From Octopus vulgaris (Eukaryota), in contig OX597815.1 in assembly GCA_951406725.2 (NCBI GenBank), forward strand, positions 136,834,001 to 136,898,000: a stretch of DNA of 64,000 nt, written 5' to 3'. Made by a program: the position numbers and the translations under genes. The notes under the pieces were generated by a model. It made no database searches, was not told where the DNA came from, and saw only the letters and a program-made list of their open reading frames with translations. Every line of letters starts with the position of its first letter. The stretch's first letter is position 1. Shown here piece after piece: positions 1 through 64,000 of the stretch.

Positions 1-221
1 TGACATATTGTTTCATCTCTGTCCACTTTTTTCAAATATGGCGTCCTATTGACAGCCCAAAAGTTTTCTCCACATACGTGTACAATCATTTGATCGTCAA
101 ATTGGTGCTTATTTAATTTGTGATGATGTAATGCTGTAATATGATCCTAATATCACCATACATTTTGTCATAAAAGCTATCTGTCACTCTTACATTTCTT
201 TTCTTTCTTATATATATGAAT

Positions 222-322
<101 letters not shown>

Positions 323-340
323 TACATACATATATATTTA

Positions 341-382
<42 letters not shown>

Positions 383-387
<5 letters not shown>

Positions 388-634
388 GCATATATGGGTA
401 CAGGTCGTCACTGACAGTAAACAATACGAAGTGCGAAAACAAACGAGTTAAATACGCAAACAACGAGAGAAAAATATTGGAAAACCGGACAAGTAACACA
501 AAGATCAATCCCTCATCATTTATCGGCTGAGTACTCCTCTTTTCGATCATTCAACGACAATATGTGTCTTCGAAGATAGTTGCTTCCATAAATACCAAGA
601 TACAATTTGGGATTTATGGAGGATCAAAGTTGGG

Positions 635-635
<1 letters not shown>
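383..635 (-). mobile_element. Short PLE-terminus-like repeat in (TA)n, related to 9580-9832 and 15126-15904
   Basis: Shares catatatgggtacagg and atacaatttgggattt with the 9.6-kb copy; carries GAAA...TGATGA-hairpin on the minus strand. Confidence 0.5.
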
Positions 636-691
<56 letters not shown>

Positions 692-904
692 CATACATAC
701 ATACATATATACATACATATATACATACATATATACATACATACATATTTATATTTATATATGTATGTATGTTAGCTTCTGTTTTAATGATTTAAATTCT
801 TCGTTTGAAGAAGGAACTAGTTACTAACAAATATACAAAGCTCCATCATCGGAATGTAGATAACGAAAACAATGTCACATTTTAAACTTGAATAACGTGC
901 GAGT

Positions 905-1320
905 TAGCAGGTTGATTTCTTCTCTGAATATCTAAACTTATCGGGATTGCCAGTTATTATTAGTGTAGGTGCACCAATTATTATTAGTGTAAAACTAAAT
1001 TTGTAACCTGGATATAAAAGATGGATGGTTCCAAGCAATTGGCCATAGTTATCCACTTTCTCCTTGATTTTCATAGAGATATCCACCTCTGCAGGACAGC
1101 TGGTCTCTGTGATGTTACATACTCTCTCTTGTCTGTCTCAAACAACAATATCAGTCTTGTTATTGTCACACTTGGCAAATGTTTTGATGGGAATGTTCCA
1201 TCAGTATCCCTTGCATGTTTGTCTACGTATTCAATGACATCAATGAAAGAAGAATATCTATATATATTCCATAACACTCTTCTTTCCAGATAGCATTGAT
1301 AACGCCGTGTCGCTTAGGCA

Positions 1321-1322
<2 letters not shown>
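905..1322 (-). mobile_element. Degenerate 3' fragment of an RLE-type non-LTR retrotransposon (R4/Dong-like), restriction-like endonuclease region
   Basis: Minus-strand translation gives YYLPKRH... then NNKTDIVV*DRQERVCNITETSCPAEVDISMKIKEKVDNYGQL...IIIGA, matching the RHD..[P]DIV..E.SCP....K..EK..Y..L...IIGA pattern of RLE domains. It has stops and frameshifts and abuts a (TA)n tract. Confidence 0.7.
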
Positions 1323-1386
<64 letters not shown>

Positions 1387-1612
1387 GTATATATGTATAT
1401 ACATAAACACACACATACACACATACATACATACATACATACATGCATGCATGCATGCATGCATGCATACGCACATACATACATATATATATGATTACTA
1501 TTACAAATTTGGGATTTTACCAAGAGAACCGCAACTCATATTTCAGGATAACCATATTGTATGGAATACACATAGAAAGTTATGTCCAATAAAATAATAA
1601 TAAAGTAATATA

Positions 1613-1878
1613 CATTATTTACATTATTACATCTGACAGATATTTGTTCTCATCTTATTTACTGTTAATACAATGTTTCGGCTGATATACCCTCCAGACT
1701 TCATCAATTGTCTTGGGGAAATTTCGAAACTGGGTTCTCATTCCTAATGTATTTTTCGATGTTATTATTATTATTAGTAGTAGTAGTAGTATTATAATAA
1801 TTCAGGTCACTGCCTGGAATCGAACTCGGAATCTTGGGGTTAGTAGCCTGCGCTCTTAAACACTACGCCATATGCCCG
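1613..1878 (-). mobile_element. tRNA-derived SINE-like element with hammerhead-like 3' part and ~12-bp TSD
   Basis: Minus-strand head GGGCATATGGCGTAGTGTTTAAG...GAGTTCGATTCC has A and B boxes. The tail contains TTGATGA-AGTCTG..CAGCC-GAAAC. Flanks are taaagtaatata (1601-1612) and taaaataatata (1879-1890), and the homologous inverted copy near 3515-3530 lacks the insert. Confidence 0.75.
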
Positions 1879-3328
1879 TAAAATAATATAAGCATTTAAA
1901 AAAAACCTACTATAAAATACAATAAAATTATTTGAAAAATATGTACATCTTACCTGTTATTAGTCTGTGGGAAAAGCAGATATTTTTAATCAACGGGTGT
2001 TTATTAAGGCTATACATAATACATAAATCCACCTATTTATCTTATTGTTATTATTATTAACAGATCTAAATTAAAAATACATATTATAAGTCATTTTAAT
2101 TAGAAAATTAGGAATATGAATAAAAATATAATAAAAACATATAAATTATAAATATATTTAAAAAGTTTTTAAGTATAAAAGCAATTTTTTAATTTTAAAA
2201 AATCGAACACCTAAAATTACAAAACCGATATATATAGAAAATGCTAAACCCTAAACGGCTATATTATAAACACATCAAATCCTACAACCTATCTATATAA
2301 ACATTACGGGAATGGATAATTTAGTGCAAGATTTACCCCTATGTATAAAAGTATAAATTTCCATTTCTTATGTCAAACGCAAGTTAATATTCTTTAAAAA
2401 GATTATTTAGTAATAACCACTATATATGTTATAAATTTATTGAATAAAAGTAGTAAAAAAATCTAGTAAAAATATTAACAACGGAAGAATTTTTATCGAC
2501 ATAATGTTTACTCTTTCCGTTCCTGTGTAAATGACTGCTCCCTCTGTCATGCTCTAAGTATTATGGGAATAACATGAATAAAATAAAATAATTTGAAAAA
2601 TTTTCTAAGACTAATAATATTAGAGAGATTGAATTCAAGGAGAGATAATAACTATAAATATGTTATACTCTGAAATTTAGCTGTAACTAAATTTTTTTAT
2701 AGTGTTTAAGATTTAGATATTTATGTTAGATTAAATGTGGCCTGTCTATTTCTTTTAAGGTAATATTCTTCAATAAATTCTTCTTTCCTGGTATATCCTT
2801 ATCTAATAATACTATAAAATTCTATTATAACTTCATTTAACTATTTTCCTCATAATTGTTTAAGAGATTATATACTGGGGCGGTTATAATTTTATATATG
2901 TTCATTTTATTATACGTTCAATTATTCTTATGTGGGCATTCTGTTCCTCTCTCTTCAATACTGTTCAGTAATACCTCTCCCGACTGGAATATTTTCATAA
3001 ACTCAGTTGTGCATAATAAGCACGTTTTACTACCTATTCTATATAAATTCGCTCTACGAATGATATTCTAATTAAGAGTGTATTCTGTTTTATTAGATTT
3101 CAACTCCCATATGTATTTAATTAGACCCGTCGAATTTATTATTTTGGAATTTTTGAAGGACGGTTAATGCTGGGAAACTTTTTAGATCTTTTTAATTTCA
3201 AAAAATATATTTGTAATTTATATATTTTTATTATATTCTTATCCATATTCTTATTTTTCTATTTAAAATGACTTATAATTTGTATTTTTAACTTTGATCC
3301 GTTAATAATAATAACAATAAGATAAATA

Positions 3329-3406
3329 GCTTGAGGACGCACTGGTCGATTTATGTATTAGGTATAGCCTTAATAAACACTCGACCAGCGCAGAAACACG
3401 TGTAGC
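3329..3406 (+). ncRNA. Type I hammerhead ribozyme-like motif with extended stem II (variant core)
   Basis: GC-TTGAGGA-cgcactggtcga...tcgaccagcgca-GAAA-CACGTG-TA-GC. Stem III is palindromic, C3 is replaced by U and stem I is only 2 bp. Confidence 0.55.
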
Positions 3407-3760
3407 GTTGATTAAAAGTATCTTCTTTCCCCACAGACTAATAATAGGTAGGTTATATATATTTTTCAAATATTTTTCTAATAATTTTATTGTATTTTAT
3501 AGTAGGTTTTTAAATGCTTATATTATTTCATTATTATTGTTTTATTGGATATAATTTTCTATGTGTATTCCATACAATAAAGTTATCCTGAAATAGTCGC
3601 GGTTGTATTGGTAAAATCTCAAATTTATTATATTACAATTGATACTATTTACATTGCATTAGTAAAGTGTAAAATAGTAAATGTCCTGATAATCTGGAAT
3701 ACTTATTATTTCCTAAGATTTTAAAAGTATCCATATATATATATATACACACACACACAC

Positions 3761-3841
<81 letters not shown>

Positions 3842-5639
3842 CATACATTCATATATACAGGCAAAAATAAACGTAGCAGAGGGTATTTATTGTAGCATCA
3901 ATTATTTCTGCCGTTTCGCCCAACACTCCTACTATTATTGATATTTATTTCTTATATTAGCTCACTGCTTCAGATTTATCAGAAAATAGCAAAGATTCAT
4001 TTTCCGAAACACACCAGTCATTCACTCACAAAGATGTATGTTTGCAATGCACATCAACTTCTCCAATAAATTAATGAGCTTTTTAATCTCCCCACCCCAA
4101 TTTAGCCGATCCAACAAGTGTTTGCCTTTTCACCCCAAGCATTCTCTGGAATACTCCTTCCGTACATGTTTTCATACCGCGCATCAACTCCATTTATCTA
4201 ACTAGTAATACAAAATATAGAATTGCCGTCAGTGATATCTTTCCATTTTGAAAAACAAAAAAATATATATTTTAAAAATAGCCTTTGTAAATACCCCAGT
4301 ACATGAATGGTACTGCTAGGGTGACTGACTAAACCAACCTCATTGAAAGTTTAGTGAAGAGCATGGAAACTAGAAACTGAACACTGTAGAACATCCGATC
4401 TGTATTATGTCATCATTGCTAATCTATCATCCTATTGATTAAAGAGTTGCAAGGGGAAGGTGTTGGCGTCTGCATTGATTTCCCATACATGCCAGCAACA
4501 TATTTTATTGGCTTGGGGGACTGAAATATAAATATAATCCCGATGAGATATAAATGGCGATTACCGAGAGATAAAATTAAATATCGCACAGCATGCATAC
4601 TCAAATTGGTTATTCCTCATGTATTGTCGTCTATCCAATATCAATACTGATTTTACAAATTCCGTACATTTTAAACGAAGTGTGCAGTCGACAGAATTAA
4701 GCCCTGTATTTGACATGCATATATTTTCTTGACTAAAGATTTTGAAGCCACAATCTAAAAGAAAATAGCGAGATACGTCATAAAATTTTAGTTGAAATTC
4801 GACTGTTGTGCCATCTACTTCGCAACAGTAAAATAATAATGGTAGATTAATCCTTTGAAACAGAAACATATTCCGAGAGTAAGTCAGAAAGTGATGAGAG
4901 AGTCTTTGTGAAAATAAATTAGGGAAAGCGATTATGATACATTATTAAGATGGAAACAGACTATTGCATAACATATAATACAAAAAAAGCATTCATGTAA
5001 TTATCTATGAAGCCTCAATATAATTTATAAAGATTTTCTGATTATTGAGAAGTACTTCAAAGAGATTATAGAAATAAATTACGCAATAAAAAAATCCATA
5101 TGAGAAAATATAAGCGCCAATTCTGAAATCAAAGGAAGCCCGCGTAAATTTCTAAACATATGTACAGTATTTTCTCATAGGTCGTGGGTAGCGAGATTAA
5201 TTTACGTTTCCGCATAAGAATTATTTAAGCCAGGCGATGCTGTTTCTTTTACATTTTTGCATGGTATAGTAAGAATGAGAAAAGTTGTCACCAACAACAA
5301 TAATGACAATAATAACTATAAGGGAGCAAATATCATTTGTGGTAATAATATGACAAAGGAAAGTGGAAATTCACATATGTACGTATGAACTACATACCTT
5401 GAAAAATGATGAAAAAATTCCGCAAAAATTGCGAATACTACCCACAGATAACTAAGGAACTTGACTATTCGTGGAACAACCCAACCATGAGCATTAGAGA
5501 GAGACACCTCTAAGTTATTGCTCTCTCCATTTTACAGGCGCAATTCGGTCATCACTGCCATGTTCACCCACATTCAACAAATTTATTGAGACGCAGCAAC
5601 ACCGTCTTTAGCCACATCTTCCTTTTTAAGTCAAACTTG

Positions 5640-5950
5640 AAGACGTTGATGAGGGTTTGATTAAGGAGGTGTTTGCATTCAGCCCTTACAGTCCCGTCCA
5701 CAACACCTCTTTTGTTATGACTACGAAGCAGAAAAGATATTCCTGTACTTGCCGGTTAAAGGATGGCGGTCTAGAGATTTTCACTGTGGTTTGATCCGCC
5801 ATGCGAGCGATAGCATTCATTCGATATAACTTCATATACGTCATCAATGCTCGAACAGCACCATAGGAGTGCGTGCATGACAGTTTCGTCGTTTCGCGAG
5901 CACCATGGGTATGACTGGCTGATGGTATTATTATGCCTTTAGAGTTTATC
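5640..5950 (+). mobile_element. Possible old non-LTR RT thumb remnant
   Basis: A frameshifted FLYLPV-KDGGLE resembles the LYLP..GGLG motif of non-LTR RTs; there is no other support. Confidence 0.3.
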
Positions 5951-6096
5951 CAGAAACGGCCAATCATCCTGATAGCACTGTTTGTTACAAATAACTGTAA
6001 TGATTTCTGGTACGTACATTGGATGTACGGTTAGTGTAATTGTTAAATTAGGCGCCAGATTGATAGAAAAGATACAAACTATGATAGTTAACGTTG

Positions 6097-7876
6097 ATTT
6101 GGTCCTTGACAGATTGAGATGTGTGCAAGTTGTACGATTCTAAGAACTTATGTACGGCTTTTCAGTCGTATTTTCGTTAAACGTACTGAGTTGATGACAG
6201 CTTAGATAAGATGGCCTGCTGCAACTCTCGGATACGGAGGCATAATTCTTTGGAAGGCACATTTCTAGCAGATTTACCTACGACAAACTTCACTTCACAC
6301 GATACATCATAGAAAAGGCTAGTTACAAATCTCGCATGGCTGGTGATCTGATCACTTTAAATCCATCAAACCTTCTCAGTAAGGTTTACCATCAGTACTT
6401 GGTGGATGTTTGCATGGCCACTGGTTTCGTACCCATCATTAGAGGTTGCATGAGTGCAATGGACAGCGACACGTGCGCGGTCGTTATAGTAAGTCACCGT
6501 CTATGTGAACCGGTGATTGTTATACGTTTGATCATTCCCACCTTCCTCTTCGCGTACCTTCTGAATGTACTGACACTTCATCCACTATTGAGCAACCTAG
6601 TGAATTTCACGAGAGTTACTATGCAGTAAAGCCGTGTCAGTATATGATACGACTTCACTATAATTGTGTCGGATATCAAACATACCGACATTATCAGTAC
6701 TGCTTTGAAGGTGTACGAAGCGGTGACAGGGGCAAGAATTAATCAAATAAAGTCGGCAAGCTCGCAGCCAGACACACTGAGATGCTGACAACATCATGGG
6801 GTGCTGGACTGACGGACTTGTTAAATTACTTGGAGTTTGGTTTGGTCCGATTTCCAGAAGGATTTCCATTTGTCATGAAATACCCAGCTCACTTTGCAGC
6901 ATATGTTGACAGCACGTGAACCATCTGATCAGCAGCGTTCGTTCCCGCCACAGAAGTGAACCATGAAGCAGGGCAGGATGGGACAAGCATGGCAGTCACA
7001 TGTAATGTAAACGATCGCCACATTCGTCCCAATCTTCAGGAATAGCTTCCTCGTGGACCATTTCATGTTGAGACTTGCCATTTTACTCGTTATCAAGCCC
7101 CAGTGTTTGTCCTTCTGGAAATCGGACCAAACCAAACTCCAAGTAATTTAACAAGTCCGTCAGTCCAGCACCCCATGATGTTGTCAGCATCTCAGTGTGT
7201 CTGGCTGCGAGCTTGCCGACTTTATTTGATTAATTCTTGCCCCTGTCACCGCTTCGTACACCCTCAAAGCAGTACTGATAATGTCGGTATGTTTGATATC
7301 CGACACAATTATAGTGAAGTCGTATCATATACTGACACGGCTTTACTGCATAGTAACTCTCGTGAAATTCACTAGGTTGCTCAATAGTGGATGAAGTGTC
7401 AATACATTCAGAAGGTACGCGAAGAGGAAGGTGGGAATGATCAAACGTATAACAATCACCGGTTCACATAGACGGTGACTTACTATAACGACCGCGCACG
7501 TGTCGCTGTCCATTGCACTCATGCAACCTCTAATGATGGGTACGAAACCAGTGGCCATGCAAACATCCACCAAGTACTGATGGTAAACCTTACTGAGAAG
7601 GTTTGATGGATTTAAAGTGATCAGATCACCAGCCATGCGAGATTTGTAACTAGCCTTTTCTATGATGTATCGTGTGAAGTGAAGTTTGTCGTAGGTAAAT
7701 CTGCTAGGAAATGTGCCTTCCAAAGAATTATACCTCCGTATCCGAGAGTTGCAGCAGGCCATCTTATCTAAGCTGTCATCAACTCAGTACGTTTAACGAA
7801 AATACGACTGAAAAGCCGTACATAAGTTCTTAGAATCGTACAACTTGCACACATCTCAATCTGTCAAGGACCAAAT
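6097..7876. repeat. Near-perfect long inverted repeat: arms 6097-6862 and 7110-7876, 247-bp spacer
   Basis: The arms are direct reverse complements with few differences, and the ORF track shows identical peptides on opposite strands (6336..6629 + vs 7343..7762 -). Confidence 0.97.
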
Positions 7877-8200
7877 TCTGACTTCGTACCCATATTGCGC
7901 TTCTGTCACCTAGACCCATCGAACTTCTTTCGTTCTCACATGTCCCAAAGCAAGCACACGCCGTACTTCTCATTGCTCAAAAGCCAATCTTGCGGCCAAT
8001 ATGTCAGGCACAGTGTCTTTCGTAAGCTCCCCTTCTAGCTTCTTAAATAGTTCTCACTCTCATCTAGGATTCTCCGTACTTCCATACCACATCATATCCA
8101 CTCAAGTTGCGCTTCGGGGCTAATCACACTTGGTTGTTGAGTTTCCCCCAATGTAACTGGCTTCCTTTTAACCACATTACTCAGCACGTTCGACCTAACA
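6930..8200 (-). mobile_element. Degenerate L1/Tx1-clade ORF2 (RT) remnant, partly duplicated in inverted orientation at 6097-6862
   Basis: Fragments GFVPIIRGC.SAM.SDTCAVVIV..LCEP, YEAVTGARINQIKS and WTDGLVKLLGVWFGP..QKD resemble L1/Tx1 RT; many frameshifts. Boundaries are approximate. Confidence 0.65.
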
Positions 8201-9395
8201 AACTAATCGATGAAATACACAATTATGTTTGCTACAAATAACTGTAATGATTTCTGGTACGTACATTGGATGTATGGTTAGTGTAATTGTTAAATTAGGC
8301 GCCAGATTGATAGAAAAGATACAAACTATGATAGTTAACGTTGATGCTGATGTTAAATATTCTTTATAATACTTTACATTCTTACTTATAAATATTATTT
8401 AATTTACATTTAGGTATTTTATATATATATACATACTCATCAAAACATGCACATACATATGCCCATTCATATACGTGCAAACTCATACACATTAAGATGA
8501 AGATGCTTAAATTGCATAACTAGAAGTAATCAATAAAAACGACTCAACCAATTTGGACAGCAGGCATTATTGATAAAGATTTCAGGAAAACAGTTGGAAG
8601 GTTTCGAAGAGACGAATAATAGTTAGGAAATGAAGAAACGAAGGAGAGAAGGAAGGGAAAAAAGGAAAGAAATAAGGAAAGAAGAATGGAAAAAGAAAGG
8701 TGGATAGAATGACTGAGGGATACATAGATATATATATGTAGCAACCTAGGTAGGTGGGTGTGCTAGAAGTTAATGGATGAATAATCACACACATACAAAA
8801 CTTAAACGTATAGAGATGTTTGAGAGTAACAGAGAGAGAGAGAGAGACAGAGAGGAGAGAGAGGGGGGAGAGGGAAGTGGGAGGGAGAGGATGGAGAGAG
8901 AGATGAGGGAGAGAGAGATTTGTAAGAAAGTAAACTAATGAGAGTTGGTTTCTTTTCTTATTTAGAAGAGTGTACTGTAAGACAGACTATGGCATTTACA
9001 TTTTTTAAAGATTGTTTATTGTGCATCAATTCGTCTAAAAGTGACCTGGAGAAAGATTGCGTTATTTTTTATCAGAGGTTCAATAAATCTGATCAGCAGC
9101 TTGTTAATACAAATGATTCTTTTATCAATCCTATAGCATTTCTTTAACATTACATAAGTTATTTATTCTGTTTAATTGAAACTAACTTTAAGGGTAGTCG
9201 TTGATTTTAAAAGGGTTAGTGAAGCAGAAACAATCTGAAATAACATTGAACTATAGCGTTGAAATGGAGAAGTAAAGAAATTTCTATAACAACCACGACC
9301 TAATTAGACAACATAAATTTCGCAGACGAAAACCGTGCAAAGACGAGCTCTCTCTTTCTGTCTGTCTCTTTCTCTCTCTCTCGCTCTCTCTCTCT

Positions 9396-9427
<32 letters not shown>

Positions 9428-9579
9428 GAATTTTCCAAATATATTTATGAATACATATATATATTTATATTCACACACACACGCACAAACATATATGCAC
9501 ACATATATATATATAATATATAAATATATGGATATATACATACATATATGTACATACCTACATCTATATGTATATATAT

Positions 9580-9832
9580 ATATGCATATATGGGTACAGG
9601 ACATAAAAAAACGTCGACCAACGAACTTTTTTTCAAACAACGAAAGAACAGAGGACAAGATATATAACACAAGGAATATTCCCCTTCTTCAGTTGTCCCT
9701 GTTTCGTCTACTCCGCGTTACGAAGGTAAGGACAAGACACGACTTCGTTGAAACAATCCTTCCCGCAAAGCAAATTAAATACAATTTGGGATTTATTTGC
9801 GCAGGGGTAAAATGGTAACAAGAACAGGGCAG
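9580..9832 (-). mobile_element. Short PLE-terminus-like repeat in (TA)n
   Basis: Homologous to 15590-15900 (cttaccttcg.aac.cg...CTGAAGAAGGGGA..TTCCTTGTG); bounded by microsatellite on both sides. Confidence 0.55.
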
Positions 9833-9937
<105 letters not shown>

Positions 9938-9995
9938 TTATATATGTGTGTGTGTATGTGTGTGGTTATGTGTGTGTAAGTGTGCATATATTCAT

Positions 9996-10165
9996 AGGCG
10001 CATGAGTGGTTGCGTGGTAAGTAAACTGCTTACCAACCGCACGGTTCTGGGCTCAGTTCCACTCCGTGCGTGGTACCTTGGGCAAGTGTCTTCTACTATA
10101 GCCTCGAGCCAACGAAAGCATTGTGGGTGGATTTGGTAGACGGAAACTGAAAGAAGCCCATCGTA
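9996..10165 (+). mobile_element. tRNA-derived SINE family A (5' part, CORE-like motif)
   Basis: Head GAGTGGTTGCGTGGTAAG...GGGCTCAGTTCC, then CCTTGGGCAAGTG, ending GAAAGAAGCCCATCGTA plus microsatellite; multiple homologous copies in the window. Confidence 0.85.
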
Positions 10166-10181
10166 TATATATATATATATA

Positions 10182-10263
<82 letters not shown>

Positions 10264-10264
10264 C

Positions 10265-10295
<31 letters not shown>

Positions 10296-10804
10296 AATAA
10301 TATCAGGGTAATGATAATTATAGAATATTTTAGTACCAGTGGTCTAGCGCAAAAAATTTACTCAATAGACTATATATTATTCATATAAAATATCGTGTAC
10401 ATTAAAACACATTAAGAGGCTTCCATCATAGGAATACATTGTCCTAGAAAGAACAGTTAGAGTTCAAGCCACTAATTAGGGATAAATTCTCGAAGCGAAT
10501 GAAAAACAAAAACATGTACCATCTAATTCAATTCCCGGACCATGGTTTCTGACTTATTTCAGTAAAATACACATTTCAGCAAAGTACACATAAAATAAAT
10601 ATTCACTATTATTTTCCCACTTTTGCCATAAACGGCAAAAAAAAATATTTTAAAATATATTTTATATATAAAATATGGGGGTCACGATTTCATGGGGGTT
10701 AAAATTTTATGCAACGTGGCATACACTGACAACCACATCATTGGTAACTTATAAGCCATGTCGATGGGTCAGAGCCAATACACATTTCAATTTGCGTACA
10801 CCTT

Positions 10805-11075
10805 TCAATCCAATACTTCTTTGCAGATTATGTTCTTCGTGTAAGTCGTCTTCTTCTTTTCACTTGTTTGTCAGTGGTGATAACTCTAACTCTCACATCA
10901 GATAATTTGCAAGCCCTTGTGAATGCAACATATAGCTAAGCATGACCCGTTCATACAGGTTCAGGCAAGAACAGCCACTTTATCTAATATCCGCCCTTAT
11001 GATTTATTGGTAGCCATTGCACATGGCAGTCGACCGGAAAACTGGTTCCTTTCTAAAGTGAATGGCAGGTTTAGG
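10805..11075 (-). mobile_element. Helitron Pif1-like helicase C-terminal remnant
   Basis: Minus-strand pieces LPFTLERNQF, AMATNKS.G...DKV, LPEPV, LYVAFTRACKLSDVRV and TKNIICKEVL match Helitron helicase motifs V/VI (AMTINKSQG, GQLYVALSR, T.NIVY.EVL); disrupted. Confidence 0.75.
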
Positions 11076-11184
11076 ATGCGCATGCGTTTTTAGGTGCTAT
11101 AAAAAAAGTTAGTTCAAATAAAAAGTATTGAATTTCACTATACACTCACCATCGCCACCACCAATATCAACTCTCTCTCTCCCC

Positions 11185-11218
<34 letters not shown>

Positions 11219-11475
11219 GCCATTCTTTAATTTCACCATCAGAACATTACCTCTCTGCTAAAATTATATTCCTAACTCTCCCCTATATAACTACCTTCAT
11301 CTAACTTTTTTAACCACGTAATAAATATCACGTTCCCCTACCACATGTCATGGGCGCTTCTATCTCTGTCTTTGTTTGAGTGTGTGTTTGAGTGCGCGCG
11401 AGTATAGACAGACAGACATACAAAGAGACAGACAGACAAACAGCCAGGCAGGTAAACAGGCAGACAAACAGACGG

Positions 11476-11509
<34 letters not shown>

Positions 11510-11599
11510 ATACATACAGACAGACAGACAGACAGACAGATACATACATACATACATACATACATACATACATACATACATACATACATACATACATAC

Positions 11600-11714
<115 letters not shown>

Positions 11715-12239
11715 TAACTATTTCACAACGCTCACTGATGGTGTTAATTTTGTATTAAATATATTTATCGGTAAAAAGCCAAAAAATATTTTAGGAGAAT
11801 AATATTATCCTCGGAAAATATATAACCAGTCTTCTCAATGTAGAAAGCTTTCATATACCTCCCACCATCTGGCGTTATGTTTAATTGCTTTATCATCGAG
11901 TATCTACAATCTTAATATGGTCTTAAGATGTGCCTTTCTAAAAAAAGGAGGCAAAGAAGAAAAAAAAAATGACAACTTCATAGGGTAAACCAGTTCACTA
12001 TTGGTGAATTTCGATTTCAATTTACAATAAATTGTGTGCGCAAAATATATATCCAGTAGTGTATGTTACAAAAACTTGGATAATTTGCAAGACAAAAGAG
12101 GAGACGGAAGACTTATGAGCTCATTTCCTATCATTCATTTTTTTTCTGTACCTGTGTGTTAGTGTTCGTGTTCGTATTGTGAGCATTATTCTATTAAGAA
12201 GTATTCAACTAATCCAATCCAACCTTTATCCTCGGCCAT

Positions 12240-12620
12240 AAACCCGCACACATGTAACTGTAGAATACTCACTGTGCTCTTCAAAGGAAGTGTCTATAGA
12301 GAAATGTAATATATAAATATAAGTTTATAAGTGTAGAAAACAATAGGAATTACATTGGTTCAATATTTTTTAGCGCCGCTATATCATACATCAACACACT
12401 TTTAATAACAGTAAATTATGTAAGACAATATCACTCGTAGAATATATAAGGGTTTAAAATATAAAAGTATTAGATTTAGACCACAAGTGAGTACAATGCG
12501 ACAGCTCCTCCATTTATAAGGAATGAGAATGACAGTAGATTTAGTATAATAGAACGATTTAAAATACTTCAAGAAGCTACAAAATTACCTAATCAGAGAA
12601 GTGAGCACGGGATTTCATGT
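12240..12620 (+). mobile_element. Degenerate PLE GIY-YIG endonuclease remnant
   Basis: Frameshifted TCNCR...KG.C...NVIY...ENNRNYIGS...RY..H pattern typical of PLE GIY-YIG with upstream Cys cluster. Confidence 0.5.
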
Positions 12621-14699
12621 AGATATAAATTTCTCAAAACATTACATTTTTCAACATAATATCTCCTTATATATGAATAGTCATATTCCAATGAACAATG
12701 CGCTAATAATGTATCCACGAAATACAAGTAAATGACAAGAGAACATGGATTTGCCTATTAGCTCATTGAAATGCAAAGTTATTGACTTAACTAGCGTAAT
12801 ACTTTCAAAATATACAGCTACGTACGAATACATACGCGTATATGCATGTATGTATGTTGCCTTTTGGTTTTAATCATTTGAACTCTTCCTCTAATTAAGG
12901 AGTTGGTTTTTAACGAAAATACAAAGCCCCATCTTCGAAAAGTAGGTATCCAAAACAAATTTACATATTAAACTTGAGAAATATCTTACATATTTTTACC
13001 ACTACTGCTACAGATTGTAATTGTAATGCGCAAATTGGTAGGTTCATTTGTTTTTCTGACAAACCTACCCTTTCCAGATTGCCACTTGGACATTTACTCA
13101 CAAAAGCAAGGGCACCGATTATTATTAGTACAAATGTGATTTTATGTCGAAGCAGTTGTCTTTGATTTTCGATGACATTTTCACATCAATAAGACAGGTG
13201 TCCTTAATGAAGGTATATAGTTTATATAGTTTTTAATGTCTGTCCCAAACAACAAGATCCGGCACGTTATGTTTTAACTTGACACGTGTTTTGATGAGAA
13301 TGCTCCAATAGTAGTCCTTGTGTTGATATTTGTGCAGTATTCAACAGCAGGTTATTCCCTATATTTATTCCAGAACATTTTTTTAATGAATGGTACAGCA
13401 TATTGTTTTTTGGGGGGGCTTTTTTGTTTGTTTGGGTTTTTTTAGACAACGTTGTGTCTTGATAACATTTTTGGGCATCGCACAAAGCCTATTATATCCT
13501 CCCCAGAAATATTGCATAAATTACATTTTCGGTTGCATCTTGGTGATCCATGAACTCTCTGCAATTATATGCACAACTGTGCAGTACTCAAACACGAACG
13601 CCTCAATGTTCATACTCAAACAAGACAAAATGCATAATGCAAGTATGCGTGTGTACGTGTGTGTGTGTGTGCCAGTGTGTGTATGTGTGTGCATACATTT
13701 TGTATGGATATGCATATACATATATGGGTGTATTCATGTTCATATTTATAAATTTGGACCACACAAGAGACGAAATTATGAATAACGCTAAGAGGAAGAT
13801 TCTAAAGGACTAGAAACAGAAGAGCAACAGATAGCGAAACAGGTTGAAGTGGGGACTACAGAGAATACGACCAGCTGCTTCAGCGGTAGGTGTGAAAAAG
13901 AAAAGAGAAAGAGAAAAAGTAAAAAAAGATTAACATGAGTCACATGTTAGTAGTAGGGGGAGAAATTGGTAGAGGGCAGAGAGAAAGAGAGAAAGTAGGC
14001 GACAGACAGGAGAAGCTAGCAATAGATATGTAGAGGGGGAAGAGTAGAAACAGAGTGAGAAAGAGAAAAGAAAAGCAGGGATAGGAAATAGACGTCGTAA
14101 GAATATATAAAAAGCTCTTACTGTAGATATAATAAATGCACAAACAAACGGGAAACAGACACAAAAGGTCCTCTTTCCTGATAACGCCGACTGAGTATTT
14201 GATCGCTAATATTCATCATTACCGGTCGCTAATATATATATCTATGCCTTTAACCAGTAAACAAATTAAGCATTGATGGAAAAGAGTTGATGGAAATACT
14301 CAATGAAATGAGTAAGAAAGTGAACTGATGATATATCTACAATAACGTGCCTTCTTGACAACAGTTTATCTTCTAGCTGATGCCCTCTGTTCTACTTTAT
14401 GTTAATTTATCCCATCGAATGCCAAATATAAATTGCTTCCCCAAGCACATGTAGGACATTTGGTAGCCATCGCCACGATACTGAATTCTATCAATATCTT
14501 TTCAGTTCAATAATTTTACTTATGTTACATGTCTCTTTCGGTTTCACAATAATTATGTATTATGTAATTTCCATTACGTAACTAATGAACGTTAATGAAC
14601 GAATCGTAAGTTGCTGTAAGTTATGAAAACTAATCGTAAGCTGGTGTATGTAATTATCTTATAGACAGTATTTCGTGTTTATAGGTATAAAGTTAGACT

Positions 14700-14990
14700 T
14701 CTTAAAGTCGCATGGGTCAGTGGTTAGAGGTTCTTAGTGCGATTGTGAGTTCTTGAGCAAGATAATTTATCTCGCGTTCCTAAAGTTCACTCAGCAGTAG
14801 AAATGAGCGGCAACGTCACTATTGTATGGTCTGACACTTTTTGTTGCACAACATAGGTGCCGTAGAGTGGGGAGACTAATATGCAGGGGTGACTACTAGT
14901 TTTCCACAAAGAACTTTGTCAGGGCTATACCTCGGAGGGGAACTTTCTAGGTGCAATCTCATAGTCATTCTTGACAGAAGGGGTGGTCTT
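14700..14990 (+). mobile_element. Old tRNA-derived SINE-like element
   Basis: A-box-like TGGGTCAGTGGTTAGAG and CORE-like TCTTGAGCAAG; heavily diverged. Confidence 0.45.
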
Positions 14991-14995
14991 AATTA

Positions 14996-15055
<60 letters not shown>

Positions 15056-15125
15056 CAGTACTTGGAGAAGAAGAAGAACGGAACGAAACGAACGAATCGA
15101 ATCGACGCGAGGACGCTGTCAAACA

Positions 15126-15898
15126 ATAGTGTAATAAATAAAATATATATATACATACAAACATATATGTACGTACCTACATCTACATGTACATATACAT
15201 GCATATATAAATATATATACGTGAGTACAGGACACCACAACTAGACGTAGAACTCAACGAGAAACGAAAACGGAAAAACAAGCATGGAACAAACCATTTT
15301 TTACAACAGAAAAACAGGGTACAAGACAAACTACACAAGGAAAGATCCCCTTCATCAGCTGTCTCTAGTTCAACTCTAGCGTGTTTCTAAGCCAGAGAAA
15401 GGCCTTTTCGTTTGTTTTCTTGTTTATTTTTATTTCTCGTATTGTATTTTCTTGTACATGTATTTTTATCTTGTAATTTATTTTGTATTTTTATTTGTAT
15501 CGTTTTTACGTCCTGTTTGTGTTACATTTTTTTTTTAATTTTTTTTTTTATTTCTTGTTTTTGCCCCTCTGCGAAATAATTTTATTTTAATTCTCTCGCA
15601 GGAAGAGCTAGTTTCGACGAGTCGTGTTCTGTCTTACCTTCGAAACACGCTAGAGTTGAACTAGAGACAGCTGATGAAGGGGATTTTTCCTTGTGTAGTT
15701 TGTCTTGTACTCTGTTTTTCTGTTGTAAAAAAATGGTTTGTTCCATGCTTGTTTTTCCGTTTTCGTTTCTCGTTGAGTTCTACGTCTAGTTGTGGTGTCC
15801 TGTACTCACGTATATATATTTATATATGCATGTATATGTACATGTAGATGTAGGTACGTACATATATGTTTGTATGTATGCATATATTTTATTTATTA

Positions 15899-15904
<6 letters not shown>
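15126..15904. repeat. Inverted repeat, arms 15126-15387 and 15642-15904 (PLE-terminus-like), inside (TA)n
   Basis: ~262-bp near-identical reverse-complement arms around a ~254-bp T-rich spacer; each arm carries GAAAC...CTGATGAAGGGGA. Confidence 0.93.
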
Positions 15905-15953
<49 letters not shown>

Positions 15954-16275
15954 AAACCGTCATTAAAGATGACTGAGGTGTTGTAAACACCTACATTGCT
16001 AGAAATAAAGGCTAAACACTAATGCTACAGCCAAATCACATAATTGTATACAGCAGTCGCGATATTCCCAAACTTATCGGTCAGTTTCGATTTTTGCCGT
16101 AACCTAACTCGGTTGACTCGGGACGATGATCACTCTCAGCATATATGTCTACGCCATAGAAATCTATGGATAATTTAGCGATTTGCTAATGTGTATATAA
16201 ATAATTTATTTCGGCAGTAGTAAGCAAATGTGTTGCAACAAGAACTATGACTGCCATGAAATATGACAGACAGTG

Positions 16276-16311
<36 letters not shown>

Positions 16312-16638
16312 TATACACACACGCACACATACACACACTCATACATACATACACACACTCCCTATATTTATGTATTTAACGTGTATTTACCGTCCACCAC
16401 ATTTGTCGTAAAACTGAAAATCCCAAACAAGAGATGTAATTGGAATCACAAACGTCTATTTATATATAACACCTGTATTCTAGAGCACAGTTTTTGATGC
16501 TGAAAGTTTAAGATTTTCGCCTTGAAGCCTACTGATTTATTGAAGGAGGTTCGATGGGATTTAGTTTACATGTTTATCATCCTTAAGTGCTAGGATTTCT
16601 AAGAATGTCACATGAAATAAATATTAACCTGAAGGAAA

Positions 16639-16680
16639 TTTATACAAAAATCTACTCATATGAGTAGATTTTTGTATAAA
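16639..16680. repeat. Perfect 42-bp palindrome
   Basis: tttatacaaaaatctactcat|atgagtagatttttgtataaa. Confidence 0.97.
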
Positions 16681-16991
16681 CCCCGTTGGGTTGTTGGGCC
16701 ACTTTTTATAAAGTAGTAAATTTTGTTTTGTCAAATTACGGAATTCTATATTTTGTTGCGCAGAGGTGAAGCTACTGCATATTAAATCAATAACTGTGCG
16801 TTTCAATGATTCTCAGTGTGGTGGCAGAAGCATCAAATTATGCGCTTGTTATAAATGGAGATTTCGCATACACAAAGGGATTAGCCTTTCACTGCTGTCA
16901 TGTGAAGTGTCCAGTGATGTATAGACATAACAGACATTGAGACATACATATACAAATAAACATATTTACACACACACACACACACACACAT

Positions 16992-17032
<41 letters not shown>

Positions 17033-17061
17033 CATACGTATATTCATACAAAGATACGTAC

Positions 17062-17094
<33 letters not shown>

Positions 17095-17973
17095 TATATA
17101 AATTCATACATACATACATAAAACTATACATATATGCACGTATGTATGTATATACTGCATGTATGTAAGTATGTATGTATGTATGCACGTATGTATGTAC
17201 AGAGAAATTGTACGGTGCCTACGAAACACTCACTAGGTACCCGCATTTCCGATGGTGATAGGAAGAAAAGATAGTTGTGTATTCGTCCATTGAGTCTATG
17301 TCAGCTGAAATTTGGTGTGAATGATTTTACAAGTTTATTGCAATACAAACAGCTCTCATACAGATTTCATTCAACGCGCATACAATGTATAGCTGTTCTA
17401 AAACATCTATTTTTATATTTTAACGATGCCAAAGCTTGATAGAATCTTACTTTTGAACGTTTTCTCGGGACTGCTGATGCAGCACGCGGTTGTATATTTC
17501 GAACTTTAAGGCAGTATTATCTACTTGAACTGCAATAATCCAAACAGTTTTCTTTGACTTCTGAGATTTAGTTGGATTAGGTGGATTAGGTGGCATGACG
17601 TATTTCACATCCGAAGCGATATATACTTTTTACTGTGTCTCCCAGAGCTGAGAAAGAGAAATTAATATATACGAGACTGTGATAATGCAGTATAGCAACA
17701 TGGAATAGCAGTTGAGGAAATTTGCGATTGTCATCCACAAGGATGACAATAAGTAAAGTAACTGCTAGCCTACCTAATGTGGGAAGTGACTGATATAGTC
17801 TACATAAGTTATACGGATATACCTATGATCCAAGCCGAAAGACCTACACATTAACACAGACACAAACTCACACTCACACACACAAACACACACACACATA
17901 TGTATGTAAGCGTGTGTGTGTGTATGAAACAGGTGACAAAGAAATAAAGGATTATCTTCTGAACTTCATTAAA

Positions 17974-18048
17974 TTAGAGCTGTTTCTGCTAAAAAGGCAG
18001 TGGACTCATAGTTGAGTGCTTGAATAAGCTTTTATAGCTTCACCTGAG
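17974..18048 (-). ncRNA. Degenerate hammerhead-like motif with long stem II
   Basis: CAGGTGA-agctataaaag...ctttttagca-GAAA-CAGCTC-TA; the core has two mismatches to CUGANGA. Confidence 0.3.
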
Positions 18049-18237
18049 CCAAACTGAACTACAGCAAAAACAGATGTAATCTAATGAAGTTAATGGAATA
18101 ATCATTTATTCCTTTGTCATTTCACTTCCTTATTACCGTTCTATACTCGGTATATTACACACGGACACATAGTAAATACACACACACACACATACACTAC
18201 ACACAAGCTCACAAACATAAACACACATATGTATATA

Positions 18238-18402
18238 TACGACGGGCTTCTTTCAGTTTCCGTCTTCCAAATCCACTCACAAGTGTGTGGTCGGCCCAAC
18301 GCTATAGTAGAAGACATGTGTCCAAGCTGCCATGCAGTGGGACTGAACCCGGAATCATGTGGCTGGTAAGCAAGCTACTTACCACACAGTCACTCCTGCG
18401 CC
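18238..18402 (-). mobile_element. tRNA-derived SINE family A
   Basis: Reverse complement of the family A head and CORE-like region (tacgacgggcttctttcagtttccgtc...ttaccacacagtcactcctgcgcct). Confidence 0.9.
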
Positions 18403-18710
18403 TACATATATATATATTTACCTATAACTAATTTAGAGACGAACCATCATTCCACAACTCAGTCAATGCAGAACCCGTCCGAAACTATGCTGTGAGACAT
18501 AATATACCATACAAAACACTAATCTAAAATTTTAATAATATATAATATTGAACTGTAAGCTCATTACAATCATAAAATATATAAGAGCAAATACTTTAAA
18601 AACATACAAAGAAACATTCATCATAAAAATATTAATCTAAAATCAAATAAAGTATAAATTGAACAATAAAAATTAATACAATAATATAATGTATAAAAGT
18701 AAGTACTTGT

Positions 18711-18837
18711 AAATTGATTACGTGCGTTTCGTGGCTGAATTAGGACTATATAAAATCATATAAGAAAACCATATCCATGTTCAGTAGAATGGGAAAATGA
18801 TTTTACTTCCAAAAGCAGTCACTCCTCAGGTCAATTT
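18711..18837 (-). ncRNA. Type I hammerhead ribozyme motif with ~80-nt stem II insertion
   Basis: Minus strand aaattgac-CTGAGGA-gtgactg...cagccac-GAAA-CGCACG-TA-atcaattt: intact core, 7-bp stem I (aaattga/tcaattt) and 6 of 7 pairs in stem II. Confidence 0.7.
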
Positions 18838-18874
18838 GTAAATTTTTATGAAAAGATAAAAATAATATATGCAT

Positions 18875-18907
<33 letters not shown>

Positions 18908-19331
18908 TATATGTATATGTATATTTACACACACACATATATACCTATATATACTAAGGAAATCAAATAGTTATTTTGGAACAATGAATTTATTAATTAG
19001 TCATTTAGAAGGGTTTCATTTATATCTTTACAACAAAAGTACAACTCTTCTAATAATTACACACAACAAGGTTTGCGAGTACAGTATATCACAGGTCAGA
19101 ATTTAAGCACAACATTACGAATCTTAGATTACATCAATTAAGTTCAAATTTAAAGTACGCTTGTGAGTGGTATGCGTACATGAGTATTTTCATGTTTAAC
19201 TACTCAATTAAAATATGCTGTAACTTAAATTACAGAAAATATGTCTACGCATGTTCTTATAACATTTTTATGAGCATAAAACAAGCAACAGCAAACAATA
19301 AAATGAGTTCCCTAGAAACTTCTCATACGAG

Positions 19332-19389
<58 letters not shown>

Positions 19390-19403
19390 TACATACATAC
19401 ATA

Positions 19404-19562
19404 CAACGGGAATCTTTCAGTTCTCGTCTGCCAAATCTACTCGCAAGGCTTTGGGCGTCCCGGGGCTGTAGCAGAAGGCGCTTGCTCGGTGTGCTACACA
19501 GTGGGACTGAAACCGAAGTCATGTGGTTGGTAACTACACTTCTTACCACACACTCACGCATG
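19404..19562 (-). mobile_element. tRNA-derived SINE family A (diverged)
   Basis: Homology to 18238-18402. Confidence 0.8.
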
Positions 19563-22288
19563 AGGCTATTAAGTAGAAAAAGATTTTCTTTATAGTTGAA
19601 TATGCATTAAACTGTTAGCATAAGAAATAACTGCACATGTGAGTAAAAGTCAATAAGTACGAGATGTAAAATATTAAATGAACCGTCTGAAAATAAAACA
19701 GGTGCTTTTCATTACGTCAACCATGAGTGATATTCAAAACAGGAACTAAACAAAATAAAGGAAGTAAAATGTCCAGTGTAATAGTAAATTCTAAAACAGA
19801 AACAATGAACAGACATATAACAAGCAGTTAAAACTTTCTAGAAAGAGAGTAAGAAAATACATACAAAGAATATCAACTGCAAAGAAAAAGAAACAATTAC
19901 ACATATTACACTGACACACAATAAAATCAAAAACCACATCCAACACACGCAGAATGCATTGCTCAGTACAACAAAGACAATAATAACCAAAAGTGATGAA
20001 GCATCACCTCAAAAGCGAAGTCTCAGAAGCAAAATATTAAAAACTCTCAAAATAAAAGTTGTCGATGGCAATAAGAACCAATGAATTGAATGCAAACCAA
20101 AAGGCCTTCATTGCTCACTTCCCGAATGAAATCTTACGATGTAAAAATCCATCGAACAACCTGCAAATATATCTAAATATTACACGATATAATCCTATAT
20201 GGAATTTAAATGTTTAAATTTCCCATCAAATATTGTCATAGGTTTCGTAAACTTTATGAAGAGGCATAGTTAATTACGCATAAATATTACATACACTTCA
20301 ATAGAAAAAATGTTAATGGAAGTACACTTATACCTAAATCTTCGCTGCTGATGTAGACTGTAAAGAGAAAAACGACATTTGCAGAGCGAACACGTAGAAT
20401 TGACCACTACCGTGTAACCAAGAATATCCTTATAAACCGCCTCTTAGCGTTATGTGCTTTTCTAAAATATGAGCTATACCTAAACGTATATCACCACATT
20501 TATGAAATTATGTGGGACACCGAAAATTGGAAAATCGATTGACAGCTAAATATATATACCATTCAAGATATAATATTCAGACACTAAGGAATGCACCTTG
20601 TCACTTCATTAGCCAAATATATTTAGTGTCGAAAGAATAATAATAAAACGAGCTGCCTAAAACACCAGGGTTAAATATTATGTTGAAATATCTGATTTCT
20701 GACCTCTTCGTGAAACCCGTATTTAGAAAACAATGTATAATCCATAATTACAAGCGGATCATAAAATTAAAACATGTTAAAGTACTTTTCTGAACATTGC
20801 CTCCGTACAGAGAAACGATATTTTACTGCCCAGGCAATGCAGCGTCATATTTACACCGCATGCTTTTCCTTGTCTCTTTTTGCGAGAGTAAAACATTAAG
20901 TCGAATTCCAACATCCTCTCTTTGTTTCCCAACCGAAGAAGCTTCTGTTTTGTTTTCCTTCACTAATTTCTTCGCAACCACCCGGTTAGCAAAAAATTGT
21001 ATCTCTACTGGATACATAACATATAGTTGTTAAATATATTTTCCTGAGAAGGTCTCAATTCACTCAGATAACATATTATATTCACATCTGTTTCTCTAAG
21101 CTGTTTCTTTACGAATACCATCGCCAGGACTCAGAATAACAATGGAACTCTCGTCGTTTTCAGAAACATTTCCAATTTATAACTCCGTGTATTGTTTGAA
21201 CGTTAAGTTATCTATCGATTTGTTGTAGATTTTGGAATGTAAACAAGAAAAATGCAGAAGTTTTACTTCACATACATCTAAGTATATACTTATATTCTTA
21301 GATTATCCTAAATATGACGTTGGTCTTCCGTTCGACTCCTTTCTTTCGATAACGCTGAAATACTTGTAGATCTTCCTTATTAACATTCTTCTTCTTCTTC
21401 TTCACTTTTCTATTTCGTCGCAATTTTCCTGAGACATGTAAAACATTCCGCCGGAAGTATTTGACATCTCTTACATGTATTAACATCTTACATGTATTAA
21501 AACCGGCTATTATTGAAATAAAGACGTTGGTTATTGACCCACGGAAACATATGGTATTTTGTATTTTTGTAGTTATAGGCTCCCCGCAAATATCGTCTAG
21601 ACGTAATAACTCTTATAAGCATACCCACATAGTATAACTTGGAAACAAGTACCATGTTTTGCTAATTATATTATGAAGCCTTGTAGGATAACTAGACACA
21701 AAGCTTATACCAAAGCTCCCACCCTTGACCCGACAACATGAAAGCTAGAGGAAGAGCGAACTGCGCAGACATGAATCAAGAGCAATGTGAAATTAAGTAA
21801 CCTACTCAAAAGCAAATCGCTCTGCTTAGTTTAGGAATCGAACCCACGAATTTATTGGTGTGGGAAAAGCACATTAATTTTTACGCATATGCATAAAGGG
21901 AAAAAAAAGAGCGAGTGATTGACAGCTATGTATATGGATATGTTTGGTTCTGTGGTTGTTTACAAGATTTTACTTGTACTTTTACTTCATATAAAAAAAA
22001 TTGTTTGGGTTATGTCTTGCCTCCCATGCGTTGAGGTTATGCTGACATTTTAATCCTCGAACATTGTCTGATGGATAATCTAATTAAACGTGCATTTTTT
22101 TTTTACTAAGAATACGAAATATTAGATGAGTGTAGCATACTGTCTGGGTCATTGAGTAAAAGTTCTTACACTTGGGGGAATGATTTCTCTTAGCGTAAAA
22201 TTATTCACATGCTTAAAAGCGATAAAAAGGGAAATATTATATATACATATATATAATCGCACATATATTTACATATATGTGTGTGAAA

Positions 22289-22347
<59 letters not shown>

Positions 22348-22413
22348 TGCAAGTATGTGTGTATGTATATATGCATGTATGTATGTATGTATGTATGTAT
22401 GTATGTATGTATG

Positions 22414-22448
<35 letters not shown>

Positions 22449-23042
22449 TTATGTATAAAACAGATCAGCAAAATAAAATAAGAAACAAAAACGAATTCCA
22501 GTGAGAAGGACATTACAATTTTTGTGTGTGTGTGTGTATAAAGAGGGGGAGAAAGAGAGAGAGAGAGATTAACAAACTCAGCTATATGCGATTTTCTCTT
22601 TGGTTATGTACTGACATAAGTATTGCGAACATGTGGTTTAAGGGATCTGGTTCGTATATATATATGTAGCCTTGGTTACATTGAGACAGCTCACTGTTAG
22701 TTTTATTGACACAGCTACCTAGTTATTGTGATGGTACAAAGTAGATATGATTGCTATATCGTTGGGGTTGTAATGATTCCCAAACTTACTCTCCTCTGAT
22801 CCATTCAACATTTTTTCCCATTGCTGTTGGACTGCTGAGTTGCAAATGCGTTCATACGCCAGCAGATAAAAACGGTTGATTACATTGACACCAGTGTTCA
22901 ACTTATACTTATTTTATCACCCCGAGGGGATGAAACGTGAAGTCGAATTCGGTGGAGCTTGAGAACCTAAAGAGCAGGGCGAATAACTGCTGAGGCGTAT
23001 TTTCTTATTGTTACTATGGTAAGCTACTTACCACAGAGTCAC

Positions 23043-23761
<719 letters not shown>

Positions 23762-23854
23762 GTAACTAATGTAGGATAAAACTTTTTCGGGAAAAAAATT
23801 TCATCAATGGCCAGCATATCAAAAAATACCTTTAAAGGTTAAATTTATAAGTAA

Positions 23855-24170
23855 TTTACAAGATAAGGGCAAAAGAAAAATTCTAATGCCAAATATGCCG
23901 AAACAAAAATTGTCAATAACCATTATAATTTATGTGTCGCGAAACAAACCGATAGAAATTTCTAAAAAATTCGTTATTACCGTATTGGTCCAATTTCGGA
24001 GTTAATTCGTAAGAATTTTCTCCACTTCAGCGACAAATACGCGAGATATAAGTGAAATACTCACTTATACCCACGGAAAAAGCACGCACTAAGTCCTGAG
24101 CAGACCTAAGTACCCCAAATATATCCAAAATAGAAAATCTTCGGCACATCTTTTGCCCTTATCTTGTAAA
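23855..24170. mobile_element. Short fold-back element with 22-bp inverted ends enclosing a hammerhead-like motif
   Basis: tttacaagataagggcaaaaga (23855-23876) / tcttttgcccttatcttgtaaa (24149-24170). Confidence 0.7.
23977..24036 (-). ncRNA. Type I hammerhead-like motif (A9>U variant)
   Basis: ttgtcg-CTGAAGT-GGAG aa AATTC ttac GAATT aa CTCC-GAAA-TTGG a CCAA-TA-cggtaa; all three stems can pair (stem I with two G.U wobbles). Confidence 0.6.
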
Positions 24171-24208
24171 CTATATATATATATGTATGTATACATATGT
24201 ATGTATAC

Positions 24209-24350
<142 letters not shown>

Positions 24351-24394
24351 GTATGTATGTCTATATAGACAGATCGATAAGTAGATAGATAGAC

Positions 24395-24436
<42 letters not shown>

Positions 24437-24587
24437 TTAGATGATATATTGAGTTAGAAGAATCTCTACTCAAGTTAATGTTATTGATGTCACATAATGT
24501 ATATTTTTCCTTAAACGATTTCAGGTTGTGTTATTTCGTCCAGGAAAAATCCCTTTAATATGCAGGGTGCTAAAACAAAAATCTGTA

Positions 24588-24755
24588 CACGTGCAAGTGT
24601 GGCTTTGTGATAAGAAGCCTACTTCTCAACCAAATTGTTTCGGGTTCATTCCCACTGATTGGCACCTTTGGTGCGTATCTTCTACTGTAGACTCGGGCCA
24701 ACTAAAGCCTTGTGAGTGGATTTGGTGAAGGAAACCTGGAAGAAGCCCATCGTAC

Positions 24756-24832
<77 letters not shown>

Positions 24833-25085
24833 TGTGTGTCTGTGTCTGTGTTTTTATGTGTATGTATTTGTGTGTTTGTGTTTGTGTTTTTCTCCTTCAC
24901 CGACGCTTAACAACAGGTATTGTTGTGTTTACGTCCTCGTAACCTAGATGTTCAGTAAAAGAGACCGATAGTACTAGGCTTACAAAAAATAAGTCCTGGG
25001 GTCGATAGTTTCGACTAAAAAGCCTTTAAGCTCTGCCCCAGCTTGGCTACAGCCAAATGAGTGAAACAACTAAAAGAATAAAAGA
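24588..25085 (+). mobile_element. tRNA-derived SINE family A, full length with internal microsatellite
   Basis: Head plus internal (TA)n(TG)n plus tail GCCCCAGCTTGGCTACAGCCAAATGAGTGAAAC...AAAAGAATAAAAGAAT. Confidence 0.85.
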
Positions 25086-25129
25086 ATGAAAATAATATGT
25101 CGAAACCAAGCTAGCTGAAAAGCCCTGTA

Positions 25130-25650
25130 GGTGAACGGGTTCGGCAAACATCGATATTCCGCTGCTATTCCGCAGTTATTCCTTTTTATCGGTATCGTAT
25201 ACTCGAATCACCCTCGAAACGAAATCAAATCGTTGGTCTGAGATATATGCGGAAAGCGTAAAATCTTCCTGTTGCACCTAACCGCATATACACTGTACCG
25301 ATGAGACAAAATAACAGCGAAATATCGATACCTTCCAACTCGTTCACATACAGAGTGATGTGTTTAGCCTAGTACAGTGTTTTTAAAACTCTACGTCTTA
25401 AAGGGACTTTCCAAGAGGAAAACGCGGCCTGAAGGCGTTTAAGTAAAAGACATACATTAAGGATGTGGCATCAATAATGTTGTTTCCACATATTTACCGA
25501 TGCTTACTAAGCGGAATCTTGCAGAATTCTGTTTGAATGATATGTTGCCTGTGGATTCTTGCACGTTGCCGAAGAGAATTGTTGGCTTCTGCCATATAAA
25601 CTTCCTTGCAATTGGGATAGGTTATACAGCATATATCTTCATTTACTTTG
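25130..25650 (-). mobile_element. PLE 3' remnant (GIY-YIG) with degenerate hammerhead-like inverted motifs
   Basis: ICCITYPNCKEVYMAEANNSLRQRARIHRQHI fits GIY-YIG (IY.I.C..C...YIGET...L..R...H). TACCGATGAG...GAAATATCGAT at 25297-25329 has an inverted relative at 25150-25194. Confidence 0.6.
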
Positions 25651-26277
25651 AAGGAGAATACTCTTTGAAGATTTATATACCCGTATACACACACATATAA
25701 ATATATACATAGATACATACATAAACATATACGTGCGAGTGTGTGTGTGTATGTGTGTGTGTGTGTGGGGGGGTGTTTGGTTGAGTCAATTTGTAAATAA
25801 ATCTAGAACTACAATATATTAGGAGTACTCTGTTCAAAATTATTTCCAAATAAAACCTAGTTACATAAAAGAAAGGAAAGCATATCCATACGAAATTGTA
25901 TAGGGAAAATTAAATGCATTTGTTTATACAGGGAATAATATTGTACAAAAATAGAGATACCACTATATAATTTGTAGAGGAAGAAGCAGATATGGATGTT
26001 TATTTAAATAAGGAGTGGTATTGGTTGGAGAATTATAGATAAATCAAAGTGAAAGAAAAGAGAGTGTAGGGTGAAAGAAAGAAAAACTACTTAGAAACGA
26101 AAACATAAAATGATGCAAGGGTAAAGATCAACGTTATGTACGCAATAAGAGTCAACCAAGTGTAAGTTAGTTGTAAAATCTATTAGCACCGGAAGTGAAT
26201 TTCTATCCTGCATTTTATTTTGAAAGCATGCATGCCTTAAACAGTAAGCCTGCAGGGGGAAAAAACTATTAATTATA

Positions 26278-26590
26278 GGAGCAAGCGTATCTGTGTTGTA
26301 AGCAGTTTGCTTCATTGCCCCATGGTTATGAGTCCCGTCCCACTACCTGATATATTAGGCAAGTGTCTTTTGCTATAGTCTTGGGCTGACCAGAGCCTTG
26401 TGGGTGGTTTTAGAAGACAGAAACAGAAAGCTCATTATGTGTGTGTGTGTGTGTTTATTTGTGTCACCACCACCACTTGACAACTGGTGTTGTATTTAAT
26501 CCTCGTAACTTAACGGTTTAGAAAAAGATTGACTAATTACCAGGCTTTTAAAAAATAAGTGCCAGGGTCGATACATTCGACTAAAATTTT
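26278..26590 (+). mobile_element. tRNA-derived SINE family A (old copy)
   Basis: Diverged head, AGGCAAGTGTCTT motif and partial tail. Confidence 0.7.
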
Positions 26591-26760
26591 TCACGCAAAC
26601 TGCTAAATAGAGATAACAATAAATACAACTATATAAAAGAACAAATAAAAGAAATATTATGAGAAGTAAAGATAAGGTAATTTTCCAGGAAATTGTTACA
26701 TGATAATTAATTAAATTATATATAAGAAATGGTAAAGTTTGATTGGTAAGCAAGCTACTA

Positions 26761-28260
26761 TTATTCACATAGTTTGCCGCAAGGGCAGTACACTTCCCAC
26801 CGGTAGGTAGGTAGGTGGCACATCGACATCCGCCGACAGTCTCCCGTTTCTCTTCCTTCTCCTTTTTCTTTTTGCGGTTGCGAAAGTCGGGGCCTCCGTC
26901 GGCACATTCGGGAGGTCTTCCTCCTCTCCCACAGCCTGCACTTCGGCTGGTGAGCAACCACCACTTCTCACCTTTCTCTTTCTTTTCGTTGAAGCCGACG
27001 CCTCAACGACTTCCTCCGTTTCTCCCTGCAATGGCATCTTCACCTTTCTCTGCTCCGGGGTCTTACCACGGCCCCTTGGGCAGTCCTTTTTAATGTGGAC
27101 CGACTCCAGGCACGAGTGACACTTGGGGAGGGGGTGATCCTCAAGTATCACTGAATTCCTGGAGCCAGCCATTTTCAAAAAGTCAGGGAAAGTCATTTCA
27201 CCCGAGGTCACTGGGGTCCATAGGGTCAAAGTCGCCTTTGCACATCCCAGCTGACCGAAGGCATCACCTTCACGTCTACTATCTCCCAGGCCCCGCTCGG
27301 TGGCATCTGCCATCCACCCCACTTCGGTGCCTCCGGGGGCAGCCCACATACCCAGGATCTTATCACCCTCTTCCCACAAAAAGGGGAGAAAGACAACATG
27401 TCTTCCCCTTGCAGGCGCTGGCTAGCCAGAGTGCCAGCTTCCTAAGGGGAGTCAAACAGCAACCACACCGTTGCATATTTGACTTTCCTGGCTTATAAGT
27501 ATGTTTTAGCTGGCAAACACCTTGCCACCTCTTTTTTTATGATATCCGTATCGAAGGGGGCGAGGGCATCACGCGACCTAGAATAGGTCCGTAATACCAC
27601 CGTCCTCCTCTCAAGATTTTCAATCCATTGCTTAGGTGGGACAACCTCCCACTCTAACACACTTTTTGTATTTGCCATGTTAAAAATCAGTTCAAAAGGA
27701 GAAAGAAAGTCCAAATAAATTAACAAGAAGTCCAAAAAGAAATAAACAAGTTAGTCCAAAAATGAATATAAAAAATAAAACCCAAAGAAGACACAAAAAC
27801 AGTTCCAAAAAGAAAAAGAAGACACAAAAACAGTTCCAAAAAGAAAAAGAAAACAGAAGAATAGAGAAAAGAAAAACAGTTCACGCAGCAAACATCAATG
27901 GCCAACAGGTACTCTTGGCCAACTTCTTAGGTTCAATGGTAATCCAACAAGTTTCTTTGGCAAAATCCAGTAAGTTCGGGCGAAGGTACGCCCCCTTTTT
28001 CTTTTCCAATACAACAAAACAACAAAGAGCAACCGCCGACAGCAGGCAGAATTGCCCCGGAGCTGGGCGAAATTTATCAACACACAAACAATTACTATTT
28101 GTCAAATTACACCCAGCTCAAACGAAAACAAAACCACCTACCTCGACGACCTTATGCTGCTGTTGTTCTTTTTTCTTTCGGTTTAAAATTGGACGGAGCC
28201 AACACACTCACGTCCTCCTCAGTTCTCTGTAGGATGCAACAACAACGCGCATATGCGGTA
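26761..28260 (-). mobile_element. ORF1-only Tx1-like (HAL1-type) non-autonomous retroelement, copy A
   Basis: Disrupted ORF from ATG at 27678 (MANTKSVLEWEVVPPKQWI...RTVVLRTYSR) with zinc knuckle CHSCLESVHIKKDC and terminal CPCGK. No RT. Homologous to 44696-46849 including the 5' UTR; flanks are SINE-head sequence. Confidence 0.75.
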
Positions 28261-29039
28261 TTACCACACAGCCACTCCTACGCCTTAGTGAAAATCAGTT
28301 GCTCAACAATATTATTGTTATGGTAAATATTACACAAAAGAAAACATTTGTCGAGCAAATGGGAAATATCATGTTGGTTCATCTGAAGACTAGCTTTAGA
28401 TGCATTGTTGCATTGTGAAGGATTTGCCTAGGCAATAATCTTAAGAAACTGGACTTCACAAAGCCATAAACCACACGGCTAATTAGGAAATTGTAGTTGC
28501 AATTCGTAAATGGTATTTGAACTACGAAATTATGTAAAATAATTCGGAAGTTAGTCATTAATATTTATCAACACATGTGAGCAGATATACTAACATGTAG
28601 GCGAACAAATACGAAAATCGAAGATTGCGCAATGACATAACTTCTTGCATGTATAAATACTTGTGTAGATACATAAGTATAATTATTTTTAGTTTATACA
28701 ATATACCTATACAATAGATTCGTGACTTTGCTAGGAACTGTCTCTTAATTACGTAGGTGGAATTTTTATAATATAACGTGAAACATTATTCCAAGAAATA
28801 ATTGGATTAAAACTCTTACTCAAATGTATATTAATTCCCATGTTATATCTGATTACGAACAGTCTTTTCTAGATTTTCAAAAGTAGGTTTAAGCAAGCTC
28901 TAGCTGCTAACAATTTTGCAATATGCAATATAAATAGCACATAGCTGTGATAAATAAATATAGACTGAAGACGTTGAGAATATGCCTAAACAATGAGCAA
29001 TAAACTACAATAATTGGCAAATATTGAAAGGACACAGAA

Positions 29040-29240
29040 AATGTGTCAATAGCCAGGAGGTGTACTCCTGGGGCTACAAGCTACAGTAGGAGCCACCCTT
29101 AGGGGTTAGCTAAATTTAAGTGGCAAAAATACTTCACGATATATGTGGCACCTTGGGCAAGTGTTTTCTACTATAGCCTCGGGCCGACTAAAGCCTTGTG
29201 AGTGGATTTGGTAGGCGGAAACTGAAAGAAGCCCATCGTA

Positions 29241-29275
<35 letters not shown>

Positions 29276-29454
29276 GCGTGTGTGTGTTTGTGTGTCTGTG
29301 TTTGTCCCCCTAGCATTGTTACTTAGCGGTTCAGCAAAACAGACCGATAGAATAAGTACTAGGCTTACAAAAGAATAAGTCCTGGGGTCGAGTTGCTCGA
29401 TTAAAGGCGGTGCTCCAGCATGGCCGCAGTCAAATGACTGAAACAAGTAAAAGA

Positions 29455-29506
<52 letters not shown>

Positions 29507-29532
29507 CAGCGTACGTACACTTTGTTCTCCTG

Positions 29533-29588
<56 letters not shown>

Positions 29589-29772
29589 ACGCATATTTGC
29601 CATTTGAATATGGCTAACCCCTAAGGGTGGATGCTACTGTAGTTTGTAGCCCCAGGAAGATATCTCCTCCAGCTGGCTATAGACACACTATCTGTATCCT
29701 GTCAGTATTTGTGAAGGGAAGTCATCCTCCCCGTCTCTCGCTCTGAGATTTATCATTATATATATATATGTA

Positions 29773-29811
<39 letters not shown>

Positions 29812-30044
29812 GCACATATATATATATACACATACGTACATACATACATACATACATACATACATACATACATGCATACAGACATACACACATACACCCA
29901 TGGCTGCAACGACGATCTGGAGTTCAACTGAGGATAGGAAGCTCCGAATGACCCGCCCTTGTGTTTTCCTGTCTTTTTTTGTACCATCTAACTGTTCCGA
30001 TGTTTTGTTGTCGCCTGTTACGTTCTTGCTCCATTTTTCTTTTC

Positions 30045-30103
<59 letters not shown>

Positions 30104-30870
30104 GTATGTATGCATATATAGCGGCGTACGTACACTTTTGGTCTCCTGTATGTAAGTACATATATATATCTAAATGCTGTATGACTCTTTTGCTCTTTTT
30201 TTAGCCTCCTTCACACTCTCTTCGTTCTTTCCACTTTTTCTTTCCTCGCTCCCCTTCCCTTGCATTTCTTGGCCTTCCCTTCCATCACACTTCCCTCTCC
30301 TTTACCTCACTGTCCATTTTCTTTCATATTCTCTCTTTCTCGTTCCTCTGCCCCTACCTCTCTCCTTTCATTCCACGTGACTGGTGTTCCGCCAACCCTG
30401 ACCTTTCTGTCTTGGCTCGACTACCATCCGTGTAGCTTCTCTTATATTCCTTCCCATGACTTTCATCTCTTACGTTCCTGCCTTAAGGCTTCACTTCCAC
30501 ACACGCCAGCTTAATCCAATTTGTCCTTAGCCGAAAGGCAACTGTTGTTAAAGTCCTGTTGTTTGTATTTGTAGTTTTGTACCATTCCTCCGTTTTTTTT
30601 TTCGCCCTTCTTTTCATATACATTCGCTTGCTTTCTTCCAAGAAGTCTGGTGCTCTTAGTTTAGGGTTTCTTAGGGCCGGCCAGATTAGAGCAGTCTGGA
30701 GTGTAACCGGCAGAAACTGGAACGATGATCTGGAACTCGACTGAGGATAGGAAGCTCCCAATGTCCCATGCTTGCTTTTTCCTGCCCTTTTTTGTATCGG
30801 CTAACTGTCCGGATGCTTTGCTGTCGCCTCTTACGTTCTTGTTCCATTTTTTTGTTTTCTTTATATATAT
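29040..30870. mobile_element. PLE-like remnant cluster: inverted pair (29040-29138 / 29587-29688) and direct pair (29903-30050 / 30717-30862)
   Basis: Visible inverted and direct repeats. The direct repeats carry CTGAGGA-taGGAagcTCC and are separated by a CT-rich tract like the 3' region of the full PLE. Confidence 0.55.
29143..29457 (+). mobile_element. tRNA-derived SINE family A, 5'-truncated
   Basis: GTGGCACCTTGGGCAAGTG...AAAGGCGGTGCTCCAGCATGGCCGCAGTCAAATGACTGAAACAAGTAAAAGAATA. Confidence 0.9.
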
Positions 30871-33800
30871 ATATATATATCTGTGTGTGTGTTCTTTTGA
30901 CGAAAAACCTCAATTCGGTGCCCCAGCACTGCTGCAGTCTGATAACGAATACAAGTAATGGATAATAAATTCCCCTTCACGTAGAAAGGGCCACCATTAT
31001 AAAAGAAGAGTAATCATCATTCTTTCTTCGATCTTTTTCCACACACGTTACATGAATGTATAAGTGCCACATAACTGTGTGTGCGTGTGAGTGTGTGTGC
31101 TTGTGTACGTGTGTGCGCGCGTGTGTGTGTGTGCCCGTGTGTATGCTTTTCTGCCAGTGCTAAATATATATTCATGCATTTTACCTTTTTTTCTTATAGT
31201 TCATGAACAATTACGATACGGATTACATTTGGATTCGCCTCGGATTTAGCAGTGATTTACACTTAGGATTCATACTGTGAACTTGAAGGTAGGTAGACAT
31301 TAATGTAAATACATTAATATATATGTGTACAGATATATATATATATATATTGTTGTATTTCTGGATGGCCATTTTTTTCGCGAAATAAGCACACGCACTA
31401 TATATTTTTTCTTCACTCGTTTATTACTGTTCTTATTTTATTATTTTAACTCATGTCCATCTCTAGAGCAAGAACAGATACGACAACGAAAAGTATATAT
31501 ATTTATATATATCTCGTTTTAGTATTTGTTTTGCAAGATTCCTTATGTAGATTCGTGTGTTGAAGCATATTTTATTGTGTCGGGGGAGAATCATTCTCTT
31601 TTAGTGCCTTATTAATTTAACACACCAATTTCCTCATCATTTAGTTTTGCTATTGGAAAGGTTGCAAGTCGCAACGAAAATTTTAGCAAATATAAATAAG
31701 TAAATGAGTGGAAATCGGTGAGGCACTAAAAGAGTACGACCCTTCCCGTACATAAATATATATATATATATATATAAGTACGCATCTATGTTAGTGTTTA
31801 AGTGCTCATCTTCGCGGGTGATGTAGCTATGCATCCAAGTTATGCATCCAGAAATTATTAGCTACCTGTGGGACTAAAGCATTATGCAATACTTCAAAAG
31901 CATATCCCCAATATAAAATATTAAAAACATTTAAAATAAAGCAAGCGCACACTTACTCGTTATAAGGAGAAAACTATTGTTGGTAGAATATTTTTGGAAA
32001 ATACTTTGTAAAACATTGGCTTCGCAGGCTATCTAAAATTAATTGTGATGGGCAAAATAAACCTTTCAGATTAGGGAAAATCTGTTGCTCAACAATGTTA
32101 TTGTTATGATAAATATTACAGATAAGAAAACATTTGTCGAGAAAATGGGAAATCTAATGCTGATTCATCTGAAGACTAGCTTTAGATGCATTGTTGCATT
32201 GTGGAGGATTTGCCTAGGCGGTAATCTTAAACTAGACGTCACAAACCCATAAACCACACGACTAAATAGGAAATTATAGTTGCAGTACGTAAATGGTATT
32301 TGAACTATGAAATCATGTAAAATAATTCGGTAGTTGGTCATTAATAATTGTCAACACATATGAGAAGATATACTAACATGATCAAATACGAAAATCGAAA
32401 ACCTCGCAATGTCATACGTGCTTGCATGTATAAATACTTGTGTAGATACATAAGTATAATTCTTGTTAGTTTATACAATATACCTATAAAACAGCTTTGT
32501 TTCTGGGCTAGGAACTGGCTCTTAATTAGGTGGAATTTTTAAACCATATCCCCACGTTAGTTTAATATCTGCAAATTATCAATTTGAAAAGATCAATCAG
32601 TAAATAAAACGAAAATATATATGCATTTATACATATACATACACACATGTATATACATATACATACACACATATATATGCGCTCACACACACACGCACAC
32701 ACACACACATATATACATACATACATACAATTGTAGTTTTAGATTTTTAGCCTTTTCACCATACCTGTTGTTGTTTCTTAGTTTTCTCCCGAGTTATCTG
32801 TTATTGGAACTTCTGTTTTGTATTTGTAAACATCCTTGAAACGTAGCAATCCTTTATTTTGTATACTAACATTTCGTGATTATTCATATTAATTTTCCGA
32901 AATTATTTCACGTTAGTTTTAGTATCCCTACAGGGAATATTTTGTTATAGGTTTCTAGCATAATACGTCCCTCACCGACATGTGTTTTGGTAAATATAGG
33001 CTTTCTATGTGGCGTGTACTTTAAACACACCATCATCATTATCATCTATATCAAGATGCCAAAAGAATATAATTATTGTTTTATTTCACTTATATATATA
33101 TATATATATATATATATAATCCGGGTACAAGCATGGTACACAGCATTGCTAGAAATAGGAATCAAATGGCTCAAAAACCACAGTAAACCACTTATATACA
33201 CACGTCTGAATTCGTGGAAACGAGTATATAGAAGCCATCTTAACAATAGCCAGTAGAAATCGCAAATATGTTGTAGACGTACTCATATCACGTGATTCTG
33301 GACCCTGTGATAGCACTTAGTCTTCGTCTTTGAGTATTCCTGCCGAACTAAACGTTCAGAAACAAGCGAATTATGTATTCATCTATGTATGTATATATAT
33401 ATATATATACATAAATACATACATGCGTGCATGTATACATACATGCGTAGATAATTCGCTTGTTTCTGAACATTTAATTTTCAATGCTTCGTATATCACT
33501 AAGCATTATATCCCCATGACCATCAGTTATTTAAGAACATACTGAATCCAAGAAAATTCATTTTCCACATGAACCACATTGTCCAATTATACCGACACGA
33601 AGACATATGGATGTACACTAAAACCCATTTCGGAGAACCTATGAATATTTTATATTCTGCCGAGATATGCAAAATTGTATTGGTTTATATCCTACGCGCA
33701 CGGAATTTGTCAAATTTAGTAAATTACAATAAGACTTATACCTTAACGATGTACGAATAATTTCTCGCAATATGATCTCACGGTAGCAGGACAACTTCCT

Positions 33801-34539
33801 GAAGTTACTCACGCTTGGTAATTACAGTAAATAGCACGTAATTACCGTCAGCATTTGACTAAATCTCTTATATTAACAGGAAGGTAATATGTATCAATTT
33901 AGGCTATAATCCCCACTTTCCTTTTTAATAACGTAATAAATGGTATAAGCATATTCCACTGCTATTGTTGTCGTATGGTTAGGTCTGGAGACACTCAACA
34001 GAGAGACCAAAACTACAAATATAGATTGTCACTGAGCGACGACGAATATATCATTATTTACATTTAAATTTTGGTAGTTTCCATTTTAGCAAACTACTAC
34101 TTGGTTTTATTCCTCTGCATCTCAATATACACATTAATAGAACAAAAACATTCAAGTTATGTCATGTGTTCTTTCCCACTTCGGTTGATTCTCTAACATA
34201 TTTCCAAGGGATGTAAAATTCCTTCATTTCTACATATCAATATTCGACTGACAATCATCATCAACGCTAGTAAAATATTTGCTTCTATGACTTCCAACAT
34301 TCTGTTATCATACATTAGCATCAGTTATACACACATTGAATATTCCCACAGGATGTCCTTCAAAGTTCATCTTATATTTCATGTTCTCACAATTTGCAAT
34401 CACAAATTCTCTATCACATACCCTGCAGATACATGTCTAATCTTCGGCAAAACTAGTGCGCACGTGATCTCAGTAATTTAGCAAGACAAGAACACATAAA
34501 AACTTCGAAGTACTCCTACTCATGGAAAGGCTAAAATGT

Positions 34540-35435
34540 CAATAGAGAAGCTGTTTAATGCAAGGAAGTTCCAAGCCCTGCGCTACCGGCACACAAAGGT
34601 AAACGACATGCAGACTGGATACACTGGCCCGGGAAGAATTGTAATTCCTGAGTCAAAATCAGTGCGTGACTTGGGCATTGACATGAGCAATGATGCATCT
34701 TTCCAAGTGCATATTACAAATTTGGTAATAAAATGCAGACGGCTAGCTGGATGGATTCTCCAAACTTTCAGAACAAGAGAGAAGGAGACACTGATGGTCC
34801 TTTGGAAGACATTCGTCCTCAGCCTCTTAGACTACTGCTCCCAACTATGGTCACCACACAATATAAAGTTAACAGCAGAACTCGAATAATCCAACAAAGC
34901 TACACTAAGAAGATTGTCTCAATGCAGCATATCAGCTACTGGGACAGACTGAAAGTATTAAAATTCTTCTCCCTGGAGCGAAGGCGGGAGAGATATGCAG
35001 TGATATACATCTGGAAAATCCTGGAGGGTCTTGTCCCGAATTTTGGTATTGAAAGATACCCCAACAGCAGAACAGGGCACCACTGCATGGTGCCAAAGAT
35101 CCCAACATTACCATCAAAATACAGGACCAAATACTGCAACAGCTCGGATTTCAGGGGACCACAGCTCTTCTATATCCTTCCTAAATGCCTGAGAGACCTG
35201 CATGGTGCGGATGCGGGTTTCTTTAAAACTAAACTGGATTACTTCTTGTCAGGGGTTCCAGATGAACCTACCTCTCGGCAGGAAACACAGATGCGGGCAG
35301 CGGCGTCGAACTCCCTTGTTGATCAAATGCCACGTATCAGAGATGATTTCACATACTAGTGTAGCTCATTCAACGGTGGTGCCCCAGAATGGCCGCAGCC
35401 TTCGGGCTGAAGTATTTTTAAGGATTTAAGGATTT
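34540..35435 (+). mobile_element. 5'-truncated CR1/L2-group LINE (RT C-terminus and 3' UTR)
   Basis: VRDLGI...LDYCSQLWSP...YWDRLKVL...SLERRRERY...WKIL.GLVPN...LDYFL..VPDEP with one frameshift; ends in (TTTAAGGA)n-like repeats. Confidence 0.92.
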
Positions 35436-35564
35436 ATATATAAATTTGTATATGTACATATCTATATATACATATATATATATATTTAAATATATATATA
35501 GACATATATATATAAATATATATATATATTTAAATATATATATAGACATATCCATATCTGTGTA

Positions 35565-35603
35565 TCTTTCTGTTGAAGAGTGTAGGCTCGAAACGTTAAA
35601 GAC
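35565..35603 (+). ncRNA. Minimal type I hammerhead-like motif in 5' pLTR
   Basis: TTGAAGA-G tgtaggct C-GAAA-CG-TTA with palindromic AACGTT; minimal hammerheads in pLTRs are an established PLE feature. Confidence 0.55.
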
Positions 35604-36342
35604 TTGTTTTATTTATATTTCCTGAGCGCCATACTAATACAATTGTTTGTTTGTTTTCCACCTGCCTTCGTCTTTTGTCTATTTTCATAAAGCTTCCCGT
35701 TATATATTATGCGCTCACGTGGTCTCACTTTCATCCTATATTCTACCAATACCACTATCAACACTTACCTCTACCTTGGATTTTCTTTACCTCTTGGATA
35801 CTTACCATTGGCTGCACCTCTCTTTCGCGGATCAAAGTGACTTTGTTATTGATGTGAAATCCTTAAAAAATATACCACGACGTCTACACATTTCTAACCT
35901 TGAACTTTCAACCTTGAACTTGTTCGCATAAACTGTCCCGTTTGTTGTATTTTTATTTTCTCATATATTACCACTTTTTTACATTCATTTCATGCTTTCC
36001 ACAGTTTCCTGCATTTTTGTTCTCCTTTCCGTCTTTCTTCCCTCTCTGGATGTCCATACTCTGTTTCCTCTGCCTGCCCCCCCCTTTTTTTGTCTCCCCC
36101 TCTCTCTGCTTCCCTTCTTTCTTTCCCTTTTCCGTTTGCCCCGTCTTTTCTGCCCCTATCGCTTACTTATCTAGTTTTTTCATACGATTATTATTTTTTT
36201 GTTTTTTTTTTAACGTTTGTTTTTTCCCCTTTTTTTTCGCTATCCTTTTTTATCTATTTTTTTCAAACGATAATTTTCTGTTTTTTGTTTTTTGTTTTTT
36301 TTTTTGTTTTTTCGAACGTTTGTTTTTTTCCGCTATCCCATC

Positions 36343-39170
36343 ATGCCGGATCCTAGGTCCTACCTCCTCACCCTCCATCATCGTTTGAAGGATCATCTCC
36401 GTTAACTTCCCGTATACTGCCTTCAGCCGTCCGTTAATCTCTCTCTACTTCTTTTAAAAACAACCCGCTTCTCTAGCCATGTCTCTTTCCTAAGCCGCTG
36501 CCTACATCACCGACTCATCCCTAAAGGTTTCCGCCTCCACTTCCACCCTGCTCTCCACTCGGATTCTTCCATCTTACCCATACTCCGCACCACATCTTAC
36601 CGCCTTATGCGGGCCACCATTCGCTCCAATCTCTCTAAACTACATACCATCAACCGCCTTCTTCCTCCTGCTTTCTCCACATTCTTCTCCTCTCTGCCGC
36701 CTCTCTATGCTCCAAACACGCTACGCTTCATTATCCATTTGAATCAACTCTTCCATCAATTTCTTTCTGATACCAAACTTCGTAAACTCCAATCACTCTT
36801 CCATTCCCGATAGGCTCCATCCACCCATACCTAACCCCACTGCCCCTCCCTACAACCCCTTCTCCCCTCCTGATAGGCTCCATCCACCTACACCTAACTC
36901 TACTCCCCCCAAACCACCACCCCCACACACACCTCCCCAATCCCTTCCCCTCAGACCTCCCCGAGACCTACCACCCCTCCTACTTCTATTCCACCCACCC
37001 CTTCTCTACTTCCGTCTGTTGTTACCATTCCCCCGATCTTCCCTCTCTGCGGCTGAACGCTCCGTCCTTGGTAGGGGTCTGCGTTTCATCCCCCTCACTC
37101 CATCCTGTAAGGAATTCCAGACGCGAGTTGATGTCCACAGCTTTGTGCGCCGCGTCCGGTTGGGTGCGCATTACCACGACTCGCCACCCACACCCAACGA
37201 AGAGGACTGCTTCACTGGCCTGGGCCGCCGACCATCCCCGTGGACGCCTGCCCCTGGCCAGTTCCTAGCAGTGGATCTTTTCGCGGGCGCTTGTCAGCGT
37301 GCATTGGAGCGGTTCAACTTCTCCAGGCGCCAACGACACCTCAACATCTCCCCGGCTGAGCTCTTGGCTCTTCGTTCCCTCCAACGGCGCGCTGACATTA
37401 TCATCAAACCGGCTGACAAGGGTGGAGCTGTAGTGGTGTGGCGCGCGGACCTCTATAGGGCCGAGGCTTTCCGCCAACTCAATGACACCTCCTTCTACGC
37501 CCCTCTGCCCTCTAACCCCACACGTAGCTACCAACAGACGGTATCCTCTACTGTCCGCGACCTCATCTCGTCCTCCCGTCTCCCCCACACCGCATCCAAC
37601 CTAATTGTGCGAACCCCACGTACCCCCACCATTTACTTCCTCCCCAAAATCCACAAACCCAACAACCCTGGCCGCCCCATTGTCTCCGCCTGTAACTGCC
37701 CCACGGAGCTCATCTCTAAATACCTCGACCGTGTCCTTGCCCCCCAAGTGGCATCTCTTCCCTCCCACATCCACGATACCAACCATGCTCTCCGGCTTTT
37801 CAACTCTTTCTCCTTTCCTCCCGGCTCCTCCAAAATCCTTTTTACTATGGTCATCCAAAGCCTCTATACTGTTATCCCTCACCACGAAGGACTGCAGGCC
37901 CTTCAACACTTTCTTGACCTCCGCTCCAACCCTGTACCTGACACCTCCACACTCATTCGTCTGGCCGAACTTGTCCTTACTCTGAACTGCTTCGCGTTCG
38001 CGGGCGAGTTCTACCATCAGATCTCGGGAGTGGCCATGGGAAAGCGAATGGGCCCCAACTATGCGAACCTGTTCGTTGGCTATATTGAGGCCCAAATATT
38101 CTCTAATTTCACTGGTCCCACTCCTGAACTATATGGTCGTTACATTGACGACATTATCGGTGCCACCTCACTCTCCCGTGAACATCTAGATTCCTTCCTC
38201 TCTTTCGTCCAATATTTCCATCCAGCCCTCCACTTCACTTCCACTATCTCCAACACCTCTGTCTCCTTCCTCGACATTTTGGTTAGCATTCTTCACTCCA
38301 CTCTTACCACCTCCATTCACTACAAACACACAGACTCACACTCATACCTCAACTTCTCTTCCTCCCACCCAGAACACACCAAGCTTTCCATCCCCTAGGC
38401 TCTGTAGTGACGACCATGACTTTGAGACTCAGTCTCAACGTATGGCTCACCACTTCACCCTACGTGGATACCCCCTCACCACTATCCACACCGCCCTTGC
38501 TTGAGCACGGTCCGTGGACCGTGTATCTGCTCTCTCTCCCCGAACCCACCCTTTAGTCTCCCGCCTCCCTTTCCCCCTCACTTACCACCCCACGACCCTA
38601 CCTCTCCAACGCACCATTCTTCGAGCTTTCCGTCATCTCCGGTCCGACCCGTCCACTTCACACCTCTTCCCTAACCGACCTCTCCCCTCTTTCAAACGAG
38701 CCCACAACCTTCGAGACCTTTTGGTCCATAGCTCCTTCCCTGACCCTACCTCCCAACCCGGCTCGTTCCCCTGCTCCCGCCCACGTTGCCGCACTTGCCC
38801 TTACCTCTCCAACACCACCCTCCTCACTAGCACCCATCATCGACCCTATCCCATCATCCACTCCTTCACCTGCACCTCCAGGAATATTATCTATTGCGTC
38901 TCTTGCTCTCTCTGCCATTCCTTGTACATCGGACAAACGGGACGCCGCTTGACTGACCGGTTCGCGGAACACCTTCGTGACATCCACCTTGCGAACGACA
39001 CACCGGTCTCACGCCATTTCCGCTCCACCGGTCACTCCTTGCAACACCTATCTGTTTTCGGTTTGTCCTTACACAGAGGCCATCCGGTTTCCCGTTTGCG
39101 CCGTGAACAGGAATTAATCTTCTCTCTTCGCTCTTATACGCCATTTGGTCTCAACTCTCCCCCTCCTCAT
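36343..39170 (+). pseudogene. PLE ORF (N-terminal domain, reverse transcriptase, zinc finger, GIY-YIG endonuclease), disrupted
   Basis: FLSRCLHHRLIPKGFRL; IKPADKGGAVVV; PKIHKPNNPGRPIVS; GVAMG..MGPNYAN; RYIDD; CSRPRCRTC; IIYCVSCSLCHSLYIGQTGRRLTDRFAEH; PFGLN. It has stops and frameshifts, an apparent deletion near 38396 and TMVIQSLYT in place of the usual D. Confidence 0.93.
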
Positions 39171-39807
39171 CTAACCCCCTCTCCCCTCCTCACCTACCTT
39201 TCCCCCCCGACCCCTACTTCTTCAGTCCTTCATCCTTTCACCCCTACTCCCCTTCCCTTCTTCCCTCTTTCTCCCTCCCTCCTTCCCTCTTAACCGTCCC
39301 TCTGCTCCCTCACTCCCCTTCTCTTCCCCCTCTCCCTCTTTCCTCCTTCCTCCTCCCCTCCTCCTCCCCTTCCTTATCCCCCCTCTCTATCCCCCTCTCC
39401 CCCCTCTTCTCCTCTCTCCACACTAATACGTACTAATACATACTAATACATACTAATACATACACCAACCCTATACATACACACGTCCAGACCTCTCATA
39501 CGCACTAATACTCTCTCATACACATACACACACACACACCCTTATACATACTAATACATACTAATACATACACCAACCCTATACATACACACGTCCAGAC
39601 CTCTCATACGCACTAATACTCTCTCATACACACACACACACACTTATGTTGGAGCTGGTCATTCAACCCTATTATCCACCCTATTATCTCCCCTTATTTC
39701 GCTCTCGCGTCTCATGTTTGATCTTTGACCAGATCGCCATGTTGATTCGTTAGTTACTGCACGCATTTTTTTCTCTCCTTCTTTCTGTGTTTTTTTCCCT
39801 CTGTGTA

Positions 39808-39846
39808 TCTTTCTGTTGAAGAGCGTAGGCTCGAAACGTTAAAGAC
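39808..39846 (+). ncRNA. Minimal type I hammerhead-like motif in 3' pLTR
   Basis: TTGAAGAGCGTAGGCTCGAAACGTTAAAGA, with tcttt/aaaga as possible stem I. Confidence 0.55.
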
Positions 39847-40075
39847 TTGTTTTATTTATATTTCCTGAGCGCCATACTAATACAATTGTTTGTTTGTTTT
39901 CCACCTGCCTTCGTCTTTTGTCTATTTTCATAAAGCTTCCCGTTATACATGTCTATATCTATCTATATATAGATAGATATACATATATAAATACACATAT
40001 ATATATTTATATATATACATATGTATCTAAATAAGTAAATATACCTATATGTACATATATATATATATATATATA

Positions 40076-40454
40076 CACTACCGTCAGAAATTAATTAGCA
40101 CCCTTGATTTGTTCTTCACTCAAGGTATGTGCTGTCACCTAGTGGCCATATCTCGAACTATTGCTTTGTTGCGAGTTCACTGTTGCGCAGAACGATGACG
40201 TAACTTTGTTTGCAGAGCAGTTTGAGAGTCTACAGCCTTATGATGTTGACATAGCAGTGCAACAACAACTTGGAGTGCGGATGCAGACAAATCTTCCTTT
40301 GTTTAATAGATATAGGTAGCGCCTCGCAAGGACCGAAATAACACCATACTAAGTTTTCTCATCGCGTAAGACGTTTTGAACAGCTCATAGGTTAATTGAT
40401 TTAACCTATTTAATGTAGAAATTTGAGAAGTGCTAATTAATTTCTGACGCGAGT

Positions 40455-40455
<1 letters not shown>
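40076..40455. mobile_element. Tc1/mariner-type MITE
   Basis: TIRs cactaccgtcagaaattaattagcac / gtgctaattaatttctgacgcgagtg, flanked by TA. Confidence 0.85.
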
Positions 40456-40487
<32 letters not shown>

Positions 40488-40673
40488 CATATGTATAAGT
40501 ACCTATATATGTAATTATATATATATATATATATATATACATATGTATAAGTACCTATATATGTAATTATGTATATATATATATATATACATATATAAGT
40601 ACGTATATATGTATACATATCTATACACACATATACACACACACACTTATCACACTTATATATATATATATAT

Positions 40674-40721
<48 letters not shown>

Positions 40722-40726
<5 letters not shown>

Positions 40727-42454
40727 CGATCTGGGCTGTATCAGTGATATCAACCCCCAACACACTATATTGGACATAACGTTTAGTGCCCCTGATGTCT
40801 TAGCGGCGATAAATGAAATAAAACACAATTCAGTAGTAGGCCCCGATAGGTTCCCTGCTTGTGTCCTGAAGGTGTGTCGACACCAACTTGCATCTCCCCT
40901 TGCTAATCTGTGGAGAAACTCACTGGATTCTGGCTATATTCCAAAAAACCTTCTGTCCCAGTCTGTTGTCCCAGTTTTCAAAAAGGGAAACAAGTCCCTT
41001 GCAGTGAACTACCGTCCGATCTCACTCACCTCTCATATCATCAAGGTATTTGAGAGGGTGGTGAGATCTCGAATAACACAATTTCTGGAAAGCAACAGAC
41101 GGCTGATCCCTAACCAACATGGGTTCCGTAATGGAAGGGACCGCCTAACGCAGCTCCTGCATCACTTTGATGACATTTTGAGAGCTTTGGGAGAGGGCTC
41201 CAACACCGATGTCATCTACCTTGATTTCAGTAAGGCCTTCGACAGGGTCGATCACAAGATCCTATTGAAAAAACTATCCAACATTGGTGTCTCTGGAAAG
41301 TTACTGAAATGGATCAAGTGTTTCCTGACAGACAGATCTCAACATGTTGTAGTTGAAGGGGTAAAATCAAGCCCAGCCAAAGTCAGTAGTGGCGTTCCGC
41401 AAGGCACTGTGCTGGGCCCACTTCTTTTCATCATCTACATTAATGACATCAATGACATCATCAAGCACAGCAACATAAAAATCTTTGCAGATGATTCCAA
41501 GCTACAGAAGGTCATAAATGAGGCGAGTGACCGGACATGCCTTCAGTCAGATCTACTGGCTGTTATCCAATGGGCAGAAAAAAACAATATGCTGCTGAAC
41601 GAGGATAAATTTGAGTTAATCCACTTTGGAAAAGAGGATGCCCTGAAACTCCCATACTCCCTTCCTTCAGGTGAAACTCTCGCGGCGTCCAACAACATCA
41701 GAGACTTGGGAGTAATTGTGGACAACAACATAAGCTGGGCCACTCATATAAACACCAAAGTTGACATGGCCCGCAGAATGTGTTCCTGGATTCTCAGAAC
41801 TTTCCAGTCGAGAGATATCCACACCATTATCCTTCTCTTCTCCACTTTTGCCCGACCCCACCTTGAATACTGTTGTCCACTGTGGTCTCCCCACACAATA
41901 CAAAGTATCATAAAAGTTGAAGCACCTCAAAGGGCAATCACAAGAAAGATAGATGGCATGACAGGCCTCGACTATTGGGGTCGACTAGAAAAGCTAAAAC
42001 TTTATTCTCTCCAACGTCGTCGTGAGCGCTACATCATCTGCATGATGTGGAAAATATTCCATCAGCATTGCCCAAATGATGTTGGCATCACCTTTAAGGT
42101 ACATCCAAGGCTTGGGCCCCGTGCCATCCGCCCAAAACAAAAATCGCACTCTCATCTCATAACAACAATACGGCACAATTATTTCACCTCAATTGGCCCC
42201 GCTCTCTTTAACATTACACCAAAACACATTAAAACAGAAACTGACCCTATAGGGTTCAAGAAGTCTTTGGACAGATTCCTTCAAGAAATCCCGGATAAAC
42301 CCCCTACACCCGGATATGTCTCTGTAAACAATAACTCTCTACTTGAGTGGGCCATAGTGCCCAAATTCTGACTTGAAAGACTTCACCAGGTGGTGCTATT
42401 AAGTTAGACATGGCCTGGGCCAATAATGGCCGAAACCTATCAAAGTATCAAAGT
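40722..42454 (+). mobile_element. 5'-truncated CR1/L2-group LINE with open RT frame (40722-42371), inserted in (TA)n
   Basis: 549-aa uninterrupted ORF: NYRPISLTS, QHGFR, YLDFSKAFD, GVPQGTVLGPLLF, FADD, RDLGV, LEYCCPLWSP. Short 3' UTR ends in (TATCAAAG)2; no endonuclease domain. Confidence 0.95.
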
Positions 42455-42930
42455 ATATATATATATATATTTATACATATATATATACTCTAATTGCACC
42501 ACTTACAGAACTATTTACGTCCCTTACAAATTATCTTTTTACTCGGGGACTTATTATCCCAACACCGTTTGGTAGTCGGGGCGCATTCAAAGCCAGGGAA
42601 CAGTAATGAAGATACCGTTATGACCTTAAATCTCTTAAGCAATTCAAAATAATGACTTTTATTCCTCTTAATTCTACATTGGTTCATCTATTAGTATATA
42701 TTTATTGCTACTTCTCATTGAAAAGCCATTATTGTTTTGATATTCAATGTACTTCTTACTTCCTCCATATCTTTTCCACGTGTAGTTTGTATTTTCTTTT
42801 TGAAACATATTGCTGTTATACACACACACGCACAAATATATATATATACATATATACGTATAAATATACTCCATTCTTTCATATACGTATAAATATACAT
42901 ACATATATATATATATATATATACATATAG

Positions 42931-42971
<41 letters not shown>

Positions 42972-43449
42972 CATATATGCATACATATTTATATACATAT
43001 ATGCATACATATATATACACATATATGCATACATATATATACACATATATACATACATATATATACACATATATACATACATATATATACACATATATAC
43101 ATACATATATATACACATATATACATACATACATATACACATATATACATACATACATATACACATATATACATACATACATATACACATATATACATAC
43201 ATATATATACACATATATACATACATATATACACATATATACATACATATATATACATATATACATACATATATATACATATATACATACATATATATAC
43301 ATATATACATACATATATATACATATATACATACATATATATACACATATACATATATATACACACATATACATACATATATATACATACATATACATAC
43401 ATATATATACACACATATACATACATATATACAACATATATATATATAA

Positions 43450-44660
43450 AATCTAAACACGAGAGCTTCATCCCTCAGAAAACATCTAGACACATGCCGG
43501 AACACCGACAATAGCATATCAGTCACAACTGAGTCCGATGAAAAACATTTGGATAATTTAAGAATTAAGGAATCTATAATCATACACAGAGGAGCCTGGC
43601 TCCGCTGCCACCAAGACCTTCACGGATAGTATTCTCTATCCAGTGGGGTTCAAATCCCGGTAGCAAACCACTGACCCAAACCCTCGTCAATTTTTTCCCA
43701 CAATAAGTGGGAAGAAACAAAATTTCTTTACCCTCAATGGGCTGGCTCGCAATACTGCGAACCTCCTCTGGGGTATCAAACAGCAACCAAACCGTTGCAT
43801 GTTTGACTCCCCTAGAGATATACGTAATGGTTGGCAGATGTTCCGCCAACTCCTGCTCAATCATCTGCTTGGAGAAGATGGTAATGGTGTCGAGAACCTT
43901 TGAATACGTTCTAATCACCACCGTCCTATCATCTTGCTGCCAGATCCATTCTTTAGGTGGGACAATCTTCCACTCTACAATATTATCCGTATTTTTTTTG
44001 CCATGTTATAAAGTAAAAAATTAAAAAGTCCAAAACGATAGTTTACAAAAAGGAAAGAGAAAATTCAAAAGGAAACAAAAGGGAAGAAGAAAAAAGCAAA
44101 CAGTTCAATATTTAAAAAAGTCACAATAGAAGAAGAAAACAGCTAAAAAAAACATAACAAAAAATCTTCTGGGCATTCAGATACTCCAAGCCCTATGGTA
44201 CTTCAACTAGAACCTGGACTGCTCCACTTAAAATACGGCTTTCCAACGTAGTTGTAAAATACACACTATTTACAAACAGCGAACTACTTTTGGTGGCAGG
44301 ATACGTCACCAAAGTATATTTCACACAATGAGAAAAAAATTTCATTTCATGCGAACAGTTGAAATTCAGCTTTCCAATAGTAAAAACATACACTGTTAAA
44401 AAGTTTTGGTTGAAGGATAAATATACTTCTCACAAGGAGAAAGAATTTTCATTTAATGTGAACCATATTGCTGAACTGCAAGTAGACCAACATTCTGAAT
44501 CCAGTGAGGATTCCTTGTTTGTAAAAAAAATATAAACACAGACAACGACCCTCACTGGGTCCAAGAGAATAAAGTCTTACCTTGCAGCAGCTTCTTTTGG
44601 CAGGCTAAACACTGCCGGCTATCTTCTTCACTGCACAATACAATGACACATGCGCACACT
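43450..44660 (-). mobile_element. Related Tx1-like ORF1 element, copy C (divergent, truncated before the zinc knuckle)
   Basis: EWKIVPPKEWI...RTVVIRTYSK...ISRGVKHATVWLLF...EGKEILFLPTYCGKKLTRVWVSG is homologous to copies A and B; ATG at about 44004. Confidence 0.7.
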
Positions 44661-44695
44661 GATAACAGAGACTCATGGGAAAAATGTAAGCTACT

Positions 44696-46849
44696 TTATT
44701 TCATAAAATTTGTCATATAGACAGTACAAATATTGTGTAGCTTTGCGGGCTGGACAAACAAATTAATGAATGAAAATTAAATAAAATGAATAAATGAGAG
44801 ACGAAACCCAACACCTGCCGTTTGGATTTTTCTCGAAAACATTTTCTTTTTTTAAAAATCAATATAAGGTTTCAAACCTCTTACAAGGAGGCACTAAAAC
44901 CTCTTACAAGATACTTTTTTTCATTTAATTTGCCACAAGGGCAGCACATAGATTTACAACAATTCTCCTTGTCAGGTCCCCCAAGCAATATGACTTGCCG
45001 CCTGCAGACAACTCTGCAACGACAAGTCGGGGCCTGCAAAGAAGAAAGCAAATTCTTCCTTGTCAAAGGTCGCTTCGACCTTTGACAAAATGTTTTCCGT
45101 TACTACCTCCGCAGCCACCTACGGAGGCCATATCGGGCTACTTGGGCAGACCGAGTACACACGTTCTCAGTCACCCAAGCCGTCCAAAAATTTACTCACC
45201 GTACCTCCCTTGTGGTAAAGGAGGAGAAACACCTCCTCTTCACAGGAAGGGACCTCACACTGCTCCGTCATTGGCACACTTCCCACTGACGGAGCCCTTT
45301 CCGCAGATGGCACACATCCCACCTGCGGCCCCGTCGGCGGCCCAGGAGCATCCGCCGACCGTCCTCTGCTCCTCTTTTTCCTCTTTCGTTTTGAGGCTGC
45401 AGGAGCAGGGGGCTACGTCGACAGACGCGGGGTCGCTACCCTCCTCCGCCGCCTGAACATTCTTTGGTGAGCAACCATTGTAACTCACCTTTCTTTTTCT
45501 TTTCGTGAAGCCAAATTCCTCCACGACTTCCACCGTCTCCCCTCCAATGAGGGGTCGGCGGGCACCTTCTCTTTCTCATGCACCAGGGCCTTACTACGGC
45601 CCTTGGTACAGTTTTCTCTTATATGGCCGGGCTCGAGGCACAGGTGACACTTGGGGAAGCGTCCCTCAAGTATCACCGGGTACCTGTACCAGGCCATTTT
45701 TAGAAAGTCTAGGAATGTCATATCTCTTACGGCCACCGGGGTCCACAGGGTCAAAGTTGCCTTTGACTCCTCCCAGTCGACCACAGGAGCAACATCCAAA
45801 CTCAATAGTCTGACCTGCTATCCCCCAGGCCTCGCCGGATGGTATCTTCGATCCATCCCGCCTCCGTGCCCGGGGGCAATCCGCAGACCCAGGCTCTTCT
45901 TATCTTCCTCCCACAATAAGTGGGGAGGAACAAAATCTCTTCTCCCTCAAGGGGCTCGCTAGCAAATCTGCCAGCTTCCTCAGGGGTGACAAACAGCAAC
46001 CAGGCCGTTGCAAATTTGGTTCCCCGTGAAATAAATTTTATAGTTGGCAGGTAGTCTGCCAACTCTTTCTCTATCACGCTCTTGTCGAAGAAGGCAATGG
46101 CACCACACGACCTAGAATAGGTCCGTAGTACTACCATCCTCTTCTCAAGATCTTTAATCCACTGTTTAGGTGGGACCACCTCCCACTCCAAAACAGCGGC
46201 ACCGTTTGTTTTCGCCATGTGCAAAAAAGTCTTAAAAGTTCAAAGAAAGTTCAAAGGTCAAAGAAGATGTAAAAAAAGGAACACAAAAAGTTAACAGAAA
46301 CAGTAAAAAAATAAGTAAGTCCAAAAAATAAATTAACAGTTCAAAAAGAAAGAAAAAATCAGGAAAGATAGACGAAAAGTAGAAAAACAATTCACACAGC
46401 AAAAATCCAATTTCCTGGCCAGCATGTACTCCCGGCCTAATGTGAATAGGGTCCTTGGCATAAATTTGTTTTTTTCCGGTAATTGGTAAAATAAATCCAA
46501 ACACAATACTGGCTACAGCCAACGGTAACTGCAACAGCAACTCTAACAGGTTCTATTCGGGCGAGGATACGCCCCATCACATTTTTTTTAAATGAATCCA
46601 AAAATTCACAATAAATTCACAATATACAAAAACAGCAGCCGCCGAGAGCAGGTAAAATTGTCCCAGAGCTGGGCACAATTTACTGAAAAAATAATTCGCA
46701 CGCAATAAATTATGCCCAGCTCACAACAAACAAAATCACCTACCTCGACAACCTTCTCTGTTTTTGTTCTTTTTTAATTTTAGGACGGAGCTCAAAGCTC
46801 ACGTTCTCAATGTTCACTGGCAAGAAGTCGACTTGACGCGCATGTGCGG
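44696..46849 (-). mobile_element. ORF1-only Tx1-like (HAL1-type) element, copy B
   Basis: ORF from ATG 46218 (MAKTNGAAVLEWEVVPPKQWI), knuckle CHLCLEPGHIRENC, Cys-rich tail ending CPCGK, ~200-bp 3' UTR ending GAAATAA. No RT; AAGCTACT occurs on both flanks. Confidence 0.8.
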
Positions 46850-46913
46850 AAGCAAGCTACTTACCACACAGCTGTTATTTTATATATCAATACAATAATA
46901 GCAATTATATAAT

Positions 46914-47036
46914 ACACAAGGCTTTGGTGGGCACAGAATTGTAATGAAAGGGAATTGCCCAACGTGCCGCACAATGGGATTGAACCTAAGTCGACATGAT
47001 TGGAAAACAATCTTCTGAAACACACAGCTACACCTA
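46914..47036 (-). mobile_element. Old SINE family A fragment
   Basis: cacaaggctttggtggg...ttgcccaa...gggattgaacc...cacacagc. Confidence 0.6.
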
Positions 47037-47172
47037 TAAAGGAGAGATACATTTTGGATAATATACTCCTTGATATAATAAGATTAACAAAAAGATGCGA
47101 TGTTTACGGCGAGAAGACCTTTGATTTCAATATTTACTCGAGCAACGCAACAACTAACAACGCTGCGCCATA

Positions 47173-47600
47173 TAGGGTGTTCCAAAGTTAACTATCTGCT
47201 TGAATTAAATTAAGCAAATTTAAAAAAAGAAACTCACTAAATTTTATGTTTATTACCAAAACAATTGAAAATTTTCAATGTGTCTGTATCCCTGCATACT
47301 TCATATTTCTCCTTAGCGTTGCGAAAAACATTTTAAAACATTTCAGCTCCTACACTGCTAACTGAATGTGCTCTTGAAGCTCAGCTAAACGGTTACCCAT
47401 CATGGGAATGGAGGTTAAGAAAATTATTTCTGCCAAATTGAAAATAAGAGGGGTCCAACAGGATTTAAAATAAAATTATAAAGAAAATTCAAAATGTATA
47501 CACTTTTAACATATTCAACATGATAAACATAAATAAAAGTGATTTTTAAAACAAGAGCATCCGATTTTACTCAAACCATCATTAATTCTGGGACACCCTG
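47173..47600. mobile_element. Tc1/mariner deletion derivative
   Basis: Imperfect TIRs (t)agggtgttccaaagttaa / ttaattctgggacaccctg with TA flanks. Confidence 0.6.
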
Positions 47601-47717
47601 TATTTACTCGTCTGACTAAACGGGGAGGGAACACAGGTGGGGGACTAATTGCACCGAAGTGGTCCTGTGAGTCACAACAGCAGTTTTTTTTTTCGTATGA
47701 ACATTTTGCATTATATA

Positions 47718-49055
47718 CAGGGGTTGGACAAAATAATGGAAACACGTTATAATTTTAAACAAATATATTTTGATATGGGGTGATACCGCCTTTGGCAGTA
47801 ATTACAGCTTGAATTCTACGAGGTAATGACTCATACAATGCTTGAATTGATTCCAAAGTAATTTTTGCCCATTCTTCAGTTAAAACAGTCTCCAGTTCTT
47901 GTAGTGATGATGGTGGAGGATATCGACTCCATACTTCTTTTTCTAAAATGCACCATAAATGTTCACTAATACTGATATCTGGGGACAGTGGCGGCCAGAT
48001 AAGATGTTCAACTTCACTAGAATGTTACTCGTGCCATTTAATAACAACTTTAGCTGTGTGAATTGGTGCATTATCATCCTGAATTAATACGTTTCCTTCC
48101 GGAAACAGTTCCGCAACTACAGAATGAATTTGATCAGACGAAATGCTTAGTCTTGGCTTAATTCTGCCATGAACAGGAAAGGAAACCATTAGGCCGGCGG
48201 ACTTCCAAGATATAGCCTCCACCCAGATCATCACAGATCCTCATCCATGTTTAACAGTTGGAAGGCAGTCTGGGTCAAATGTTTCTTTTGGCTTTCTCCA
48301 CATGTATACTCGGCCGGTGGTCGGAAATAAGGTAAAAGATGACTCATCCGAGAAAATAATATTCTTCCACTGCTCTAGGGACCAATTCTGTAGGCTTTTA
48401 CTCCACGCTAAACGCTTTGCAACGGCTTTGTGCTGATCCCGGCAATCAGTTTTTGAGGAAACTGGGTTTTCGAGGCAGTCATTAAGATCTGCAGTAATTT
48501 TTGGAGCTGTACCATTGTGATTCTTTCTAACAATTCGCGTAAGAATCCGACGGTCTCCATCTGAAAGTTCTGGTTTTCTTCCGGAGTTTTGTTTCGACGA
48601 GGAGGATTTTTTCCCTCTTTCTCAAAGGCTGTCAATACTTTCGAGACAGTATTTTTTGATACCCCAACATTTCGGCTGTTTTCATTACGCTAGCGCCTAC
48701 CATACGAGTACCAACAATCTGACCGCTTTCAAAGTCCGACAGATCTGTCATTTTAATGAATTTTAATTACCTTTTTCTGATGATATCTGAAAAGAAACTG
48801 CATTTTCAGCAAAACATATTAAGCAACACATAATAAATAAAAAAAATAAATAAACGGAGTGGCTGTGTGGTAAGTAGCTTGCTTACGAACCACATGGTTC
48901 CGGGTACAGTCCCACAGCGTAGCACCTTGGGTAAGTGTCTTCTACTGTAGCCTCGGGCCGACCAAAGCCTTGTGAGTGGATTTGGTAGACGGAAACTGAA
49001 AGAAGCCCGTCGTATATATATATATATATATATATAGGTCCCGGGTTGAGTCGGG

Positions 49056-49108
<53 letters not shown>

Positions 49109-49334
49109 TGTGTCTGTGTTTGTCCCCCCAACATTGCTTGACAACCGATGCTTGTGTTTACGTCCCCGTAACTTGGCGGTTCGGCACGACAAAAGGTGGT
49201 GCTCCAGCATGGCCCCAGTCACATGACTGAAACAAGTTAAAGAGTAAAAAAAGAGTAACCTTTTGACGGTTTTATAGATATTTCAAAATGATGATGCTAT
49301 GATGCTAGGTGTTTCGATTATTTTGTCCAGCCCA
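47718..49334 (-). mobile_element. Degenerate Tc1 transposon interrupted by a SINE
   Basis: TIRs caggggttggacaaaataatggaaacac / gtgtttcgattattttgtccagccc. Minus-strand motifs IFSDES, QDDNAPIHTAK and WPPLSPDISISEHLW indicate a DD34E-type transposase. Confidence 0.92.
48856..49256 (+). mobile_element. tRNA-derived SINE family A (young copy) nested in Tc1
   Basis: GGAGTGGCTGTGTGGTAAGTAGCTTGCTTACGAACCACATGGTTCCGGG...GGTGGTGCTCCAGCATGGCC...TGAAACAAG. Confidence 0.93.
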
Positions 49335-49988
49335 GACATGCATGACATAGAAAGCAGACGTGCTGCCGGACCATGCTGCGTTGCGGAGGATTGGAGAATG
49401 GATGAATGGGTTTGTTGTACCTTTACCCAGCCGTACACACACACATACATGGCCCGGTGGTACGCGGGGTGGTAACATGAAGCATCAACAGGGCGCCGAC
49501 AAAAATTTCAATGCTCTTCGCATTTCTTCTGACAAATTGGATAAAAAAGTTTTCATGAAATAGTATACGCTACTTATAACGCATAAGTACTGTCAATATT
49601 TTATCATCGGAAAATGGCCTAAAAAAGATAAAAACATGTGCAGTATTTTCAAATCTGATTATTCTGCATTTGCATGGGAGTGGGATCATAGTCGCCGTCG
49701 AAAATTGTTTTAGTCAACAGCAATTCGAGGAGACTGATTAAGGTTTGTTGCAAATTTAGAGGAAAGCGACTAGATACTCAAGTCATGGGCCTTAACGTTG
49801 AAAAATGCTTTTAATATGTAGTTTATCTGCCCTTGGATCCGCATTAGGCAAGAAGTTGAAACTTGATTTGGCCCATGACACTTCTTGAATGCTATGTAAT
49901 GCAAGAGGAAAATTTCATTAAAATCGGTTGGGTGGATCTCGAATTTTTACGACATGACAAACACACAGTCAAACACACATCCTGTGTT

Positions 49989-50027
<39 letters not shown>

Positions 50028-50042
50028 CATTCATGCATACAT

Positions 50043-50076
<34 letters not shown>

Positions 50077-50816
50077 ACATACATACATACATACATACAT
50101 ACATACATACATACATACATACATACATACATACACATACATACATACATATATATGCGTTTGTGCCTAGTTGTTATGGGATGCATATTGCATTATTCAT
50201 TATTACTGCCCAACAATACAATACGCATTGAGAATTCATAGCAAATCGTAACAGGGATCTAGTTACAGCAAAGTAGATATCAGTCTTTTTCTCTTGATAT
50301 CATCGTCAATAGTTTAGCTTCTATAATTACACCATCAAAGTAAAATCTTATTAGATAATTTCCTTTCATGTTGATTTTCGTAACATTCAGATTTATAATT
50401 GTGAACCCCTACAACGAAACGTCACTACAAAATTAATTACTGGAGCCAATTTAATGATCATATTTCGCATTCTTCAACGCTAATATTTAACCAGCTCTCA
50501 ACAAGGTTTCATCGTCGATGCTGCTACAAACAAAGAATATCTAAATTACTATAACCTTATGAGTTTGATTTATATTCTATTTTATTAACATCTAATTCTT
50601 TATTTTAACTTTTATCTTTTACATGCATATTTAGTTTATTACTGTGATGATATTAATGCATTAAGCTGACGTAAACTTCTGTCTTCAGTGATTTTGATAT
50701 GAGCTTGAATTGATCATGGTTAAAAAAATATGACTCGCGGAGGATGAACATATATATATATGCAATACAGAGTATAAATAATGGTTATTATATATTCTTT
50801 CTTTATTTCGTTAATT

Positions 50817-50943
50817 TTGACTTACAGCTGTTTCCAGTAGTCATTATAGGTTTGTTATTGATATGTTTATTCAATTGGCGCATTGATCGGTTGAGTAAAA
50901 ATTGAACGACCTAAATATTTAATGCTGCTTTCATCAGTCATTT
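50817..50943 (-). ncRNA. Type I hammerhead-like motif with long stem II insertion
   Basis: CTGATGA-aagcagcatta...taatgactactg-GAAA-CAGCTG-TA: intact core, palindromic stem III, weak stem I. Confidence 0.55.
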
Positions 50944-51327
50944 CTGGTTTCCACAATAATACGCGACGCGGAGCACGTTACTGATCTAAGCAATATTGTT
51001 AGCCTGGTGCACTAACTGAGTATTTTGCTTATCCTATTCACTCTTCTCCCATCTCGTTTAATATACCATAATAAATTCTAAAGACTGCAGTATCTTTGGA
51101 AACGTCGTCTGCCTACATTTCTCGAAAAATTCAGAAAACGTTTGCAAAAATGAATGTAAATCACAAATTATCTGGATAAATAACGCCAGCATAGACCTAA
51201 ATTTATAGAATTATTAAAGAATCCGTATTGTTAGTTTAAGATGAATTCAGTTTGAAAATCGTATTCCATAAAGAACTGATGTCATTCATGAAATTAAGGA
51301 ATCCACAAAAGATATATAGATATGCAT

Positions 51328-51760
51328 AAACGATACAAATAAGATATTTTTTCGAACGCAGACTTGCCGTTAGAACAGCAGAAATACTGAGGTAAATAAT
51401 CCTTACAAGGCGGAAAAACTTACCAACAACCAGCTAGGGGACTGGAACCCATACCACTCAAAGACTCCGGCTGAGTGCTTTACCATCAAGCTAAACTGCA
51501 CACTGACAAATTTATCGACAAATTTAGACGCTAAATACTTTAGTATTTTATGGAACAACCATGTAAACAAAAAATACTTGTTCTTTTATTAGAAGCGTCA
51601 GAAATGTGTAATCTACGATACAAAAGAGATGACGTTTGTTTTTTCTGTGTTAAAAAAAAAATCATCTTATTTGTATCGTAGAATACATATTTTCGACGCT
51701 TCTAATGAAAAAGACACATGTTTGTTTACACATGATTGTTCCATAAAAAGCGTCTAAATT
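51328..51760. mobile_element. tRNA-like sequence (51428-51500, minus) with adjacent ~110-bp fold-back arms
   Basis: Minus strand TAGCTTGATGGTAAAGCAC...GGGTTCCAGTCCC. Arms 51520-51632 / 51661-51760 are diverged reverse complements; a third partial copy lies at 51328-51362. Confidence 0.5.
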
Positions 51761-52029
51761 CTTGAACTGGAGATAATGAGTTCAACAATCTCCTTGCTAT
51801 CACCAGTGCATCTCTCCTTCTGTTCGTCAGTGAGGACCCTGGCGCATTACAGAAGGTTATAAGCTTCCTGTTTAGGGTTGTTATAACTTGTTCAGGGCTG
51901 TTATAACTTGGGTAAATTATTGTAATTTTGGTATATCCTTACTAAACATCTAATAAGGTGACCTGCCAACTGTTTATTTTAGATTGAAGGAGACGGTTTT
52001 GATCACTCTGCCCACACCGTACTCAACAC

Positions 52030-53077
52030 TTCTTGTCACAACTAACTAGCTTGCAGAATGTCATCGGGACGTTTGAGAAATCGCTAGGCCATAAAGTTTT
52101 TTGTTAAACTGGGCAAAAATGCAACAGAAACTTATGAAATTTCCAGGTTACTTATGAATTACTTTGTATGAGCCGGGCATCTGTTTTACGCTGGCACAAG
52201 AGGTTCAACAATGCTAGAGACGAAACGAGAAAAGCTTAGTAGTGCACGTAAGGACATCAGCCATGGTTGATCAAAATAATTTGCTTGCTTAAGACCGTCA
52301 TGTATCTATAAAGACGAAATGATAGAGTTCGGATTTGGTGCAGCAACTGTACACAGAGCTAAATGCAAAACATATGCAGAGTTTGTTCCCAGAATGCTCA
52401 GTGACAAACAAAAGGAAAGACGCATTGATGACAGCAGGGAGATTGTTGAACTCGTTGCCTCCAATCCAAGAATCTCTGGTGACATCTGACGAAAGCTGAA
52501 TTTACTGTTATGATCAAAATCCCAACAGACAGACTACCGAGCAGAGCAAATTCGAACTCAAGAAGTTCAGTCAAAGCAAATGTATGAGATGTCTATGAAG
52601 ATACTTTTTTTTATACATCCATTGGTTTCCTTCAAGCCAGGCGGTCAGTGAAAACGCCTTGAGGGATTGCGTCGCAAAAACCTAGAACACTTCCACTCGA
52701 TTCGGTGACACCTACACCAGTAAAATGTACCAGTCTACATTTGCATCCGGTAACCAACAGCTTGACAGATATGGGTATCAAAATTATTCCTCAGCCTCCA
52801 TACGGTCCAGATCTTGCTCCTTGTGATTTGGTGGTTTCATAAGCACAAAGAGAGCCTTCAGGTGATTAGTTTTGAAGATATTGAGCTGTAGAAGTTTGTG
52901 ACAAGGATCTTGAACACGTTCACTTCGGCTGATATTCATGTGACATTCACAAGTTGGTTGAAGCACCACAACATTGAAGTCAGACGAACCTATTTTAAAG
53001 GAGAATAGACATCGTACTTTCTTGAAATTAATGAATCTCTCTCCTGAAAAGTTGGAAAAATATTCTGGAATACACCT

Positions 53078-53080
<3 letters not shown>
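52030..53080 (+). mobile_element. Degenerate mariner (DD34D) transposon
   Basis: FFVKLGKNATETY, TSDES and QPPYGPDLAPCD motifs; right end attctggaatacaccttgTA. Confidence 0.85.
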
Positions 53081-53119
<39 letters not shown>

Positions 53120-53362
53120 GAGAGAGAGAGGGAGGGAGGAAGGTGCAGAAAGAGAGAGCGAAACCCATGTGAGTGGCACTACTGGCTACATTGAATGCAA
53201 TTGGAGGTGTTGTCCACTAATTTTCTCCCAATGCTGCTTTTCCATCGATATTGCATATTTTTCTTCAGCAAGCCTCAAAATCTCAACAATTTATACCTCT
53301 CTCCTGTCCCAGGTCCTACCGAGGGCCATTATCAGTAATGTTCTCCAACCTTTCGACATTTA

Positions 53363-54650
53363 CGAGGTGGTGTCTAGAAGTTTCTGGAGTACTTATGTTT
53401 CACAAAAAATAGCTTATTCACCTAAGTTTTAAAATAATCTCCGAAATTGTCACCCTGCGCAGTCCCTACATTTCTGTAACTTTTGGAATCCTGCCTGGAA
53501 GACATTTTACGTAGCAAATTGAAGACATTCTGCAAATCGACTTGAGTACCGACAACGGTGTTAAAACGACAACTTTTGAGCTGCATTTTCATTTCGGAAA
53601 AGAGATCCTAAATCTAGCAAATGGCGCGGTTGCGAAATTGCTACAATGTTGCTTTTGGCAAGAAACTCACGAGTGAGGAGAGCTCAGTGACAAGGTGCAT
53701 TCCCCGAAAAACCTCCCTTAAATGCTTCAAAACTTTTCAGTAGAACTCTCGATTGACGGTCTGACCCTGGAGAACGAATTCTTGAAGAACAATACCACAG
53801 ATGTCGGAAGAAAAGAACGATGTGCGTGCTCTTGATTGAGTTGCGGCTCCGTCATGCCTTCTTCGGTCGTAGAAATGAAGGTCACTTCTATTGTGACAAC
53901 TGCTGCTTCGTCTCATGGTCGTACTCTTACACCATACTATCGTCACCGGTGATGATCCCCAACATAAAGTATGGGTCATCAGCGGCACGCTGACGGAGAC
54001 CTTGATAAACTTTCACGCAATGTTCTTTCTGCTCATTGGTTAGCAGACGAGGCACAAACTTGTCAGAGACACGCCGCATGTTCAAGTCATACATTAGGAT
54101 TGTCTGTACGGACCTACAAACAGACCAGCAACTTCAACAATGCCGTTAATTGTCCTCTGACGATCCTCATGCACAAGCTGGGGAATTTTCTCCAGATTAC
54201 ACTCGTCGTTAAACTCGTGCCAGATCTTCCAGGAGTTACACTCGAGGCAGATCTTCCAGGTCGCTCATAGTGCTCTATGGACGTTCTTATGGACGTTCTT
54301 CCGCTTTTGAAGTGTTCTAGCCACACGAAGCATTGCGTACGACCCACTGCATTGTCGATGTAAGCTTGTGCAATCATGCTCAATATCTCTGTAGCAGACC
54401 TCACAAGTTTAACGCAAAATTTCACGTTGGCTCTTTGTTCCAACTTCCTGTCGGTGACAAAAATCGCAGACTACAGCATATCTGTGATCATAAGAATAAG
54501 AATTTCACAACTTGCGAAGTAAACACAGAGATGTTACTTGGCACACTACCTCATGAAGGTCACTGCTAACTCTCACAGCTCACGCAACCGTGTGCTGCCA
54601 TCTGCTGATACGCTACAGAATTAGTCTTGGAATGTTTTGATACCACCCCG
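53363..54650 (-). mobile_element. Degenerate mariner transposon
   Basis: TIRs TA-cgaggtggtgtctagaagtttctgga / tcttggaatgttttgataccaccccg-TA. Peptides MEQRANVKFCVKL..SATE, ERPGR, ITGDD and GIVLQEFVLQGQTVNREFY. Confidence 0.9.
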
Positions 54651-55374
54651 TATGTAAAGAGAGTTTATGTCTCCCTTCAAGGCATCTTTGAAATGGAAAG
54701 CAGGCAGCACTGTAGCTCTCTTGCCACTTGTCTCCTCTGTCTGAAGGGCGGAGTATATGTCGCAACCACGAGAGGTAAAGCATTATTGAAAGTATTTGGC
54801 CTATGACATTGTTCTTTACAACAATAGTTTGCAAAGGTGATACTATTGCAGATCTTTGCATTCCATGTGGGATGCCTTTCAATGTTAGCGCCTTTTAATT
54901 TTAGGGAAAATGATAAACGGCGATGTACAGCTCTGCTGCAGCATGCAGTGTACGTAGCTTTTCCATCACTGGTAGACATTTCACGGTGTCTAGTGTGCTG
55001 TAGCAGATGGTAGTTTTTGTGGAACAGGGTTTGTAGTCATGCTCTAATCATTTTTCTATTTACTTTCTCGCAATTCTGATGGCCTCCCCTGTTACGGTTT
55101 GAAATCCCAGTTCAATATTTTATGATAAGTCTGCTACCTATTCTATAGGTCTCCTTCTGCCGAGCCTCAAAGTTACGTGGACATAAACACGCCAACAGCG
55201 GATTTTAAGCAATTGTTGGAGACAAACACATATACCAAGATACACGCCCATCACTCCACAGAACGTACGCACTAATTTACTTGCACACATACACACACAT
55301 ACCTTCCCATACACACATACAGGCCCATGCGTTTGCGCGCGCACAGACAGACACACAGACAGACACACGATAAC

Positions 55375-55810
55375 CCCAGCAGTAAACAACTCCCTTTTCT
55401 TGACATCCTAATTAAAATAGTCAATAACCAGATCGAAACAGACATCTTCTATAAACCCATAGATTCTAAACAATACCTATTGTTTAGAATTCATGCCACC
55501 CCAAACACATTAAAATTAATATACCTTATAATCTAGCGAAAAGAAACTGTACCATAGTTTCGGACACCTATGCTTGTGAACGAAGACTCTGCTTTTGAAT
55601 CTCTTTAATAATCTCACAATAATGACTTTTATAACTTTTATTCCTACCTCAATTCATCTAATTGTATATATATGTATCGTTACGTTTCATAAAAAGCCTT
55701 TACTTTTTTTGATTTGCATTTGATGTGCATTTTCGCTTATTTTTCTTCTTACTTTCCCTTTACATTTCCACGTGTAGTTTCTATTTTCTTTTTGTAACAT
55801 ATTTCTATTA
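55375..55810 (+). mobile_element. PLE RT thumb remnant plus 3' region (3' part related to 42640-42830)
   Basis: QLPFLDILIKIVNNQIETDIFYKPIDSKQYLLF-SCHPKHIKINIPYNLAKR matches the PLE motif FLD...T..Y.KP.....Y....S.HP. Confidence 0.8.
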
Positions 55811-56149
55811 TATATATGCAGGTATATGTGTGTGTTGATTTATATATTTTAATACGCAAAACATAGTCGGGAAATACCACATTACTATATTATCTATGTT
55901 AATCTCTCCATTGAATACAATAATGGAAATCCTACTGATGCAGGCCACCACATATCTCCTTGCTTTCTGTTTTACCTGATACATAAATATGTATTTATGA
56001 ACATGCACGCACACACATACAAACATACATACACACAAGGTTTGCATGTTCTAATTTTAAAAATTAGGAAAACCAATTTAAGTCAAATTAGTCAATTTAT
56101 GTACTAGAATGCATATATTCGTGTTTACTACACATATATACACATTCTT

Positions 56150-56341
56150 TTACATTTTTCAGTCATTTGATTACAAGCATACTTGAGCCCCGCCTTTAGT
56201 CGAACAAATCGACCCCAGGATTTATTCTTTGTGTGTCTAGTACTTATCCTATCGATCCTTTTGCTGAACCGCTAGATCACGGGGACGTAAACATACCAAC
56301 ATCGGTTGTCAAGCGATGTTGATAGGGACAAACGCAGACAA

Positions 56342-56386
<45 letters not shown>

Positions 56387-56533
56387 CGCAGGTTTCTTTC
56401 AGTTTCCGTCTACCACATCCATTCACAAAGCTTTGGTCAGCCCGAGGCTATAGTATAAGACTTTTACCCCAGGTGCCACGCAGTGGAACTGAACCCGGAA
56501 ACCATATGGTTGGTAAGCAAGCTACTTACCACA
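56150..56533 (-). mobile_element. tRNA-derived SINE family A
   Basis: Reverse complement of head, internal microsatellite and tail. Confidence 0.88.
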
Positions 56534-56847
56534 TTAACAAAAATTAATACTTTTTCTCCGCTTTAAATTTCTCGAAAGAGCTATGAGACACAACTAGGCC
56601 TGTAAGATTTACAGCCGTAATAATATCAAATCTTACTCACATTGTTGTGGTATGACAGTCCCCGAAAATGGTGGTCACAGAATGAACACTTTAACTAGAT
56701 TTCATATACTAGCTACTGCTAATTCAGGAATCCATGCAACTAGTTAAATCATGTTTGTTTCATTATTAAAGAGTCTATTTCACAATTTGATATACAATCA
56801 TGCTTGCTTTCGTTATACACTTTTTAACTACATTTAATATACTATCA

Positions 56848-57503
56848 TTCTTTTCTACTCTAGGCACAAGGCCGAATTTTTTTTTTTTTTAGGGTGGGGG
56901 AACCAGTCGATTAGATCGACCCCTGTACGCAACTGGTACTTAATTTATCGATCCCGAAAGGATGAAAGGCAAAGTCGACCTCGGCGGAATTTGAACTCAG
57001 AACGTAACGGCAGATGAAATTGGGCCACGCATTTCGCCCGGCGTGCTAACGTATCTTATTTCTTTACTGCTCACAAGGAGCTACACACAGAGGAGACAAA
57101 TAAAGACAGACACAGGGATTAAGTCGATTACATTGACCCAAGTGCATAACTGGTGCTTAATTTATCGACCCCGAATGGATGAAAGGCAAAGTCGACATCG
57201 GCGGAATTTGAACTCAGAACGTAAAGACAGACAAAATACTGCTAAGTATTTCGCCCGGCGTGCTAACGTTTCTTATTTCTTTACTGCCCACAAGGGACTA
57301 CACACAGAGGGGACAAACAAGGACAGACAAAGGGATTAAGTCGATTACATCGACTCAAGTGCATAACTGGTGCTTAATTTATCGACCCCGAAAGGATGAA
57401 AGACAAAGTCGACCTCGGCGGAATTTGAACTCAGAACGTAGCGGCAGGCGAAATACCGCTAAACATTTCGCCAGGTGTGCTAACATTTCTGCCAGCTCGC
57501 CCC
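56848..57503 (-). mobile_element. SINE family B with internal 217-bp tandem triplication
   Basis: tttatcga.cccgaa.ggatgaaag.caaagtcgac.tcggcggaatttgaactcagaacgta at 56944, 57161 and 57378; head GGCGAGCTGGCAGAA on the minus strand. Confidence 0.85.
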
Positions 57504-60025
57504 TTTAATATACTATCATTAACTAAACCTGTAAAATCTAGTTTCCTGTGTGTGTTCTTGTATTTGATTCTTAGCAACAAGTTATATTTATATAATATTT
57601 GAATAATTATTCTTCAATATACATATTAGACATGATGATGTTAGCAGTCATTAAGGCGTTTGCAATAAATTAGACTGATTATTAATCTTTCGTCATTTAT
57701 GAATGTTGTTTTATCTCTTTGTACCTATGAAATATGGAGTGCATTAGATACGATTTACGTGTGGAACCTTTTATTACATTAAACTTGCTAATATGTTGGG
57801 CTTACATTAGTCTCTAATATTTTGTATTATTTTATTTACTGTTTCAATTTAAGCTGTGTGCTTATTGAACACGGTCCGCAACTTCTATCAATAAAAACAT
57901 GGAACAGACGCTTTCGAATTTTTATAGTATGCGTCGAGATAATTAGATTTCTGTGAATTAGCAGAAGGATTTCCGCATTGAGTATAGCTTTCCAATATCG
58001 CAAGGCAGTTGTTACATTCACCATAATCAGTAAGAGAAATCATTTATTTGATGGTTTACAAACAAATTAGGAATATGTAGCCAAAAGCAATAATACAATC
58101 ATAATAAACATAAATTAATAAGTCATCGAATATGCTCATTACCTAATAATGAGCATATTAGGTAATGAAGATATTGTTAATTAATCCGCTTCAAGAGAGG
58201 AAGTTAATTAGGTTAGAGGGCTAGACAAATGTGCAGACAGACAGAAAGATAGCTTGCCGGATATAATTAAATACGCTGCTGTATAGAATCATACGCATAC
58301 ACATAACACACATGCATTAATTCCTAAACTCACTGTGTGTGTGTGTGTGTGACAATCCAATCTGGTTTTACTGCATGAGAGCTACAAGTTTTAGAACTCA
58401 GTTTAGTCATAGCATTACGTCAACTTCCAAAGTTTCACAAAACTTAATACGATATTAAGTAGAATATTGTATATACTTTATGCTCGGCTATCAAGTTTGC
58501 AACCGGTGAAATACGTTTAAAATGGGTATTTTGTTAATTGAGACTGCTGCGTGGATCATATTTTGGTTGAAGTTGATGCGTGCATGTACATGCGTATGCA
58601 CCTAGATGCGTGATTTTTTATTTATTATTATTCCTTTTTTTTTGCTTACGTGAGTATTCGTGCATGTTTTCAAATCCATTGTATTTTCTAACCGAGAACT
58701 AAATCGAGTAGACACAAAGTATATTATAATAAGCTATGTGTGTGAAAATAAGTGAACTAACAGATTCGAATGTTATATCACGAGTACGGCTGAAAAATAT
58801 TTTAAATATAACATTGACTCCCTTAATATATAAAAAGAAACATATATATGTACAGAAGTGCGACTTTTCTACCCCTACTGAGATATAAAAAGTGTTTTTG
58901 ATTTCAGTAATAACGCTAGAAGTACGTTAGTAAGATTCGAATCGTGATATACGAGTCTCTTCTAATAAGATGGAGGAAATTGGTTTCTTTTAAATTAAAT
59001 AACAGAATTTGAATTATGGGAAGTCGGAGATGATTTTGTTACCCCTAATTGATTTCAGGCTTAAATACACCAACAACGTAGATTAAGAACCAGACGCCTT
59101 TTTCTGAATTTCCATTAGTTCAAATTCTCTCCAATCATATCTGGTAACTTATCTTTTTGCTCTGGCTGCTAACTTTTAGATTCCGTTCTTAGCAACAAAC
59201 ACTTGGGGCAGTTTCTAAGAATTTTGAAAGTGCAAAATCATTTCGAAAGGCTATTATCGAAATTCTTTTACAGCTAACGGTTTCTTTTTTTTTTTTTTTT
59301 TTTGCGTTTTCTAAGTGATCTTATAATAAGTATAATGTCATAGAAACAGAGAAACGTTCATCTAAAATATTACAGTACTAGAGGTAAGCATAGAGTCCGA
59401 GAAAACGAATGATCGTCTGTATTATTAAAAAGTAAGCAAATAAAATTTGAAACATTTAATAATTATGTGCGTAATGATTTCTGGCGCAGTTGAAATAATT
59501 GTGGAAATAAAGCGAGAAAAATTGAGTGTACGGGAGTGTAAATTAGATTCTGGTTGTAAAATACAATGTATTTAAGTTGTTTTGACCGTCTTCATTTTAA
59601 CGTCAAATTTTGCCAGTGTCGTCTTCGCATTCATTTAATGTCGAAGCCTTATCGTAATGAATCAAATTTTTACTTTCCCCACTAATTTTATCTCCTCCCT
59701 ATTTCAGAAATTATATTTGAACTTGTACTTCACTAATTTACATCTTTATCGGCTAAATTCTCCTGATTTTGAAAGATATTGCCTACAGCTGGAGTTTACA
59801 ATAACGAATATACTATGAAGATGAGTATGTATTTGTATGTAAGTTGTATGGCAATGACCGTGGTTTAGCAGAATTGGACAAAGATTTTTATGGTACTTCG
59901 TTAGAGCTCTTTACCTTAAGATTTCTCATCCCAACAGATTTATCCATCCGAGTCAGATAAAATAAATTAGAATTCAGACTCTTCCCACATTTTTTTGGCG
60001 TCATGCCTATGTAAGAAAACAATAC

Positions 60026-60433
60026 GGATCTTTTCGGTTTGAACGGCAGTTTTTAACATAATTTCTAGGTAACTAAAAAATTTTAAACTTCGTATACTGG
60101 TATGTGTTTATAAAACATCTTTTTCTCTTGGCTTTATAGAGAAGATTCTATAGTTTTAAAGATATTTGTTGGGTTTTTTTCTTCAATTTCTGAAATTTCA
60201 ACCAATCACTGACGTCTATTGAGGTAAAAAAACATTCTGTGCCGTATGAATATGTCCCTCGTTTACGAAACAGATTGGGTTTATTTACATTTGTGAAGAA
60301 AAAGATACCCTTCCCCCCACCCCTAACCCTAAAACAGATTGAAATGCAATAGATCGATACTAGGGTCATAATTATGGGTGACAATTTCATATGACACCGC
60401 TAGAAAAAACTGCCGTTCAAACCGAAAAGATCC
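60026..60433. mobile_element. Non-autonomous DNA transposon (Merlin-like MITE), 408 bp
   Basis: Perfect TIR ggatcttttcggtttgaacggcagttttt / aaaaactgccgttcaaaccgaaaagatcc with 8-bp TSD aacaatac (60018-60025, 60434-60441). GG..CC ends with an 8-bp TSD fit Merlin. Confidence 0.88.
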
Positions 60434-62561
60434 AACAATACTGAGTGACAAATAATTGTTAGTGGGAATATTTATTAAAACCTGCAATACAATAACGGGA
60501 ACATTTCATAGCGTGAAGAAGAATATGAAAATTTAAGGTATCACTTGCTTTTGTCTGCCTAGATTCTTCCTCATCATATTATGTAGCAAGCTTAACAGAA
60601 CTCTGAAGAACCTGGTGTAAATTTAGAGATGACAGAGTTTTTTTGACTACGTTCTGTTTAACATTTTTTTAATCTTAAAATTGTCTCTAAACAAGTAAAT
60701 ATGGAATAGTTAGAACGATTCCACTGGCAGAATGCATTAACTAGAGAATAAAAAATACATTAGGTTTTCTCTTGAAAATAATCAGATTTTTTTTATCACA
60801 TTATAACTTATCAGAGCATTCTGAGTAAAAATGATGGAATGTTCTGAGAGATTTTGCTTTTGATATGTTAATATTTATTTGTTTGAACAGTTTCATTTCA
60901 CTTCAAGGCATTGGAGTGGCAAAATACGCTAAAGAACTAGTGTAAATGTTCTCTCTCCTCAAGCTCAAATACTACTTCAGTCGACAATGTCTTTCATCTG
61001 TTTGTTGTCAATAAAATAAGTAAATATAAAAATACTCTAAACTTAGCTAAAACGAAAATTCTTTGTAGTGGTCTGTGTCGGTAAAAGTCAGGAAATACAT
61101 TTACACATATCAATATATTAGGACGGCACCGGGAAATGTGAATTCTACCGTTTGGGATAGAATAGTTTTTCGGAAAATAAAGGATTTACGTCTTCCTAGC
61201 GGCATGGAAGCTTATATATCTTTGCAAACGAAATCACAGAAAGGATACTCTGTCATTGGTTCTATCGATTTTAATTGCTCGTCCAAAAATATGGTCCCGA
61301 ACTAAATAGAAAGAAAAGAATATGTATATCTCTGAAGGTTTTTTTTAAAGATTAATAAATATAAGTAGATTGAATAGTTCACAAATTTGAAAGAATCACT
61401 GTGACTTCTATCATTACAATTCCTCTACCCTGGAATACTTACATTTAAATTGCATTCATTGGACAAAATATTTATTTCAATGAATTGAGAGTGTTTTTAT
61501 TCACTCAAATTTCAAGATGTACAGACATTGGTCGTAGGTGCCGTATTTGCAATGTTATCATTGGGCTAAATTTAAATTAAGTCTCCTTAGTTCAATGATA
61601 AAATAGTGCGGGATGCCCAGTTCAGAGAACTTAGTAGATTAATATGATATGTTTTGATACATAGTGAATCAAGGCATTTAGATCTATATATTTTACATTA
61701 ATATTGTTTAAATTAATCTAACATAGGGCTTGCCAGTATAATAAGCATACACATTGAACCCTTTTCACTTTTTTTTCGTGCCTTCTATGTCTTGTGAACT
61801 CTCTGTGACAGCTGGTTGTGTTGTACGGTCAAACGCGTCTCATGAGCAAGTAACATGTACCATGTATTCACTAATTATATTAATGCGCCCATGTAGTCGT
61901 CAGAAGTTAAATAATCGGTCCTGTACCCTTTAACCTTCACCCAGTCGTCACATTCGGGTTGTGACAACTGGAATTAGAGAGGGCTCAACCAGCAAAGGCC
62001 GGTACTCATTACAGCACAGTAAACTGCATCGACAAGAAGTTAAATGCTTTGCTTACGCACACAACACACCGCTTGGGCCAGGAATTGAACCAATGACGCT
62101 TTGACCCATATCATTATGCCACTCTCTTTCACAAGGAGTTCATTAGTTCAATCTTAATGACTTTGTGCCTCTGTAGTATACTTGATGCTGTTAATTGTTG
62201 TGCATAGCTAGTTTCATATTTCATGTTGCTCAGAAGAATGGCAATGGTAGATTTAAAAGTTTTATTTCTATCTATATTTTCTTTTGTTTTTGTATATTTT
62301 TTCTAATTTTAGTGCATTTATTAAAATAATAGACATGGTCACTAGGTGACATACATAGTATGAATGTCACGAGTTGGAAAAAGGACAAATTGATATACGA
62401 AGTTGCAGAAAAAATTAATTCTGTGCTTTTTGAGCGTATAATGAAACGTTGGGCATGTGCGACACTGCTTCAGTTGAGTCTTGTTAGATTTTTAGAATCG
62501 TTATAATGTGCCCCGATTTTCAATCCATTGTATTTAGTGATATTAATATGAGTAATTATAG

Positions 62562-62990
62562 AGCGGCAAGCTGGCAGAATCGTTAGCACGCCGGGCGAAC
62601 TACCAAGAGATATTTGGTCTGCCGTTACGTTCTGAGTTGAAATTCTTCCAAGGTCGACTATACCTTTCATCTTTTCGAGGTCAATTAAATAGTACCAGTT
62701 ACGTACTAGGGTCGATGTAATCGACTAAAATCCATTTTTCTTGTTTGTCCCTTCTATTATTAGCCATAGAGCGGTTGTTAAGGCGGCGAGCTGGCAAAAT
62801 CGTTAGCATACCAGGAAAAATGCTTAGCAGTATTTCGCCCGGCTTAACTTGTTAAGTTTAATTCCCACCGAGGTTGACTTTGCCCTTCATTCTTTAGGGG
62901 TCGATAAAAGAAGTACTAATTCAGCACAGGGGTCGACTTACCACCTCCCCAGAAACTGCAGGCTTTGTGCAAAAAATTAAAACCAATATG
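62562..62990 (+). mobile_element. Two tandem SINE family B copies
   Basis: GCGGCAAGCTGGCAGAATCGTTAGCAC at 62562 and GGCGGCGAGCTGGCAAAATCGTTAGC at 62782, each with GTCGAC/TTTGCC/GGGGTCGATAAA-like core. Confidence 0.82.
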
Positions 62991-64000
62991 AGTAGTTATT
63001 TTCGTACTTATCTTTCTTGTTCATCTCAAGAATAGCTCTGATTAAACAAATCTAAAGTATTTCAGCCTTGACCACTACATCATTATCTTTACTGAAGATC
63101 ATAGCCGTACCTAGAGATTTGCTACTTCTTTTGTTAGTATGAGTAAGTAAAAATATTGCAGGTTTGTTATAATTGCTTAGATCCCGAAGCATTTTCGCAG
63201 TAGCTCTAAGAATTATAAGGCCATGGTGCCCTTGAGTTATCGTTTGATTTTCAGTCAATACTATTTGGTAGAGACAGAGATCAGAACATGTTGGAAAATG
63301 GCTAACTGGAATATTGAGTTTCTGTTATTGTGTGTTTGATCGCGCAAGCGTGTATTATGTATGATTTGAGATTGATTTTGAGATTGATTTTGAAGAGATA
63401 TGTCGTGTAATCGAATAGCGAGAATGAGTAATGTGATAATTGTCATGACCGTTACTGACAGTGCAGTATACATTTTATATAGTGTATTGCTGCTAATTTG
63501 GTGTTCATATAGAATATAGTGACTGGACAACTTTCTAACATTTTACTTTTACTTCCTGGTGTCATATTAATTCCTTGTTTAGGGGTTGAATGGAGAGTTT
63601 TATTTCTATTGTGTAATATATTTTTTATTGAGTTTCTGATGTGTTTGGCTCTGTTGATATCACCGATCCATTGACCTGCTATCATTGATCCCATTGACCT
63701 AGGTATGATGCAACAAAGATTGCATTATCTCATGTGCTCTTCTTTACTAAGATGGCGACGACAATGGAGAAGAACTCTCATTGGTTGCTTCCCCATTACA
63801 CTGTGTAACATTTTTATTCTTGCCTTTGGTCAGTAAGTGTTATTTCCTATTTCCTTCCGTCTAGAAATCAAAACAAATGGCTACTATTCCCTTCAAACTT
63901 TCCTTTTTTGACGTGGGCATCAATGTTTTGAAACTGACCTATTTTCTATTATATTCCAGACAGATTCAACGTTGAGTTGCTGAAGCAGAAATATCGTTAT

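Follow-up and report, generated by a model that had tools for sequence, protein, structure and literature searches.

ORF1-only retroelements at a fixed site next to the A box in a tRNA-like SINE of Octopus vulgaris

Introduction

In the passages of PMC4494074 drawn on here, crocodilian Tx1-Mar LINEs and their SINEU passengers target Mariner-N4_AMi, Tx1-8_Crp and Tx1-4_AMi target LTRs, and Tx1-9_AMi targets Harbinger; TE-targeting Tx1 elements and tandem passengers that sandwich a target-site duplication thus have a precedent. The same source regards a target as preferred when a single sequence type accounts for more than 20% of the flanks. Tx1 (Tx1L) of Xenopus lies in Tx1D, and Keno, Dewa, and Mutsu occupy U2, the tRNA-Leu spacer, and 5S, respectively (excerpts of PMC4494074 and PMC3706591). 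ORF1-only LINE derivatives are described as well, namely HAL1 (half-L1), HeT-A, and Ag-Sponge (PMC5753468 and PMC5786205, in part).

The window analyzed here, a whole stretch of 64,000 nucleotides of the Octopus vulgaris contig OX597815.1, contains two elements, A and B, that occupy a single fixed position in a very abundant tRNA-like SINE, directly following its A box. The reading that we favor, with a probability of roughly 0.75, is that these are ORF1-only elements of the SINE site, likely copied in trans by an enzyme-bearing LINE, probably of the Tx1/L1 clade.

The SINE target and element A

The empty target, element A, and its flanks are located as follows.

48856..49260, plus strand: intact SINE (empty target), insertion site 48872/48873
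28261..28285, minus strand: SINE-head 5' piece flanking A, SINE start through A box, 25 nt
26761..28260, minus strand: element A, with a ~580-nt 5' UTR, broken ORF1, terminal hairpin, and A-rich end
26775..26787, minus strand: terminal hairpin of A, TGCC-CTTGC-GGCA
26743..26759, minus strand: SINE-head 3' piece AGTAGCTTGCTTACCAA beside A, 17 nt

The intact SINE carries TGGCTGTGTGG at 48860-48870 and GGTACAGTCCC at 48903-48913, which, by comparison with the tRNA promoter consensus, we take to be A-box-like and B-box-like motifs. ARAGORN and Rfam detected no tRNA gene and no Rfam family in the window. All junctions have the same orientation as the SINE, and they read as the first-pass annotation had stated, at one site of a head that is intact at 48856. 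A lone short SINE-head fragment occurs at 23021-23046 without any element, and none of the three clear SINE 3' ends in the window is followed by the target, which gives no sign of SINE self-nesting.

On the element strand, the junctions of A are AGGCGTAGGAGTGGCTGTGTGGTAA / 28260-26761 / T-AGTAGCTTGCTTACCAA. The 25-nt SINE piece shares 92% identity with another SINE head, intact at 18396(-), and the remainder of the SINE beyond the AGTAGCTTGCTTACCAA piece is missing at this locus. The target-site duplication is ~0-1 nt, and no outer duplication abuts A, the best common 8-mer being separated from the two junctions by 33 and 6 nt. The short flanks (25 and 17 nt) and the duplication of at most 1 nt count against the favored reading. 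ORF1 of A starts with the ATG at 27678, contains in-frame stops and a frameshift, and its last frame ends at 26765. BLASTN aligned A and B with 71% identity over ~1 kb, and thus they represent separate subfamilies or old copies; ~400 bp of the 3' ORF1 region of B are absent from A. A may be a one-off deletion, as the contig comparisons described below covered B, D, and C rather than A.

The stack of B, D, and C

The first-pass annotation placed a single element B at 44696-46849. The site was correct, but the element is a composite, and the locus is a head-to-tail stack that reads SINE head / B 46849-44916 / AGTATCTTG / D / AGTAGCTTAC / C.

46850..46872, minus strand: SINE-head piece upstream of B, A box plus 12 nt past the nick site
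44916..46849, minus strand: element B, with a ~630-nt 5' UTR, broken ORF1, hairpin at 44943-44931, and A-rich end
44907..44915, minus strand: 9-nt remnant of the target, AGTATCTTG, separating B from D, with 8/9 nt matching SINE AGTAGCTTG
44696..44906, minus strand: fragment D, the non-coding 3' end, truncated on its 5' side, of a different element that is more abundant
44686..44695, minus strand: remnant of the target, AGTAGCTTAC, separating D from C
43586..44685 (approximate), minus strand: element C, third ORF1 copy, directly behind D

The junctions originally attributed to B are GCTGTGTGGTAAGTAGCTTGCTT / 46849... / AGTAGCTT at 44695-44688, the latter being the 3' junction of D. The piece at 46850..46872, from which the SINE start is absent, would hold the upstream copy of the target-site duplication of B. 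ORF1 of B begins with the ATG at 46218 and comprises RRM, RRM, CCHC, a basic tail, and more C-terminal region to ~44990. Fragment D contains a hairpin at 44723-44711 (TGTC-TATAT-GACA) and the end ATGAAATAA. Element C, which the first-pass annotation did not include, has a largely unrelated 680-nt 5' UTR, an ATG at 44004, and the first 140 ORF1 codons, with the 3' part missing; all three ORF1s (A, B, and C) are interrupted or truncated. The duplications measure 9-12 nt at B/D and up to ~15 nt for C in other copies, and the mismatch between the 12-nt 5' duplication of B and the 9-nt B/D remnant is counted against the favored reading. The elements show an A-rich 3' end, 5' truncations, a variable target-site duplication, and no terminal repeats, in line with non-LTR (TPRT) products.

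In public read data, other copies of D have a different sequence upstream of 44907 (eight X1 and four X7 contigs). The contigs with the B-remnant-D join, which align over 23 letters on the D side and are accompanied by a D-like loose end of 26 letters in two X7 contigs, have depths of 525, 77, and 603 against ~50, 8, and 45 for ordinary pieces, where contig depth is a rough proxy and not a copy number. At ~10 times the single-copy depth, the join points to tail capture, and B probably took over the 3' tail of D.

Terminal hairpin and fixed target register

A, B, and D all end in a 4-bp hairpin located exactly 13 nt ahead of the target. The 20-nt terminal motif occurs three times in the window (at most 2 mismatches), and AGTA(G/T)CTT follows exactly 13 nt on in 3/3; because AGTAGCTT with at most 1 mismatch is found at only 52 of 128,000 positions, this fixed spacing is not due to chance. 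One of the four hairpin pairs shows a both-sided change, the hairpin evidence consisting of 4 bp in three sequences. The "CPCGK tail" that had been proposed as a protein motif coincides with this hairpin: in A and B its frame differs from that of the ORF1 segment next to it, and in D it reads CLYDK. It is likely the terminal hairpin rather than protein.

The hairpin region also bears on whether the elements are transcribed from the Pol III promoter of the SINE, as had been suggested, or whether the RNA tail base-pairs with the target to steer insertion. The SINE orientation at all junctions and the stretches just ahead of the hairpin that are antisense to the target (AAGCTAC in D and CTACCTACC in A) would fit these ideas, but in these copies such complementarity is within chance, since shuffled sequences did at least as well in 162 (A), 1281 (B), and 338 (D) of 2000 trials. 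Each ORF1 element moreover contains 20-22 T runs at least four nucleotides long (the earliest at nt 73 for A and nt 115 for B), and the A and B boxes are split by at least 1.5 kb, which makes promoter borrowing by Pol III unlikely; adjacent A/B boxes free of internal T-run terminators, as in Pol III composite SINEs, are not found. Both ideas are thus scarcely credible.

The SINE as target rather than cargo

The SINE-head pieces could alternatively be cargo, that is, 5' or 3' transductions from a donor locus accompanied by random insertion. Only 25 + 17 nt of SINE surround A, the SINE start is lacking upstream of B, and the B+D join demonstrates inherited read-through over a remnant, all of which would suit such an origin. 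In the reads, however, loose ends consisting of SINE body were found at the end of D, before 44688, in 16, 13, 11, and 22 contigs (4/4 public runs) and at the end of B, before 44907, in 8, 7, and 7 contigs (3/4 runs; among the rows listed, 24 of 356), where random flanks in other copies would have spoken against targeting. The continuation in these other copies, of which up to 30 letters are shown, reaches the B box region and is mixed in sequence (agreement 0.63-0.79). The depth across the D junction is roughly 0.80-0.93 of that expected if every end ran through the target.

Furthermore, 4 of the 15 joints listed (of 101) connect the SINE head with the start of an element, either complete or 5'-truncated; the short side of these joints has just 20-23 letters at 80% likeness, a class to be read with caution, and the 5' end of C is joined straight to the SINE head in other copies (joint 44679-46850, 4/4 runs). 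These data derive from short contigs, and no listed piece spans a whole element. Since the sequence continues into the SINE body and truncated copies still lie at the head, the SINE is the target and not cargo. Three unrelated upstream sequences (A/B, C, and D) at one site, the lack of an abutting outer duplication at A, and the element-free head fragment at 23021-23046 argue in the same direction. For B, C, and D, these observations largely refute the cargo explanation, which the first-pass annotation had kept as an option and which is very improbable overall. One sequence type makes up more than 20% of the flanks (3/3 window ends, the D depth ratio, and loose ends at B and D), and the earlier proposal of a non-autonomous element that uses the SINE head as a sequence-specific target gains support from the SINE loose ends and SINE-head joints.

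ORF1 protein and ORF1-only status

ORF1 is predicted to comprise two RRM domains and a CCHC knuckle and to be a putative RNA-binding protein. The AlphaFold model of P0001, an O. sinensis relative 71% identical to B, has a pLDDT of 81 and two RRM-like domains, and through this model ORF1 falls into type I (RRM + CCHC knuckle). The zf-CCHC family is present in 15/32 aligned ORF1 members, and an atlas match of ORF1 is ZCCHC3-like at 0.90. No Transposase_22 occurs among the Pfam families listed for the 32 members (25 of 30), and with the two RRMs and CCHC of the model, ORF1 is not of type II (Transposase_22) as in mammalian HAL1 proper. The fold matches listed included no L1 ORF1p structure. A shared C-terminal domain was considered and rejected, since a profile of this domain from five distant relatives failed to match the C-terminal region of B.

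A and B encode ORF1p only. The original statement that neither has an RT or endonuclease is borne out by Pfam, which found no RT/APE in the ORF1 pieces, and by short stop-free frames (at most 218 aa for A and 175 aa for B). In 6/6 frames of the B 3' part and D, no RT, APE, or ORF2 zinc-finger family and no ORF2 remnant were found. The B 3' part gave a single chance-level Pfam match (E 0.034) in another frame.

It can be asked whether full-length LINEs with this target specificity gave rise to A, B, and C by simple deletion, with no ORF1-only lineage and with purifying selection on ORF1 that stems from autonomous parents. The mismatches between B and C by codon position are 34/24/61, and this third-position excess fits autonomous ancestors equally well; the ~400 bp missing from A, the absent 3' part of C, and the 13 recently active L1-Tx1 families in O. 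vulgaris (Table 1 of PMC13282606) also agree with this possibility. In contrast, B has no ORF2 remnant, and two elements that are 71% identical both lack ORF2. Diverged contigs of other copies also chain ORF1 to the hairpin: 45277-45514, 45104-45410, and 45165-45410 provide continuity from ORF1, and 44921-45057 and 44930-45040 lie nearer the hairpin, overlapping with none spanning. B is multi-copy, and it may have been amplified in the ORF1-only form. Weaker evidence against deletion is that ORF1-bearing Logan contigs from five distant clusters are all 1.70-1.93 kb. An origin by deletion is therefore considered unlikely.

No ORF2-bearing partner was found in the window or in the matches scanned, and none of the 17 matches scanned (of 46) had RT or APE. 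Metagenome scans confirmed 0/595 stretches for P0001 and 0/201 for the distant relative P0050, and neither viral nor GTDB contigs matched the SINE-head pattern (0 matches). A search for fused ORF1-ORF2 forms returned one match (P0001) among 228 candidates of 245-2000 aa, a profile search of long proteins (1403-4005 aa) 0/4990, and a near-length profile search 2/7999, each of which is a weak blank. The literature searched contained nothing on a SINE-targeting LINE in octopus, with Repbase, Dfam, and subscription papers outside the search.

The targeting could be the same with a helper that is not Tx1/L1 but of another APE or RLE clade, or the true target could be the D loop of tRNA genes, with the SINE hit by likeness. 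The elements have no RT by which to place them, and type I ORF1 (RRM+CCHC) is not exclusive to Tx1, although in non-mammalian animals it is consistent with Tx1 (both from the portion of PMC5203782 consulted). The site lies at the end of the A-box-like motif, a region used by Dada in real tRNA genes according to an extract of PMC8869645, but each loose-end consensus listed for the two 3' junctions runs on into sequence specific to the SINE. This pair of alternatives is rather improbable.

Proposed mechanism

For the favored ORF1-only elements copied in trans, a possible insertion mechanism can be proposed. Pol II may transcribe the element, with the 5' UTR of the element itself as promoter, and ORF1p (two RRMs + CCHC) could coat the RNA. 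The partner endonuclease may nick at GTGGTA^AGTAGCTT, and the partner ORF2p could recognize the hairpin and A-rich end and prime reverse transcription at the nick. Then, the second strand may be cut 0 to ~15 nt downstream to give a variable duplication of AGTAGCTTGCTTACC. Because this duplication would rebuild the site, later insertions could land beside earlier ones. Finally, read-through of B over the 9-nt remnant into D may have produced a B+D chimera that was amplified as a unit.

A broader and tentative picture, which we consider possible rather than probable, is that the SINE head is a self-renewing dock for a guild of passengers, both ORF1-only and non-coding, that belong to one site-specific LINE. 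Passengers would stack and swap 3' tails by read-through across the short target remnant, the target itself thus becoming the place where new non-autonomous families arise, and the ORF1-only form would be a long-lived octopod lineage and not repeated debris.

Comparison with known systems

SINEs normally parasitise LINEs, whereas in the octopus case LINE-derived elements land in the promoter region of a SINE, which would inactivate SINE copies and spare genes. The list of Tx1 targets (DNA transposons, LTR elements, snRNA, 5S, and microsatellites) would gain a tRNA-like SINE together with protein-coding passengers. The B+D join with its internal target remnant would be a dated, testable case of 3' tail exchange between retroelement families, and with the partner in hand, the sequence rules of a new site-specific endonuclease could be derived from hundreds of natural insertion sites.

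Dada resembles the octopus elements in targeting the Pol III A box region of tRNA-like sequence, but these are DDE DNA transposons in real tRNA genes with an unrelated mechanism (PMC8869645 and PMC3706591, as excerpted). Tx1L, Keno, Dewa, and Mutsu likewise show sequence-specific non-LTR insertion in multicopy sequence; in the parts of the sources used, they are autonomous, possess two ORFs, and target a DNA transposon or host RNA genes instead of a SINE. The flanks here are SINE and not the U2 snRNA gene of Keno or the tRNA-Leu array spacer of Dewa.

In the literature searched, the closest described systems are Tx1-Mar/SINEU and HAL1, and the combination of a SINE target with coding passengers would be new. 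As far as the source excerpts go, HAL1 shares the arrangement of 5' UTR, ORF1, and 3' end without ORF2, together with a proposed movement in trans aided by ORF1p; it differs in its mammalian L1 Transposase_22 ORF1, in contrast to the octopus RRM-RRM-CCHC (type I) protein, and the octopus insertions are confined to one SINE site. Tx1-Mar/SINEU, in the text of PMC4494074 drawn on, has in common with the octopus elements a fixed site in another TE, non-autonomous passengers on a common target, tandem copies around the target-site duplication, and the use of 5'-truncated copies as a test of true targeting. In contrast to that system, the octopus target is a tRNA-like SINE head by the A box, the passengers encode ORF1p whereas SINEU is non-coding, and the multi-copy octopus chimera keeps a target remnant inside.

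Junctions and Element Anatomy

The first-pass annotation placed the ORF1-bearing copies A and B at the same site in the head of a tRNA-like SINE, GTGGTAA^GTAGCTT, and both junctions hold as stated when re-read in the sequence. Of the single copy B described there, B proper stands, whereas the rest consists of a target remnant and a fragment of 211 nt (D).

28260-26761, minus: element A; 5' flank, a 25-nt SINE-head piece with terminal GTGGTAA; 3' flank, T-AGTAGCTTGCTTACCAA
B region, minus: start after GCTGTGTGGTAAGTAGCTTGCTT; end before AGTAGCTT at 44695-44688
46849-44916, minus: element B proper
Between B and D, minus: target remnant AGTATCTTG
211 nt, minus: fragment D
Behind D, minus: second target remnant AGTAGCTTAC
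48860-48870, plus: A-box-like motif of the intact SINE at 48856
48903-48913, plus: B-box-like motif of the same SINE

The two boxes are assigned from the tRNA promoter consensus. Insertion falls 2-3 nt past the A box, and the target 8-mer AGTA(G/T)CTT, with at most one mismatch, occurs at 52 of 128,000 positions. A solitary SINE-head fragment at 23021-23046 (minus), which ends in TACCA with a single GCTT unit, resembles the D/C remnant.

A shares 71% identity with B over ~1 kb, and translated frames and Pfam revealed no ORF2 in either, in agreement with the earlier statement that they lack reverse transcriptase and endonuclease. A third ORF1 element, C, lies behind D and its remnant; its ORF1 shares 66-71% identity with those of A and B, and it has a largely different 5' UTR, and is broken off at ~43586. 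This break adjoins another high-depth repeat (43480-43590), where 18 contigs of sequencing run X7 depart at 43590. The 5' UTR of C contains a 45-bp direct repeat (82%; 44312-44356 and 44419-44463), and a GCGCATGCGC-like palindrome, which we take to be NRF1-like, is found near the 5' ends of A, B, and C (28260-28248, 46838-46849, and ~44661-44648, all minus).

The window holds three instances of a 20-nt motif with at most two mismatches, at the end of A, at 44948-44929, and at 44728-44709, each containing a 4-bp hairpin (TGCC..GGCA, TGCC..GGCA, and TGTC..GACA) with one both-sided change among the four pairs of the three sequences. In all three, the hairpin is followed by 13 A-rich bases and then by AGTA(G/T)CTT, a spacing whose chance origin is of order 1e-7 by our own arithmetic, counting only two independent events. 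The CPCGK motif, formerly read as a protein tail, is the translated hairpin. In neither A nor B does it share the reading frame of the ORF1 segment next to it, and its counterpart in D is CLYDK.

Targeting in Other Copies

Contigs of four public runs were aligned to 43480-46950 and 44580-45060, and the results apply to B, D, and C. All 30 bins were covered in 4/4 runs at summed depths of hundreds to tens of thousands, contig depth not being a copy number, mostly by contigs 80-95% alike to the window; the region therefore consists of multi-copy families. Among the 24 loose ends listed of 356, contigs depart from the end of D at 44688 into the SINE body (reverse of GCTTACCAACCACATGGTTCC) in 4/4 runs (16, 13, 11, and 22 contigs) and from the end of B at 44907, again through SINE body and in the direction of the B box, in at least three of the four (8, 7, and 7 contigs). 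Target-bin depth is 0.80-0.93 of that expected if every D-type end crossed the target. Four of the 15 joints listed, from a total of 101, connect element sequence to the SINE head; with a shorter arm of just 20-23 letters, they are a weak class alone but agree with the loose ends.

44679-46850: start of C directly on the SINE head, 4/4 runs; this is the form preceding B and D
44681-46853: element sequence to SINE head
44597-46850 and 44948-46855: 5'-truncated forms on the SINE head, 2/4 runs each

The proposal that the flanks were carried along from a donor locus is thus not supported for B, D, and C, since copies run into the SINE body and 5'-truncated forms still sit on the head; the same continuation and truncation test was used to exclude hitch-hiking in section 14 of PMC4494074. 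The 5' junctions imply target duplications of 0-1 nt (A) to ~15 nt (C), and such variability together with a fixed 3' junction is as expected of target-primed reverse transcription.

Some contigs carry the first 12 nt of B and the SINE head followed by different sequence (loose end before 46838), which suggests that yet another family uses this site. Others share the hairpin (44934-44953) but differ in what lies upstream of it (loose ends start behind 44952/44953, and joints lead back to 44739); several more families thus possess this terminal hairpin.

ORF2 Absence and Probable Tail Capture

Diverged contigs link the ORF1 core of B to the hairpin (45277-45514, 45104-45410, 45165-45410, 44921-45057, and 44930-45040), and the absence of ORF2 is therefore probably a family trait of B, on the basis of an overlapping chain that no single contig spans. 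D is preceded by other upstream sequence in 8 contigs of run X1 and 4 of X7, and its depth is approximately three to four times that of B, so that D represents the 3' end of another element. Contigs crossing B, the remnant, and D (44885 to 44988-45000), with only 23 letters aligned on the D side, have depths of 525, 77, and 603, where ordinary pieces have ~50, 8, and 45; the loose end before 44885 in two X7 contigs matches D at 26/30 letters by eye. We read B plus D as a chimera that was probably amplified after read-through across the remnant.

ORF1 Protein

The best protein match is P0001, an Octopus sinensis relative 71% identical to the N-terminal part of B; more distant relatives occur in O. 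bimaculoides, O. vulgaris, and Argonauta. In the P0001 structure model (32-sequence alignment; mean pLDDT 81), each half of residues 14-186 resembles an RRM domain, the best match being the La RRM (Z 9.0, rmsd 2.6, 81 aligned), and tandem-RRM proteins are also among the fold matches. A zf-CCHC domain is found in 15/32 alignment members, and CCHC and ZCCHC3-like clusters appear in the protein atlas at 0.90-0.92. Judged from the model, the protein is type I, a class consistent with Tx1 in non-mammalian animals and not exclusive to it, according to PMC5203782. B and C differ at 34/24/61 sites in codon positions 1/2/3, and ORF1 was thus under purifying selection during divergence of the two lineages; it is now broken in all three window copies.

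P0014 (O. sinensis XP_029639579.1), a predicted protein in which an integrase core is fused to residues 1-45 of this ORF1, is probably an annotation chimera. Five distant octopod relatives (P0002, P0016, P0019, P0030, and P0041) seemingly have in common a short C-terminal domain without a Pfam match, which was not detected in B.

Other Repeats in the Window

36743-39293, plus: Penelope-like element; RT (Pfam RVT_1, E 1e-5), then GIY-YIG-like frame (E 0.044)
40599-42371, plus: 590-aa RT frame of another LINE (RVT_1, E 1e-30)
34500-35359, plus: LINE-like 3' fragment
48241-48621, minus: frame with FSDESSF, which we take to resemble a Tc1/mariner transposase fragment

Neither the hairpin motif nor the SINE target junction was found at 40599-42371 or 34500-35359. 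Identical translations on opposite strands at 6246-6629 (plus) and 7343-7783 (minus) form an inverted duplication of ~400 bp, ~700 bp apart.

Possible Mechanism and Comparison with Known Systems

Most likely, a site-specific APE LINE provides ORF2p in trans. This helper ORF2p would recognise the hairpin and A-rich end and nick the SINE head, and each target duplication would restore the site, allowing stacks to form. Protein similarity and profile searches and metagenome scans did not find an enzyme-bearing helper. Pairing of tail and target was no better than chance in A, B, or D. Borrowing of the SINE Pol III promoter, as previously suggested, is unlikely because the boxes are at least 1.5 kb apart and each ORF1 element contains 20-22 T4+ runs, an argument likewise applied to SINEU in section 20 of PMC4494074.

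Thirteen recently active L1-Tx1 families are described for O. vulgaris in PMC13282606, the available part of which makes no mention of their targets or nesting. No octopus LINE with a SINE target emerged from the literature search; these families may be present in Repbase and Dfam, which lay outside it. By the tests for mammalian HAL1, Keno, and Dewa, the octopus elements belong to none of them. They work like crocodilian Tx1-Mar with SINEU (PMC4494074) and are built like HAL1, HeT-A, and Ag-Sponge. The observation of ORF1-only elements at a SINE target is real.
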